Source: a virus (lineage: Duplodnaviria; Caudoviricetes). From it: a stretch of DNA of 57,508 bases. This document shows, piece by piece, positions 1 through 57,508 of the stretch (position 1 is its first letter; each line of letters opens with the position of its first letter). Location of the stretch: the IMG/VR virus record IMGVR_UViG_3300020034_000016, positions 1-57,508 of that record; one strand, 5' to 3'. The notes under the pieces are model-generated. The model was given only the letters and a program-made list of their open reading frames with translations, ran no database searches and had not been told where the DNA came from. The position numbers were made by a program, and so were the translations under genes.

Positions 1-2
1 AA

Positions 3-200
3 ACAGGCAATGAAGAAAAGTTGTCCTCGCTACGGATGGCCATTTGTGTTCATTGCCTGTTTTCCAATCCCTCGAAGGTCCTGGTGATTTTGAAAGGGAA
101 TGCCACGTATGAGAAGAGTCTGCAGTGCACGAAATGTACTTGTCCGTGCCTGGAGAAGAGCTTAGTGATTGATGAAACCTGCCCTATTCAAAAATGGTAA
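3..200 (+). CDS. Cys-rich small phage protein, 5' truncated by window edge
   Basis: Frame-3 translation ...RMAICVHC...QCTKCTCPCLEKSLVIDETCPIQKW*, a CxxC/CPxxKW pattern common in small phage zinc-binding proteins. Confidence 0.65.
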   Translation, partial: TGNEEKLSSLRMAICVHCLFSNPSKVLVILKGNATYEKSLQCTKCTCPCLEKSLVIDETCPIQKW

Positions 201-202
201 CC

Positions 203-550
203 ATGGGCGCCTATGACTATTATAGAAATTATTGTGTGTGCTCCGGTATCCCGATTTGGATCGGCATGCATGATCTGGAGGGTGACGAAACGAGCAGGTA
301 CCCGGTGAACGTGTACAATGTGAATAATGAACTGATCGGCCAGGCGGCAGGCAAAGCAGAATATATCGAGATCTGGAATGGAGATACATCAAATCAGGAG
401 CTGGGAGTTCTGTCATCTGGTTTCGGTCCCTTCGGTTTTAACCTGGATCTCGAGCCCGGACAAGATGCGCCGCCTTATGTGATCGGTGAATTCGATGGGG
501 TGGTCCAAACTGGAATTTATGCAGTTCAATATGAAAATTCTTACGAGTAA
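203..550 (+). CDS. Hypothetical protein, probably virion-associated
   Basis: Acidic ORF in tail-module context; stop overlaps next ATG (TAATG); ATG203 preferred over ATG194. Confidence 0.6.
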   Translation: MGAYDYYRNYCVCSGIPIWIGMHDLEGDETSRYPVNVYNVNNELIGQAAGKAEYIEIWNGDTSNQELGVLSSGFGPFGFNLDLEPGQDAPPYVIGEFDGVVQTGIYAVQYENSYE

Positions 551-1143
551 TGGCAACAATCAACGAAATACTGGATGAAACGGAAGATAATATCCGGTCA
601 AAGAATTTGCCGGGAACCATCACCCGCGTCAATGATGCGAACCTTCGCGATAAGGTTACCATGGAGCTGCGAGATCGCGGCATTCTTCGCCTACCCAGTA
701 CTGCTGAGTTATTAACTGCTTCCAAAGATAATACGAAAATAGTGCTGGTGATCAGCAAAGGCTTGTTTGTCATCACTAGCACACCCGACTCTGCTGACAA
801 TATCACCACATTCGCCTCAGCTAATGCCGGTTGGTTATGGGTACTCATCTGCGATTTTCAGGCAAGCGGCTTAAAAGATCAGTTTGCGATCGCAGAGGAT
901 GATAGTTATACAATTGAGGCCGGGTTCATGATCGATAAAATATTGATCAAACCGGTGGGCATTATCACTGCGAAGGTAGGCTTAACCAATGGTGGGGAAG
1001 AGATTATGGAGGCGAATGTACTACCGGCTAATAAATGGTATTCGATCAACCGTGATATCATGACCACCAACACAGATATCAATATCTATTTCACTGGCAT
1101 CACGGCCGGCACGACCGTGATCATATACAAACGAATTATATGA
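550..1143 (+). CDS. Hypothetical virion/tail-associated protein
   Basis: 197-aa ORF translationally coupled to both neighbours. Confidence 0.6.
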   Translation: MATINEILDETEDNIRSKNLPGTITRVNDANLRDKVTMELRDRGILRLPSTAELLTASKDNTKIVLVISKGLFVITSTPDSADNITTFASANAGWLWVLICDFQASGLKDQFAIAEDDSYTIEAGFMIDKILIKPVGIITAKVGLTNGGEEIMEANVLPANKWYSINRDIMTTNTDINIYFTGITAGTTVIIYKRII

Positions 1144-4100
1144 AGAAAATCATTTCCATCATTCCTCTTTTATTCCTTATCCACCTGGTGCAGGGGCAGG
1201 ATGTTCGCGCAACACGGGTCAAATCGGACAGTGCACTTACGGGTCCGGTTGATACGCTTAAGTCCGCGCGTAACGGTTCTATAGCTTCGAAGAACGGCAT
1301 CAACTATTTCAAAGACGGCGATCCTGCGTTATCCAACGGTCACTGGATCCGCCAGATTTCCAGTAAAGACACGACCTCGATATTAGCTACTAAAACCGAT
1401 ATCGCCGGGCTTAGTGGAGGTGGCGGTATATCCGATGGAGATAAAGGTGATGTCACGGTATCAGCGGCGGGATCCAGCTGGCTGATCAATAACAATGCGA
1501 TCAGCAATGCAAAACTGAGGCAGTCCGCTGCTTTATCCATTATGGGGCGATCAGCCAACTCAACCGGCAATATTGCGGATATTTCTGCTTCTAGTGATGG
1601 TCAGCTTCTCCGGAGGTCGGGAACAACTTTAGGCTTTGGTTCGTTGGATATGGCGAATACAAGTGCGGTGACCGGTCTTTTGCCGGATGGAAATATATCG
1701 TCGGCTTCAGCCTGGAATGCCAAAATCTCAAATATCACTGGACTTGTTTCTCAAGGCACCAACGTGACCATATCGGGCCTGGGAACTTCCGTCAGCCCCT
1801 TTGTGATAAATGCAACAGGCGGCGCTGGCGGAGGACTGTCAGGGGGTAACGCAGGTTCGAAGTTTAGATTGTATTTGCCTGCCTCCAGTGCGGTAAGGAG
1901 CCTTGGATTCTCCAACCAGTTTTTAGCTGATACCAGCACAACTGGAGAATTGAATCAGAAATTGGATACCAGTATCATCCGGACCGTTTTGAATAGCTAT
2001 GACAAATCTCAAATCAATACGATCGCTAACTCCAAGACCAATCTATCGGATACGGCGAACATGCTGGCCAATTACACCCGCCGTGCCGAATTACTAGATA
2101 CCGCCAACGCGCTGCGAATCACTATTGGCAATGGCGGAGGTAGCGGGCCATCATTTGTGAAATCTCTTATCAATAGCGCCGGCACAGTTGCGCTGATCAA
2201 CGATGTCACAACTCCGAAAAAAGGATACTATTACGGCGCGTCGCAGCGCAAGGACAGCGCTCGCGGTTATCACGAACTCGAAGAAACATTTTTAGGAACG
2301 CTTTATAATGCGAATACCTGGTCAACGACTGGAGATTTCATACAAACAGGCGTGACGGCTTCGGTTGTAAGTAATAAGATCCAGGTAACGCCAATAGCGA
2401 ATAATACGTTTACCGCGACACTTGATATCGATAATATCCTCGGCAATGTTCCTTTCCAAAATCTTCAGCGATGGAAGTTCACGGCGAAAGTGAAGATCGA
2501 TGCAGTTTCATCCACCTCATTCGGTTGGGGAATCGGTACGCATTCGTACAATGATTTCGGAATGAATAATGGGATGGGGCGATTTGGCGGCCAGACCGGC
2601 AATGGCTCTATTATTCAGAACGGTGGTGGCCTTACGGAACAATTGGACAGTACGATAAGAAAGTTATCCTGGTCGTCCGGAGATTACCTGATCATGACAG
2701 TAGAGAGGAACGGACACCACATTTCTACAAAGATTTATAATTCTACTACCAATACGGTCGGCATCGATACATCGTATGATTATTCCTGGTCAATCGCGCC
2801 ATCAACGCCCAACACGGGGAAATTCGCTTTCTTTCTTCGCGGCGGACAGATCACCATCGATAGTATTTCGATCACCAGCACGGAGCCTAAGAATGCTATG
2901 GTAATGTTCGGCGGAGACAGTCGGACAGATGGGTATTCAAGCACAAGTGAACAAGCTTCGTGGACTTTCATCTTGAATAAATATTATACCTCCGCCATAA
3001 AGATGGCCGGAGGGTTCGACCGCACAAAAGAGTTGGCGAAGACTGTAGCCCTCGCCATCGCCATGCGTCCGAAGCAATATGTTATTTGTGGAATTGGCAT
3101 TAATGACCTGGCGCAGGGAGCAGAAATTCTTTCCGTGATCACGAACCGGTATGATAGCATAGCGACCGCTCTTGAGGCGGCAGGGATCGAAGTATTTCAT
3201 GCCCCAATGTACGCCTCGACCGTTAATTATAAACCTATTTATGACCACATCGTCGCCACCTATTCGGCCGACAGGATATTGCCAACTTATCCAACTTTCA
3301 TCAAAGCAGGCAATCTAACCTCGGGGGGTCTTCATCAAAACGATTCGGGTAGTGTAGATTATGCGGACGCGATATTAAATTCCTTCAAACTGTATCCCGG
3401 CAGTAATAGATATAACAATATTCCCGCTGCGGCAGATCTGGATATCCCTCCGTATTTGGCGATTGGTAATGTGATAAAAAATAGTCTGACAACCGCTGTG
3501 CCGGGGAATGTCTTGTTCGCGGGATTGGGTGGTAAGCTATCGCAGCATACGAACAATTTCATTTATGACAGCACTAATAACAGGCTCGGCGTAGGGGTTG
3601 CTCCATTATACAAGATACACGCCTTTGCGGCGTCTGGAGCGGTTGATATTACTGCCCAATCCACGAGCGCGAGTAATGTCAATATCCATACGCAAAACAG
3701 CCTGGAGAACTGGATTTTCGGTGTGAAAGCATCAGGTGTATGGGCGTTGACAGACATTGGCGGAGCGGAACGGGTCACAGTTGATGGATCAACCGGATCA
3801 TTCGGTATCGGTAATACGGCACCCGTGGCACGGTTGAGTGTCGGTACAGCCGCCAGTATTCTCGGGACTATCTCGGTAGCAGGTAATTCCTCGGGTACGA
3901 TAACCATGACACCGCAAGCTGCAGCGGGTACGTATAATTGGAACTGGCCGATAACAGCTGGCGGCATAGGGCAACGGTTAACGTCACAAGGGGGTGGATC
4001 TACGGCGATGACCTGGACGAGCGCGGTTGATTCTATATACAAGAATGCGGGCGGCGACAGCACGGTATTCACGATCGACGGACGGAGACACGCGGTTATC

Positions 4101-5387
4101 GATGTTGCGGGAAGCGGAACCGGAACAAGTAATACCAATGCAGGAACGGGCAATGATTTAGTGATCGAGAACACGCAGGAAGTGAAGCGACTTGCAGTGG
4201 CCTATGGAATATCGAAAGATTCGGCGACAACGAAGACTAATACCCTTCGCCTTGACTCGGCTACCGTCTATTCGGCTGTAAGAGCATTCATCACAGCTAT
4301 GGCGGGCGGCGGCGGTGGATCGGGAACGATGACTAATCTTGCTACTGGCTATGGAATGACTGGCGGCCCGATCACAACTACAGGTACAGTCGCATTCGAC
4401 AGTGCTACCGCCTTCCCACATCTTCGGTCGACACTATATTCTGGAGCAATCCCTCATTCCGGATTACTCGGGTTGACCACCGGCGATGATCATACACAAT
4501 ATGCATTACTTGCTGGACGGTCAGCGGGTCAAACGTATATCGGTTCCACCGGCACAACAACGGGACTGAATATCCGGGCAACATCAGGCGTAGGTACAAC
4601 CGGATCTAATATTCTGTTTCAGGTAGGTAATAACGGCGCGACGGAAGCAATGCGAATTGATAACGCCGGAAAAGTGGCGATTGGTCAGAATGTCACCAGT
4701 AAAATGCTGACCGTAAAGGCGGCCAGTGCAGCTTCCGCGGTGGCTGTAAGCGCAAGCGCAGCCGCTACGTCCGCGTCAATGGACTACACTGTACCAACAG
4801 TAGGCACTATGTCAACCGGTCTTCGCCCGGCCCTCACCTGGGTAATAAATTCCGCCGCTGATCTCGGGGGCACAGATAGGGTAACGGTAACACAAGGCGG
4901 ATTGGTAGGTGTTGCAACTACAGCACCGGAACAAGCCCTTGATGTAAACGGGCAGGTTAAAATCAGAGGCATTGCCGGCGCGGCGGTTGGATCGATCGAT
5001 AGTGTCGTGGTAATGGAGGACGGGAAGTTGAAGGCAGCACCATTTTTTGGTGAAAGCGACTATACTCCCACCGCTACCAATATAGCCAATACCAGCGCGA
5101 TAACTCCCACGGTTGCCAGTTGGTTTCGCATTGGGAATAAGGTGCATGTTGATGGAAAGATCGATATCACACCGACAACAGCCGCAACTCTTACACAGCT
5201 CCGGATCACACTACCCATACCATCCAATTTTTCGGCGGTAACGGATTGCTCCGGGGGTTTTTCATCGCAAAATGAAGGTGGGGGAATATCCGCAGACGGT
5301 ACGAATGATCAGGCTGTTTTATTCATTATTCCTATTGGGAACGCCATTACGACCTATACCTATTGGTTTACTTATAAAATTATCTAA
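1140..5387 (+). CDS. Tail fibre/spike-like protein with SGNH/GDSL esterase domain and N-terminal signal peptide
   Basis: Gly/Ser/Thr-rich; phage fibre motifs (ISDGDKGDVTVS, GLTTGDDHTQY, GIGNTAP/GVATTAP); SGNH blocks GDSRT, GINDL, GLHQN; N-terminus MKKIISIIPLLFLIHLVQG-Q. Confidence 0.75.
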   Translation: MKKIISIIPLLFLIHLVQGQDVRATRVKSDSALTGPVDTLKSARNGSIASKNGINYFKDGDPALSNGHWIRQISSKDTTSILATKTDIAGLSGGGGISDGDKGDVTVSAAGSSWLINNNAISNAKLRQSAALSIMGRSANSTGNIADISASSDGQLLRRSGTTLGFGSLDMANTSAVTGLLPDGNISSASAWNAKISNITGLVSQGTNVTISGLGTSVSPFVINATGGAGGGLSGGNAGSKFRLYLPASSAVRSLGFSNQFLADTSTTGELNQKLDTSIIRTVLNSYDKSQINTIANSKTNLSDTANMLANYTRRAELLDTANALRITIGNGGGSGPSFVKSLINSAGTVALINDVTTPKKGYYYGASQRKDSARGYHELEETFLGTLYNANTWSTTGDFIQTGVTASVVSNKIQVTPIANNTFTATLDIDNILGNVPFQNLQRWKFTAKVKIDAVSSTSFGWGIGTHSYNDFGMNNGMGRFGGQTGNGSIIQNGGGLTEQLDSTIRKLSWSSGDYLIMTVERNGHHISTKIYNSTTNTVGIDTSYDYSWSIAPSTPNTGKFAFFLRGGQITIDSISITSTEPKNAMVMFGGDSRTDGYSSTSEQASWTFILNKYYTSAIKMAGGFDRTKELAKTVALAIAMRPKQYVICGIGINDLAQGAEILSVITNRYDSIATALEAAGIEVFHAPMYASTVNYKPIYDHIVATYSADRILPTYPTFIKAGNLTSGGLHQNDSGSVDYADAILNSFKLYPGSNRYNNIPAAADLDIPPYLAIGNVIKNSLTTAVPGNVLFAGLGGKLSQHTNNFIYDSTNNRLGVGVAPLYKIHAFAASGAVDITAQSTSASNVNIHTQNSLENWIFGVKASGVWALTDIGGAERVTVDGSTGSFGIGNTAPVARLSVGTAASILGTISVAGNSSGTITMTPQAAAGTYNWNWPITAGGIGQRLTSQGGGSTAMTWTSAVDSIYKNAGGDSTVFTIDGRRHAVIDVAGSGTGTSNTNAGTGNDLVIENTQEVKRLAVAYGISKDSATTKTNTLRLDSATVYSAVRAFITAMAGGGGGSGTMTNLATGYGMTGGPITTTGTVAFDSATAFPHLRSTLYSGAIPHSGLLGLTTGDDHTQYALLAGRSAGQTYIGSTGTTTGLNIRATSGVGTTGSNILFQVGNNGATEAMRIDNAGKVAIGQNVTSKMLTVKAASAASAVAVSASAAATSASMDYTVPTVGTMSTGLRPALTWVINSAADLGGTDRVTVTQGGLVGVATTAPEQALDVNGQVKIRGIAGAAVGSIDSVVVMEDGKLKAAPFFGESDYTPTATNIANTSAITPTVASWFRIGNKVHVDGKIDITPTTAATLTQLRITLPIPSNFSAVTDCSGGFSSQNEGGGISADGTNDQAVLFIIPIGNAITTYTYWFTYKII

Positions 5388-5389
5388 AC

Positions 5390-6676
5390 ATGAAATATTT
5401 ACTCTATCCCTTATTACTCGTTTCGACAATTTGCCAGGGGCAGCTGACAACCGGAATCATTGAGTCAGTGAACCCGGCAAGTCTGTTGCCAATAAGAGGC
5501 TACGGTCTCCCTATAGCTACGTGTGCAGTGGATCATCACGGGTTGCCGTGCCCCGGCTATGGGACTTTGATTATCAATCCAGGGCAGTTCATTATCGCGG
5601 ACGGGCTTGTAGTAGACATTAAGTCGTCAAATGTTCTTGACACAATAGCGCCCGAAAAAGTATGGATCACCGCCACAGGCGATACAATTAAGCTTTTCAA
5701 ACAAAAGAGGGCTATCTATTATGACAGTACATGGCTTGAATACGATGCCTACGTAAAGCCTCCCGTCGTTATACCTCCGGTAGTCACACCACCGCCAACC
5801 ATTCCTCCGGTTCTGACAACCAGGAAGAATATCGCCTTCCAATCCCTCGGCAGCGAATCTGACGCCATTAGTAAGTGGCCGGCTAAGCACTCAAGTACTA
5901 GTTATGGGATCACGACAGCTACAATGGGCGGCCGGGCGTCTATTCGGTTTGAAGTGAGAAAGACAGATCCTATCTATGCGGGGGGTCTCCGTGCAGAGCT
6001 CGCAAGGTATTCGGATATCAATAAAGCCACTTACGAAGTGCTGTACGGGATATCCTATTACATCCCGACGGACTGGGTGAATGATCAGTCGACTCTGTTC
6101 GATATCGTTCACCAATGGCACGACAACGGGTATCAGACGCCCACAGGTGATGTTCCGGAATACAAATCTCCATTTGATTTCGGTATCGATGGATCTACAT
6201 GGCAGTACCAGGTAAGATCCGGCGCCGGCAATGTCGAGAAGAAATTCGCGATCGGTATGGTCGAAAAAGGAAAATGGATCGACTTCGTCATCCACATAAA
6301 ATTCGTCCGCACTGGCTCGGCCGGGCTTGTTGAGATCTGGAAGGATGGGAAACTCGCCAGCTCCTACGCCGGCGCTGTGGGCTATGATCATTACTGGGCT
6401 CCTTACTTCAAGATGGGCAATTATAAGTGGCCATGGAACCCCCAGGATCTCGCCTGTTGCGGTGCGACCAATTCGAAAGTCCACGTGCTATACATCAGCA
6501 ACTTCCGGTTAGGAACGAATGCGGCCACAGTTGCAGACGTTACACCGGCCACTACTTTTTTGTCATGGCCACAGCGCTACTATAATTTGAATGCCGTAAA
6601 CCTGACCCATCAGTTCGTGATGAATAAGCTGGATGCCGAGATGCCCGATGGGCGAAGGGAGGAATATAGAAATTAA
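5390..6676 (+). CDS. Secreted polysaccharide lyase (jelly-roll, heparin lyase I-like fold)
   Basis: Motifs RAEL, YGISYYIP, IVHQWH, GKWIDFVIHI, VEIWKDGK, PYFKMGNYK; Pro-rich linker; signal peptide MKYLLYPLLLVSTICQG-Q. Confidence 0.75.
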   Translation: MKYLLYPLLLVSTICQGQLTTGIIESVNPASLLPIRGYGLPIATCAVDHHGLPCPGYGTLIINPGQFIIADGLVVDIKSSNVLDTIAPEKVWITATGDTIKLFKQKRAIYYDSTWLEYDAYVKPPVVIPPVVTPPPTIPPVLTTRKNIAFQSLGSESDAISKWPAKHSSTSYGITTATMGGRASIRFEVRKTDPIYAGGLRAELARYSDINKATYEVLYGISYYIPTDWVNDQSTLFDIVHQWHDNGYQTPTGDVPEYKSPFDFGIDGSTWQYQVRSGAGNVEKKFAIGMVEKGKWIDFVIHIKFVRTGSAGLVEIWKDGKLASSYAGAVGYDHYWAPYFKMGNYKWPWNPQDLACCGATNSKVHVLYISNFRLGTNAATVADVTPATTFLSWPQRYYNLNAVNLTHQFVMNKLDAEMPDGRREEYRN

Positions 6677-6722
6677 CAGCGCATGCAGACCCTTTGAAAA
6701 CTAAACCCAATGAACACAAGCC

Positions 6723-7031
6723 ATGGAAAAAAGGAAGTCGGACGTCGACCAGGAATTTACGGATATCGGTATGCTGACTTCTGCACAACGAAGAGGATTT
6801 GTGAAGTTCATCATAGCCGTTATGCTAATCGCGATCGGGACGCTTTTCTACTGGGGAAAGAACCTGGACAATAAATGGGCCGATCGGTTTGACCGTAAGG
6901 ACCAGGAACTACAGCAGACGCACAGAGACTATCGAGAAATCATTATCCAAATGGTAAACCGAAAGAACATAACTGAGAGTAAAGTTGACACTGCCATTCA
7001 AGATTTAAAAACTAAAAGTCAACAACCATGA
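6723..7031 (+). CDS. Single-TM coiled-coil membrane protein of the lysis cassette
   Basis: TM segment FIIAVMLIAIGTLFYW followed by a charged helical tail; lies upstream of holin and lysin. Confidence 0.55.
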   Translation: MEKRKSDVDQEFTDIGMLTSAQRRGFVKFIIAVMLIAIGTLFYWGKNLDNKWADRFDRKDQELQQTHRDYREIIIQMVNRKNITESKVDTAIQDLKTKSQQP

Positions 7032-7414
7032 AAAAGTTAACGCTTCTTATCGCAATCGGCTTTGTTGTCGCCCTGTCCATTAACCCTCCTTTTGTGGGTT
7101 CTTCCCAGGAAGTCGCAGTGTTGATGGACAAACAAGTAGATACCTCCAAGGCGTTCGTTAGCCAGGAGAACGCAGCCTTGATCGATTCTTTCAACAGGAT
7201 CGATGAACGGCTAAGCAAAAAACTCGATACCCTAAACTACCTGGCTAAGGCGGTGCCTGCAGACAAAGCAAAGGAAGTCCTGAAAAAATACTTCGTGACT
7301 TCTTACGAGGCGCCGTTATCGGTCATGAAATTGGAATTCTCGGATAAATACCTGCTGATCCAGTACGATTCAATCAATAAATATTTCAATCTCAAGGAAA
7401 TCATCTTAAAATAA
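7028..7414 (+). CDS. Exported/membrane-anchored protein, lysis cassette
   Basis: Hydrophobic N-terminus MKKLTLLIAIGFVVALSI. Confidence 0.55.
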   Translation: MKKLTLLIAIGFVVALSINPPFVGSSQEVAVLMDKQVDTSKAFVSQENAALIDSFNRIDERLSKKLDTLNYLAKAVPADKAKEVLKKYFVTSYEAPLSVMKLEFSDKYLLIQYDSINKYFNLKEIILK

Positions 7415-7420
7415 ACAAGT

Positions 7421-7837
7421 ATGCAACTCACATTTTGGCAAAAAAACAAAGTATTTCTTCTCGGTCTTTTGGCGGCCTTCGCGGCCGGTATTACTCCATT
7501 CGTGCAGACCGCATCAACATCGGAGCAGGTCAAATGGACAACAGTTGGTTTCGCGGCCGGGCTCGCTATCTTATCCTACCTCGCAAAAGAATGGAGAGGA
7601 CAAGGCCTCAGTATTGTGGGCATTCTCGGAAACGCAGCGGGCGTGATCACCACGCTGCTCAGCACTGGTGGACACATCGATCCAGTTCAGCTGGTCCTTC
7701 AACTTCTACTTTCCGTCATCGCAGCAGCAGGTGCCGATCCTAAATCTCGGGGTTATGAGCAATCGACGGTAATAAAGGAAGCAAAAAAAGAAGGCGAAGA
7801 AATTCAGCCCGCATCTCTAACCGCCAAACCAAAATGA
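7421..7837 (+). CDS. Putative holin
   Basis: 138 aa with 3-4 hydrophobic segments and a charged C-terminal tail, near the endolysin. Confidence 0.65.
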   Translation: MQLTFWQKNKVFLLGLLAAFAAGITPFVQTASTSEQVKWTTVGFAAGLAILSYLAKEWRGQGLSIVGILGNAAGVITTLLSTGGHIDPVQLVLQLLLSVIAAAGADPKSRGYEQSTVIKEAKKEGEEIQPASLTAKPK

Positions 7838-8562
7838 AAAACGGTATCATCATGGGCGTGATGGCCTGCAGCATCGCGGTACTCCTGTTCCTGCTGATCA
7901 AATGGAATTGCACCAAGTCCAGCCCGGACATAGTCGCAGTTGTCGATAGCGTTCAATACTATCGCAACAAATTAAACCAAGAGGTAGCGGCCATTAAGCA
8001 GCGGGAACAGGATTACTATAAGGCGCCGCCTGGCTACCTCGATAGCATTGCGAAACTTCATAATACAGTCACCAATCTGCTCCAGGAAGTCGAAGCGCTC
8101 CGTTTAAGAGGCTCGGTGAAGCTTGCCACAGGTAGCCACCCAGAGATTATTTACCGTTATAAGGGATCTCCCGTGATTGATACCATGCCGGGCGGCCATG
8201 ATCCAGGTGACTCCGCAATATCTGTTACGCAAACATTCTCCAATCCTTACTATTCCGCTGTGGCTAACATATCGCTTCATGGCGATTCATCTTATTTATG
8301 GATCGAAAGTTATGATACCCTCAGGGTGGTGGCAAAGTTGGTAAAGGAAGGACATCTGTTTAATCGACAGACATACCTGCAGGTAGATGCTGTCAACACG
8401 AATCCTTACAACAGAATTCAAGGCCTATCGGTCTATCGAAAGCCGTTGCCAAAGCCCAAGAAAATCGGAATTGGTATTCAGGTAGGATACGGGTTTTCAA
8501 ATTCACTCACTCCCTCAATTTATGTAGGCGTGGGAATATCCTATAATATTCTTCGATTATGA
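7834..8562 (+). CDS. Membrane-anchored lysis accessory protein (unimolecular spanin-like)
   Basis: N-terminal TM, coiled coil, and a C-terminal amphipathic beta-hairpin (IGIGIQVGYG...YVGVGISYNIL). Confidence 0.55.
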   Translation: MKNGIIMGVMACSIAVLLFLLIKWNCTKSSPDIVAVVDSVQYYRNKLNQEVAAIKQREQDYYKAPPGYLDSIAKLHNTVTNLLQEVEALRLRGSVKLATGSHPEIIYRYKGSPVIDTMPGGHDPGDSAISVTQTFSNPYYSAVANISLHGDSSYLWIESYDTLRVVAKLVKEGHLFNRQTYLQVDAVNTNPYNRIQGLSVYRKPLPKPKKIGIGIQVGYGFSNSLTPSIYVGVGISYNILRL

Positions 8563-9281
8563 CATACCCCGATATTTTATTAAAACAAGCTTCCTCGAAT
8601 GCGCCTTACGTGCGCGTATTGAAGGAGAAGCTAAACGAACAGGGCTTTGGTCCACTCGATGTCAACAACCCTAATTTCGGCGAGAGCACGGAAGCGGCTG
8701 TGATCGCTTTCCAGCGTGCGAAGCTTCTGAATCCTGATGGCGAAGTAGGTCCCTTAACATGGCACCGGCTTTTCACTGATCGTATCGCAGTCATTGCTCA
8801 GTCCACAACTTTGAACGGCCGGTCGCTTGAGATATTATTGACGCAGCTTTATGTCCGGGAGAAAACAGGGCACAATGATGGTAAGGAAGTCGAAGCCTAT
8901 CTGAATTCAGTTGGGCTCAACGCCGGGTATGCCTGGTGCGTAGCATGTCAATATTGGGCGGTGGCCAACGGAGCGGCTGAATTGTCAGTTTATAATCCAT
9001 TGCCAAGGACCGGCGGCGTACATGATATGTGGCACAGATTACCGCCTACCCTTAAAGTAACTGATCCGCAAAAAGGAGATTTGATGTTTCTCGACTTCGG
9101 CCATGGCACAGGCCACCTGACACGTATTAAAAAGCGCGAGGGAATAAACCTAGCCACGATCGAGGGGAATACATTTGCGGACCCTACCTCGGCGATCCAG
9201 GATAGAGACGGCCAGGGTATGTTCGAACGCCTAAGGAAAACAACGATGAAACAGATCATAGGTTATGCCAGAATTCCATAA
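8559..9281 (+). CDS. Endolysin: peptidoglycan-binding domain plus CHAP domain
   Basis: PG-binding motif (FGESTEAAVIAFQRAKLLNPDGEVGPLTW); CHAP motifs AWCVAC, GH, TIEGNT. Confidence 0.88.
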   Translation: MTYPDILLKQASSNAPYVRVLKEKLNEQGFGPLDVNNPNFGESTEAAVIAFQRAKLLNPDGEVGPLTWHRLFTDRIAVIAQSTTLNGRSLEILLTQLYVREKTGHNDGKEVEAYLNSVGLNAGYAWCVACQYWAVANGAAELSVYNPLPRTGGVHDMWHRLPPTLKVTDPQKGDLMFLDFGHGTGHLTRIKKREGINLATIEGNTFADPTSAIQDRDGQGMFERLRKTTMKQIIGYARIP

Positions 9282-9311
9282 ATATTTCTCATAAGCAGTC
9301 TAGTTTGGTAC

Positions 9312-9340
9312 GGCCCTTGATTTTACAGGGGCCTTTTTTT
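9312..9340 (+). terminator. Rho-independent terminator after the lysis cassette
   Basis: GGCCCTTG-loop-CAGGGGCC followed by T7. Confidence 0.8.
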
Positions 9341-9440
9341 ACTCTTACCGAAAAAATGTAAGAATACACCGGTAGATATCAAACTGACAAAAATGCTTGA
9401 CTGGGCGAAATTTACAATCCGCATGCGGCCCGCATGACAC

Positions 9441-9767
9441 TTATCTCAACCCCATCAACTCGCGATACTTATTAATCACCGCCCACTTGGTTTTTTTTAT
9501 CTTGAATTTCTTCTCCAATCCATCGGCGATCTCATCCGGAGATAAGGCGTCCCAATTCTTCAGAATGAAATCGGTTTCCGGCTTATCCCAATACCGGTTT
9601 GCCTTCTTCACCTTGTAGTAGGTAGCGGCATTACGGAGCGCAGATACGGTTGTGGATAGCATCGTCGCCACTTCTTCATTGCCGGTTGTCGGGTAGTGTT
9701 TCTTTAGCAGGGCAATCTTTTCTTTGGGCCATTCGGTAGCGGGACGGCCAGCATTCTTTTTTTTCAT
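9441..9767 (-). CDS. Small DNA-binding protein with two Myb/HTH-like repeats
   Basis: Repeats WPKEKIALLKKHYP...EEVATML and WDKPETDFILKNW...DEIADGL; start at MKKKNAGR. Confidence 0.65.
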   Translation of the reverse strand: MKKKNAGRPATEWPKEKIALLKKHYPTTGNEEVATMLSTTVSALRNAATYYKVKKANRYWDKPETDFILKNWDALSPDEIADGLEKKFKIKKTKWAVINKYRELMGLR

Positions 9768-9769
9768 GG

Positions 9770-9889
9770 TTACGATTTTAGTATTTGGAAAACGTGCCCG
9801 TAGATACACACACCAATAGTCATGAAATTGTTTACGAACTTGAAACGCGGACGGTTGCCGCTTCGGAGCTTGGAATAATTAAGTCTCAT
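9770..9889 (-). CDS. Small hypothetical protein (39 aa)
   Basis: MRLNYSKLRSGNRPRFKFVNNFMTIGVCIYGHVFQILKS*; stop lies 2 nt before the next ATG; below the ORF-track cutoff. Confidence 0.4.
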   Translation of the reverse strand: MRLNYSKLRSGNRPRFKFVNNFMTIGVCIYGHVFQILKS

Positions 9890-9962
9890 CGTTGAATAGT
9901 TTTGCCACCAAACCCCGCCTTATTAGGGCGGGGTGGCAGGCTTTTTAGAATCTACTAAAAAA

Positions 9963-10460
9963 CTAATCGGCGTCTTCCAATTCAATACCCAACGCCACGC
10001 GGCAATATTCCTTAACATCATTGCTCACGTAATTATTGGACTCGTATATTAATTGTAACTGCGTCTCGGTGCATTCGTCAAGCCTCAGCACTGTAGTCGT
10101 GTCATATTCGTTATCTATGTTGATCTCGCCGGTATCGTCGTTATCATAGTCAAGTCCAACGGGGTTGCCTGTAGCGGTTGTATATATTTCTTTACCGAGA
10201 TCGAAGCCCCATTTGATCAGTCTATCATACGCCGCGTTGCCCTTACTGGCATCCAGGATCAGATCACGGAGATTTTCTCTGTCGCCAACCCTGTTAAGCA
10301 GGTCGGAGATATTTTCGAAGCTCACAAAAAGATCGTCTGTGTAGTCTGATATGGGTGTATCCATATCAACGTAAGTAACATGCCCTCCATTGTAGAAGCG
10401 TCCGCCCTTGCCCGTGTGGAAGGTAACGAGCGTTTTTTCGGTTGTGTTGTACTTTTTCAT
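9963..10460 (-). CDS. Hypothetical acidic protein
   Basis: 165-aa ORF with A-rich initiation region. Confidence 0.7.
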   Translation of the reverse strand: MKKYNTTEKTLVTFHTGKGGRFYNGGHVTYVDMDTPISDYTDDLFVSFENISDLLNRVGDRENLRDLILDASKGNAAYDRLIKWGFDLGKEIYTTATGNPVGLDYDNDDTGEINIDNEYDTTTVLRLDECTETQLQLIYESNNYVSNDVKEYCRVALGIELEDAD

Positions 10461-10531
10461 CTTAGTAGATTTTTTTTGCCGCCAATGCCCCGCGCCGGTA
10501 ATGGTCGCAGGGCTGACGTTGTCGGGTAATA

Positions 10532-10801
10532 TTATTCAAAGATGAATCCTCTGAATGTGAAGGGCGTCATCATGCTTTTAGTTACATTCAAAAACTTATC
10601 GACTGATACCGTTAGAGCGGAAACGGGAATAACGTAATACGTTTCATCCATGTGCAGCATCGCGCCCTTCACCGTGCGAACCTCTAGCGTCGGGATAATG
10701 GTATTATTCACCGATTGCAGCACGTGAGCCTTTAACATCTTAACAGCAACTTGAGGAAGGGCATTACCGGTTGATACTGTATGTCTATTAGTGGTTGTCA
10801 T
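10532..10801 (-). CDS. Hypothetical protein
   Basis: Likely start MTTTNRH after an A-rich leader and a TATATTTA -7-like box. Confidence 0.6.
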   Translation of the reverse strand: MTTTNRHTVSTGNALPQVAVKMLKAHVLQSVNNTIIPTLEVRTVKGAMLHMDETYYVIPVSALTVSVDKFLNVTKSMMTPFTFRGFIFE

Positions 10802-10949
10802 GTTGTTTGTTTGTGATGTAAATATAAGGCGAATCACAACAATATCCAAGCAATTCACAACATTCTTTTTGAACATTGTTGCAAATAAGCCTTGCGGCCT
10901 GGGTTTCCACCCGGTCTTTTTTATTTAAAATACTTTCAAAATAAATCAT

Positions 10950-10986
10950 AAAATGTTTGCTATTAGCAAACATTTTCATATCTTTG
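10950..10986 (+). promoter_or_regulatory. Bacteroidota promoter overlapped by a perfect 13-bp-arm palindrome (operator)
   Basis: TTTG (10956-59), 19-bp spacer, TATCTTTG (10979-86); palindrome AAAATGTTTGCTA-T-TAGCAAACATTTT at 10950-10976. Confidence 0.8.
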
Positions 10987-11036
10987 AAGGGTCAACAGAT
11001 CTTTGATAAACGAAAGCGGTAGGCCCCGCGATAGAA

Positions 11037-11384
11037 ATGCCACCAATGATTATGGATCACGTAATAATCAAAATGGGTGAACTCCTTGCTGAGTTCCCTG
11101 ACGGTTACACTCTCGCTCTTTCCTCCTTTGAACTGGTAAAAAAAGGATGGGTAGTTCCCCTGAAAGATGCGCAGAATTTCACGGGTGAAACCGGACTACC
11201 AGAAGCCTTGGTAGTGGCGTCCAGAACTACCAGAACGATCAGCGGGTGGAAAGAAGGTGATCTTTTGTTTTGGGATGTTGTGATGGTCTTCGATGATGAA
11301 GAGGTTGCAACGTTCGCAGCCCGGAAAACGGGAACAATGATGATCTACCAGATCGAAACCGGCCGAGTGAAATGGTTAAACTAA
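11037..11384 (+). CDS. Hypothetical protein, first gene of a two-gene unit
   Basis: ORF directly downstream of the promoter/operator; exact start uncertain. Confidence 0.7.
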   Translation: MPPMIMDHVIIKMGELLAEFPDGYTLALSSFELVKKGWVVPLKDAQNFTGETGLPEALVVASRTTRTISGWKEGDLLFWDVVMVFDDEEVATFAARKTGTMMIYQIETGRVKWLN

Positions 11385-11389
11385 AGAAG

Positions 11390-11408
11390 GGGGCGAAAGC
11401 CCCTTTTT
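11390..11408 (+). terminator. Terminator/attenuator hairpin
   Basis: GGGGC-GAAA-GCCCC followed by TTTTT. Confidence 0.55.
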
Positions 11409-11421
11409 AAAAAATTCTATT

Positions 11422-11907
11422 ATGTCAGAAATTAAAAATCTTCACCTGCTCGAGGATACAACATTTGAGCAGAGTAACGCAATGGAGCAGGCTGCGCTCT
11501 TACACCGCCGGCATGGGGGTATTGTATTCAAGATACTGGAGTATTCGCCAAAGAAAGTGATCATCCAGGTGGCGCAGGAACGGCATGCGGCCGGGAATTA
11601 TCAGTCAGCAAAACGGCTGATCGAAATTGTACACGAGACGTTTGATCGTTTCTTCAAGGATGCGAAGGTCATTCCCCGGCCAATTGTATTCGAGGTAAGT
11701 CCAGCCAATAAGGTTACTTCAGAATGGATCAACAAGAAGATGCTCACGATAGGCGTCAGGCTCAAGGAAATTGCTGCCGATACCGGCATAGAATATTCAC
11801 AGCTAAGTGGCCTGGTGACCGGCAATAAGCCGTTATCGCAGACCGTCAAGGCCATGTTCTACTTCTACTTCCTCAGCAAAGGTGAAGTCGTGGAGAAGAA
11901 CGCGTAG
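11422..11907 (+). CDS. Protein with C-terminal XRE-type HTH
   Basis: C-terminal LKEIAADTGIEYSQLSGLVTGNKPLS. Confidence 0.75.
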   Translation: MSEIKNLHLLEDTTFEQSNAMEQAALLHRRHGGIVFKILEYSPKKVIIQVAQERHAAGNYQSAKRLIEIVHETFDRFFKDAKVIPRPIVFEVSPANKVTSEWINKKMLTIGVRLKEIAADTGIEYSQLSGLVTGNKPLSQTVKAMFYFYFLSKGEVVEKNA

Positions 11908-11950
11908 CGTTGATTGCCTTCACCATATCGAATTCGCAAGACTCATATCC

Positions 11951-11977
11951 AAAGCTGGAGGTTACCCTCCGGCTTTT
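11951..11977 (+). terminator. Rho-independent terminator
   Basis: AAAGCTGGAGG-TTAC-CCTCCGGCTTTT. Confidence 0.65.
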
Positions 11978-12066
11978 CTATTTCAAGTAGTTACACATTT
12001 AATTGGGCAAGTCGAAGAATTTGTACTAAAATTGCTAAAGGAATTAGTACTAAAATCATCCGGTTT

Positions 12067-12855
12067 ATGTGTTACTACAATGGCATGCGGGTTACCAGGG
12101 ATCAGTTCATCCGCCTCATAGGTATCGAGCGGGAGCTGAAAGGCATGAACCTGGTGCGTCCTGTCGCCAACGGGTTTGATTACCGAAGCTGGCCGATCGT
12201 CCGCCCAACAGCGGATCGCAAAAGTTTTACTGTGAAGGAGGCGCATTGGGAATTTATCCCTGAATACATCGAGGACGATATACAATTAAAAGAAGCCCGA
12301 AAGCATCAGACCTGGCTGAACGCCAAAGGAGAGAATCTTTGGGTCAACGAGAAGGGGAAACTTTCTATGTGGTCAGAGGCTGCGGAGGCTCGGCGTTGTC
12401 TTGTACTCAGCTCTCATTTTTTTGAATTCAGGCATGTTCCAGTTATCGGTAATAAGGGGCAGCCACTCAAGAAAACTGAGTCGATCCCTTATTGCATTAC
12501 TCTGCGCGACAGGCCGGAGTATTTCTTTATGGCCGGTATCTGGCGGACCTGGACGAATCATGCGAGAGGTCAATCGGCAGATACATTCGCGATCGTAACT
12601 GCACCGGCTAACGAATTCATGGCGGAGATCCACAATACCAAAAAACGTATGCCAGTGATCATGGATGAAGACCAGGCGGCAGCATGGCTAAAGCATGGTC
12701 AGTCCCGGAAAATAATTACAGAGCTGGCCACTACGCCCTACGATCCCGCGAAGATGATCGCCTGGACAGTGGCCAAAGATTTCAAGAACAAGGAAAACCC
12801 GGAGGAGCCCTTTCATTACTCACACGTAGCACCGATCGAATATGCACCAAACTAA
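12067..12855 (+). CDS. SOS response-associated peptidase (SRAP/HMCES/YedK family, abasic-site binding)
   Basis: Start at ATG12067 gives MCYYNG (catalytic Cys2); motifs NAKGE, RRCLV, FFEF, MAGIW, IHNTKKRMPVI. Confidence 0.9.
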   Translation: MCYYNGMRVTRDQFIRLIGIERELKGMNLVRPVANGFDYRSWPIVRPTADRKSFTVKEAHWEFIPEYIEDDIQLKEARKHQTWLNAKGENLWVNEKGKLSMWSEAAEARRCLVLSSHFFEFRHVPVIGNKGQPLKKTESIPYCITLRDRPEYFFMAGIWRTWTNHARGQSADTFAIVTAPANEFMAEIHNTKKRMPVIMDEDQAAAWLKHGQSRKIITELATTPYDPAKMIAWTVAKDFKNKENPEEPFHYSHVAPIEYAPN

Positions 12856-13165
12856 GATCTTCTATATCATTATTGATCCGATCCGGTCCAAAAAGATCAG
12901 GTTGAAGGTCGATCACTATTATTCCAGTGCGGAGTCGGAGAAGTTTCGCGTCTATGGTAACAGTGGGCGGTATGTCGATCTGGAAAAACGGCTTACGTCA
13001 AAACAGGATCCCTGGAAGGTACTCACCGTGCAATCGGAAGTGTCCGATATCAAGAAGACCACTTTTGCTGTTGCATGTATGCAGGACGAGATAGACTTTT
13101 ACCTTAATGATCAGGTATGGAAATCTCAGCGTCCCTGTAACCCTCGACCTGAATTGCATAATTAA
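12842..13165 (+). CDS. Hypothetical protein
   Basis: Overlaps the SRAP stop; resembles the next ORF. Confidence 0.6.
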   Translation: MHQTKIFYIIIDPIRSKKIRLKVDHYYSSAESEKFRVYGNSGRYVDLEKRLTSKQDPWKVLTVQSEVSDIKKTTFAVACMQDEIDFYLNDQVWKSQRPCNPRPELHN

Positions 13166-13171
13166 TTTCCG

Positions 13172-13441
13172 ATGCCATCTCTCATTAAGTTTTATGCGAA
13201 GTTCAGCTTCTGGCCTATGGCGCCGGCAAGAATATACATCGAAGAGATCCCCAACTTTGAAGGGGTTCGGCGGTTTAAGATTATAGGAAAGAACCGGCAC
13301 GTGATCCTGGAAAAGAACCCGCGCCGGATCCCTTATCCCTGGTGTGTCGTCGAAGGATACTTTATCGAAGGGTTTATGCGCACTGTTGCTCTGGAAATTG
13401 ACAAACAAATAGCAGAAGAATCAGCCCCGGATCAGGCGTGA
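13172..13441 (+). CDS. Hypothetical protein, possible paralog of 12842..13165
   Basis: Shares an F(R/K)xxG..R.V.LEK...PW pattern with the previous ORF. Confidence 0.55.
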   Translation: MPSLIKFYAKFSFWPMAPARIYIEEIPNFEGVRRFKIIGKNRHVILEKNPRRIPYPWCVVEGYFIEGFMRTVALEIDKQIAEESAPDQA

Positions 13442-13456
13442 AATAGCAATTTAAAA

Positions 13457-13711
13457 ATGAGTAAATTGCTTATCCAACTTAATCAGATGACAGAAGCGCT
13501 TTTCAGTGTAGTATTCGAAGATCAGCAAATCATCGTTCATGCCGATATCAGGGATGATCGCACCCGGTACCGGATAGACTGGCCGGATGGCAGCCATGAC
13601 TGGCTCTATTTCGAAGGGGATGTCTGGCATGCAGAAACAACGATGCCGGCAGCGAAAATAAATTCCATCGCTACAATGATCGATAATCATCTTAATAATT
13701 CCAGCGTATGA
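13457..13711 (+). CDS. Hypothetical protein
   Basis: 84-aa ORF with ATGA coupling to the next gene. Confidence 0.55.
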   Translation: MSKLLIQLNQMTEALFSVVFEDQQIIVHADIRDDRTRYRIDWPDGSHDWLYFEGDVWHAETTMPAAKINSIATMIDNHLNNSSV

Positions 13712-14010
13712 GTAGTATATATGCGAAACAACAGGCAGGCAAAATTATTGACTTATTCGAATCCAAAACAGATCCGGTGATGCTGCTTGGACTAAGTAAT
13801 GAAATATTAAGAACAATTACGCTCATCGAGGTGAACGCTCTGGACTACGACCTTGTCACCACCTGGCGTGGCAATTACATGAATGCCGCGGCGATGGGTT
13901 CTTTTCTTCGTCCAAAACATGATCCTCAATACGGCAGAGATACCACCAGATTCACAGAAGAGTTGAAAGCCATTTGCAATAAAATTATCCAGGCTGACAG
14001 TGAATTCTGA
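13708..14010 (+). CDS. Hypothetical protein
   Basis: 100-aa ORF. Confidence 0.55.
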   Translation: MSSIYAKQQAGKIIDLFESKTDPVMLLGLSNEILRTITLIEVNALDYDLVTTWRGNYMNAAAMGSFLRPKHDPQYGRDTTRFTEELKAICNKIIQADSEF

Positions 14011-14026
14011 TCTTCCAGTGTCGTTA

Positions 14027-14059
14027 TTTGTGACATAATGTATCTTTTCACTACTTTTG
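14027..14059 (+). promoter_or_regulatory. Promoter of the glycan-modification operon, with shared motif TGACATAATGTATC in the spacer
   Basis: TTTG 14027-30, TACTTTTG 14052-59; motif at 14031-44 is the exact reverse complement of 46440-53. Confidence 0.75.
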
Positions 14060-14074
14060 ATTTTCTTCAAAAGT

Positions 14075-14614
14075 ATGCAGGTACATATTTCCATCCCATA
14101 CAGAACTGACAAAAACCTCGGCAAGGCTTATAACGAGGCCATGGCCAGGATCCCGGATGGAGATGCCGCCTGCTTCATTGACTACGACGTTCAATTACTC
14201 ACCCCGGATGCAGGCGCCATCATCCAGAAGTATGCGGAGATCTATCCTGATGCGCTCCTCACCTGCTACACGAATCGCATTTCACCGTTGAGTGCTCGCC
14301 AGCTGCTACTCGGTATAGTGTCTGAGGACCCTGACATTCGTAACCATATACGGTTAGCCGAGTGTCAGCGAAACCTTAACGCATACAACGTCACTCCCAT
14401 CATCCGCGATATCTCTGGATTCCTGATGGTCATACCTAAATCCCTTTGGCAGGAACACCCTTTCGATGACAATGGCGCCTGCCTGGGCGTCGACACCTAT
14501 TACGGCCGGAAGATCCGTGCTGCAGGAAAACAGATCCTCCGGATGGACGCCTTGTATGTTTTTCACGCCTATCGCCTCCTCCAGGGCATCGGCAATAAAA
14601 CCCACCTGTTATGA
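14075..14614 (+). CDS. GT-A fold glycosyltransferase
   Basis: NLGKAYNEAM, CFIDYD (DxD), ISGFLMVI, GVD, YVFHAYR. Confidence 0.72.
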   Translation: MQVHISIPYRTDKNLGKAYNEAMARIPDGDAACFIDYDVQLLTPDAGAIIQKYAEIYPDALLTCYTNRISPLSARQLLLGIVSEDPDIRNHIRLAECQRNLNAYNVTPIIRDISGFLMVIPKSLWQEHPFDDNGACLGVDTYYGRKIRAAGKQILRMDALYVFHAYRLLQGIGNKTHLL

Positions 14615-15252
14615 TCCCCTGCTTAATGATCACATATAATCGTCTCGAGTATACCAAACGAGCATTGGCGGCGGCGCTCGAATCGGATTTTGACAAAGTG
14701 ATAGTGATTGACAATGGTTCCACGGATGATACCGTTGACTGGCTGCAACGTCAAGATCATCCTAAATTATTTGTCAAGTTCCATAATGGAGAATCTTCTA
14801 CGATCGCCTCGGCTATGAACCGCTTCTTATACATCACCCAAAGATGCCACGTAGTAGGCAAGGTTGATAACGATACAATAATTCCGAACAATTTTGTGAA
14901 TAGGATGATCAGTGGTCTGCAGGTAGCTGACATCGTCCAAGCCAAACATCCGATTCTCAAGGCGACTCATCCGGATGGATTCGATGCCTGGGTAAAGACG
15001 ATGCCCAGCCAGGGATGCGTCCGATTCAATCACTTTGTCGGTGGATCCGGAATCCTTTTCAAAAGAGATATCATCGATGAAGTGCCGGAGACTGATTGGG
15101 CGCTCGGTGGGTGGAGGGAATTTCAACGGCGGAAACCACTGCTGAAGAAAGCCTTTGTCACGGATGTTGAGATTCAGCTGCTCGATACTGATGAGAACGG
15201 CGCGGACTATTCAAAATATCCAGAATACTATACAGAAACACGACGCTTATGA
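14611..15252 (+). CDS. Glycosyltransferase family 2
   Basis: ITYNRLEYTKRAL, VIDNGSTD, KVDND (DxD). Confidence 0.88.
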   Translation: MIPCLMITYNRLEYTKRALAAALESDFDKVIVIDNGSTDDTVDWLQRQDHPKLFVKFHNGESSTIASAMNRFLYITQRCHVVGKVDNDTIIPNNFVNRMISGLQVADIVQAKHPILKATHPDGFDAWVKTMPSQGCVRFNHFVGGSGILFKRDIIDEVPETDWALGGWREFQRRKPLLKKAFVTDVEIQLLDTDENGADYSKYPEYYTETRRL

Positions 15253-15821
15253 TCACAAACGATAAAAGCATCACCACTCCTGAATATTGGAACAACGTGT
15301 ATGCCGGTAAGAATGACAATGCTGTGGTCGACGCCAGCAATACCGTACGGCCGCCCAATCCCTTTGATCGCTTCGGATGGGTCGCACAATATGCGGAAGG
15401 CCCATGTGTTTACGGCGTTGCGTCGGGGCATGCTCACATTGAGAAGAGAATACAGGCGCTACACCCTGACTGGATCGTCATCGCGAGTGATCAATCCGTT
15501 GAGGCCAGGAAAGTGGCCAATTTTGGGCGATATCAAATTGCCGATGCCTACGCTATCAATGCCCTCAATAAGAGTTTCAATACGATCATCTGTTGTCAGG
15601 CTATGGAATACCTGAAGGAACAGGAGAGGTTCCTGCTCGAGGCGCAGCGGGTTGCCTGCAAGCTGATCATCACCGTACCGATCGGTGAAATGAAAAAATG
15701 GTCGCAGCTACGCATTTATACTGAGCAAAATGTCCGCCAGCTGCTGGAGCCCTATGGCCTGATCGAGATTTTCGAACGGCATGAGGATCTTCTTTTAGTT
15801 AAAGTGAAATTCCATGATTGA
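15249..15821 (+). CDS. Class I SAM-dependent methyltransferase
   Basis: Degenerate motif I (GVASGHA), IASDQS, ADAY, SFNTIICCQAMEYL, LIITVP. Confidence 0.75.
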   Translation: MITNDKSITTPEYWNNVYAGKNDNAVVDASNTVRPPNPFDRFGWVAQYAEGPCVYGVASGHAHIEKRIQALHPDWIVIASDQSVEARKVANFGRYQIADAYAINALNKSFNTIICCQAMEYLKEQERFLLEAQRVACKLIITVPIGEMKKWSQLRIYTEQNVRQLLEPYGLIEIFERHEDLLLVKVKFHD

Positions 15822-16440
15822 ATTTGTCACCGCATCACATGATCGTGAGGTCCTTCAAAAGAACCTGCTTTCCTCACCCGTTATAGAGAAATACGGCGTA
15901 GTTGTACAGGAAAACTATACGAATGTGTCGAAAGCCTATAATGAGGCCAGAATTACAGAGGAGATTGTAGCTTATATACATCACGATGTACTTCTCCCGA
16001 GATCGTTTGAATGGCAGCTCAAACTGTCCTTGAAATGGATAGACAAACTGGACCGGGATTGGGCTGTTTTGGGAGTTGCCGGCGTGAAGCTTAAGGATGG
16101 CAAGCGAACCATCCATGGGAATATCCTCGATCGCGGCCGCGAGTGGGGCTCTCAACTTGAAATTCCTACAGAAGTCGACACCCTCGACGAACTACTGCTG
16201 ATCACAAAAGGCGATTTCAAGTTCGACGAGCAGTTGGACCTGCATTTCTACGGTGCCGACATCTGCATGCAGGCCCGTGCTCAAGGACGAAAGAACTATG
16301 CCATCCAGGCCTTCTGCCACCACAACTCGACACTGGCGATCGGCCACAGATCCGAAAGCTTTAAACGCTGCGGCCAGTACTTCCGGGAAAAATGGATCAA
16401 TCAACTACCTATTGCCACGACATGCATCATTCTCAGCTGA
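15814..16440 (+). CDS. Glycosyltransferase (GT2-like)
   Basis: SKAYNEA, YIHHDV, LGVAG, VDTLDE, HFYGADIC. Confidence 0.82.
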   Translation: MIEFVTASHDREVLQKNLLSSPVIEKYGVVVQENYTNVSKAYNEARITEEIVAYIHHDVLLPRSFEWQLKLSLKWIDKLDRDWAVLGVAGVKLKDGKRTIHGNILDRGREWGSQLEIPTEVDTLDELLLITKGDFKFDEQLDLHFYGADICMQARAQGRKNYAIQAFCHHNSTLAIGHRSESFKRCGQYFREKWINQLPIATTCIILS

Positions 16441-16928
16441 TCATATTGTCTTATCACCGCTTCGTTGAGGAAGAGTCGGATTACCGGTTTTCCCGCACCT
16501 ACCACCAATTCAGCCACGATATCCGCAAGAAGGTATATGACTGGATTACCATCGATGATGGGATGATCTGCCAGCTTAGGGCCTGTGAGATGCTCCGGGT
16601 GCATAATGTCCGGGCAAAACTCTTTATCTGTACTTCCCTGGTTGGAACGAAAGGATACTGCAGCTGGGATGAACTGAGGGCGCTTTCTGAATATCACGAC
16701 ATCGAGAACCACAGCTTTTCACACAGACGACATGATCTGCTGCTTGATCAAACTGTATACACTTTTATTAACGCGGCGCAAATTCAGATCCAGCAAGAGA
16801 TCGGAAAAGCATCACGGTACTTCGTAGCGCCATATAATACCTACAACCCACGAGTCGAGAAAATAGCGGAAGATCTCGGATTGATTATTCTGAAGGACCG
16901 CGTCAACATTTTAAATATCAGTAAATGA
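16422..16928 (+). CDS. Polysaccharide deacetylase (CE4/NodB)
   Basis: ILSYH, ITIDDG, ENHSFSH, FVAPY; start uncertain (16392 or 16422). Confidence 0.85.
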   Translation: MHHSQLIILSYHRFVEEESDYRFSRTYHQFSHDIRKKVYDWITIDDGMICQLRACEMLRVHNVRAKLFICTSLVGTKGYCSWDELRALSEYHDIENHSFSHRRHDLLLDQTVYTFINAAQIQIQQEIGKASRYFVAPYNTYNPRVEKIAEDLGLIILKDRVNILNISK

Positions 16929-17521
16929 CACATCACAGTGAACTTCTCAACCGCCTGATCGCCGCCCATGGATACAAGTCGTACCTGGAGATCGGCACCT
17001 TTAACCGGTCCCACAACTTTGATAAGATCAATGCCGAGATAAAGGAATGTGTGGATCCGGATCCCGTGGCCAACGCGACCTATCAATGCACATCAGATTA
17101 TTTCTTCGAAACGATCAATAACCTAGACGCGGAAGATGGTGGAGGCCAGACATTCGACCTGATCTTTGTCGATGGGCTGCACCATGCCGAACAGGTAGAA
17201 AAGGATATCAAGAACGCATATGCTGCTTTGACTCCGCGAGGAATGATCGTCGTGCATGACAGCAATCCACCTACCGAGCAGACAACCTGTGTGCCCAGGG
17301 GATCGCAGCGCGAATGGTGTGGTGACGTGTACAAGGCTATTAGCAGGATCGTCTCACCGAAGCTCACGCTGGACTTCGACTATGGCTGCTGTGTGATCTT
17401 AAAGTCTTTCGACTTGAAATTCTCCGATAGAAGCGTGGACTGGAAGACATTTGACGCGAACCGGCGAGACCTACTCGGACTTGCTACTGTCGATGATGGT
17501 AGCCGTCAATTGGGAATATGA
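16925..17521 (+). CDS. Class I SAM-dependent methyltransferase (Methyltransf_24-like)
   Basis: SYLEIG, VDP, FDLIFVDGLH, GMIVVHD. Confidence 0.85.
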   Translation: MTHHSELLNRLIAAHGYKSYLEIGTFNRSHNFDKINAEIKECVDPDPVANATYQCTSDYFFETINNLDAEDGGGQTFDLIFVDGLHHAEQVEKDIKNAYAALTPRGMIVVHDSNPPTEQTTCVPRGSQREWCGDVYKAISRIVSPKLTLDFDYGCCVILKSFDLKFSDRSVDWKTFDANRRDLLGLATVDDGSRQLGI

Positions 17522-18213
17522 CGGACCTGGTCTATATCGTTGGGGCAACAGGAGCCTTGGATCACTTGGAGCTCCGTCATTCCATTCGGTCGATGCAACA
17601 ACATCTCACAGGAATCGGACAAATTGTTATTGTTGGCCACTGCCCAGCTGATCTAGAGGGCGTTTTACATATTCCCGCAGACGATGAAACAGCCGATCCC
17701 GCTAAGAACATTTACCGGAAGATCCTCAAAGCTTGCGAGGATCCTCGAGTGTCTGATCACTTTCTGTGCGCGAGTGATGATCATTTCCTGCTAAAGGATT
17801 TCGCTGCAGAGGAGTTTCCAAACTTCTACAGTGAGGATCTTCATGAATCTGCCGACTTTCAATCGAAAGAGAACTATTACAAAAAGCATCTGGAGAGTAC
17901 AATCGCAGCGCTGGAAGCTCAGGAGTTGCCCACGCTGAATTATAATGTCCACTGCCCGATTTTGTATTACAAATCGATGTTCCTGGAAGTGATGCCAGGT
18001 TATGAATGGAACGTGAAGCACGGGTACCTTTGCAAATCACTATACGCCAATACCCTTCGTCTGCAAGGGCGGAAGAACAAGGACCTGAAGTTCCACCATC
18101 CGAAAACCCTGGCCGCCATACACCGGTGGATCCGCGATAAACCTTTCTTTTCCACGAGCGACTTCGCCATGAACAACGAAATGAAAAGCTTTCTCGCTCA
18201 ATTATTCAGCTAA
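17518..18213 (+). CDS. Stealth-like sugar-phosphate transferase/GT-A protein
   Basis: DLVY, ELRHSIRSM, FLCASDDHFL, NVHCP resemble Stealth conserved regions. Confidence 0.6.
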   Translation: MTDLVYIVGATGALDHLELRHSIRSMQQHLTGIGQIVIVGHCPADLEGVLHIPADDETADPAKNIYRKILKACEDPRVSDHFLCASDDHFLLKDFAAEEFPNFYSEDLHESADFQSKENYYKKHLESTIAALEAQELPTLNYNVHCPILYYKSMFLEVMPGYEWNVKHGYLCKSLYANTLRLQGRKNKDLKFHHPKTLAAIHRWIRDKPFFSTSDFAMNNEMKSFLAQLFS

Positions 18214-18220
18214 AGACTCG

Positions 18221-19447
18221 TCAGACAAAAGGATTGGAGACTTTCCGCAGGCGCTCCTGTTGACGTTCATTTTCCCCTTGCGCATAGTTCATAGTAATCA
18301 CTGTGCTGGTATGAGCCGCCATCCGGGCTGCTTCCTGGATGTTTAACGCCTTGGCCGTCTCGTCGAGGTTACTATACTTAAGGCTATAAAAATCTACATC
18401 GATTTCGAGTCCACCTTCTGCTTTTGGGCCCTTCACATACTTGTTCCACATCCGGGTAATTCGGTTGGCCTGGATGGGCTTAGGCCCGGGTTTCAGGTTC
18501 CTACTAAATACAAAATCATCCGGGCCGCAGTTGCCCGTAACAATCACATCTATCCAGTATCGTAATGCGATATCTTTGATTGGGCGCCTTACTTCTCTTT
18601 GCTGGCCACCCTTTTTGATCAAACACTTGAACCGTTGCTTGGCCAGATCTACGTTTCCTCCTTTCAATCGAAAGAGCTCTTTGGACCTCGATCCGGAGTG
18701 AAAGAATATGTGCATATATCGCCAGAGATTAGGATGAAATTCTTTAAGATGATCATTAATAATTAGCCGCTCTTCCCGGGTGAGTTCTCGACGAATTTTA
18801 CGTATTCTTTTTTTCTTGCGGATGGAAGACACCGGATCCAGTTCGACGCACTCTAGTTCGATCAACTGTTTATAGATCATCATTAAATTAGACCGGTAGA
18901 CATTGAATGTATTGTCGGTCCAACGCGGCTTGTTAATGGCGCACCAATCCAGCAGCATCTTAATGTGGCGGCGGCGGATCTCGGACACTGGCTTCCTGTC
19001 CAGGCGCAACTGTACTGCAGCCTTCTCAATATGAGTAACGATATTTTTGGCGTCCCGCTTTGTTTCTGGCTCGCAAGTCATAAGCCTCACTGCTTCATAA
19101 AATGCTCGGATCATCGGGGTAGATGGATCGATTACATAATCGATATTGTCCAGTGCTCCCGTCTCATTGGACTCATCGCTGATACATCCGGTGATCGGAT
19201 TATACGCACGATTCTTCAGCATGTGTAGCTCCTGATCTAGTAGCTCCTGGGTAGCTTCGCGCCGTCCCAATAGTTCAGAGATGTGGTTCATCCCTTTAAC
19301 GATTTGAAGTTTGGGCTTTGCTACCGTGGGATCATAAAACCGGTAATGAATGTACCAGGTGATTGAGGTGGATGCCTCCTGTCTTTTCCAATTCTTTGGA
19401 TGCACAGAAAGTTTGCTGCAGGAGCAGCCATTTGGTAAGAGTAGCAT
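18221..19447 (-). CDS. int: Tyrosine integrase
   Basis: HSGSRSKEL (R), IKKG (K), FYSLK, AAHTS (H), MNY (Y); adjacent to attP. Confidence 0.9.
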   Translation of the reverse strand: MLLLPNGCSCSKLSVHPKNWKRQEASTSITWYIHYRFYDPTVAKPKLQIVKGMNHISELLGRREATQELLDQELHMLKNRAYNPITGCISDESNETGALDNIDYVIDPSTPMIRAFYEAVRLMTCEPETKRDAKNIVTHIEKAAVQLRLDRKPVSEIRRRHIKMLLDWCAINKPRWTDNTFNVYRSNLMMIYKQLIELECVELDPVSSIRKKKRIRKIRRELTREERLIINDHLKEFHPNLWRYMHIFFHSGSRSKELFRLKGGNVDLAKQRFKCLIKKGGQQREVRRPIKDIALRYWIDVIVTGNCGPDDFVFSRNLKPGPKPIQANRITRMWNKYVKGPKAEGGLEIDVDFYSLKYSNLDETAKALNIQEAARMAAHTSTVITMNYAQGENERQQERLRKVSNPFV

Positions 19448-19449
19448 AG

Positions 19450-19473
19450 TTGTTAACGGTTTTGTTAACGGTT
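19450..19473 (+). repeat. Tandem 12-bp direct repeat, putative integrase arm site
   Basis: TTGTTAACGGTT x2. Confidence 0.7.
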
Positions 19474-19504
19474 AATAAATATGCTACCAAGCTAAGGTTC
19501 CGAA

Positions 19505-19540
19505 GAAAAACTGAAAGCCTTCACTATAAAGGCTTTCAGT
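19505..19540 (-). terminator. Terminator downstream of the tRNA-derived att core
   Basis: ACTGAAAGCCTT-loop-AAGGCTTTCAGT (19510-19540), with a T-run on the minus strand. Confidence 0.75.
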
Positions 19541-19543
19541 GTT

Positions 19544-19586
19544 GTGACCGCGATAGGATTCAAACCTATAACCTTCTGATCCGTAG
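19544..19586 (-). other. attP core: 3' half of tRNA-Arg(ACG)
   Basis: Minus strand CTACGGATCAGAAGGTTATAGGTTTGAATCCTATCGCGGTCAC contains the anticodon loop (ACG), T-arm and acceptor 3' strand; the 5' half is absent. Confidence 0.85.
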
Positions 19587-19679
19587 AACTGTGCCCTTCT
19601 CGGTCGAATTTCTGAAACCCTAGCTGGTAGCGGGTTTTATATTTTGATCAATTGACTAATTTCTCTCTTTTCCCCTCCC

Positions 19680-19703
19680 TTGTTAACGGCATTGTTAACG
19701 TCT
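19680..19703 (+). repeat. Second pair of arm-type repeats
   Basis: TTGTTAACGGCA TTGTTAACGTCT, same 12-bp period and orientation as 19450-73. Confidence 0.7.
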
Positions 19704-20015
19704 CTTCCCTCCTAGTTCCTGACTAACCGCGATGTATGCCTCCTGGAGAAGCATTAGCGGCGTTTTGGGTGGCTTGCGGTGCATGTTAGGTTCAAGGCCC
19801 AGGATCCAGTTCGCGTTGGCACCAGTCAGCTTACAAGCCTCAATGATCTGTTCCTTTGTGAAGCTCTGCAGCCCGGTGCGGACCTTATGAATCGCCTGCC
19901 GGGAAAATCCAATCTTTTCGAAGTACTCCGTCTCATACAGTACGAGGCCTTCGTCGATCGCCCACTTCAACAATAGGAGCATACGCTCATCCGATATGAA
20001 CAGTTTTTTGCTCAT
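19695..20015 (-). CDS. XRE-like HTH regulator
   Basis: IGFSRQAIHKVRTG...ANANWILG. Confidence 0.7.
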   Translation of the reverse strand: MSKKLFISDERMLLLLKWAIDEGLVLYETEYFEKIGFSRQAIHKVRTGLQSFTKEQIIEACKLTGANANWILGLEPNMHRKPPKTPLMLLQEAYIAVSQELGGKRR

Positions 20016-20262
20016 TGCATGCTTTTTATTTCCTTATTGAGCTTATACATCGACAGTGAAATTTCACTGGAACTTCCGGTATGTTGAAAACAAATAATAC
20101 CACCTAAGAGGAAAGCCTTAAAAAATTGACTGAATTCAGCGCAGCAAATCATTTACTAAATATTTTTAACTTTTCCAAGTGAATAAGACTATTGTCGCAT
20201 CTAATTGTAATCATAGATTTCAGCATTATTTCACCACCACCACCAACGATCCATGCATTGCA

Positions 20263-20841
20263 CTACTTGTTTCCATCAATTCGATTGCCCTTTTTTTCAA
20301 AACTCTTCCTCGCCCGTACCAGTTTTGTGCCCAGCACCGCGGCACTTTCCTGAATACTTGTCTTCCGCACCTCTGCTGCAAGTTCCGCTACATATTCCCG
20401 AACCCCCAGCAGTGTGGCTTGAACGTCTAGAAGAATTCTGCCATCGACATTCTCAGTAACTTTCCGCTTTTCCTTGACTTGTGTGGCAAGGTCTTCCTGA
20501 GTCCTTGCCAGGATAACATTCGATTCGGCAAGTAGCTTATTGCTTTCTGTCAAATTAAGAAGCATGGCAAGGGTCAGATCAGCCGGCTTATATTTTATAC
20601 TCTTACTACCAGTTTCATGTGGAACTTTTAGGAACTCCTTAATCGACTTCAGCTCCTGCACTTTTTGGATATCCATATGAAAAAATTCTTCAATTTTTAG
20701 AGCATCGTCATGCCTGGGATTGAGGTCCTTTTCTTCCCATTTCCGCCACCGGCCAGCATTTACGCCAACCTTTTCCGCCAGTTTATCAACCGAGATCGGG
20801 ACATCCAGCCGTAATTTTTTGATTATCAATCCGAAAGCCAT
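20263..20841 (-). CDS. CI-like repressor (XRE HTH, no obvious S24 domain)
   Basis: N-terminal IKKLRLDVPISVDKLAEKVGVNAGRWRKWE; divergent from the cro-like gene. Confidence 0.78.
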   Translation of the reverse strand: MAFGLIIKKLRLDVPISVDKLAEKVGVNAGRWRKWEEKDLNPRHDDALKIEEFFHMDIQKVQELKSIKEFLKVPHETGSKSIKYKPADLTLAMLLNLTESNKLLAESNVILARTQEDLATQVKEKRKVTENVDGRILLDVQATLLGVREYVAELAAEVRKTSIQESAAVLGTKLVRARKSFEKKGNRIDGNK

Positions 20842-20864
20842 GGTGAAAATTTTTTTTCAAAATA

Positions 20865-20909
20865 GTTCCAATATTATTTGGAAGGTTCCAATTAGTTCCA
20901 CTATCTTCG
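20865..20909 (+). promoter_or_regulatory. Lytic promoter with GTTCCA operator repeats
   Basis: TTTG 20877-80 and TATCTTCG 20902-09; GTTCCA at 20865, 20885 and 20895; TTCCAA..TTGGAA inverted pair. Confidence 0.6.
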
Positions 20910-20943
20910 AAGTACAATAACAGTACGGAATTAATACGAATAT

Positions 20944-21168
20944 ATGAAACTCAAAGACGATGTTTTAAGGAAGTTGGACAACAACAGGGGCCTCGGCCTG
21001 ATCATGTATTCACTGGATTGTAGTCACTCAGCCGCCAGGGAGTATGTGAAACACAACAGTGATAATCTGACCAAAGCGGCCATGTTAAAGGCTATCAGGG
21101 AAGAATTTGGAATTGAGTCCGATGCGGAAATTCTGGAGGAGCAGGATTCGAATGAAGTGGCAAAGTAA
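20944..21168 (+). CDS. Cro-like small regulator
   Basis: 74 aa, first rightward gene, divergent from cI. Confidence 0.6.
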   Translation: MKLKDDVLRKLDNNRGLGLIMYSLDCSHSAAREYVKHNSDNLTKAAMLKAIREEFGIESDAEILEEQDSNEVAK

Positions 21169-21223
21169 ATAAGCATTTTCCATTATATCAATAGGAAAAC
21201 TACCTGACGACATAAAAAGAGAC

Positions 21224-21424
21224 ATGGACCAAAAAGCAGTCATAAATGAATTAATGAGTATCGAGGCCGGCGCCTTTCTACTTATTGAACGCGCTACCAA
21301 GCTGAGAAAAAGGTTGGAGGGTGTCCACTCTCCAACCTCCCGCAAGGGTGGGCTGTCAGAGAAGGAAAAGGTTAAGCTTCTGACTAAGCGCCGGCGTACT
21401 ATCATCTCAAAATGCCATCCATGA
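21224..21424 (+). CDS. Hypothetical protein
   Basis: 66-aa basic ORF in the early operon. Confidence 0.5.
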   Translation: MDQKAVINELMSIEAGAFLLIERATKLRKRLEGVHSPTSRKGGLSEKEKVKLLTKRRRTIISKCHP

Positions 21425-21539
21425 TCAGTCCTATCGTTTTGCTGGCATTCCAGCTCGACCATTACAGTACCCGGTTAGCCGAAGCTACCTGAAAGGTCAT
21501 TTTTAAGAGACCAGTTATATCACTTGAAAAAACAACCGA

Positions 21540-21650
21540 ATGAGACTGCTTTACCGTGTGCCGCTGTTCATCCTGTTTTCCCTGATCACAGCTGGCTTGC
21601 TTCTCAGTATTGAAATCTATTACCTGTTTAAACGAATACCATGGATGTAA
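21540..21650 (+). CDS. Small membrane peptide (36 aa)
   Basis: MRLLYRVPLFILFSLITAGLLLSIEIYYLFKRIPWM*; not in ORF track. Confidence 0.5.
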   Translation: MRLLYRVPLFILFSLITAGLLLSIEIYYLFKRIPWM

Positions 21651-21820
21651 TTTTTGGACTGATGGGATGGGCACTGGCTGCCGCCCTCCTCGTAACCATC
21701 CTGACTCGGAAGGACCCTAAGGTGAAGAAGGTTAACTACCCGCAGGCGGGATTGCCACCAGAAGTAGACCGTCGCCTGGAGCCAGACCCATACGACTTTG
21801 ACATTCACAATTTGAAATAG
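21641..21820 (+). CDS. Small membrane protein (59 aa)
   Basis: MDVIFGLMGWALAAALLVTILTRKDPK...; not in ORF track. Confidence 0.55.
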   Translation: MDVIFGLMGWALAAALLVTILTRKDPKVKKVNYPQAGLPPEVDRRLEPDPYDFDIHNLK

Positions 21821-21880
21821 CTCTTTGTATTTGGATCATTGGTAGGAACAAAAGTCCCGGGGTGGATACCCGGGACACAC

Positions 21881-21953
21881 GGCGCGGTAGAGCAGTTGGT
21901 AGCTCGATGGGCTCATAACCCATAGGTCGGAAGTTCGAGTCTTCCCTGCGCTT
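21881..21953 (+). tRNA. tRNA-Met(CAT), initiator-like
   Basis: GGCGCGG/CTGCGCT acceptor stem, D-arm GAGC..GCTC, anticodon arm ATGGG-CTCATAA-CCCAT, T-arm GGAAG-TTCGAGT-CTTCC; no encoded CCA. Confidence 0.88.
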
Positions 21954-22098
21954 CAAAACTCTACAAGGAGGGCCTTGTGAAAGATGAAAATTTAGTAGCA
22001 GGGCCCAAGTAATTAAGAGCCTCTTAGGTGGAAGAGGATGGTGGCTTGTAATGGGTGCCGTCAGGTTCGGCGGCACCCTCTTTTAAAAAGATGATGGA

Positions 22099-22212
22099 AT
22101 GACAGAGAAATTATCGAAAGAAGAAAAAGAAGAGTGCAGGCGGGAACAGCGAGCCTGGGAATCGATGATCGAAATGCTGAAGCGAAAAGGTGCACTGGTT
22201 GACGAATCGTGA
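22099..22212 (+). CDS. Small hypothetical protein (37 aa)
   Basis: MTEKLSKEEKEECRREQRAWESMIEMLKRKGALVDES*. Confidence 0.45.
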   Translation: MTEKLSKEEKEECRREQRAWESMIEMLKRKGALVDES

Positions 22213-22290
22213 TCAACAACTCCCAATAAGAAAAGCTCCCGGCAAGGAGCTTTAAATGAAATTCTGGAAACAATTAAACAACTCAAAAGT

Positions 22291-24303
22291 ATGAAAATTA
22301 TTCTGAAACACTTAACCCTGCGAAATTTCAAGGGTATCCGTTCACTCGATGTTCCCTTCGACCAGGTAACAAACATCCATGGACGCAATGGAACAGGCAA
22401 GACTTCCGTCTTCGATGGCTTCCTGTGGATGCTGTTTGGTAAGGACAGTACCGATCGCAGCACGTTTGAGATAAAAACACTTGATGAGAACAATGAGCCC
22501 TATCACAAACTCGAGCATGAGGTGATCGCTGACCTGATCATCGATGGCCAGGATATCACGATCCGTAAAGTCTACAGAGAAAAATGGGTCAAGAAGGCTG
22601 GTGCTCCCGAAGCCGTATTCTCCGGGCATGACAACTCCTACTATTGGAATGATGTTCCACTAAATGAAAAAGAATACACCGCCAAAATTGCCACGTTTAT
22701 CAACGAAGGCCAGTTCAAGCTGCTTACAAACCTCGGGTACTTCAATACAGTTCTGAAGTGGCAGGATCGCCGCGCTTCCCTGTTACAACTCGCCGGTGGG
22801 ATCAATGATCTCGAGGTCGCGCATCAATTGAATAAGGATGGCAGTTATGACCACCTGATCAATGCGCTACAGGCCAAGAAGACCGTCAAGGAATATTCCA
22901 GCGAGATATTGTCAAAGAAAAAGAAGATCAAGGATGAGTCTGAAAACCTTCCACACCGGATCTCCGAGGCTCGCTATGGGCTTCCGGAGGAAATTGATTA
23001 CTTGACCATCGAAAACAAGATCGCTGCCAACCAGGCGGACCTGGCAATCGTAGAGGATCTGTTGATGAATAAAAGCGTTGCGCAGAAAGCCAGGGAGCAG
23101 CATATTACCAACCTGTATAAAGAACAAGGTGACGCGCAGCGTGATCTCATGATGTTGGAAAATCATGCGAAGAATACCATCCGCGAAAAAAAGCAGGTCC
23201 GCGAGAACAATCTCATTGCGCTGCGCGGTGAGCTCCGCGGGATCCAGGATAATAAATCCAGGCTGCTTATCAGCTATACAACAGAGTCGAAGCGCCGGAT
23301 CGAGTATATCGCTGCAAAGGATATGATCGGCCGAAATTGGGACGCCGTCAATGCTGAGACTTTCCTGATGGATCCCAATTCCTGCATCTGCCCTACTTGC
23401 AGACAGGACCTACCCGGGATCGATGCAGCTGCAAGAGAAGGAGAGCTTCGACGCAACTTCAACCAGGATAAAAGCAAGCGTCTGGCAGAGATCGCCGACA
23501 AGGGGTTGTCATTAAGAAATGATATTGCGCATATGGATACCGTCCTTGCGAATATCAAAGCGGATGGCGAAGCGGCTGCAGGTGCGATCACAGGCCTTGA
23601 AAATAGAATTGCAGATTTTGAAACAGAGCATACCCGGCTGTCTAACGATGAAGCTGCGGAGATCACTACGGAACTGAAAAGCACGGTCTCTTATCAGGCG
23701 ACTACTAATAAGATCGCTCTTCTTACCGAACAGATAAATGCACCGGCGCCGGAAGACAACAACATTGATGCGATCGCGCGCCGCCGTAGTCTCGTAGATG
23801 ACGTCTCTTCTCTCAATCGCCAGCTGGCCACCAAAGGTCAAAGGGAGAAGGCACTCCAGCGCATAGCGGACCTGGAGAAGCAGGAAAGTGAATCGGCACA
23901 GGCCCTCGCAGATCTGGAGCGCATGGAGTTTACGCTACTGGAATTTGACCGCGCCAAGATGGACCTCCTGGAGGAGCGCATCAACGGTAAGTTCCGTCTC
24001 GTAAAATTCAAACTCTTCGACCGCCAGGTCAACGGCGGGGAAACACCTCAATGCGTGACGCTGATCAACGGTGTTCCCTATCCTGATGCCAACACAGCCA
24101 GTCGGATCAATGCCTCCCTCGATATCATCAATGTCTTTTCGGAGTTCTATGGGGTCATCGCACCGGTGTTCATCGATAACCGGGAAAGCGTGACCGATAT
24201 CCTGCCAACCGAATCGCAGGTGATCAACCTGATCGTTGCGCCGGCAGATACCAAGTTAAGAATAGGATCACCGACGTCCCAGGTCGCCGAATTCGCAAAC
24301 TAA
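22291..24303 (+). CDS. SbcC/Rad50-like ATPase
   Basis: LRNFKG, Walker A GRNGTGKT, coiled coils with central CPTC zinc hook, C-terminal PVFIDNRES. Confidence 0.9.
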   Translation: MKIILKHLTLRNFKGIRSLDVPFDQVTNIHGRNGTGKTSVFDGFLWMLFGKDSTDRSTFEIKTLDENNEPYHKLEHEVIADLIIDGQDITIRKVYREKWVKKAGAPEAVFSGHDNSYYWNDVPLNEKEYTAKIATFINEGQFKLLTNLGYFNTVLKWQDRRASLLQLAGGINDLEVAHQLNKDGSYDHLINALQAKKTVKEYSSEILSKKKKIKDESENLPHRISEARYGLPEEIDYLTIENKIAANQADLAIVEDLLMNKSVAQKAREQHITNLYKEQGDAQRDLMMLENHAKNTIREKKQVRENNLIALRGELRGIQDNKSRLLISYTTESKRRIEYIAAKDMIGRNWDAVNAETFLMDPNSCICPTCRQDLPGIDAAAREGELRRNFNQDKSKRLAEIADKGLSLRNDIAHMDTVLANIKADGEAAAGAITGLENRIADFETEHTRLSNDEAAEITTELKSTVSYQATTNKIALLTEQINAPAPEDNNIDAIARRRSLVDDVSSLNRQLATKGQREKALQRIADLEKQESESAQALADLERMEFTLLEFDRAKMDLLEERINGKFRLVKFKLFDRQVNGGETPQCVTLINGVPYPDANTASRINASLDIINVFSEFYGVIAPVFIDNRESVTDILPTESQVINLIVAPADTKLRIGSPTSQVAEFAN

Positions 24304-24329
24304 TTATTCACTATTTAACTCAGATAAAA

Positions 24330-25178
24330 ATGACACTACAAAACAATGGCCAGGCGCCGGCCGCAACCCTTCCCGTGAAATCGCCAACCAAATCGGAACT
24401 CATGATGTCCTTCTTTGAAAAGGACACCGTCAAAAAGCAAATGCAGAATGCACTGCAGGAAAACGCTCCATCCTTTATCGCTTCGGTCATCGATCTCTAC
24501 ACGGGTGACGATACATTGGCGGCTTGTCATCCGGAGTTGGTTGCCATGCAAGCATTGAAGGCCGCAGTTCTGAAACTCCCAATCATAAAAGCCTTGGGTT
24601 TCGCGTACATCGTACCATATAGGAAGGGTGATAGTATGATCCCGCAATTCCAGATTGGCTACAAAGGCCTCATCCAGTTGGCCATTCGGACCAACCAATA
24701 CCGGATCATCAATGCCGATGTGGTCTACGAGGGTGAATACCGGTCTTCCAATAAATTAACGGGCGAGTTCGATCTTACCGGCACCAAGAAGAGCGATACA
24801 ATCGTTGGCTACTTCGCCTATTTCGAAACCAAGGAAGGATTCTCCAAGACTCTCTTCATGAGTAAGGAGCGCGTCACGGCTCATGCGCAGAAGTACAGCA
24901 AGTCCTATAGCCAGTCCTTCTCCCCCTGGAAGACGGAATTCGATGCCATGTCCATTAAAACGGTCCTGCGCGGCCTCATCAGTCACTGGGGTATCATGTC
25001 CACGGAGATGCAATCGGCTATTACTGACGACGACAGAGATGTTGCAGAACGGACCATCGACGAGATCAATCGCAACGGCAATACCAAGGACATGAAGATG
25101 GATACGTCCCATATCGAAGACGCAGAGTTCAGCGGCGGAAATAATGAATCAGATTCACTAAATGGCCGCCCCTTCTAA
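24330..25178 (+). CDS. recT: RecT-family single-strand annealing recombinase
   Basis: LGFAYIVPY, QFQIGYKGLIQLAIRT, PWKTEFDAMSIKTV. Confidence 0.92.
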   Translation: MTLQNNGQAPAATLPVKSPTKSELMMSFFEKDTVKKQMQNALQENAPSFIASVIDLYTGDDTLAACHPELVAMQALKAAVLKLPIIKALGFAYIVPYRKGDSMIPQFQIGYKGLIQLAIRTNQYRIINADVVYEGEYRSSNKLTGEFDLTGTKKSDTIVGYFAYFETKEGFSKTLFMSKERVTAHAQKYSKSYSQSFSPWKTEFDAMSIKTVLRGLISHWGIMSTEMQSAITDDDRDVAERTIDEINRNGNTKDMKMDTSHIEDAEFSGGNNESDSLNGRPF

Positions 25179-25388
25179 ATGAAGGTTTCCAAGAATATAA
25201 AGCGCGGGGCAGAAATCACTGTTGCGGATCTCCCGGAACTGGTCTGGCTCGCTAAGGAGAGGCAGTCAGTTGTTGTGCTTTTCGGAAAGAACTACTACTG
25301 TGTCCGGCCGGCCGCGTTTATCCTTCAGTGGAAGCTTTCAGAAATATTAAAACATAAAATCTATAACGCTTTAAAAATCGATAGTTGA
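25179..25388 (+). CDS. Hypothetical protein
   Basis: 69-aa ORF filling the operon gap. Confidence 0.55.
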   Translation: MKVSKNIKRGAEITVADLPELVWLAKERQSVVVLFGKNYYCVRPAAFILQWKLSEILKHKIYNALKIDS

Positions 25389-26125
25389 ACCTACACGTAA
25401 TCAATAGCAACTCTGCCGGTAATGCTTACATCCTGGAGAACGATCAGGAGGCATTACTGATCGAGTGCGGGGTAAGGTTCGAAAGGATCAAGCAAGCGCT
25501 GAAGTTCAATTTCAGAAAGGTTGTGGGGTGCCTGGTGACGCATGAGCACGGCGATCATTCAAAGGCGATAGTAGACGTTCAGAAGGCAGGCATTAAGGTG
25601 TTCGCCTCGCTGGGCACCCACACAGCGCTTCATACAATCACTCATCATAGATCTGTCGTTGTGAAATCTGGACAGGAATTCAAGGCCGGAAGCTTCCGGG
25701 TGAAACCGTTTGATGTGAAGCATGATGTGGCAGAGCCTTTGGGCTTCCTGATAAGCCATCCCGAGACCGGCCTTGTCCTGTTCCTTACTGACAGCTACTT
25801 CAGCGAGTACACATTTCCAGGACTCAACAATGTGATAGTAGAAGCGAACTACTGCCAGCGGATCCTGGACGATCGGGTTCGGGCTGGTGAGAACCCTAAG
25901 TTCCTGCGTGATCGCGTGATCACGTCGCACATGAGCCTGGAGACGTGCAAAGGGCTGCTGAAAGCGAATGATCTAACCCAAGTCAATAACATCGTGCTGA
26001 TTCACCTTTCCGATAACAATAGCCACTCGACTCGCTTCAAGCAGGAAGTGGAGGAAACAACTGGCAAGATGGTCCACGTGGCCACTCCAGGATTGACCAT
26101 TCCCTTTAACCGCAAACCCTTCTGA
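25385..26125 (+). CDS. MBL-fold metallo-hydrolase (likely exonuclease partner of RecT)
   Basis: SNSAGN, THEHGDH, HD, TD, EANY, SHMS, HLS. Confidence 0.9.
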   Translation: MNLHVINSNSAGNAYILENDQEALLIECGVRFERIKQALKFNFRKVVGCLVTHEHGDHSKAIVDVQKAGIKVFASLGTHTALHTITHHRSVVVKSGQEFKAGSFRVKPFDVKHDVAEPLGFLISHPETGLVLFLTDSYFSEYTFPGLNNVIVEANYCQRILDDRVRAGENPKFLRDRVITSHMSLETCKGLLKANDLTQVNNIVLIHLSDNNSHSTRFKQEVEETTGKMVHVATPGLTIPFNRKPF

Positions 26126-26355
26126 TGTCTGAACTACAAAAATTAACCACGCGAATCATTGAGATCGCCAATGCTGATAGTTCCCCTGCTATAAAACAGG
26201 GGACAATCAGCAATCGAATTGCATACTTCGTTGATGACATTCTAAAACTTGCTCGAAATATTAACGAGACGAGCATATCTGACCGGGATCATTTGGAAAG
26301 GGTCACCGAGCTGGAGACAAAATTTGGTATCAGTAAAACACACATAATCCGATGA
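26125..26355 (+). CDS. Hypothetical protein
   Basis: Coupled 76-aa ORF. Confidence 0.55.
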   Translation: MSELQKLTTRIIEIANADSSPAIKQGTISNRIAYFVDDILKLARNINETSISDRDHLERVTELETKFGISKTHIIR

Positions 26356-26358
26356 ATA

Positions 26359-26652
26359 ATGGCTAGAGCTGACTATGTATATACCATCACCAGCCGCGGC
26401 GGTCGCAAGGTTCTTGTGATCGAAGACCAGGACCTGGGGCGCATGAGTGTGACGAATTGTATTGAGGATGTCGTGGCGGAGATCTGCACAAGGGAGAAGA
26501 TCGTGGCCCGTGAATATGTGATCGTCTACATGGACAGTGAATACAAGTGGGGTGGATGGGATGATGGGCGGCAAGAGTTCGTTGTGTTACGATCCGGAAA
26601 CTGGAGATCGGCGGTGGATCTGTATGTGGCCGAGATGGTGAAAAAAATTTGA
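26359..26652 (+). CDS. Hypothetical phage protein
   Basis: 97-aa ORF with DLGRMSVTN..E motif. Confidence 0.65.
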   Translation: MARADYVYTITSRGGRKVLVIEDQDLGRMSVTNCIEDVVAEICTREKIVAREYVIVYMDSEYKWGGWDDGRQEFVVLRSGNWRSAVDLYVAEMVKKI

Positions 26653-26814
26653 CTTAACGCGCTTCTCACAAGGAAGTTTATAATAGTGAATAACCGGGAG
26701 TTGTGTCTACTCCTCCCGGTTTCTTTAAAATCCAACCTGATAAAAACCCACCCACCGTACCAACATTGAAAATGAAGAGCAAACATTCATTTAGTAAATA
26801 CATAGGCATCCAAC

Positions 26815-27450
26815 ATGGCAAAATCAAAAGTGAAAGACCTGACGCCAGAACAGGAATTTGAGACTGAATTACAAAAGGATGAGCGGAAGGTCATCATCAC
26901 ATCTGCGACTATCAAGGACCTGCATTGCAATTACGATTATGTTCCCATGGTAGGACCTCAGCGTCTGACACCACTTGGCGCCAAGGGTCCCGGTATCATT
27001 GATGACGACTTATCTGAAGCCATGGCCAGGCTCAAGGCTCACCTGGCTTACATCGATGGTGCTTTTGCCGGAAAACGTGTTAGTGATATCGACAAATTTC
27101 ATGAGCATGAGATCACCGAAAATTACCACGTCGACAGTATCAAAATGAAAGGATCGGATGGCGATCGACGAATCTCCATCATCGGCAGCAAACATTTGGA
27201 AGCCGGCGGAAGGATGAAGTGTGAAACTCCTCCCTATCTGATAGAAGACCACTCTGGATATAAGTTCTACAATGAACTAAAATCGGAGGTCGATTTCATC
27301 TTCCATGAAGTGGAATTGTATATGGAAGGAAAATACACCATGCCAGTTACCGACGACGATGAGCCGGAAGATCCAAAGCAAACCAAGATTCAATTTGAGC
27401 AGCCATTGGATGACTCTCATACTAACGATTCCGAGAACTCGCCGTTCTGA
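26815..27450 (+). CDS. Hypothetical protein with acidic SSB-like C-terminal tail
   Basis: Ends DDSHTNDSENSPF. Confidence 0.65.
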   Translation: MAKSKVKDLTPEQEFETELQKDERKVIITSATIKDLHCNYDYVPMVGPQRLTPLGAKGPGIIDDDLSEAMARLKAHLAYIDGAFAGKRVSDIDKFHEHEITENYHVDSIKMKGSDGDRRISIIGSKHLEAGGRMKCETPPYLIEDHSGYKFYNELKSEVDFIFHEVELYMEGKYTMPVTDDDEPEDPKQTKIQFEQPLDDSHTNDSENSPF

Positions 27451-28628
27451 TGCCATTTGAACCACGATATTACCAAGCTGATGCCGTTGCTGCCAATCTG
27501 GAGTTTTTCGGAAGCAAGAAGATCTACAACGGTATTGACATCTGCCCTACCGGGTCCCGGAAGAGCTTGATTATAGCACTCACGGCCAAGGAGCTTTCGG
27601 GAAATACCATCGTCTTTCAACCATCGAAGGAGATCCTGGCGCAGAACTTTGAGAAGATTCTTTCTTATGGATATCGCGCATCCATCTATTCGGCCTCCGG
27701 TGGCATGAAGCATGTCGACAAGCTGACGTTTGCTACGATCGGTTCGGTTTACAAAAAGCCCCAGTTGTTTGGCAAGTTTAAAAACATCATCATCGATGAG
27801 TGCCACCTGGTCAATCCTGAAGAAGGCATGTATAGCAAGTTCCTGAAGGATCTTGGTAGCGCGAAGGTCCTGGGCTTAACAGCCACGCCGTACCGTCTTT
27901 CTCCTGCCTCCGGCGGTGCTATGCTGAAGTTCATTACCCGAACGACACCCCGGGTCTTTAATCAGGTCCTGTACAAAATTCAGAACGATACGCTCTTCAA
28001 TGAGGGCCACCTGGCGCCACTTCAGTATTTCGATATGCAAATGATCGATCGCGCAAAACTGGAGATGAACAAAGCCGGCACTGATTTCACCGAGGAAAGC
28101 ATCCGGGCGCAATACAAGGCGGTAGGAATGATCCAGCAGATGATCAACGTAGGCAACCGGATCCTAGCGAAGCGAAAGAATCTTCTAATCTTCTGTTCGC
28201 TCATCACTGAAGCGAATACCATAGCGGCTGGGATCGCGGGAGCGGTCGTGGTCACCGGTAAGACACCGCCGGAAGAGCGTCAGCGAATTCTTTCCAATTA
28301 CAAGAAGGGGCTCATCCGTTGCGTGATCAATGTAGGTGTACTGACGACTGGCTTCGATTACCCTGGTCTGGAGGCCGTGTTGATTGGAATATCCACCATG
28401 TCTCTTTCGCTGTTCTATCAGATCGCAGGCAGAGTCATGCGCCCTTTCACCTATCCTGATGGAACGAAGAAGACTGGATGGGTAGTGGACATGGGTGGCA
28501 ATCTCAATGTATTCGGAAAGATAGAGACCATGCAGATCGAGAGGGATAACAAAGGCCACTACTTTATTTCAAATGTCGTCAACGGCGCATGGCGCCCATT
28601 AACTAACGTAATCTTTTCAAAAAACTAA
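27450..28628 (+). CDS. SF2 DEAD/DEAH-box helicase (RadD/YejH-like)
   Basis: PRYYQ, PTGSRKS (variant Walker A), DECH, GLTATP, LTTGFD, QIAGRVMR. Confidence 0.88.
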   Translation: MPFEPRYYQADAVAANLEFFGSKKIYNGIDICPTGSRKSLIIALTAKELSGNTIVFQPSKEILAQNFEKILSYGYRASIYSASGGMKHVDKLTFATIGSVYKKPQLFGKFKNIIIDECHLVNPEEGMYSKFLKDLGSAKVLGLTATPYRLSPASGGAMLKFITRTTPRVFNQVLYKIQNDTLFNEGHLAPLQYFDMQMIDRAKLEMNKAGTDFTEESIRAQYKAVGMIQQMINVGNRILAKRKNLLIFCSLITEANTIAAGIAGAVVVTGKTPPEERQRILSNYKKGLIRCVINVGVLTTGFDYPGLEAVLIGISTMSLSLFYQIAGRVMRPFTYPDGTKKTGWVVDMGGNLNVFGKIETMQIERDNKGHYFISNVVNGAWRPLTNVIFSKN

Positions 28629-28630
28629 AT

Positions 28631-29128
28631 ATGGAACCAGTACCAGTACAACTATCAAAAAACGACATCATCGCTATCTACCAGGAATCAACCCCTGCAG
28701 GCAAGGAAAAGCTGGAGGAAAAATTCGGCCGAAAAACCTTCAATCGAAATATCAACATAGCGGATCGAATATGGACTGTCGACGATGCCTGCGTGGAAAC
28801 CGGCCGTCCGATAGAAGAGGTCAGGCCCTTTGCTAATCCCTCTAACGCCTTCCAGGATTGGCTGAATGCCTGCGGTGAGATGGCAGTGTTGATAGAGGCA
28901 TTCAACGAAGGAAAGGTTCCTGACTGGGCTGACCCCAAACAGAAAAAATATATAGCCTGGTGGGATATGCGCCCTGAATCCGGCTTCGGGCTGTCGTTTC
29001 GCGATGTCGACTTCGTTAACTCGCGTACGTGCGTCGCGTCCCGCCTTCATCTTTTAAAAGAAGATCATCACAAACTCATCGCTGAACGTTTCCCGGATAT
29101 CTGCAAACGCTATATGACCAAGCGCTAA
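28631..29128 (+). CDS. DGR target protein 1
   Basis: Contains VR1, encoding SGFGLSFRDVDFVNSRTCVASRL. Confidence 0.88.
   Translation: MEPVPVQLSKNDIIAIYQESTPAGKEKLEEKFGRKTFNRNINIADRIWTVDDACVETGRPIEEVRPFANPSNAFQDWLNACGEMAVLIEAFNEGKVPDWADPKQKKYIAWWDMRPESGFGLSFRDVDFVNSRTCVASRLHLLKEDHHKLIAERFPDICKRYMTKR
28979..29047 (+). repeat. DGR variable repeat VR1
   Basis: 69-bp ungapped match to the TR; 13 mismatches, 12 at TR adenines and one synonymous C>T. Confidence 0.93.
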
Positions 29129-29160
29129 ACAATCATTTCATCATTATCAAAATACACACA

Positions 29161-29565
29161 ATGTTTAATTACAAAACTATCACCAGCTATGAGGCGGCCT
29201 GTGCCGACCAGGAACGCGATCCTTTGGCTGAACCTGATTACTCCAAGTGTGGACTGGCACCTGCGCAGGAGCAGTATCACCGGTCGTCCTTCCGGTGGGA
29301 TATTATCCGCACTTCAGTGAATAAGGACAAAGAAGGCAATTTGTGGAAGCCCACACCAACAGAGCGCAGGTACTATTTCTGGGCCTGGATAAACCCTGAT
29401 GCTAACAAGCGTTCCGGCTTCGGGCTGTCGTTCGTCGATGTCAACTTCGATGACTCGATTTCGGGCGTCGCGTCCCGCCTTCAATTTCGGGACGAGCCCC
29501 GAACCAAGTTCATGTTCGACACATTCCCGGATCTCTGTGAGGATATTTATATCCCGCAGGAATGA
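29161..29565 (+). CDS. DGR target protein 2 (distant paralog of target 1)
   Basis: Contains VR2, encoding SGFGLSFVDVNFDDSISGVASRL. Confidence 0.88.
   Translation: MFNYKTITSYEAACADQERDPLAEPDYSKCGLAPAQEQYHRSSFRWDIIRTSVNKDKEGNLWKPTPTERRYYFWAWINPDANKRSGFGLSFVDVNFDDSISGVASRLQFRDEPRTKFMFDTFPDLCEDIYIPQE
29413..29481 (+). repeat. DGR variable repeat VR2
   Basis: 69-bp ungapped match to the TR; 11 mismatches, all at TR adenines. Confidence 0.94.
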
Positions 29566-29602
29566 CCGATAACAGGCTGTGCACTGTCAAAAGCGTGACT
29601 CT

Positions 29603-29671
29603 TCCGGCTTCAGGCTGTCGTTCAACGATGTCAACTACGATAACTCGAATACGAACGTCGCGTCCCGACTA
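29603..29671 (+). repeat. DGR template repeat (TR)
   Basis: TCCGGCTTCAGGCTGTCGTTCAACGATGTCAACTACGATAACTCGAATACGAACGTCGCGTCCCGACTA; five AAY codons; lies between the targets and the RT. Confidence 0.94.
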
Positions 29672-29774
29672 TGCGAATCTCACGATAGTGCAGGCCTTGC
29701 CCACATGGCAAAAAATGATTCATCTAATTGGGGCTGTGGTACCGAAAGGGAAGCAGACCCATGAAAGCAAAGGC
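29672..29774 (+). ncRNA. Structured 3' spacer of the DGR template RNA
   Basis: Hairpins TTGCC-CACAT-GGCAA and CC-GAAA-GG (GNRA loop) between the TR and the RT start. Confidence 0.5.
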
Positions 29775-31001
29775 ATGAAACGAAAAGGTAATTTATTCGC
29801 TCAAGTTTGCACCCTGGAGAACCTCCAGCAAGCGGACGCCATTGCGCGGATCGGGAAGAAGCACCGATCCGATATACGGGCCTTTGACAGGAACCGAGAT
29901 GAAAACCTGCTGGAGCTGCGCGACATGCTTTTGTACAACGAATATTCTACGTCTCCCTATACTCTGAAAACAATCAGGGACCCTAAAGAGCGGATTATAT
30001 GCAAGCTCCCCTACTACCCGGACGGAATCGTTCATCATGCGATCATGATTCCGCTGGAGCAGATCCTGGTGTCTTCCTTTACCACGAACTCGTATGCTTC
30101 CATCAAGGGGAAAGGTGTTAAGGCCTTTTGCGATGACCTGGAGAGAGCCCTGCGCGATCAAGCCGGAACGCAGTACTGTCTGAAGATCGATGTAAAGAAG
30201 TTTTATCAGAACATCGACCACACGATCCTGAAATTCAAGCTGCGTCGAAAAATCAAGGACCCGGATCTTTTGGGGCTGATAGACGAGATCATTGACAGTG
30301 CTCCCGGCTTACCGATCGGTAACCATCTCAGCGGCTTCTTTGCGAATCTATACCTGAATGGCCTTGATCATTTTCTAAAAGAAGTCGTCGGCGTCCAATA
30401 CTACTTCCGGTATATGGATGATATCATTATCCCGGCTGCCACCAAGCCGCAGCTCCATCAGCTGCGCGTCATCATCCAAGAATACCTGGCCACCCATCTA
30501 AAACTGGAACTGAAATCGAACTACCAGGTATTCCCAGTGTCCAATGGAATTGACGTTGTGGGCTACGTTTTCTACCATACCCACCGGCGCCTTCGCAAGC
30601 GAACCAAGAAGCGTTTTGCCCGCAGTGTTGCCCGCAACCCCAATTCCAGATCCATTCCCTCCTATTACGGTTTGGCAAAGCACGCGAACTGCAACCATCT
30701 CTTAAAAAAACTGCTATATGACAACAACAAGTTTCAAGGATTTAAACATAAAGGCAAAGACAAAAGGCTTTGTCGGACCAAAGATCGAAATGGAAGATAT
30801 AATGGGCAAGGAGATCGAAGTGCTGGATTTCAAGATCGGGCCATCCAAATTCCCGGAGAAATACGAGATATGCCTCAGCCTCCAGATAAAATTCGAAGAC
30901 TTACTGAGAGTTGCCTTCTCTTCCTCGAAGGTATTGGCAGAGATGATTCAGCAGGTTCCGAAAGAAAAATTTCCAGTCAAAACAACAATCGTGAGGCGTA
31001 A
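29775..31001 (+). CDS. DGR reverse transcriptase
   Basis: Start MKRKGNLF; motifs PKERII, YCLKIDVKKFY, GLPIGNHLS, YFRYMDD, GIDVVGY; adjacent TR and VRs. Confidence 0.95.
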   Translation: MKRKGNLFAQVCTLENLQQADAIARIGKKHRSDIRAFDRNRDENLLELRDMLLYNEYSTSPYTLKTIRDPKERIICKLPYYPDGIVHHAIMIPLEQILVSSFTTNSYASIKGKGVKAFCDDLERALRDQAGTQYCLKIDVKKFYQNIDHTILKFKLRRKIKDPDLLGLIDEIIDSAPGLPIGNHLSGFFANLYLNGLDHFLKEVVGVQYYFRYMDDIIIPAATKPQLHQLRVIIQEYLATHLKLELKSNYQVFPVSNGIDVVGYVFYHTHRRLRKRTKKRFARSVARNPNSRSIPSYYGLAKHANCNHLLKKLLYDNNKFQGFKHKGKDKRLCRTKDRNGRYNGQGDRSAGFQDRAIQIPGEIRDMPQPPDKIRRLTESCLLFLEGIGRDDSAGSERKISSQNNNREA

Positions 31002-31029
31002 GGAAACTAAGCGCCATGAATTCACTTAA
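30718..31029 (+). CDS. Small protein overlapping the RT 3' end, candidate DGR accessory factor
   Basis: 103-aa beta-rich ORF starting where the RT core ends; not the helical Avd pattern. Confidence 0.7.
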   Translation: MTTTSFKDLNIKAKTKGFVGPKIEMEDIMGKEIEVLDFKIGPSKFPEKYEICLSLQIKFEDLLRVAFSSSKVLAEMIQQVPKEKFPVKTTIVRRKETKRHEFT

Positions 31030-31050
31030 AAACCAACTTTCAAAATCAAC

Positions 31051-31320
31051 ATGGCCACAAAGATTACTACCATATTCACGGACGATACAACGCCCCGGCG
31101 ATATATATCCGCTACGAGCCGGCGCTCAAATGTCACGGATGCAAATCTACTGGCTGAGCTGACATCCAACCCGAATGAGGCCCATGACTTCGGTACCGCG
31201 GACAATGCCAGGGCGATCATTCCCAGGCTGCACAATCCGTATGACCGGAAATACCAGCACGAGAGGATCTGCGTAGATCGCCCGGCAACATCTATTGACG
31301 AATCTTATGAATTGAAATAA
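31051..31320 (+). CDS. Hypothetical protein
   Basis: 89-aa ORF with A-rich leader. Confidence 0.6.
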   Translation: MATKITTIFTDDTTPRRYISATSRRSNVTDANLLAELTSNPNEAHDFGTADNARAIIPRLHNPYDRKYQHERICVDRPATSIDESYELK

Positions 31321-31321
31321 C

Positions 31322-31690
31322 ATGACAGCGCCACAAAAAGCACTCATTATTAAACTGCTCTCGGGATGCTATCTCAAGAAGAGCACACTGAGCACTGGCG
31401 CTAAGAGCTATCGGTTATACGATGGGCGGGGTAATGTACTCTTACGTCTGCACGCTCGAACGGTGGACTCGATCGACCGGTTCATCGATCCGAAGATCAA
31501 GATCTGGAAGCACACCCCGGATGGGAGGATTACGCTGAACCTCTGGATGGTTCGTCGCCTGCATGGAAAATGCCTGATCAAGAGAATGTACAAGACAAGG
31601 GAAGCGCTGCAGGATCCCTTCAATATTTATAAACCAAGAAAGAAAACATCAAAACCTCAGTCGAATGAAAAAGTTCAGTATCTCTTCTGA
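31322..31690 (+). CDS. Hypothetical basic protein
   Basis: 122-aa ORF. Confidence 0.6.
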   Translation: MTAPQKALIIKLLSGCYLKKSTLSTGAKSYRLYDGRGNVLLRLHARTVDSIDRFIDPKIKIWKHTPDGRITLNLWMVRRLHGKCLIKRMYKTREALQDPFNIYKPRKKTSKPQSNEKVQYLF

Positions 31691-32753
31691 CCAGGTAAAG
31701 AAGGCTTTTAAGAAGCTCTCCCTGGCTATAATTGCGAATCCCATTTTGCCTGCCTTGTCCAATGTATTGGTACGGGTGACCAAAGGACAGGTGGAGTTCA
31801 TCACATCTAATAATGATCTCACCATCAGCGAAAAGTGCGAGGCGAATGCGGCCGAGGAGTTTGATCTGCTTCTTCCCTTTGAGGACGTTTATAAGTATGT
31901 CGGCCTGTTGAAATCGGTCACCATGGTCATCGAGCACCCTTCGGCACGTAAAGCACGGTTCAGTGGGGATAATGACGTTTATGAATTTAACAGCCTGGTG
32001 AAGGTAGAGGACTTCGCCAAGATACCCTCCGTACCGAAAGGGAATGCCTTACACCTGGATGAATCCTTTGTAGGGTGGCTATCGAAGGCAATGGAAACGA
32101 CCAGCAAGAAGGAGGACGACAAGGCCCTCACGCGGGCCTGCCTCGATATCACGCCGAAGGGTATCTTCCTGGTCAGTACCGATTCGTATTTTCTCTTCAA
32201 AAGAAAGTTGGAAGGCGAGTCAAAGATTGCTGATCAGCTGCACTTCTCTCATCGACTGGCGGCTGCGCTGCAGGGATCAAAGGAACTCGAGGTGTCCTGG
32301 TCAAAGAATATGCTCTGCTTCCAAAGCGGCACAACGACCATATGGGCTAAGAGGTATGAAGATAAATATCCCAACTACAATTCGATCCTGCCGGATTATG
32401 AATCAAATCTGGTGCTCGATCGCGCAGCGTTTATGCATGCGCTCGATAAAATGTGTCTCTCCAGCCTGGCCACCAGACAAACCACGTTCAGCCTGAAGGA
32501 AACGGTGGGCAGTATTCAGTTGGTGACGGACGACCCGGACTACCAGCGCAAGCTCAAGGCTACGGTTCAGGGTGCCTATGAAGGACCTGTGGCTGTAATC
32601 TCTCTCAATGCAAAGCGGCTGCTCACGATCATGCACCAGGTAGACCATGATACTATCCGTCTTCACATTCACGATAAGACGAAGGCCGTCCTGGTATCCA
32701 CGGAGGAGGATCCTGCTTACATCGGTCTCATCATGCCACTTAAACTCGATTAA
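31665..32753 (+). CDS. dnaN: DNA polymerase III beta sliding clamp homolog
   Basis: 362 aa; PILPALSNVL, VSTDS, KYPNY, C-terminal GLIMPLKL. Confidence 0.85.
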   Translation: MKKFSISSDQVKKAFKKLSLAIIANPILPALSNVLVRVTKGQVEFITSNNDLTISEKCEANAAEEFDLLLPFEDVYKYVGLLKSVTMVIEHPSARKARFSGDNDVYEFNSLVKVEDFAKIPSVPKGNALHLDESFVGWLSKAMETTSKKEDDKALTRACLDITPKGIFLVSTDSYFLFKRKLEGESKIADQLHFSHRLAAALQGSKELEVSWSKNMLCFQSGTTTIWAKRYEDKYPNYNSILPDYESNLVLDRAAFMHALDKMCLSSLATRQTTFSLKETVGSIQLVTDDPDYQRKLKATVQGAYEGPVAVISLNAKRLLTIMHQVDHDTIRLHIHDKTKAVLVSTEEDPAYIGLIMPLKLD

Positions 32754-32756
32754 ACT

Positions 32757-33773
32757 ATGAAGAGCAAAAGCACTACCCCCGACACGATGAACTTCCTGAG
32801 AGAATGGAAGGGATATAAGATATACGACAAGGTCAGTGACGATGGATCGTTGACGGAAAAGAAAGCTGTGGTGTTTTCGCCGGCCGATGACCATCTCACA
32901 ACACCACTCTTTTATTTTTTCTATAGTACGGAAGAGCCGGCTTCTTTGAATAAAAGTATCGAGCAGTGTAAATCGTGGATCGACAATCTTAAGAGATGTC
33001 GGAGCTGCGGCTGCACGGAACATGACTGCCGGCAGTGTATCGAAAAGACTGGGCTTCCCTGCACCTGGGTGGAGGATGATCTCTGCTCTGCCTGCAAGGT
33101 TGAACCGGTGGTTACCGTAGTCGATTCCCGGGCCGCCAGTATGCCGGATGAGAACCTCCTGGAGGACACTGCGGTGCCTCTTGAAGAGGAGGCTGGCCAA
33201 CAGGCACAGGACCTCACCGCTGATGAACCTGATTTTTTTAGACGTCTGGCATCACTCGGCGGAGTGGATATCCTGATCAGGATCTTCCAGAAGAATGGAA
33301 AGCTTACAGTCAGTGTAAAACCAGGATCGATTGCCGGTGCCCTTCCCGCGATCACGACAAAGGACCCTGGCGATGTCACGGCTGAATTCTTTGACGCCAT
33401 TATGCCGATCGTGATGACTGCTCCACCACCATTGGCACAGCAGGAGGTCTTTCCGGAGAATCCCGCTGTTGCCCCGATCGTAAGGACGTCAGTAACCCGT
33501 GTCAAAAAGAAGGTCAAGAAGAGCGCACCGACTGTGAAAAAGACAACCGACAAAAAGGTTGCTAAGTCGAATATAAAGAAGGTCTCCCCACCAAAGAAGA
33601 GGTCTCTTAAGCGCCTGCCGCCAAAAAAGAAACCGGTTGTTAAGGAGAAGATAAAGACCCCAAAGGCTAAACCGGCGCCGAAGCTTCCAAAGGTCAAGGC
33701 GGTTAAACCGGAAAAGCCGAAGGTCAAGCCCTCCCTGGCGCCACCAGTCACCGAAGTCTCACTATTTGGATAA
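32757..33773 (+). CDS. PRTRC protein E-like domain fused to a Cys-rich zinc finger and a Lys/Pro-rich tail
   Basis: CRSCGCTEHDCRQC...CTW...CSAC; FFRRL...KLTVSVKP...EFFDAI; histone-like K-rich tail ending SLFG. Confidence 0.65.
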   Translation: MKSKSTTPDTMNFLREWKGYKIYDKVSDDGSLTEKKAVVFSPADDHLTTPLFYFFYSTEEPASLNKSIEQCKSWIDNLKRCRSCGCTEHDCRQCIEKTGLPCTWVEDDLCSACKVEPVVTVVDSRAASMPDENLLEDTAVPLEEEAGQQAQDLTADEPDFFRRLASLGGVDILIRIFQKNGKLTVSVKPGSIAGALPAITTKDPGDVTAEFFDAIMPIVMTAPPPLAQQEVFPENPAVAPIVRTSVTRVKKKVKKSAPTVKKTTDKKVAKSNIKKVSPPKKRSLKRLPPKKKPVVKEKIKTPKAKPAPKLPKVKAVKPEKPKVKPSLAPPVTEVSLFG

Positions 33774-33802
33774 CCCATTAATTAATCAATAAAACACTTT
33801 TT

Positions 33803-34021
33803 ATGTCAGAAGTAATCACACCCATCCGAGAATTCAAATTCAAAAAGAACGGCGAGATCGTAACTCTCCCCGATCCAAACCCGGAATTCACCACCGAAGA
33901 ATGCCTCAGCTTTTACGGATCACAGTACCCTGAGCTGACAACTGCGACAGTGGATGAGCCGCGGGTTGAGGGAAAGAAGGCAACCTACAACGTAAAAACA
34001 ACAGTGGGGACGAAAGGATGA
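33803..34021 (+). CDS. PRTRC protein C (prokaryotic ubiquitin-like protein)
   Basis: REFKF...LPDPNP...FYGSQYPELTTA...VGTKG C-terminus. Confidence 0.9.
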   Translation: MSEVITPIREFKFKKNGEIVTLPDPNPEFTTEECLSFYGSQYPELTTATVDEPRVEGKKATYNVKTTVGTKG

Positions 34022-34263
34022 ACTGTGTATCCTGTCATAAAATTCTGGATACCGAGACTCCACTGCGAGATGGTGCAAAACCTGTACCCGGGTCAGTAAG
34101 CATTTGTTTTTATTGCGGAACACTGTATTTCTTCAAAAAAGATCTGAGTCTCCGCAAAATGACTGAATGCGAATTGGCGGACTTAAAAAAGGTCGCGCCT
34201 GAAGCCTACCATCAGGTGAGGACCGCTCAACGCTATATCCAGGAACGCATTCAAAAGCAGTAA
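34018..34263 (+). CDS. Zinc-ribbon protein
   Basis: CVSC and CFYC pairs. Confidence 0.65.
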   Translation: MNCVSCHKILDTETPLRDGAKPVPGSVSICFYCGTLYFFKKDLSLRKMTECELADLKKVAPEAYHQVRTAQRYIQERIQKQ

Positions 34264-34285
34264 TGAAAAAGAAAAAAGCTAAACC

Positions 34286-35506
34286 ATGCCCAAAACTAAG
34301 TCCCGAAGAACTTCACGATCGCCTCGGCCGCGTGTTGATCAAAGAAATAAACCGGCCGATGATGGACGCACGCGACGCGAGGGAAGCGATCCGCATTCTT
34401 CCGCCGTCATCAGCAATTCCGTTTTTGCCTTAACCCTCAAGGACAAGTCCTGGGGTAACCTGGCCGATACTATGTTAACAGAGGAAAAAGATAGTGAGGA
34501 GCTAGTGATGTACAAGGATCTGCTCGATTGCTATAACGTAGGTGCCGAGCTTTTGAAGATATCCCGGTCTTCGTTCACCAAAAGACCGGATACCGCCTCG
34601 GCAATATCAGAGATACTAAAGGCATTCAAAGAAAATATCTGCCCGAAGGGATTTGATTTGAATATCGATGAGCATTATAATAGTAAAAGGAAAAGGGTAG
34701 GCTATCATTTCACGATGTTTAAGGAATGCCAGTGTGGTAGTTGGTGGCATTTTTTTGAGATCAAGCCAATCGTAGAAGATTTACTCACCAGCAATCCACG
34801 GCTGCATGACCTGTTTATTGTCTTCCTCCGCTCGTTCATTTATCACTGTCATATTCCCAGCTGGTTCGACGGCTCGATGGATGCACATTACATCAATGGG
34901 AACTATGTGTATGAATTACGTCAGGTACTTAACAATCCCGAGCGACTGGATTCAGAGACATTGGAACGCGTACCCCTTGAGCAGGCGAAACAAAGACTGG
35001 CTGATCTGGAGACTACGATCGCTGAATACGAAACTGGAGTAGCCTGGCAATACCAGCAACAGATCATGAATGCGAAGAAGAAGACGCCAAAAGAATTGCT
35101 CCGGTTGTTAAAGAAATTTCCCGGGCAATCCAAGCTAGTTCAATTTATGAAGAAGGCCTGTGAAGTAATGACGATACCTGTGGGGGTTGCCGACTTCTGC
35201 TACCATATGGGAGATGGCGAGGAGTATGAAGGTCTCCGCTATGATCAGCAAGTAACCATTATCTGGGATTGGCAGGACCACCTTTTAGGTACCCAGGCAA
35301 ATATTATTGATGATATGGCCAGGGGCTGTGAAGTGTTCTTCCCCACTCTTTGTGCCCGCATTATGCCGGGCACAAAGAGTGGCCTTGATCTGAAAAGATT
35401 CGCAGCCTGTGTAGACTGGCCACAGAGGCTGACAGAGATCACCCGGCTCTATCAAAATATTACTTCCCGATTTAATAATTACGATAAAGGACGAAACCTA
35501 TTATGA
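34286..35506 (+). CDS. PRTRC cassette protein in the position of protein F
   Basis: 406-aa ORF between the Ubl and E2 genes; assignment by synteny only. Confidence 0.5.
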   Translation: MPKTKSRRTSRSPRPRVDQRNKPADDGRTRREGSDPHSSAVISNSVFALTLKDKSWGNLADTMLTEEKDSEELVMYKDLLDCYNVGAELLKISRSSFTKRPDTASAISEILKAFKENICPKGFDLNIDEHYNSKRKRVGYHFTMFKECQCGSWWHFFEIKPIVEDLLTSNPRLHDLFIVFLRSFIYHCHIPSWFDGSMDAHYINGNYVYELRQVLNNPERLDSETLERVPLEQAKQRLADLETTIAEYETGVAWQYQQQIMNAKKKTPKELLRLLKKFPGQSKLVQFMKKACEVMTIPVGVADFCYHMGDGEEYEGLRYDQQVTIIWDWQDHLLGTQANIIDDMARGCEVFFPTLCARIMPGTKSGLDLKRFAACVDWPQRLTEITRLYQNITSRFNNYDKGRNLL

Positions 35507-36234
35507 ACGAACGCACCGAACTACTCGAGAAGAAATTTAAGCCCCGGCTAGCCATAATGGTTTACAAATCTGAACAGACGATGGGTCATCCAGATCATTA
35601 TCATCTGGAAAGTCACCAAATAAATGAAGCTGGTCAGATCCTGGAAGGAAAGCCTTTACTGCACGAAACGATTGCCGGCATGGTATCGATATTCCACGAT
35701 CAGAATCGCGATCGCTCGATCCTCTGCGGGGCGATTCCAGACAACCTCCTCTTTTACCGGCCCAACCCCGGAACACAATACAATCTAGCCTGGTACCGGC
35801 CAGCAGAGCTTCGCTACCACCACTTCGCTGATCAGCTCAGGATAAAGTCCGGAAGGATTTGGACACCGCCCCTCCTCTACCTGGTGGAGAACGGCGAACT
35901 GTACGTATTTGCCATGAAGAAGGATGATCGGCCTACGGAGAAAACCAAACTTTTCCGGTCACCTTATCACAACGTATCGGAGAACGGCAAGGTCTGTCTT
36001 GGAAATGCCAAAGTCCGCAAGCCTATTGATAAAAATTTCATCAGCACGATCAAATACTGGGAGGACTTGTTTTGGTTGAGCGAGTTCTCGCATCTCAATG
36101 GCGCTACGACGCCAACGAAGTCCGAGCTGAAGGACATCTACACGAAACTGGTGAACAGTAAGGAGAAGGTAAAGTGGTCAGACCTGCAGGAATTAAAAGA
36201 ATCAAAACGCCTCATCAAAAATATCATTCAATGA
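35503..36234 (+). CDS. PRTRC protein B (prokaryotic E2, family D)
   Basis: AWYRPA, PPLLY, LFRSPYHNVSENGKVCLG (catalytic Cys), WEDLFWLSEFSH. Confidence 0.9.
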   Translation: MNERTELLEKKFKPRLAIMVYKSEQTMGHPDHYHLESHQINEAGQILEGKPLLHETIAGMVSIFHDQNRDRSILCGAIPDNLLFYRPNPGTQYNLAWYRPAELRYHHFADQLRIKSGRIWTPPLLYLVENGELYVFAMKKDDRPTEKTKLFRSPYHNVSENGKVCLGNAKVRKPIDKNFISTIKYWEDLFWLSEFSHLNGATTPTKSELKDIYTKLVNSKEKVKWSDLQELKESKRLIKNIIQ

Positions 36235-36995
36235 AAGTCCACGTAGCGCATCCGTACCTGCGAAATCCACCACATAAAATAACGGTCGCCGTCGCCGGGA
36301 TCGGTGGCACCGGCAGCCAGGTCCTAACAGGCCTCGGCCGAATCAATGAAGCCCTGCTCTCCATGGGTCACCCGGGTTTGCATGTTCGAGCCTACGATAA
36401 TGATCAGGTGACATCGGCCAATATAGGCCGGCAGCTTTTCAGCACTTCCGATCTCGGGCATAATAAGGCCGTAGTCCTTACCACACGTATCAACCGATTC
36501 TACGGTCTGGAGTGGGAAGCTGTCCCTGAAATCTTCGGCGGACAATGCAATTCAAATATCACCATCTCCTGTATCGATACCGCTATGGGTCGGGTAATGA
36601 TGGGGATGAAGCTCGAGAGTGTCCGTAAGACTCGTCGCGACGATCCTGAGCAACGGTTGTATTGGATGGATCTCGGCAACCTGCAGAAGACAGGACAGGT
36701 CATTCTCGGTACGCTGGTGCCCGTTGAACAACCCAAGGGTGTAAAGAATACCAGGGCGAATCTCAAGACAGTGACTTCTATGTTTCCCCAACTCAAAACC
36801 ATTCAGGAAGATAAGTTGGGGCCCAGCTGCTCACTTGCGGAAGCACTGAATAAACAGGATCTATTCATCAATTCAACGCTTGCGCAGTTTGGCTGCGGTC
36901 TGATCTGGAAATTATTCCGGGAAGGATCTATCCGTTACCATGGCTGCTACTTAAACCTCGATTCTTTCATCGTAAACCCCATCAAAATAAAATGA
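36231..36995 (+). CDS. PRTRC ThiF-family E1-like activating enzyme
   Basis: GIGGTGS, NIGRQLF, ISCID, YWMDLGN, PSCSLAEALNKQDLFIN. Confidence 0.92.
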   Translation: MKVHVAHPYLRNPPHKITVAVAGIGGTGSQVLTGLGRINEALLSMGHPGLHVRAYDNDQVTSANIGRQLFSTSDLGHNKAVVLTTRINRFYGLEWEAVPEIFGGQCNSNITISCIDTAMGRVMMGMKLESVRKTRRDDPEQRLYWMDLGNLQKTGQVILGTLVPVEQPKGVKNTRANLKTVTSMFPQLKTIQEDKLGPSCSLAEALNKQDLFINSTLAQFGCGLIWKLFREGSIRYHGCYLNLDSFIVNPIKIK

Positions 36996-37579
36996 GCAAC
37001 ATCCTTGTAATTACTATCTCCTTAATCCCTCTTGCCGTAATGGCGGATGCAATCTGTCAGTTAAAAAGGCGGATACGCAATAAGAAGGTAAAGATCTATG
37101 AGCTCGAGACATATCTGATGGTGGTGCGAACCCAACGGGATATTTACCGGAATGATTATGAAGAGCTGCTGCAGTCAATTAGACAAAGTCCGATAGATAT
37201 GGACTTATTTATAAATCAAATCAAAATTCAAGGAACAATGAGCAAGAAGGTAAGCATGCCTCATGATTTCAGGACCAGGATCGTTCTGAAACCAAAAGAC
37301 GATGATGGTGACGCGTCAAAGGTGGATCCCAGCGGATCCGAGTTCACCACACTGGATGACACGGTTGTAACCGTAGAAAAGGTGGACGAAGTGACGTTCG
37401 ATGTGGTGGGGGTCCCTCACACTGCCGACGAGAGCGTCAAGAACACGATCGTGAAGTGGAAGCTCGATGCGGACCGCGGCGAAGGCGTCGTGACGCTTGA
37501 GGGCGAGATCGAGTTTGAGATCACCGCTGATCAGGCGACCACGGTCGAAGAAGAGATCGGCACGCCGGTTCATCAGTAA
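36992..37579 (+). CDS. TM/coiled-coil region in frame with an acidic beta-rich domain (possible internal start at 37238)
   Basis: Two compositionally different halves; A-rich leader before MSKKV. Confidence 0.55.
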   Translation: MSNILVITISLIPLAVMADAICQLKRRIRNKKVKIYELETYLMVVRTQRDIYRNDYEELLQSIRQSPIDMDLFINQIKIQGTMSKKVSMPHDFRTRIVLKPKDDDGDASKVDPSGSEFTTLDDTVVTVEKVDEVTFDVVGVPHTADESVKNTIVKWKLDADRGEGVVTLEGEIEFEITADQATTVEEEIGTPVHQ

Positions 37580-37653
37580 ATGACAAGCCCGGTGGCACGT
37601 GGCGCCGGGCTTCTTACTACCCCATTATTCAATTCCCTGAACGCAAATCTTAC

Positions 37654-38277
37654 ATGTTAAGCCCTTTCTCTCCTCTCGAACTACAATTCCTCCGCTCCTC
37701 ATTGTCCACCCGGACCGATGAAGAATTGGCCGACCTCATGGAGCGCCCGTTGCAGGATATTACTGATATCATCAATGAGCTGACCGCTGGTGAGGCAGAC
37801 TCTCGTACGGCAGATGTTCGTTCAGCTCGTGAAGAGAAGGAGAAACGCAGGCTGGAAAAACTGCAAGCCCTGGCAAAGGAAAGGGCTGATCGCAAGGAAG
37901 AGCGCCTGCAGCATAAACGGGAACAGCGACCTCCGAAGGCGGCGAAAGTAAAAGCCGCTAAGCCGATCAAACCCAAGAAGGAAAAGGTTAACCGGGATCC
38001 CGGTGGGCTTAAAGCTCGCCAGGCAGAACGCGATCGTGAACGCCAAAAATCCAGGAACCTCGACGAACGCCGGCAGGCGGAGAAGCGCCAGTCCGAAAGT
38101 CGTGGCAAATTAAGGACTCGCGTCGTCGACTACAGCCAGATGAGAAGTGTCAAGGTGGATAACGGCACTTATATCTACGTCAAAAAGGGAGAGGACCCTG
38201 CAGCTGCTATACAGCTTTACAAAGCCAACAATTCAAACAACATACTTCGAGAAAAAATCAGATCTCATAATTTTTAA
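37654..38277 (+). CDS. Highly charged hypothetical protein
   Basis: K/R/E-rich helical ORF. Confidence 0.6.
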   Translation: MLSPFSPLELQFLRSSLSTRTDEELADLMERPLQDITDIINELTAGEADSRTADVRSAREEKEKRRLEKLQALAKERADRKEERLQHKREQRPPKAAKVKAAKPIKPKKEKVNRDPGGLKARQAERDRERQKSRNLDERRQAEKRQSESRGKLRTRVVDYSQMRSVKVDNGTYIYVKKGEDPAAAIQLYKANNSNNILREKIRSHNF

Positions 38278-38288
38278 AATCAATTGTA

Positions 38289-39056
38289 ATGAATCACACG
38301 TCCTCCAAGGTCAAGGTCTACCAAACCAGCGACTATAAAATTTTCCTCATGGTCGATGGTAACCGGCCAATCAATAAAAAGAAGGTCCAGCGGATCATCG
38401 CCGAGATCCAGAGCGGCAACGACGTGCTTGATGAGGTTCCCGTTTTGGTTAAGGAGCATAAGAGCAAGCTCGAGGTGATGGATGGCCAGCACAGGTTAGA
38501 GGTCGCCCGGCAGCTGGCCCGGCCGGTTCACTACATCATCCACGCCGCGAACATGACACTTCACAACGTGGCCAAGATCAATAGCAATACTGAGAAATGG
38601 AAGGACGCTGATTTCATCAACTGTTACGTGAAGGCTGGAAACAACAATTACAAGCGCCTGGACGCATTTTTAAAGCAATACGGAATCGCGGTCGGCACAT
38701 CGCTTATGCTGCTATCCCGTGGTTCGCTGCAGGCAGATGGAAGCACCGGTGAAGACCTTCTTCGCCTCTCCTTCGAGCAAGGGACATATGAGGTCAAGAA
38801 GTATAAAGAGGCTGTGCTGATCGCTGAGACCTGCAAGGCCTTTGTGGAGTTCTCTTGCTGGAACGGACGAAACTTCGTAAAAGCAATATGCAAACTGGTC
38901 GATGCGGGAAAGGAAGACTTTAAGATGGACATCCTTGTAAAGAAGTTCAAGAGCGATCCGAAGCGCTTGCAGGCGCAGGGCAACTGGAAGCAATACATGG
39001 CGAATCTGGAGGAGATCTACAATATCGGGAATTCCAAAAGACGAGTGATCTACTAA
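38289..39056 (+). CDS. ParB/Srx N-terminal domain protein
   Basis: GNRPI, VPVLV, VMDGQHRL. Confidence 0.82.
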   Translation: MNHTSSKVKVYQTSDYKIFLMVDGNRPINKKKVQRIIAEIQSGNDVLDEVPVLVKEHKSKLEVMDGQHRLEVARQLARPVHYIIHAANMTLHNVAKINSNTEKWKDADFINCYVKAGNNNYKRLDAFLKQYGIAVGTSLMLLSRGSLQADGSTGEDLLRLSFEQGTYEVKKYKEAVLIAETCKAFVEFSCWNGRNFVKAICKLVDAGKEDFKMDILVKKFKSDPKRLQAQGNWKQYMANLEEIYNIGNSKRRVIY

Positions 39057-39059
39057 CCC

Positions 39060-39296
39060 GTGCGCCGGCGGGATGCAATATCGCCCCTTGCGGTTGGCTA
39101 TGACGACCTGATCCGGTCCACGGAGAAATCCCTGACCTGGATGAAGACGACATATCCCCGCAGGATCCTGGAGCGGTCTATATCGGCCTGGGAGGCGCAA
39201 CACAATATAGCCGTGGAGGAAGCGAAGCTCCGGCTGTTTAAAAAGTTCAAGAAGGATCCGCAGATAGACTTATTTAAAGCACACCAACATCAATAA
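39060..39296 (+). CDS. Hypothetical protein
   Basis: 78-aa ORF with GTG start. Confidence 0.55.
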   Translation: MRRRDAISPLAVGYDDLIRSTEKSLTWMKTTYPRRILERSISAWEAQHNIAVEEAKLRLFKKFKKDPQIDLFKAHQHQ

Positions 39297-39299
39297 CCT

Positions 39300-40028
39300 A
39301 TGGCAAAAGAATGGTTCAGTCATGATTACGGAACGCGCAATAAGAAGAAATTAGCTACCCTCCTTCACCAGGAAAAAGCCCGAGGCTATGGCTTGTTCTG
39401 GATTATCGTGGAGATGCTGTATGAAGACCGCAATAAGTACATGGAGAACGACGAACTGACTTACCTCGCGATCAGCCAGCAAAGTGGTGAGGAAATCGAA
39501 TTCATAAAATGCTTTATCGACCGCTCGATAAATGTCTACAAGGTTTTTAAAAGTGTCAGAAAAAAGTTTTTCACCACGGAAAGAGTCATCGCAGATATTA
39601 AAGTTCGCAAAGAGTTTTCCAAGCAAAAATCGAGGGCCGGTATAATTTCCGGAGAATCAAGGAGAAAGAAGGGAACACCTGTTCAACACCTGTTAACAGA
39701 TGTTCCGGAAAAAGGAACACAATTGAACACAGTACATAACAGTACAGTACATAACAGAACAATACAAGAGAGAGAGTCGCCCACTGAATTTCACAAAATT
39801 GAGGATTGCCTCATCATTGCCCTGAAAGACCAACGTTGGATAAAAGCCAGCAAAGCAGATCAGCCAAACCTGGAGGGATTCAACCGTTACCTGGAAAGCT
39901 TAGGAGAGTACCGGAAGAACCCCGGTGATTATAAAAAGCATTTCACCAACTGGGTGCGTAAGGGTTTAAATCCTCTTCTTCCCTCTGCAGCGAATAGTAA
40001 TCCGGAGCCTAAAAAAATGGTGATGTAA
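39300..40028 (+). CDS. Phage replication initiator/replisome organiser (DUF4373-like)
   Basis: WFSHD, GYGLFWIIVEMLY, KSRAG..SGESRR; internal iteron-like repeats. Confidence 0.78.
   Translation: MAKEWFSHDYGTRNKKKLATLLHQEKARGYGLFWIIVEMLYEDRNKYMENDELTYLAISQQSGEEIEFIKCFIDRSINVYKVFKSVRKKFFTTERVIADIKVRKEFSKQKSRAGIISGESRRKKGTPVQHLLTDVPEKGTQLNTVHNSTVHNRTIQERESPTEFHKIEDCLIIALKDQRWIKASKADQPNLEGFNRYLESLGEYRKNPGDYKKHFTNWVRKGLNPLLPSAANSNPEPKKMVM
39674..39757. repeat. Iteron-like repeats, candidate replication origin
   Basis: AACAnnTGTT x3 (39674, 39685, 39695) and ACAGTACATAACAG x2 (39729, 39744). Confidence 0.55.
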
Positions 40029-40029
40029 C

Positions 40030-41967
40030 ATGACGGGGGAAAACATCGAACATATCAAATCGAAGCTAAATATCGTGGAGGTGATACAGGATTTTGTAAA
40101 GCTGAAAAAGACGGGCGCCAACTTCGTGGGGCTCTGCCCCTTTCACGCGGAGAAGTCCGGGTCCTTTAGTGTCTCTCCACCAAAGCAGATTTACAAATGC
40201 TTCGGCTGTGGAAAGAGCGGCGATGCGATTCAATTCCTGGTCGAGCATGAGAACAAGTCATTCGTGGAGGCCATGGAGTACCTTGCAAAAAAGTACAACA
40301 TCGAGATCGAAGAAGCGGGAGTCAGGAAAGAATTTATTCGCCCTGAGCCAAGGCTGGAAAAGCTGGATCCAAAGAAGATCGCGTGGTTCGAGTCCCGAAA
40401 GATAAGCAACAATACGCTGCTTCGGATGAAGATAACCGAAGCAGTCGAGTGGATGCCGCAGTTTCAAAAGGATGTACCCGTGATCTGTTTCAACTACTAC
40501 CGCTTCGATGAATTGGTCAACATTAAATTTCGGGGCCCGAAGAAGTCCTTCAAGCTTTCCAAAGATGCCCAACTGATCTTCTACAATCTCGATGCATTGA
40601 TCGATGAGGAGGAAATAGTAATCGTTGAAGGCGAGCCGGATTGCCTGTCATGGATAGAGAGCGGGATCCATAACGTGATCAGTGTGCCCAACGGTGCTGC
40701 GAAGGGGAACCAAAAGCTGGAGTATCTCGACAACTGCTGGGAATATTTCCTGAAGATCAAAAAGGTCATCATTGCTGTCGACGATGATCCTGCTGGCAGG
40801 TTGCTGAAGGAAGAACTCGCTCGCCGCATCGGTAAGGAGAAATGCTGGACGGTCGAGTACCCGAAGGAATGTAAAGATTCTAACGATGTATTGGTAAAGT
40901 TGGGACCACAAGGCATCAAGGATATGTACGCCGCCGCTAAGGAATGGCCCCTTGAGGGGATTATGACCATGGATGAGATATATCCAGTCGTGGACGATTG
41001 GTTTGAACACGGCTATCCTCCGGGCGTCAAATGCGGAATCAAGGGGTTTGATCATCTTCTCTCCTTTGCTCCTGGCCAGGTGACGACAGTTACCGGAATC
41101 CCCGGGCACGGAAAAGATGAATGGTTGAACTGGGTGAAAGCTATGCTGATCAAAAAGGGATTGAATATCGGCGACTGCGGGTTTGAGGAATCGCCGGCGG
41201 AAACGACCTCCAAGATAGCCGAAAAGTTAACGGGCAAAAGCTTTGGATTCAGGAAGAACAAGGATGAACGGATGACCAAAATGCAGTTCGATTGGGCCAT
41301 TTCTCAGATCGATCAGTTCGTGCATTTCTACAATACAGAGGAAATTGAAACAACGCTGGACAACTTGTTGAAGATCGCCATACTTCTCGTACTGCGGTTC
41401 GGAATAGAATTCCTTTTCCTCAATCCCTGGAACTGGATTGAACAGGACCGGGAGCATACCATGTCAGAAACTGACTATGTGAGCAAGGCCTACTCACGGA
41501 TCATCCGGTTTGCTCGGAAATACGGCGTGCATGTTTTCGTAGTCGCACATACGACGAAGATGCAGAAAGGAAAGAACGGTAAGCATGAGATCCCCACGCT
41601 TTACAGTATCTCCGGCGGCGCCCATTTTTATAACAAAACCAATAACGGCCTTTGCGTGTACCGGGATTTTGAAACTAATGTGACTGACATCTATGTTCAA
41701 AAGGTAAAACAGCACTGGCTCGGTCACGTCGGTTTCAGCTCCTACCGGTATGACACCCATACCCGGCAGTACATATTCGACAGCTCCAATATCAAATTAC
41801 CGGAAGATTATCGCGCTCCTCCACCGGAGTTGGGAGAAGGCGCCTGGAGACCGGTGGAAGGACCACCGTTGATCGATTTCTCCAAGGCGAGGAGAAAGGA
41901 TGAAGTAGAAGAACCGCAGGCACATGAAGAAGAACTTACAAAACCAATGGACGATTTACCATTTTGA
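40030..41967 (+). CDS. Primase-helicase (CHC2 zinc finger, TOPRIM, SF4 helicase)
   Basis: GLCPFHAEKSGSF..YKCFGCG, IVEGEPD, DDDPAG, KDSND, TGIPGHGK, VAHTTK. Confidence 0.9.
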   Translation: MTGENIEHIKSKLNIVEVIQDFVKLKKTGANFVGLCPFHAEKSGSFSVSPPKQIYKCFGCGKSGDAIQFLVEHENKSFVEAMEYLAKKYNIEIEEAGVRKEFIRPEPRLEKLDPKKIAWFESRKISNNTLLRMKITEAVEWMPQFQKDVPVICFNYYRFDELVNIKFRGPKKSFKLSKDAQLIFYNLDALIDEEEIVIVEGEPDCLSWIESGIHNVISVPNGAAKGNQKLEYLDNCWEYFLKIKKVIIAVDDDPAGRLLKEELARRIGKEKCWTVEYPKECKDSNDVLVKLGPQGIKDMYAAAKEWPLEGIMTMDEIYPVVDDWFEHGYPPGVKCGIKGFDHLLSFAPGQVTTVTGIPGHGKDEWLNWVKAMLIKKGLNIGDCGFEESPAETTSKIAEKLTGKSFGFRKNKDERMTKMQFDWAISQIDQFVHFYNTEEIETTLDNLLKIAILLVLRFGIEFLFLNPWNWIEQDREHTMSETDYVSKAYSRIIRFARKYGVHVFVVAHTTKMQKGKNGKHEIPTLYSISGGAHFYNKTNNGLCVYRDFETNVTDIYVQKVKQHWLGHVGFSSYRYDTHTRQYIFDSSNIKLPEDYRAPPPELGEGAWRPVEGPPLIDFSKARRKDEVEEPQAHEEELTKPMDDLPF

Positions 41968-41970
41968 CGC

Positions 41971-42138
41971 ATGAAGATCCGCTACAATATACCGATCGAG
42001 GTGAATAGGGACCAGTACCGACAGTTGATGCGCGATTTCAAAGCCATCGTGGCAGGACGCAAGGAAGAGGGAAAGTTTTTCATCAAGGTTTGGGATCCGC
42101 GGTTCCTCGGCGAGATCACAAAATACTTTGCCAGATGA
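41971..42138 (+). CDS. Small hypothetical protein (55 aa)
   Basis: MKIRYNIPIEVNRDQYRQLMRDFKAIVAGRKEEGKFFIKVW...; ATGA overlap with the next gene. Confidence 0.6.
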   Translation: MKIRYNIPIEVNRDQYRQLMRDFKAIVAGRKEEGKFFIKVWDPRFLGEITKYFAR

Positions 42139-42596
42139 AGCAGTGGAGTGAAAAATATATCCAGCAGTTGGCCAGGGAAGGAAAGATCAAAGGCTTTTCC
42201 GCCAACAAGCCGCGACCAGTCGTGACCTACGTTGAGAATGGCGTGGTCAAGCAAGGACATTTGCCGCGCGCCAGACCCGCCGGTCTGGTTTGGCTGGATA
42301 TGAATCTGGAGTACTGGTGTAAGAAGCGATCGATCACGCTCGAGCAGGAATACCGGTTTGAGAAGAAACGCAGGTGGCGCTTTGACTATGCCATCCCATC
42401 TATGATGATCGCTGTGGAATACGAGGGCGGCATCTTCATGGAGAAGAGCGGGCATACATCGGCCTCAGGCGTAAACCGGGACGTAGAAAAATACACACGA
42501 GCTCAGGTACTGGGATGGACGGTGATCAGGGCAACAGCGACGAGTTACAAAACAGTCTTGAAAACTTTAAAACAATTGACCATTGAAAAAGAGTGA
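42135..42596 (+). CDS. PD-(D/E)xK endonuclease (DUF559/Vsr-like)
   Basis: EYRF..RRWRFDYA...AVEYEGG...GH...RDVEKY..AQVLGW. Confidence 0.8.
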   Translation: MKQWSEKYIQQLAREGKIKGFSANKPRPVVTYVENGVVKQGHLPRARPAGLVWLDMNLEYWCKKRSITLEQEYRFEKKRRWRFDYAIPSMMIAVEYEGGIFMEKSGHTSASGVNRDVEKYTRAQVLGWTVIRATATSYKTVLKTLKQLTIEKE

Positions 42597-43131
42597 ATTC
42601 ATAGCGCGCCTGCAGGATATCCCGGGCGATCCGGAAGTAGCGATATATGATGGCCTGCGCAACCTGCATGAGGATACGGGCGAGGATGAAGGAACGTCCG
42701 CCGGCATTTATCCCGGTTTCAGAATCGAGTTCTTTGATGACGCCACCGTTCCTGAAAATGGGGAGCCATTTATCGGCCTCTGCTTCGACAATGATTTTTT
42801 TCCGGAAGAAGGCTCTGATCATTTCCATACTGTCGCCAGCGAATGGCAAAGTTGGTCGTCCCAGACATTTGAAAAAGCAACGGCCCTCTCGTCTCTTCGT
42901 AAATTATTGAAAGAAGTAGAGGAACTGAAGACCGCCATACTGGAGGGCCATCCCACACCGCAACAGTTGGACGAGTATGCAGACTGCTTTATGTGCCTGC
43001 TGCACTCCGCCGCTCAGTCGGGTTTCAATGTGGCGGACCTCACGGTTGGAATAAAAGCAAAAGTTGAAGTCAACTACGAGCGGATCTGGATCCACAATAA
43101 ACTGGATAATACCTATTCACATAAAAAGTAA
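42583..43131 (+). CDS. Protein with C-terminal DUF550/MazG-like dNTP pyrophosphohydrolase domain
   Basis: WSSQTF, LRKLLKEVEEL, DEYADC, KVEVNYERIW. Confidence 0.72.
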   Translation: MKKSEFIARLQDIPGDPEVAIYDGLRNLHEDTGEDEGTSAGIYPGFRIEFFDDATVPENGEPFIGLCFDNDFFPEEGSDHFHTVASEWQSWSSQTFEKATALSSLRKLLKEVEELKTAILEGHPTPQQLDEYADCFMCLLHSAAQSGFNVADLTVGIKAKVEVNYERIWIHNKLDNTYSHKK

Positions 43132-43139
43132 CATCAAAC

Positions 43140-43418
43140 ATGAAAAGAACATTACTGATCACATTGATCGCCGTCTCTGCAGCAACAGCTATCGCCTTCC
43201 AAACCCTCAAACCGGCCGGGAAGCTGAAGGTGGAGTACTCGGCGGAAGAATGGCAGACGAAACTCAATATCCTGGAATACACCAAGGAGGTTTTGAAGAG
43301 CTCCAGCGTTGCGAGCAATGTAGCGCTACCACTCTGTGACACGCTTTCCAGCATACAGAGACAGTGGTTACAGCAGCTGCAGCCGCAGATCAAGACCGAT
43401 TCAGCCAAAAAGAAATAA
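43140..43418 (+). CDS. Small exported protein
   Basis: Signal peptide MKRTLLITLIAVSAATAIA. Confidence 0.6.
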   Translation: MKRTLLITLIAVSAATAIAFQTLKPAGKLKVEYSAEEWQTKLNILEYTKEVLKSSSVASNVALPLCDTLSSIQRQWLQQLQPQIKTDSAKKK

Positions 43419-43421
43419 CCG

Positions 43422-43859
43422 ATGAATAAGAAAACGACTTCGATGCCCGAGCACATCTTGCCCGACGATTTCGGAAGCAGCTTCGCCGTGATCAACTGGG
43501 AATGCACCTGGTACAAGATCCCGTTCATCGTCCTCGAGGACATGGCCGAAGACTGGTTCCAGGTTGCAAAGAAGAACAGATCCTACGGGACAAAGCATTA
43601 CCATGGCGATCATGCTGGCCTCCTCGCCTGGCTTGTCCAGGTTGATGAGAATAACTCCAAGCTATTAGATCGCTTCAGTCTGGAAGATCTCCATGTCTGG
43701 ATGGCAAAACATCCTTACGCATCTGGCTCCGAAGAAAAGGACTTCGATCGGCTGAAAGAGTTGCTCGAGCACGAAATGCCGTTCATGCAGGCATATCAGA
43801 TATGGCAGGACCGGAAGATCCTCAATTCTAGCCTGTGTGCTATAGAACCGAATGATTGA
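43422..43859 (+). CDS. Hypothetical protein
   Basis: 145-aa ORF in operon. Confidence 0.6.
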   Translation: MNKKTTSMPEHILPDDFGSSFAVINWECTWYKIPFIVLEDMAEDWFQVAKKNRSYGTKHYHGDHAGLLAWLVQVDENNSKLLDRFSLEDLHVWMAKHPYASGSEEKDFDRLKELLEHEMPFMQAYQIWQDRKILNSSLCAIEPND

Positions 43860-44256
43860 TAAAAATAGAACGGACATGCAATACGACCCCAAATTAAAAA
43901 AGGCCATGGAAGAAATAAAGGCCATCATGCACGATGCCGGAATTGGCGGCGTAGTGATCCTGCACAGGCCCGGCTTTGTCGAATATCTGAATAAGATCGA
44001 TCCGCCATATGCATGCATCAACATCGACAACCTCAGTACTCTGAAGATCCGGGCAAAAAAGGATATGTATGCTGGCGGCGCCGAGGAGCGCAACCAGGTG
44101 CTGGCCGATACTGCCAACTTGCTGGCTACCGTCAACCACCAACTTCGGAATTCACTCGAAGCCTGGGCAGAAATTGAGAGAATATACACTGACCACGTGG
44201 GACCTCATGATCACACATCCGGTTCAGCTACCAGCCATGAGCAGCAAAACAATTAA
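43852..44256 (+). CDS. Hypothetical protein
   Basis: 134-aa ORF; start may be MQYDPK. Confidence 0.65.
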   Translation: MIDKNRTDMQYDPKLKKAMEEIKAIMHDAGIGGVVILHRPGFVEYLNKIDPPYACINIDNLSTLKIRAKKDMYAGGAEERNQVLADTANLLATVNHQLRNSLEAWAEIERIYTDHVGPHDHTSGSATSHEQQNN

Positions 44257-44266
44257 ATCGAAAATT

Positions 44267-44527
44267 ATGATACAGAAAGAAGAATGCTACGTAGGTGTCT
44301 GCGACAATTGCGGGGAAATGTTCAGCGATGGAGATTACACACTGTTCCCGTTAACCAGTGATGTAGCAGACCAGATGTCGAATTGCGATTGGTACACCGG
44401 CCGCACCGATCCAGACCATTTAGGGAAACACTATTGCCCGAGCGGAACGATCGACCATTGGACGCTTTATCTCGGCAAATCCCCATATGGTCGCATTACA
44501 TCATTCTTAAAATTATACTATGAGTAA
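44267..44527 (+). CDS. Small zinc-binding-like protein
   Basis: CDNCG...KHYCPS; start MIQKEEC. Confidence 0.55.
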   Translation: MIQKEECYVGVCDNCGEMFSDGDYTLFPLTSDVADQMSNCDWYTGRTDPDHLGKHYCPSGTIDHWTLYLGKSPYGRITSFLKLYYE

Positions 44528-45983
44528 ACAACAGCAAGCCGGAGAGAACGACGCATTAACCGCCGAGGAATTTGAAGCCCTATTCTTTAAAATATTTGAA
44601 GAAGGAATGAGGCTTGGTATAGCCTTCCCGGTGATGCCGAATAATAAAATAGTTGGGCAGTATTTTGAATCAAAGTTAAAAGCCATGTATGAAGACCTCG
44701 GCATGACTTCGCCTGACAGAACGGGCGTCGGGAAAAAACTGTACGATGACCTATACAAAGGTGAAATAGAAGAAAGTCAACGGCCAACGTACAAAGCTGA
44801 AGACTTAAATTTTCCATTGCTCACCCCCGCTCCCCAAGACACGGAGACCGGAGAGACCAGCGATCCTTTCATACAAAAGCACTTGGCGATCATCATGGAG
44901 AAGACGCGCGAATGTATGATTGAAATGCACATACAGCAGAACAGGGAATTTCTACGCCCATCCATTCAAAACTTTCTGGAGGGCGGTAATGTGAACGGAC
45001 AATTTCGCATCGCGGTAATGAAAATGATGAACAAAACCGTTGCAATCTCGGCAATCCATTGTCAATGCAAACCAGACGACAAGCACGGAACTACGGGCAT
45101 TGACTGCTGCAATCATTGCGGGCTGCCCGATGAGTCATGGTGGCGAAACGGCCCAATAGCACCGCCAAAAGTGGACACGGGCCGCAATTCTAAACATTTA
45201 GATGCGGGGGAAATAGAAGACATGCTGATGTTTTTTGTTGAACAAGGCTTATGCGGTCAAGGCGATGGATCTGATCATAAAGACGACGATGAGACATCGA
45301 GAAATATAGAGGCTTCAAAAAGAGTAAGCAAAGCGTTGGAGATACTTATTGAAGGAGTTCCCGTTCGGGACACGAAGACGATAGAAGCGAAGGCGAAAAA
45401 GTGGAAGCCAGGAATAAGAGAACACACGCTAATGTTCTTGGCCTACATTAATGACAACTATTCGAAGATTACTTCCAACGGTTACCGTGCCAAGTGCGAC
45501 GCAAATGATAGAATGGCAAGAATGTACACCGATTCCGAACTGTATGCCGACTATTCACAAACAGAGGAAGCCATTGAAAGCCTCGCCGGTCACAGTGAAG
45601 CGGAGAAAGAAGCGGTGACGCTTGAGGTATTCAATTACGAACATAAGCTAAGAAAATATTGGGAGGATAAAGCCAGAGAACTGCAATATACTATTAATCA
45701 TCCCGAATCCGTCCAATCCAGTAGCGCCCCACAAGCCGTGGAAGCTAAGGCGAAAAAATTCGCCGATTCGTTGGGATGGAATGATGAAGGGACGGCTGAA
45801 AATGTCGATGTACGTAGGGCCTACCTCGCCGGTCACACCGAAGGGGAGAAAGGGGCGGTAGCGTTCGCAGAGAAGGTTGTCTTATGGTTAGGAAATACGA
45901 CGAAAGTTCTAAATGAATGGATGAGATACAAATTGACCGCGCCACAGGTTATCGCCCGATTTCAGGAGCATCTTAAACAATAA
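44520..45983 (+). CDS. Mosaic hypothetical protein with internal repeats
   Basis: EAKAKK...LAGH(S/T)E(A/G)EK(E/G)AV occurs twice; Cys cluster CQC..CCNHC. Confidence 0.65.
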   Translation: MSKQQQAGENDALTAEEFEALFFKIFEEGMRLGIAFPVMPNNKIVGQYFESKLKAMYEDLGMTSPDRTGVGKKLYDDLYKGEIEESQRPTYKAEDLNFPLLTPAPQDTETGETSDPFIQKHLAIIMEKTRECMIEMHIQQNREFLRPSIQNFLEGGNVNGQFRIAVMKMMNKTVAISAIHCQCKPDDKHGTTGIDCCNHCGLPDESWWRNGPIAPPKVDTGRNSKHLDAGEIEDMLMFFVEQGLCGQGDGSDHKDDDETSRNIEASKRVSKALEILIEGVPVRDTKTIEAKAKKWKPGIREHTLMFLAYINDNYSKITSNGYRAKCDANDRMARMYTDSELYADYSQTEEAIESLAGHSEAEKEAVTLEVFNYEHKLRKYWEDKARELQYTINHPESVQSSSAPQAVEAKAKKFADSLGWNDEGTAENVDVRRAYLAGHTEGEKGAVAFAEKVVLWLGNTTKVLNEWMRYKLTAPQVIARFQEHLKQ

Positions 45984-45990
45984 TCAACCC

Positions 45991-46395
45991 ATGATCACAG
46001 CAGAAGGATATTCCAAGGACCCAAACCTGGTGCCCGAAGCTGTAGTGGTAACCTTCGGTCGCGAAATGATGGACGAGCAGGGCGGACCCCTTCAGTTTCT
46101 TCGTTTCTTCGAATCCTGGATGGATGGCGGGGAAGGAAACTACTGGCTTCATAAGTGCAAGAACAGGCCACAGGCAGACATCATTCATGTATATGTGATC
46201 GTCATGAACCGGCTTTACTGTAGGTGTTATTTTGGTGGGTATGAGAAAGGGAAGATGGTAGGATCCACCGCGGACGGCCGCAATAAGGAATTCGACTGGC
46301 CACGGTTGATCCTCTCCGGGCCCATTGAAAAGCCACGCTTCAAAAGGACGCTGAAAGGGTTTCAAGGATTCCGGTATGCGACGTCGCTGTTTTAA
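45991..46395 (+). CDS. Hypothetical protein
   Basis: 134-aa ORF ending KGFQGFRY. Confidence 0.65.
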   Translation: MITAEGYSKDPNLVPEAVVVTFGREMMDEQGGPLQFLRFFESWMDGGEGNYWLHKCKNRPQADIIHVYVIVMNRLYCRCYFGGYEKGKMVGSTADGRNKEFDWPRLILSGPIEKPRFKRTLKGFQGFRYATSLF

Positions 46396-46439
46396 TAGGA
46401 TTGAAGCCTCCCACTTTCTCCCACCGGCGAGAGTGAAAT

Positions 46440-46490
46440 GATACATTATGTCATAAATGAGCTACATTTGATGTGACACTATATGTCATT
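46440..46490 (+). promoter_or_regulatory. Promoter region of the methylase-terminase operon with GATACATTATGTCA motif
   Basis: Motif at 46440-53, -7 box TACATTTG at 46463-70, second degenerate copy GACACTATATGTCA. Confidence 0.65.
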
Positions 46491-46495
46491 TACGT

Positions 46496-47989
46496 ATGGA
46501 CGTGACACAAGAGAAGCCCCTCCTCCACTCCCGGGTCATCAAAACAGCACCAGCCAATTGGCGGAATTTCCATTTTATTCAACAAGAAGACTTCAAGGAA
46601 TTGGCACCGGATGCGCATGCAAAGCTCAAAGCATCGATCCTCGGTAATCAGTTCACCCAGCCATTCTATGTGTGGGAAATCAACGAAAACCCCAACCCCG
46701 CGAAATACAAAAGCAAAGAACGGGTGAAGGTGCAGTATTGTCTCGATGGGAAGCATCGGATCAAGATACTCGAGGAATTGATCCAAGAGGGATATGACGT
46801 ACCTGAAAAATTGTCGGCCACATTCATCAAATGCAGGAATAAGAAGGAGGCCGCAAGGCTTGTGCTGATCTATTCCTCGATGTATGCCAAGATCACCCAG
46901 ACCGGTCTTCATGACTTCCTGGAGAGCTATGAATTAGCCTTTAATGATCTGATTAATGAGATGGATCTTCCTGGCTTCTCGACGGTCCGGTTTGAGCAGT
47001 CGTATGACATTCACAAGATCATCGATGAGGAGGAGTACCTCGTTGAGGTCCCGGAAGTGGCCAGTGTAATCGTTCGGCCTGGCGATCTATTTCAGTTGGG
47101 TGATCACCGGTTGATCTGTGGCGACTTCCAGGATCCGCATATTCAAAACTCTTTGATGGGCAAAGAGAAGTGCCGGATAATTATCACTGACCCACCGTAC
47201 AACCTTCCAGCGAGTCTATACAGCCATCGGGTGGAGCACGAGAATTTCGCCATGGCAGCCGGCGAGATGAGCGATCTTGAGTTTGTCGCCTTCCTGGAGT
47301 CGATCATGCGTACCTCGGTATTGCATAGCATGCCTGGTGCGATCCATTACATATTCATGGACTGGCGCCATCACTGGCACATGGGAGAGGCTGGTCGCCG
47401 GGTGTACGGTAGCCCTATTCCGAAGCAACTATGCGTGTGGGTAAAGGATCGAATGGCCAACGGGTCCTTTTATCGATCCAAGCAGGAGCTTTGTTTTGTC
47501 TTTACCAACGCCGGTGATAAACATCTTTGGAATGAGGACCTCCTGGATCAGGGCGGCTTCTACAAAGACAATGATGAGCTCGTTTTCATCTTCAAGAATG
47601 GCGAGGGTGCAAAACATCTGTCTCACTTAGAACTGATCGACCGGATCCGGACAAACGTCTGGAATTATCCATCTGCCACGAGCGGAGGTAATCCCGATCG
47701 CCAGGAGCTGAACAATCATCCGACTCCGAAAACAGTCCGAATGATCGCCGACGCGATTCTAGACACATCGAATCCGGCAGATCTGGTTGGCGACTGGTTT
47801 GTGGGTAGCGGAACAACGATCATTGCTGCCGACAAAACCGGCCGCAGGTGCTATGCTTCGGAGCTGGAACCGCAGTATGTCCAGTCCACTATTCTGCGCT
47901 ACATCAAGTATTGCATGAAGAATGACATCCCGTGTAAGATTACCCATCACACCGGGAATCTGTCGCTTTCCGACTTCAACCCGTGTTAA
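46496..47989 (+). CDS. ParB-like N-terminus fused to an N6/N4 DNA methyltransferase
   Basis: LDGKHR; GDHRLICGD, TDPPY, NVW, HPTPK, DWFVGSGTT. Confidence 0.9.
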   Translation: MDVTQEKPLLHSRVIKTAPANWRNFHFIQQEDFKELAPDAHAKLKASILGNQFTQPFYVWEINENPNPAKYKSKERVKVQYCLDGKHRIKILEELIQEGYDVPEKLSATFIKCRNKKEAARLVLIYSSMYAKITQTGLHDFLESYELAFNDLINEMDLPGFSTVRFEQSYDIHKIIDEEEYLVEVPEVASVIVRPGDLFQLGDHRLICGDFQDPHIQNSLMGKEKCRIIITDPPYNLPASLYSHRVEHENFAMAAGEMSDLEFVAFLESIMRTSVLHSMPGAIHYIFMDWRHHWHMGEAGRRVYGSPIPKQLCVWVKDRMANGSFYRSKQELCFVFTNAGDKHLWNEDLLDQGGFYKDNDELVFIFKNGEGAKHLSHLELIDRIRTNVWNYPSATSGGNPDRQELNNHPTPKTVRMIADAILDTSNPADLVGDWFVGSGTTIIAADKTGRRCYASELEPQYVQSTILRYIKYCMKNDIPCKITHHTGNLSLSDFNPC

Positions 47990-48021
47990 TAACGTTGTAT
48001 TTATAAATCTGAACTATTATA

Positions 48022-48348
48022 TTGATGGCTACAATTCAAGCCATCATGGAAAAAACCACCGAAGTGAAAAAGATCATTCAGTATCTCGACGGGAAGACGG
48101 CCAGCCTGCGCAGCAAGATCGAGGCTTACAACTCTCCCATCATGCAAGCTATCATCAAGGATAATATCCACCTGCAGTATGACTATACTCGCCTTCAGTC
48201 ACAATTGGAGGCCTATGAGGATATCTTGCTGGCCATCACACAATTTACGAGTGGGGAGGAAACGCCGAAAGTTCCCAAAGTAAAAGCGGCAGTCCCCCAA
48301 AAAAATAATGTGAAACCGAACAACGATGAGAAAGCCGAAAAGCGGTGA
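48022..48348 (+). CDS. Hypothetical coiled-coil protein
   Basis: ORF in operon; start uncertain. Confidence 0.5.
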   Translation: MMATIQAIMEKTTEVKKIIQYLDGKTASLRSKIEAYNSPIMQAIIKDNIHLQYDYTRLQSQLEAYEDILLAITQFTSGEETPKVPKVKAAVPQKNNVKPNNDEKAEKR

Positions 48349-48754
48349 CCTGGAGAAGGAGAAGCGCCTGCGAATGGTCCAGGAGTGGATACTGCAGGAT
48401 CACATCACCACGGATATCATATCCCAATGCATCAACAGCTGGGATATCAGCGAGCGCCAGGCCATGCGTTACCTGGCCAGTGCGAAAATAGCCTTCGCCA
48501 AGATCACCGAAAAGAAGCTCGAGCACCGGTTAAACTATCATATCCAGCGCCGGAATAAGCTCCTCCGGGACCTCGATCCGAAGTACCGTAAATCGCCTCC
48601 AGGTATCAAGGTCCAACTGGACGTTCTTGAGGACATCGCCAAGCTGGAGCAGCTGTATAAGCTCAAGATCGAAGTTGGCGGACCTAAAGGTGCAGCAGCG
48701 ATCCAGACGGACAGTACACACAAGGTCATCTTTGAAAACTATGCAGCGAAGTAA
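48326..48754 (+). CDS. terS: Terminase small subunit (putative)
   Basis: HTH-like region WDISERQAMRYL; directly upstream of and coupled to terL. Confidence 0.65.
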   Translation: MRKPKSGDLEKEKRLRMVQEWILQDHITTDIISQCINSWDISERQAMRYLASAKIAFAKITEKKLEHRLNYHIQRRNKLLRDLDPKYRKSPPGIKVQLDVLEDIAKLEQLYKLKIEVGGPKGAAAIQTDSTHKVIFENYAAK

Positions 48755-50124
48755 TGCTGACCAACGCCTCCTTTCATTTCAACCATAAATACCAGCAGGT
48801 CTTCACCACAAAGGCGCGCTATATCCTCCTTTGGGGTGGCCGGGCGAGAGGCGGCTCCCACTTTGGCACCGATTACTTCCTTTATAAGATGACGCAGCCG
48901 GAGTACTTCCGCGGCGCCCTGATGCGCAGTATCTACGGTGATATCAAGGGCTCTCTGTGGCAGGACTGGAAGGATCGACTGGAGAGTTCCAGCTTCGACG
49001 ATTCTGAGTTCGACATCAATGAGCGCATGACGGCCACATACAAGAAGACCGGCAATGGCTTCCTCGCAAAGGGTTTCAAGAAGTCTTCGAGTAAACAGTC
49101 CGCGAAGTTGAAGTCGCTTGCGGGGATGACTCACATCCTGATTGAGGAAACGGAGGAAACCGAAGAAGATGATTTCGATAAGTTGGATGATAGTGTCCGG
49201 ACAAACAAGATCGAGGATATTCAAATTATGATGCTCTTCAATCAACCTGGCAAGAATCACTGGCTGATGAAAAGATTTTTTAATTTGATACCCTGGGACC
49301 CCAAGGAACATGGTGATTACAATCCTGATGCTGAGGGCTATTACATTGCCGTTCCGAAAGATAATCCTGATGTTTTGATTATCCATACCACCTACCTGGA
49401 CAATATCAAGAACCTGAATCCTAAGACGATCTCCAAGTACATCAATTACGGAAATCCAGACTCCCCGTTTTACAACCCGGAGAAGTATTATACTGATGTG
49501 CTGGGATTGGTAGCGGAGGGTGTGCGTGGTAGGATTTATAAGAAATTCAGACCGATAAGTCTGGAGTTCTTCAAGGCTCTTCCATATGAATCTTTCTACG
49601 GACTTGACTTTGGTTATTCGGATGACCCGGTAGCATTAGTCGAATTGAAAAATCACAACAATAGGAATTTTTGGAGGGAGAGGATCTATGAGTCAGGGTT
49701 GACCAATCCGGCACTTTCGGAAAAGATGACGGCCCAGGGCATCAGTAAGAAGTCAATCATCTATGCGGATAATGCTGAGCCAAAGAGTATACAGGAGCTG
49801 AGGGACCTAGGATGGAATGTCAAAGAAGCTGACAAAGGAACCGATTCGGTGAACTTTGGCATTAAACAGCTCATCAGCATGGACAATTATTATACCGATG
49901 AATCCAAGAATATTGAAATGGAGCTGCAGGAGTATAAATGGCACCTGGACGCCAACAAGGAACCAACTGACACACCAGTGGACAAAAAGAATCACGCGAT
50001 GGATGGCGGTAGGTATGGGATCACCACACACAAACAGCTGAAGCGGCGCAAGAAGTTCGTGACCTCTAATGGTGAAGTAGCCAGCGATGTACCGGCCAGG
50101 ATCAACCCGCTGGATTGGGCATAG
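48754..50124 (+). CDS. terL: Terminase large subunit (PBSX-like)
   Basis: WGGRARGGS, KLKSL, IEE, FNQP, TTYLDN, YGLDFG, ADNAEPKSI, DKKNHAMDG. Confidence 0.93.
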   Translation: MLTNASFHFNHKYQQVFTTKARYILLWGGRARGGSHFGTDYFLYKMTQPEYFRGALMRSIYGDIKGSLWQDWKDRLESSSFDDSEFDINERMTATYKKTGNGFLAKGFKKSSSKQSAKLKSLAGMTHILIEETEETEEDDFDKLDDSVRTNKIEDIQIMMLFNQPGKNHWLMKRFFNLIPWDPKEHGDYNPDAEGYYIAVPKDNPDVLIIHTTYLDNIKNLNPKTISKYINYGNPDSPFYNPEKYYTDVLGLVAEGVRGRIYKKFRPISLEFFKALPYESFYGLDFGYSDDPVALVELKNHNNRNFWRERIYESGLTNPALSEKMTAQGISKKSIIYADNAEPKSIQELRDLGWNVKEADKGTDSVNFGIKQLISMDNYYTDESKNIEMELQEYKWHLDANKEPTDTPVDKKNHAMDGGRYGITTHKQLKRRKKFVTSNGEVASDVPARINPLDWA

Positions 50125-50778
50125 AATATTTTTTGACTTAGTTTGTAAAAATACTGACGCCTTTCGCCAAACTAAGTCGATTTTTAGACTGTAGATCAGA
50201 AATCAATATTTTAGCAGCTTGTTGGACTGTCGGCGAGTTCTCACCATTATCTCACATACTGGTGAACAAATTTCGATCACTAATGATTGCTGTAGTAACA
50301 GAGCGAATTTCATAAGTGATTGACTATAATCAATATTGAATAAAAATGATCAATTTCATTTATAATGAGGTAGAATGCAGCAGTTTGAAAAAGTAAATGC
50401 ACAGGTTCATACGGAAATATATATATCCACACACTGTGAAGAAGTGACACCGGGAACTTCTTCTTTTTCCAATTACATTCGTCGTATGCCAAAAGAAAAA
50501 GAGACCTGGCAGGGTCTCTTAAATTCGATTCTTTGTTGGCTTAATAGGCGCAGTCGGAGAAGTCGCACCTTGATTTACTCCTTCTGAATCTGGCCCTCGC
50601 AATACCTAAAAACTGGATATCCAATTCAGGAATATGGAAGCGGGGGTTTTCTTTTTCAAACAGTTTGTCGCTATTTGATTTCGGTTTAAAAATAACACAT
50701 CGTACGTTACGGCGGTGCACGGCAGCCGCATATTTATTCAGACCGTGTTGATAACGTACGACAAAGCCGTACGGCAAT

Positions 50779-50809
50779 AAAAAGTCCCACGATTGCCGTG
50801 GGACTTTTT
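50779..50809. terminator. Bidirectional terminator
   Basis: AAAAAGTCCCACG-ATTGC-CGTGGGACTTTTT. Confidence 0.75.
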
Positions 50810-50846
50810 CCTTTGATTTTTAGCCAATTCTACCGGTTTGCTGGTT

Positions 50847-51167
50847 TTACGCACCATGTATGTCCCGCGATCGAAATAAATGGTGTTTGACTCTTTTAGT
50901 GGGGCCGGGGGTTTTTGCCTGGATTTCAGGCTTTACTCCAATCGACAACGAATAGACTGATTCGAGGTGTTTATGGAATACCGCCGGTACCTCGAGTACC
51001 GAAGCGTCATTCACAAAAACGCCCAGTTCCATGGATGCATTGCATTCCGCCTTTTTGAGGACGGCGCCAGCATCTTTGTCTTTCGTTACTCTGTCAGGAG
51101 TACCGTGAGCACCCACCACAACAAGAGAAAATGCCAGGAGCAGAATTACCGCAATGGATTTACGCAT
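50847..51167 (-). CDS. Small exported protein (moron), antisense to late genes
   Basis: Signal peptide MRKSIAVILLLAFSLVVVGAHG; followed by a terminator. Confidence 0.65.
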   Translation of the reverse strand: MRKSIAVILLLAFSLVVVGAHGTPDRVTKDKDAGAVLKKAECNASMELGVFVNDASVLEVPAVFHKHLESVYSLSIGVKPEIQAKTPGPTKRVKHHLFRSRDIHGA

Positions 51168-51221
51168 GACGTGATGATTTTGGGTGAAAAAATATTACTT
51201 GAAATTAAAAGTACGTGAAAG

Positions 51222-51255
51222 GATACATTATGTCTCTTTAAATGACATAGATTTG
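51222..51255 (+). promoter_or_regulatory. Promoter region of the tail operon with GATACATTATGTC motif
   Basis: Motif at 51222-34, TGACAT half-site, -7-like TAGATTTG at 51248-55. Confidence 0.6.
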
Positions 51256-51257
51256 AA

Positions 51258-51830
51258 ATGAAATTTATGTCTATGAGTCAAATCCAAAAAGCTACCGAGA
51301 TCATCGAGAAGGCAAAAAAAGAGGTAAACGCCGTGCTAAAAGATTCCCAGTTCTTTCATGCGCAGCTCGAAATCAACGCCCTCTTCGATAAAATATTGGT
51401 TCGATTCCAGCACATGGGTGGCCTTCTTAAAGGCGACGACACAGGAATACACTCCTTCCCACCCATTACATCGTTCATGGGTGAATTGCTGACGCCGGTA
51501 AAGATGATCGAAAGCAAGGACCTCAATCCCACACAACATGCAAAGGCCGTGTACCTGCAAAAGGTAGAACGTTTGTATACCGAGCTTCCTACTATCTCTC
51601 CAGAAGGGCTGCTCAACAGCTATACGCTGCCTGAAGATATTCTGGTTCTGCGTGGTGTTGCCAAGCGAGCCGGGGTCGATGAATTCGAGACCGCGGAGTT
51701 AACGACCGCGTTCGTCGAGGACATTATCACGGCTATTCAGCGAAAAGCCAAAGACGAGAAAGCTCAGAAAAAAATAGATGATGAGCTGTCCAAACAGGAT
51801 CCACGAAAAACCAAGGGCGTCAAGGAATGA
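51258..51830 (+). CDS. Hypothetical late protein
   Basis: First gene of the rightward structural operon; start may be a downstream Met. Confidence 0.65.
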   Translation: MKFMSMSQIQKATEIIEKAKKEVNAVLKDSQFFHAQLEINALFDKILVRFQHMGGLLKGDDTGIHSFPPITSFMGELLTPVKMIESKDLNPTQHAKAVYLQKVERLYTELPTISPEGLLNSYTLPEDILVLRGVAKRAGVDEFETAELTTAFVEDIITAIQRKAKDEKAQKKIDDELSKQDPRKTKGVKE

Positions 51831-52510
51831 GGATCCTCATCAACGATAAGGAAGTTGTATTCCCATCCTCGCTGTCAGAGATTACCCTGGGGCAGCGTAT
51901 CGCATTCCAGCAGCAGCATGGTAATGATCTGGACAAGATGGCCAAATCCATCATGGAGATGAAAGAAGGGCCGTTGCAGGACCTTGAGGTGATGGAGTTC
52001 AACTTTGAAAAGATGTTTCGCACATTCGCCTTCTTTGCCGGCACCACCGTAGAGGCAATCAAGGAAAGCAAGTTCATCGATGATGTAGCAAGCATTTACT
52101 ACTCCTGCCTGGCAGTCCTCTTCGATGAGGAGGCAGCGCTTGATTATCAAACAGAGTTTATCTGGGAAGGCGAGACCTGGGTACTAGGCTCTGCCGAGCT
52201 CAATCAGGCCAGTAAAAAGAAGTTCGCGGAATTTGTCGATGCCAAGCAGATCGTCAAGGACCTGGTACACCTCGGCCAGAGTAAATGGGAATACATGCTT
52301 CCACTCTGTGCCATCTATCTGCGTCGCAAGGACGAGCCTTATTCTGAGGACTTGGTGTATGAAGGATCGGACCGCCAGGAGCTGATGAAATCCCTACCCA
52401 TGAATATCGCCATGCAGGTAGGTTTTTTTTTGACCGCTTCAATGAATATATCAATGAACATTTTGAAGTTTTCTGGAAGTCCAGAGCCAAAGGCAGCGGT
52501 AAGCATGTAA
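51827..52510 (+). CDS. Putative tail assembly chaperone (G-like)
   Basis: Acidic helical protein with a T9 slippery run near its end. Confidence 0.6.
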   Translation: MRILINDKEVVFPSSLSEITLGQRIAFQQQHGNDLDKMAKSIMEMKEGPLQDLEVMEFNFEKMFRTFAFFAGTTVEAIKESKFIDDVASIYYSCLAVLFDEEAALDYQTEFIWEGETWVLGSAELNQASKKKFAEFVDAKQIVKDLVHLGQSKWEYMLPLCAIYLRRKDEPYSEDLVYEGSDRQELMKSLPMNIAMQVGFFLTASMNISMNILKFSGSPEPKAAVSM

Positions 52511-52719
52511 AGGACCATTTCGACCGGTATGGATGGATCAACTTTCTAAAAACCATTGCCGCAACAAAGGTCTTCGATATCGCGGCAAGTGGAATGAACA
52601 GCATCGAATGCGCGAGGGATGCCAAGTTGTTTGATGTCCTGATATATGCTTCCGAGGATAAGAGCCTGAGTGAAGCCCAGGCTCTGGATTACGAGGTGGA
52701 GCAGAGAAAGTATAAATAG
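52432..52719 (+). CDS. -1 frame extension of the chaperone (GT-like product)
   Basis: Open -1 frame DRFNEYINEHF...YGWINFLKTIA...EQRKYK* right after the T9 run; fills the gap to the next gene. Confidence 0.7.
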   Translation, partial: DRFNEYINEHFEVFWKSRAKGSGKHVKDHFDRYGWINFLKTIAATKVFDIAASGMNSIECARDAKLFDVLIYASEDKSLSEAQALDYEVEQRKYK

Positions 52720-52726
52720 TAAACCG

Positions 52727-52960
52727 ATGGATATACACTTTTGGATCGGGCCGGAGAAGAAGCCATACATCGATATCCACCTGACGGTGGCGGGCATTGT
52801 CGGTATCATCGTCATCTGGATACTGCTCAGTTTTGCGGAAGGAAAGTATAAGGAGTATAAGCGGGAACGAGCTGAGAGGAAAGGAAAAATCTTTAGGTAT
52901 GAAAAGCCATTTCCAAGAATGAGGAATCCCGTTGAGCAATCCGGAAGACGACACTCATGA
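52727..52960 (+). CDS. Small membrane protein
   Basis: TM segment LTVAGIVGIIVIWILLSFA; start MDIHFW. Confidence 0.55.
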   Translation: MDIHFWIGPEKKPYIDIHLTVAGIVGIIVIWILLSFAEGKYKEYKRERAERKGKIFRYEKPFPRMRNPVEQSGRRHS

Positions 52961-53154
52961 GCGTACCATCCTTCAATACGATCATCCAATATTTCGTCAG
53001 CTTCTGGAAGCGGTTTGACGCCGGCGAGCTCGGCACCTTCCCGGATCCGGCAGACCCTGTTGATCTGGGCAACCCATTGACCCAGGATGAGATTGACTTC
53101 GTGAAGCGATTGAAGAAGGAGATGGAGGAACGCTTCACTGGCGGAGACACTTAA
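52957..53154 (+). CDS. Hypothetical protein
   Basis: Coupled 65-aa ORF. Confidence 0.55.
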   Translation: MSVPSFNTIIQYFVSFWKRFDAGELGTFPDPADPVDLGNPLTQDEIDFVKRLKKEMEERFTGGDT

Positions 53155-53168
53155 AACACGGATTATAT

Positions 53169-53648
53169 ATGCAACAAATGAATCAACAAATCGCGCTCGC
53201 TAAAATCGCGCAAGAGAAAAACAGGATCATGGCCGATCGGCTCGGGAGAGAGTTGGATGAGCGATTTTTCCCTAACGATAAACTAACCGATCTGTGGAGG
53301 GATAGTGTGGCCCTGGCCATTGCTAAGTCCGCCCCCATTTCCCACAGACTTTCCCTGTTGGAATACGCAAAGGTTGTTGCCAGTGATCCGCAAGAGAACC
53401 AGAGTATCACCCTATTTCAATTCGCGGTGCTCACCAATGCCCTGGAAACGGTATCGCGCAATGATCTTGGCCTGACTGGATCGGAGTACGGAGATTTTAT
53501 TGGACACGTCGCAGAGCTGCAGCATATCTATGAAAAGGCTCTCCAGTCTATCAAGGATGATATCATGGTTAAGGTGGAAGAGGAATTCAAGGCAAAGGAT
53601 ACAGCAAACGGGAGCGCGATGATGCAAGCGGTAAAAGACGAGGAATGA
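53169..53648 (+). CDS. Hypothetical protein
   Basis: 159-aa helical ORF. Confidence 0.6.
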   Translation: MQQMNQQIALAKIAQEKNRIMADRLGRELDERFFPNDKLTDLWRDSVALAIAKSAPISHRLSLLEYAKVVASDPQENQSITLFQFAVLTNALETVSRNDLGLTGSEYGDFIGHVAELQHIYEKALQSIKDDIMVKVEEEFKAKDTANGSAMMQAVKDEE

Positions 53649-54265
53649 TCAGCTATCCTTACATACAGGAGTTATTCACCAACGTACTGTCGAAGTCCAA
53701 AGCAATTGGCGGCCGCTTCTTTGTTTCTGCCAAGCAGGGTCGGGAAATCAATAACGATGACCTCGAGCAGGCGATCACTGATGAGTTCGCTGGAAAGACT
53801 GGCGCCAAGTACCCGCTCGCATTTATGATGCCGCCCAGAAGCTTCGGCAGCTTCACAGATCCCGCCGGCGAGTGGGAACGGTTCCAACTTATCCTTTTCT
53901 TTCTGAAGACGACCTATGTCAGCGGATCTGGACAGACGCAGTCTCCGAATCCTGCGACGAGAACATCGACGCACACAGTGGTACAGGACTGGCACGATAT
54001 GAAGCGCTGCGCCGTGAATTTCGTTGGTGTATTAAACCAACTGCAGCGATCCCGTGGCACGATCAACACCACGTTCCGTTTGAACCAGGAATACGAGCGC
54101 ACGATACAACCGGTGTCATTTATAGGGGTAGATCGGCTATCTGGCGTGCGCCTGGATCTTGTTGTCAATTTGTTCAACGGGTGTGTCCTCGAGGATTACA
54201 CCCCGCAAGATATTACGGCCATTACATTACCGGCAGGGGATAGTCATCCAGAACACCAGATGTAG
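53645..54265 (+). CDS. Putative tail terminator/completion protein
   Basis: Size, context and KYPLAF...DRLSGVRLDL pattern. Confidence 0.5.
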   Translation: MISYPYIQELFTNVLSKSKAIGGRFFVSAKQGREINNDDLEQAITDEFAGKTGAKYPLAFMMPPRSFGSFTDPAGEWERFQLILFFLKTTYVSGSGQTQSPNPATRTSTHTVVQDWHDMKRCAVNFVGVLNQLQRSRGTINTTFRLNQEYERTIQPVSFIGVDRLSGVRLDLVVNLFNGCVLEDYTPQDITAITLPAGDSHPEHQM

Positions 54266-54478
54266 TGGTCAATCCAATCATGGGGCCTGCAAGTAACAAT
54301 TCCTGGCGGCCTCCAGGAAAGACGGCATCGCATCTTAATGTAACGGATCCCATAAAAGTTGAGCGTGTAGATGGTTTGTTACATATAGCTAAACCGGGGG
54401 CAGGCGGCAACGTCATTACCGGAATGCATGCGCAAGGGCTGGCAGCTTGGAAAGACAGCAAATTTAAAAATTAGCAAT

Positions 54479-54673
54479 ATGAAAATTAAAGCGTCCCTCC
54501 CCCGGATTGAAATCAAAAGGTCAGAGAACGGCGAATGGTACTGGAGATACCTGGCTAAGAACGGCAAGCAGATATCCAGAAGTTCAGAGACCAATAAGCG
54601 CATCGCCACTGTTCAACGGTCAGTACAGATAATGAAAGGCTCAGGCGACGCTTCAATCATCACCATTAAATAA
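54479..54673 (+). CDS. DUF1508/YegP-like small protein
   Basis: EIKRSENGEWYWRYLAKNGKQISRSSE. Confidence 0.75.
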   Translation: MKIKASLPRIEIKRSENGEWYWRYLAKNGKQISRSSETNKRIATVQRSVQIMKGSGDASIITIK

Positions 54674-54679
54674 CCTGTT

Positions 54680-54901
54680 ATGTACGACGATAACTATGCA
54701 CGCGGCCTCCAAGTGAAATTCACCGAGGAAGATTTTTCTGAAGCCCGTAGTTCGGATGACATTATACGGGACCGTATTGGCCCTGAGAAGTTGGCTAAGA
54801 TGATTGAATACACAAAAGTCCTCCGCAAGAAACATCCAACAATGAAAGAGGACCGTGTAAAAAGAAAGGTAGCTGAATATTTTAAAGTGAAACTGACATG
54901 A
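54680..54901 (+). CDS. Hypothetical protein
   Basis: 73-aa coupled ORF. Confidence 0.6.
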   Translation: MYDDNYARGLQVKFTEEDFSEARSSDDIIRDRIGPEKLAKMIEYTKVLRKKHPTMKEDRVKRKVAEYFKVKLT

Positions 54902-55158
54902 GTGTAAAAGTAATTGCCAGGCTTATTCCTCCGGAGTACCGGCGCGAGATCTTGGTGACGAATATGATCACCACCGCTGTGGCCACCTCCACGGATGCGA
55001 ACATGCACTATCTCTGTACCATCTGGAGCAACTACGTGGAGCCCGGATGGACCCCCGATTGCAACCTTTGTTGCTCCAGGGTCCTGACCAATTATAAAAA
55101 CATGATCGATGAGCTGATCCAGTTGGAAAAGGAAAGCCAGCTCCTTAATGAAGCATGA
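54898..55158 (+). CDS. Hypothetical protein with CxxC
   Basis: DCNLCCSRV; ATGA couplings on both sides. Confidence 0.6.
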   Translation: MSVKVIARLIPPEYRREILVTNMITTAVATSTDANMHYLCTIWSNYVEPGWTPDCNLCCSRVLTNYKNMIDELIQLEKESQLLNEA

Positions 55159-55643
55159 CAACAATCACTGACATATACCAAGGAGCTATTCCTTTTATCA
55201 ACAGCCTGCTTCGAAAGGAGCTCATCGCGCAAGGGCACCATCTTACCGGTGCACTGGAGGAGTCTTTTGACGCGGAGATCTCGTCGACACGCAAGCAGGA
55301 CCTCATGGAAGGGATGGCAGCGCATTATGCGGAGTGGGTGAACAATGGATTTCCGGCAGCGAGTGCGAGCATGAAGCAGTTTCCTTTTGTCTATGCGTAC
55401 TTCCTGAAACGCGGACTATCGGAGCCTGATGCCAAAGGAGCAGCCTTCGGAACGATACGAAAGTGGATGAAAGAGGGTATGCCTACACAGGCCAGTAAGG
55501 CATATTCCAGTACAGGGAGCAGAACCAATATGATTGAGAATGCCTTTGCTGGTGCCGAATCCAAAATCGATGATTATCTCACCGACGGCTTTGATTTCGT
55601 GGTAGAGGAACGTTTTCAACTCGAAAAATCCGAAACGATATGA
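55155..55643 (+). CDS. Putative neck/tail completion protein (HK97 gp10-like)
   Basis: HHLTGALEES, YAEWVNNG, AFGTIRKWMKEGMP. Confidence 0.65.
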   Translation: MTTITDIYQGAIPFINSLLRKELIAQGHHLTGALEESFDAEISSTRKQDLMEGMAAHYAEWVNNGFPAASASMKQFPFVYAYFLKRGLSEPDAKGAAFGTIRKWMKEGMPTQASKAYSSTGSRTNMIENAFAGAESKIDDYLTDGFDFVVEERFQLEKSETI

Positions 55644-55879
55644 AATTCTGGGTAACTGAAATCCGGGCGCAGGACCCGGAAACCGAAAGAATGACAACCT
55701 GGATGGGACCAAATGTTCCGGGTAGTGACATCCATGATGCAGAGGCCTTTTGTCAACGTAATGGCCTTGGATATTGTAAGGTCGTTGCTGAGTTGGACGC
55801 GAGTTACCCCTGTAAGGCAAATTCGACGTTCTCGGATTTCACGCATGCAACGGAATACGAAAAGCCAAACCTTAATTAA
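55640..55879 (+). CDS. Hypothetical protein
   Basis: 79-aa coupled ORF. Confidence 0.55.
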   Translation: MKFWVTEIRAQDPETERMTTWMGPNVPGSDIHDAEAFCQRNGLGYCKVVAELDASYPCKANSTFSDFTHATEYEKPNLN

Positions 55880-57423
55880 TGCCAATAGGAACCTTCCTCT
55901 CCCAACCTTTCACAGACGGCATATACGCGGCCTATCGCCCCGTCATACTACAAGTGAGTGCCACCCGGACTGATGGCGCCACGACTCCCCCTGTTGTCTA
56001 CTGTGACATCTACTTCAACGATGTGTACTATAAGACACTTTCCAAAACACAATATGCAGCGATCAACGGTCCCTATTCGGAATGGCAGTTCGATATCCAG
56101 GATGCAGCGCAGGAATTCCTGAAATACTTTTTAGCCGATAACGGTGATGTGGATGTGGTAGAGGCCTTTCCTTTGGTTGTGAAGGCACAGTGCCGGGTCA
56201 GGAGCAGCGGATATGATGCCAACGGGTTTATCACTTCCGAGAATACGACGCCGGTGCAGGGCACCGGAAGCACTCCTCCGGTCTCGGGTACCGGATACGG
56301 TTCCAATTTCTTTTACATCCTCAATGCGACACTCCAAAATGAGGACAACCAGGACCTGGCTACGCATCTCAATGCTTTCAAGAAAAGAACCTGGTCGGCA
56401 TTGGCGTGGCCACTCACTCATCGTCCGGACCCCTACAAGGTATGCGTAGAAGATAGTGACATATTCCCCATCCTCTATTCCGGCGCGTCGCCATTGAGTT
56501 CTCTCGTCCTTAATTATAAATACCAGGGTCAGGTTGGTTTCAGTCAGGCAGAAGTTGAACTGAACACAGTATGCCAACCGGTGCAGATCGTTGGATCATA
56601 TGCCATGCCTGATGGCGCCAAGGATGTTGCTTATAACTATTTCATTCCGCTGACAGGTACTGCCCCTTTCACCCTGGAAGAGATCGTAAAGCCTGGCTGG
56701 ATGACGATCGCGATCGTGGATGACAAGGTCGTGTTTGGCGGCACGCCGATGGAGGCCGATGTGATGATCGATATCGTGATCTCATTTAAGGTTCGGAACT
56801 GTACGATCAACCTGGTTACCTACAGTGATAACATCATCGTATATGACGACGTCACTTGTGTACCTGTTTCAATATCTGGCGCCCCGGTTCTGCCCAATGC
56901 AACAATTGGCGACGCTTACTCCTTTTCTATACCGCTCAGTGGTAACTCTCCTTTCGCTCTAACGGATGTGGTCAAACCAGCGTGGATGACGATCACTATT
57001 CTCGGAGCAGAGATCTTATTCTACGGAACACCGGAGGAAGGACAAGGTGGTGAAGACATTCCTGTTTCCTTCACCGTCAATAACTGCACGGGCAATACCG
57101 TCGACTATGATCATCCAATTGATGTCCTGGAACCGGAAGGTGGTGGCTTGGTGGAAGTGATAATGACACCAGGCAACTTTCGGCGCGTAATCATTAGCAT
57201 TTCGGAGGTGCTGGCCTGTACCATCACGATTCGGTTCGATTATGATTGGGAGAATTTTATCACCAGCGAATTTGGCACCCGCGTAAATGAAACCAAGATG
57301 ATGATCATGGGATCGCAGCATGCCAATACTATCGTGAGTGGACCGGCCGAGAACATCACCGCTGTTCGGATCACGGCCGTCATTCCCCCGTTCTGCGGTG
57401 GACAAACTTTTCACTTTGATTAA
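55879..57423 (+). CDS. Tail-associated protein with two Ig-like repeats
   Basis: Duplicated C.PV.I.G...P......AY...IPL.G..PF.L...VKP.WMTI.I unit. Confidence 0.7.
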   Translation: MPIGTFLSQPFTDGIYAAYRPVILQVSATRTDGATTPPVVYCDIYFNDVYYKTLSKTQYAAINGPYSEWQFDIQDAAQEFLKYFLADNGDVDVVEAFPLVVKAQCRVRSSGYDANGFITSENTTPVQGTGSTPPVSGTGYGSNFFYILNATLQNEDNQDLATHLNAFKKRTWSALAWPLTHRPDPYKVCVEDSDIFPILYSGASPLSSLVLNYKYQGQVGFSQAEVELNTVCQPVQIVGSYAMPDGAKDVAYNYFIPLTGTAPFTLEEIVKPGWMTIAIVDDKVVFGGTPMEADVMIDIVISFKVRNCTINLVTYSDNIIVYDDVTCVPVSISGAPVLPNATIGDAYSFSIPLSGNSPFALTDVVKPAWMTITILGAEILFYGTPEEGQGGEDIPVSFTVNNCTGNTVDYDHPIDVLEPEGGGLVEVIMTPGNFRRVIISISEVLACTITIRFDYDWENFITSEFGTRVNETKMMIMGSQHANTIVSGPAENITAVRITAVIPPFCGGQTFHFD

Positions 57424-57430
57424 TTGAACT

Positions 57431-57508
57431 ATGGCAAAGGCATACTATATACCCAACGGCCCGAAGAATCTCCAGGATCTGTTCCCGGATATCGACTTCA
57501 ATGACTTG
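57431..57508 (+). CDS. Structural gene, 3' truncated by window edge
   Basis: MAKAYYIPNGPKNLQDLFPDIDFNDL... Confidence 0.5.
   Translation, partial: MAKAYYIPNGPKNLQDLFPDIDFNDL

Follow-up and report, generated by a model that had tools for sequence, protein, structure and literature searches.

The locus described here, in a 57,508-nucleotide stretch of viral DNA analysed at full length (the window), raises the question of whether the small proteins diversified by a phage DGR act inside the cell or on the virion. An earlier note on this DNA had proposed a DGR that diversifies two small non-structural proteins. A repeat search across the whole window detects a 71-nt direct-repeat family with three copies, two of which lie inside target ORFs of the sizes given in that note:

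28631-29128, + strand: Target 1 (T1), ORF of 165 aa, the long form, starting 2 nt after the helicase stop
28979-29049, + strand: VR1, covering T1 residues 117-140 and followed by 25 codons
29161-29565, + strand: Target 2 (T2), ORF of 134 aa, a short paralog without the first ~40 residues of T1
29413-29483, + strand: VR2, inside T2 and followed by 26 codons
29603-29673, + strand: template repeat (TR), with a mutagenic part at 29603-29667 (65 nt, 15 adenines) and an IMH*-like end, ...CGACTATG

Comparison of the TR (through 29671) with the VRs places 12 of 13 mismatches with VR1 and 11 of 11 mismatches with VR2 at template adenines, and a base-by-base recount agrees with these previously reported counts. 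The sole exception is a C-to-T change in VR1 at C29623. Within the mutagenic part, adenines account for 10/11 mismatches in VR1 and 9/9 in VR2; the pooled value, 19/20, far exceeds the expected share of 15/65 (binomial P = 1.2e-11), with one non-adenine difference in the 130 positions compared. The substitutions in VR1 and VR2 differ, with an identical change at only three sites (29612, 29637 and 29655), indicating that the two VRs were changed separately. Furthermore, both VRs end in ...CGCCTTCA where the TR ends in ...CGACTATG, and relatives carry fixed VR/TR end differences at the same place; by sequence, the VR end is IMH-like and the TR end is IMH*-like.

Both VRs are in frame 0 of their target ORFs. 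The mutagenic codons of the TR include four AAC and one AAT, and its 10 adenine-bearing codons can reach no stop. The proposed figure of ~10^9 DNA variants per target is sound (4^15 = 1.07e9) and corresponds to 5.8e8 protein variants. The figure of ~27 codons past the VR holds if counted from the end of the mutagenised part, but not from the end of homology, where 25 and 26 codons remain. In contigs from two ~5x runs of one soil sample, there are no variant letters, though contigs drop rare variants; part of the VR2 region has no identical contig in one of the two runs, a hole that proves nothing.

The three repeats could in principle be the products of ordinary paralogy or gene conversion, that is, duplicated genes plus a pseudogene fragment unrelated to the RT. 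T1 and T2 are indeed paralogous (BLASTP, 42% identity over 62 residues, E 8e-14), and the TR copy is in frame within a short ORF (29579-29764). However, all but one of the 20 differences coincide with adenines of a single copy, a pattern that recurs in 120 VRs of viral loci and in genome loci (though the scan for both sets demanded a 3:1 adenine bias), and the TR copy always adjoins a DGR-type RT and lies inside a covarying stem. We therefore give this origin almost no credence; the adenine bias effectively refutes it.

The RNA around the TR is structured, as follows:

29575..29588, + strand: 5′ arm of a stem enclosing the TR, from RNAalifold on 55 sequences
29683..29695, + strand: 3′ arm of the same stem, pairing with 29575-29588
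29697..29709, + strand: small hairpin (TGCC/GGCA) followed by an invariant A-run
29693..29780, + strand: TR-RT spacer RNA resembling Rfam RT-17 (RF03020)

The enclosing stem comprises 12 pairs, of which nine show compensatory double changes in 6 to 26 sequences and one more does so in a single sequence; each of the four hairpin pairs persists in 52 or more of the 55 sequences. The spacer aligns over the full RT-17 model (positions 1-95) with a score of 22.7 bits (E 0.3), below the gathering score of 40.4, which is passed in two of 14 related loci (L074, 49.2 bits; L049, 46.5 bits). The RT-17 motif lacks the long-range TR-enclosing stem seen here. The sections of Weinberg et al. 2017 available to us (PMC5737381) place the RT-10 RNA in the same TR-RT spacer of BPP-1 and speculate that other RT motifs serve DGRs. 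Inverted repeats of 5 and 6 bp follow VR1 and VR2 in the window, but stem lengths after 131 VRs equal those of shuffles, without enrichment, and post-VR hairpins were therefore dropped as a family feature.

Downstream of the spacer lies the reverse transcriptase:

29775..30717, + strand: DGR RT, ~314 aa by homology, with a frame open to 31001 in the window

Its start at 29775 corrects the earlier note. The protein matches Pfam RVT_1 (E 2.8e-16) and phrog_1423 (E 4.2e-111), and a profile of 47 RTs aligns with BPP-1 bRT over 307 columns at 31% identity (hhalign E 3.8e-46). On the strength of these sequence matches, the reverse transcriptase belongs to the DGR clade. In a quick tree, consulted only for branch length and coarse grouping, 48 small-target rows and 8 that lack a VR (56 in all) cluster at SH-aLRT 92, and five further small-target loci form a separate group. 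The homologous RT, the TR with two VRs, the adenine bias and the separate mutagenesis of both VRs thus confirm a DGR with two targets.

The window RT is atypical. Its homologues end at residue ~313-317, and in the window the usual stop codon is lost, adding 94 codons that overlap the next gene, g103. Specifically, of 135 columns conserved to 90% or more among 46 relatives, it departs at 21, the next worst at 11; it carries G for the R of 'PDR', which is invariant in bRT and 46/46 relatives; and its IGxxxSQ motif reads IGNHLSG, replacing by G a Q conserved in bRT. Its branch (1.15, median 0.27) is the longest in the RT clade of the quick tree bar the reference phage Versailles. Current activity is therefore uncertain, and these features speak for a relic, in which the VRs would record past mutagenesis by an RT now impaired and T1 and T2 would be frozen, a state that fits any target function. 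Decayed copies exist elsewhere: in L017, L024 and L098, non-adenine mismatches equal or exceed adenine ones, indicating non-adenine drift. Against a relic, the TR and VRs are otherwise clean, which speaks against long inactivity; YMDD, as previously noted, and the equivalents of bRT R74 and I181 are kept; and the RNA stem and hairpin are intact. Moreover, the long branch may reflect sampling only, since the whole phage has no close relatives (the best T1 homologue is 52% identical). On balance, we regard a relic as unlikely.

The RT is followed by a gene that lies within the interval 28631-31029 of the earlier note and was not discussed there:

30718..31029, + strand: g103, conserved basic protein of 103 aa (pI 9.4), modelled as an OB-like beta-barrel; a candidate accessory factor

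g103 comes immediately after the RT in 67 of the 80 viral and 78 of the 80 genome loci, with a median pI of 8.9 among relatives. Its AF2 model (pLDDT 92) has the order strand-strand-strand-helix-strand-strand. In VIA-align, six chains reach Z>=5 and none Z>=8, the best being the RuvBL2 OB domain (Z 6.5, rmsd 3.2, 69 aligned), followed by Rim1 SSB (Z 5.6) and Bartonella SSB (Z 5.5), with SSB and PriB chains spanning Z 4.3-5.6. Foldseek returned nothing at E<=1e-3, a profile search against PDB sequences nothing below E 0.5, and Pfam, NCBIfam and PADLOC no match. The reported absence of Avd is upheld: no neighbour matches it in Pfam, and g103 compared with BPP-1 Avd gives an hhalign probability of 0.09. 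Judged from its predicted fold, g103 probably stands in for Avd as a nucleic-acid-binding helper. A complex prediction for RT and g103 from their alignments gave no answer (score 0.00, mark 0.32), which speaks neither way on binding. A description of an OB-fold DGR accessory was not found in the literature, although published supplementary tables may hold one.

T1 and T2 form a family of their own. T1 (pI 6.3) has homologues in 799 clusters and a weak match to phrog_11581 (E 9.3e-6); tblastn with T1 against 50,697 phage records found no match, a word-based protein search found only T1 itself, and a profile search of PDB sequences gave nothing below E 0.5. Neither target matches Pfam, NCBIfam or PADLOC, and no fibre, collagen, Ig, CLec or lectin-type Pfam family is matched in 101 target family members. 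Consistent with the claim that the targets lack signal features, Kyte-Doolittle means over 19 residues peak at 0.77 in T1 and 0.71 in T2, revealing no hydrophobic segment, and the peak is at most 1.42 among the 101 members, none of which has such a segment. Fusions of the two targets occur, as two matched stretches in 11 of the best 150 T1 matches; P0013 was checked directly as a fused T1-T2 protein, and L013 is another case.

The predicted structure of T1 (AF2, mean pLDDT 87.7) presents the VR as a long loop set between the helices of a small scaffold, and two conserved helices follow the VR in the target family. Foldseek against the PDB gave no row at E<=1e-3, and in a VIA-align comparison with 48,161 chains the top score was Z 4.0, so that no chain reached Z>=5, and the best 50 matches listed included neither a DGR variable protein nor a lectin; when 23 Foldseek rows were re-examined with VIA-align, the highest Z was 2.3. 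The model matches only uncharacterised phage proteins in BFVD and only 'hypothetical protein' clusters in the ESM Atlas. The suggestion that the targets adopt a minimal CLec fold found no sequence or fold-search match, but failure to match is no proof of another fold, and the low pLDDT of the VR loop (58-74) means that T1 may contain a very reduced CLec-like subdomain. Separately, T1 residues 3-39 give weak F-box-like rows (Z 3.0-3.2, 37-38 aligned).

The same arrangement recurs among 160 related loci, nearly all from Bacteroidota: a long target of ~150-165 aa, one or two short ones of ~120-138 aa, the TR, the structured spacer RNA, the RT and g103. At least two short VRs are found in 55/80 viral loci and 68/80 bacterial-genome loci; among the viral loci, 51 have two VRs, four have three, 15 have one and 10 have none. 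Target ORFs of genome loci have a median length of 139 aa, and a median of 24 codons follows the VR in 151 related target ORFs. Mismatches number 1696 at adenines and 25 elsewhere in the 120 VRs of viral loci, and 2163 and 46, respectively, in those of genome loci, counts coloured by the 3:1 bias that the scan required. Several loci have identical VRs (L008/L010, L009/L011, L040/L043/L044, L074/L076/L077 and L086/window); they are probably the same sequences and are uninformative. L014 and L022, with RTs 96% identical, have 25 VR differences, 23 of them at template adenines, but their flanks differ too, and the VR differences thus lend weak support only. The T1/T2-type cassettes seem to make up a large and apparently undescribed clade; no description was found in the literature, although published full target tables (PMC5758913, PMC8144416) may already hold it.

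In the window, profile matches confirm that the DGR is flanked by a helicase (27450-28628) and a sliding clamp (31665-32753). T1 and T2 belong to an operon-like, one-strand gene run from 22291 to 43131 that contains replication and recombination genes. The stated distance from the tail genes also holds: the likely tail enzymes, a polysaccharide lyase (5390-6676) and a GDSL-like protein (1140-5387), and the terminase (48754-50124) are ~19 kb or more away. The window's own neighbours are seldom shared (helicase in 1/80 viral loci, an SbcC-like gene in 2/80), and the phage backbones differ, being of integrase/RecT type in the window and of transposition-protein type elsewhere. The flanks of 51 non-redundant loci encode DNA methyltransferases, ParB, HNH, RecT, Gam, NinB, transposition protein, primase and similar proteins. 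Among 131 large flank ORFs within 6 kb, seven encode the transposition protein, 12 a minor head protein, nine a portal and two a terminase. The cassette position may reflect where insertions are tolerated. Targets and RT travel as one cassette across backbones with flanks mostly of DNA metabolism, which strengthens the non-structural reading.

The head genes near the cassette show that it often borders the structural module, and on position alone the targets may have a virion role. T1 and T2 could be small virion-associated adhesins or receptor-binding adaptors that switch tropism as in BPP-1, encoded outside the tail module. Precedent favours such a role, in that all phage DGR targets known to have been studied experimentally are receptor-binding proteins (PMC8144416, PMC10743442), and the related RTs of cr55_1 and Versailles diversify large proteins encoded next to tail genes. 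In addition, a fair proportion of the related loci have head genes no farther than 6 kb from the cassette, and one flanking gene encodes a tail-completion protein. A target that must fit a specific tail is, however, hard to square with a mobile cassette on varied backbones; T1 and T2 are embedded in a replication operon, the 101 members carry no fibre, collagen, Ig or CLec Pfam signal, and classical tail enzymes are encoded elsewhere in the window. We consider a virion adhesin improbable.

The reading that we favour, and hold to be somewhat likelier true than false, is a complete portable DGR of a distinct type, whose targets are non-virion cytoplasmic binders that function in pairs in phage-host or phage-phage conflict. 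The targets move in a cassette between unrelated temperate Bacteroidota phages, occur in a replication-gene setting, carry no export signals and are in some cases fused, all of which argues for non-virion cytoplasmic binders. Following the BPP-1 model and the adenine-specific pattern, the RT would copy a transcript spanning the TR and the structured spacer, inserting random bases opposite template adenines. The cDNA would replace the homologous 65-70 nt in the adjacent paralogs, rewriting 10 codons of the long loop between the helices of the small scaffold, with g103 presumably serving in Avd's place. T1 and T2 would operate together, serving anti-defence, host takeover or exclusion; the note's proposal of an intracellular anti-defence or host-takeover binder is plausible. 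The repeats with their adenine bias, the RT's family, the conservation of cassette and RNA stem and the absence of a detectable known fold are direct observations, and the parts of this explanation that we infer are present-day activity, what g103 does, the T1-T2 pairing and the function in the cell. A bolder version, which we think doubtful, holds that T1/T2 is a new hypervariable scaffold, neither C-type lectin nor Ig, forming a two-chain binder, separate or fused, in which each chain displays a DGR-randomised loop of its own. Temperate Bacteroidota phages would carry this binder as a plug-in module with its diversifier (RT, structured RNA and an OB-fold helper in place of Avd), as an adaptive system that neutralises variable host defence proteins or competing phages in an antibody-like manner inside the cell.

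The BPP-1 DGR (mtd-avd-TR-brt) shares with the window a homologous RT, a TR upstream of the RT, a structured spacer, adenine-specific TR/VR differences, an IMH/IMH*-like end difference and an AAC-rich template. It differs in its longer TR (134 nt by record annotation, ~70 nt here), its Avd, to which g103 is unrelated, and its single target, a tail protein of 381 aa whose VR sits at the very C-terminus, whereas the window has two small targets with internal VRs. This target, Mtd, has a C-type lectin fold, and the T1 profile shows no similarity to it (hhalign probability 0.13). The closest named-phage RTs, those of crAss-like cr55_1 and Bacteroides phage Versailles (44-50% identical to the window RT), likewise occur in the order target-TR-RT, without annotated Avd, with a small ORF overlapping the RT end and in Bacteroidota hosts. 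In contrast to the window, these phages diversify one large target each (572 aa; 453 aa, 'tail protein'), encoded by structural genes' side, and their post-RT ORFs have no detectable homology to g103.

The Quimbyvirus DGR, as presented in the part of Benler et al. 2021 at hand (PMC8008677), is likewise a two-target phage DGR with at least one target away from structural genes; its second, non-structural target lies in a defence-related island, with methyltransferases and nucleases nearby, and the authors propose a role in phage-host conflict. Given this precedent, a non-structural target is in itself no novelty. The two Quimbyvirus proteins are both characterised there as C-type lectins, one structural and one remote from the RT, whereas both window targets are small, adjacent, paralogous, without detectable CLec and inside the cassette. 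According to the accessible sections of Wu et al. 2018 (PMC5758913), 29% of 372 DGRs have a TR-RT core without avd, 13% have two targets, and internal VRs occur in a minority. Their Avd-less architectures (Architecture A, Lineage 3 and the CH1 accessory, a small, acidic, conserved neighbour of 160-169 aa in Bacteroides DGRs without other accessories) resemble the window in this core. The VR classes listed are CLec1-3, Ig1-2 and unknown CPR classes, and neither a small helical target family nor an OB-fold accessory appears in those descriptions, which by description sets the window apart.

DGR surveys, in the parts available (PMC8144416; bioRxiv 10.1101/2024.11.15.621889), describe VRs as C-terminal within a C-type lectin fold and phage targets as mainly tail proteins. 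The present clade breaks several of these regularities at once, with tandem small targets without a detectable known fold, an internal VR, a conserved OB-like protein and no Avd, and placement among early genes. If the scaffold is new, it would be a second natural way to display ~10^8-10^9 variants on a protein of 125-165 aa, of interest for binder engineering; if the targets are intracellular, DGRs would extend the phage repertoire for counter-defence or exclusion. Strains that harbour the cassette include cultured, non-pathogenic Flavobacterium, Niastella, Dyadobacter and Paraflavitalea, which makes the question directly testable.

The identification of the element as a diversity-generating retroelement (DGR) is as certain as sequence allows. 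A repeat search of the window returned a single direct-repeat family with three copies of 71 nt, at 28979–29049, 29413–29483 and 29603–29673, the third of which we took as the template repeat (TR). In a base-by-base comparison through position 29671, the first variable repeat (VR1) differs from the template at 13 positions, 12 of which are template adenines, and the second (VR2) at 11 positions, all of them template adenines, reproducing the counts that the earlier note had reported. Within the mutagenic part of the TR (29603–29667; 65 nt, 15 adenines), 19 of the 20 TR-VR differences fall at adenines (binomial P = 1.2e-11). VR1 and VR2 agree in their replacement base at three sites only, indicating that each was rewritten separately. 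At their 3′ ends both VRs read CGCCTTCA, while the template reads CGACTATG. VR1 and VR2 lie in frame within the target genes T1 and T2, with 25 and 26 codons, respectively, after the repeat. The template codons include four AAC and one AAT, and its 10 adenine-bearing codons allow 5.8e8 possible peptides and no stops. The features of the cassette are as follows.

28631–29128, plus strand: T1, open reading frame of 165 aa
29161–29565, plus strand: T2, open reading frame of 134 aa
29575–29588 paired with 29683–29695, plus strand: 12-bp stem with its arms just outside the TR (RNAalifold)
29697–29709, plus strand: small hairpin followed by an invariant A-run (RNAalifold)
29775–30717, plus strand: reverse transcriptase (RT), start at 29775, by homology to DGR RTs
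30718–31029, plus strand: g103, a basic protein of 103 aa (pI 9.4), beginning where homologous RTs end

The RT matches Pfam RVT_1 (2.8e-16) and, over residues 1–331, phrog_1423 (4.2e-111), and a profile built from 47 relatives aligns to bRT, the RT of the model Bordetella phage BPP-1, at E = 3.8e-46. Of 135 highly conserved columns, the window RT departs at 21, which makes it the most deviant of the 47, and its branch in the tree is long. At residues 84 and 187, glycine replaces the arginine of 'PDR', which is arginine in bRT and in all 46 relatives compared, and the glutamine of the IGxxxSQ motif, which is 96% conserved and present also in bRT. Furthermore, the usual stop is missing: homologs end at about residue 314–317, whereas the window frame stays open for about 94 more codons (30718–31001) and overlaps g103, which is read in a different frame; in five relatives, stops interrupt the corresponding region. 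These departures would fit a relic copy of the DGR; against it stand the clean TR/VR pairs and the intact RNA elements of the window, and we consider a relic unlikely.

Alignment of 55 TR regions with RNAalifold revealed compensatory double changes at 9 of the 12 pairs of the stem, in 6 to 26 sequences. The TR-RT spacer resembles the Rfam motif RT-17; the window scores 22.7 bits, under the gathering score of 40.4, and two of 14 related loci searched score 46.5 and 49.2 bits. Weinberg et al. place an analogous motif, RT-10, in the BPP-1 spacer and speculate that further RT motifs are parts of DGRs (PMC5737381).

Neither the ORFs, Pfam nor a g103-Avd profile comparison revealed an Avd-like gene or sequence at the window locus. 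In 67 of 80 viral loci, a homolog of g103 with a median length of 100 aa and a median pI of 8.9 is found at this position, as is one in 78 of 80 genome loci. The AF2 model of g103 (pLDDT 92) is a beta-barrel with one helix, whose best structural match is the OB domain of RuvBL2 (Z 6.5, rmsd 3.2, 69 aligned), followed by SSB and PriB proteins (Z 4.3–5.6); Foldseek with the g103 model alone returned nothing significant. We infer that g103 may be a nucleic-acid-binding helper and a candidate accessory factor in retrohoming.

The cassette is a family and not a singleton. Scanning IMG/VR with the RT yielded 193 confirmed relatives; we analysed the best 80 (49–59% identity), detecting VRs by an adenine-aware repeat scan that required a 3:1 adenine bias. 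Of these loci, 51 have two VRs, 4 have three, 15 have one and 10 have none; those with one or none include contigs truncated upstream. The usual order is a target of 150–165 aa, a target of 120–138 aa and a TR lying 90–134 nt upstream of the RT, with 21–30 codons after the VR in each target. Nine viral loci have a classic-type layout, with a TR of 112–117 nt; eight have the VR at most 7 codons from the end of ORFs reaching 1012 aa, and the ninth, L060, is truncated upstream. In L017 (5168–5810), L024 (5617–5892) and L098 (5253–5895), the TR-like and VR-like repeats have non-adenine mismatches at least as frequent as adenine ones (for example, 6 vs 6 and 11 vs 27), and these loci look like decayed DGR copies.

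Among prokaryotes, with one genome per species, at least 436 relatives were found in 600 candidate stretches. Of the best 80, 76 are Bacteroidota by name, including Chitinophagaceae, Flavobacterium, Prolixibacteraceae, Dyadobacter, Niastella and Epilithonimonas. Cultured strains are among the carriers, such as Flavobacterium suncheonense DSM 17707 (L122), F. denitrificans DSM 15936 (L157), Niastella caeni (L116) and Paraflavitalea speifideaquila BL16E (L087). Outside the 76 are one MAG of Ignavibacteria, a contig of 3.3 kb assigned to a Rhizobium bin and two further records. At least two short VRs are present in 68 of the 80. Some genome loci, including L123, L103 and L094, hold three or four VRs, indicating that target number expands and contracts between relatives; in L094, one VR lies 2.6 kb upstream of the RT. 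A 6.3-kb contig in a Chitinophagaceae MAG bin (L086) is identical to the window except for one base, so the host of the window phage is probably a member of the Chitinophagaceae. Summed mismatches at adenines and at other bases are 1696 vs 25 in the viral loci and 2163 vs 46 in the genomes, totals that provide no independent test because the scan demanded the 3:1 bias.

T1 and T2 are paralogous, T2 corresponding to T1 residues ~41–165. An exhaustive HMMER search placed 799 clusters in the T1 family at E ≤ 1e-3, a number that falls to 112 at E ≤ 1e-10; lengths are mostly 150–165 or 120–138 aa. Eleven of the best 150 matches, 247–353 aa in length (P0013, P0036 and P0050 among them), contain two matched stretches. 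In P0013, a fusion of 285 aa, a T1-like half precedes a T2-like one and both halves contain a VR-like segment, and L013 encodes beside its RT a T1-T2 fusion, a 292-aa ORF with both VRs. These natural fusions suggest that T1 and T2 work together. Pfam gave no recurrent family among 101 T1-family members, NCBIfam and PADLOC gave no match for the targets, and all family members examined lack a membrane-like segment.

The AF2 model of T1 (pLDDT 87.7, pTM 0.74) consists of helices to residue 91, a long irregular stretch (residues 92–143) and two C-terminal helices, with the VR (residues 117–140) inside the irregular stretch. Mean entropy in the family alignment is 2.9 bits at adenine-bearing codons, 1.8 at other VR codons and 2.4 in the rest of the protein. 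Searches of solved structures with the T1 model, the VR part of which has a pLDDT of 58–74, gave no significant match, and a comparison with Mtd, the BPP-1 target, was negative. These results lend no support to a C-type lectin fold in T1, nor do they count against one. The N-terminal three-helix piece specific to T1 (residues 3–39; 28631–28750) gives F-box matches (Z 3.0–3.2, rmsd 2.4–2.9, 37–38 aligned) that are too weak for interpretation.

Five observations bear on what the targets do: they are portable as part of the cassette; they run in the same direction as the replication genes and lie close against them; they lack an export signal; a cassette has two or three paralogous targets, in some cases fused; and they bear no detected resemblance to known receptor-binding modules. 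On these grounds, we lean towards the view that they act as cytoplasmic binding proteins in conflict between phage and host or between phages, and think it improbable that T1 and T2 are virion adhesins. A conflict role has precedent in the proposal of Benler et al. for one non-structural C-type lectin target of Quimbyvirus (PMC8008677). Neither the target family, nor the cassette layout, nor an OB-fold accessory was found by full-text literature searches or in passages of the main DGR surveys.

The window record is linear, with an IMG/VR completeness estimate of 80%, and contains the following landmarks outside the cassette.

1140–5387: GDSL-like protein of 1415 aa (weak match to GDSL/SGNH hydrolases, at 28.8 bits and under the cutoff)
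5390–6676: polysaccharide lyase of 428 aa (PF14099, 1.4e-27)
8559–9281: endolysin
11914–12855: protein with an SRAP (SOS-response-associated peptidase) domain (PF02586, 4.5e-32), in the interval from the lysis genes to the integrase
18221–19447, minus strand: integrase
22291–43131, plus strand: long single-strand gene run
46496–47989: methyltransferase
48754–50124: terminase

The GDSL-like protein and the polysaccharide lyase (1140–6676) are probably tail-associated depolymerases, and neither is targeted by the DGR. The run at 22291–43131 comprises an SbcC-like gene, RecT, a metallo-hydrolase, a helicase, T1, T2, the TR, the RT, g103, a clamp, PRTRC-type E2/ThiF genes and a primase-helicase, with only 2 nt between the helicase stop and the T1 start. 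Beyond the cassette, the genes of relatives mostly differ from those of the window, and in L045 the cassette lies on the opposite side of the helicase. Among the matches listed for the ORFs closest to the cassette in 51 non-redundant loci are methyltransferases, ParB, HNH, RecT, Gam, NinB, nucleoside deoxyribosyltransferase, many unknowns and one tail-completion protein. Of the larger ORFs within ~6 kb (131 of 142), 12 match minor head protein, 9 portal and 7 transposition protein; these and methyltransferases are the commonest named families. These flank families indicate that the cassette usually sits in an accessory or early region, often near the border of the head genes, and that phage backbones of at least two kinds carry it. 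Of the two adjacent early genes at 35503–36995, which match the PRTRC cassette, one matches PRTRC_ThiF (233.9 bits, cutoff 144.75) and the other both PRTRC_B (121.1 bits, just under the cutoff of 131.45) and Pfam Prok-E2_D (1.6e-33); by these matches they are a predicted E1/E2-like pair within the phage replication region.
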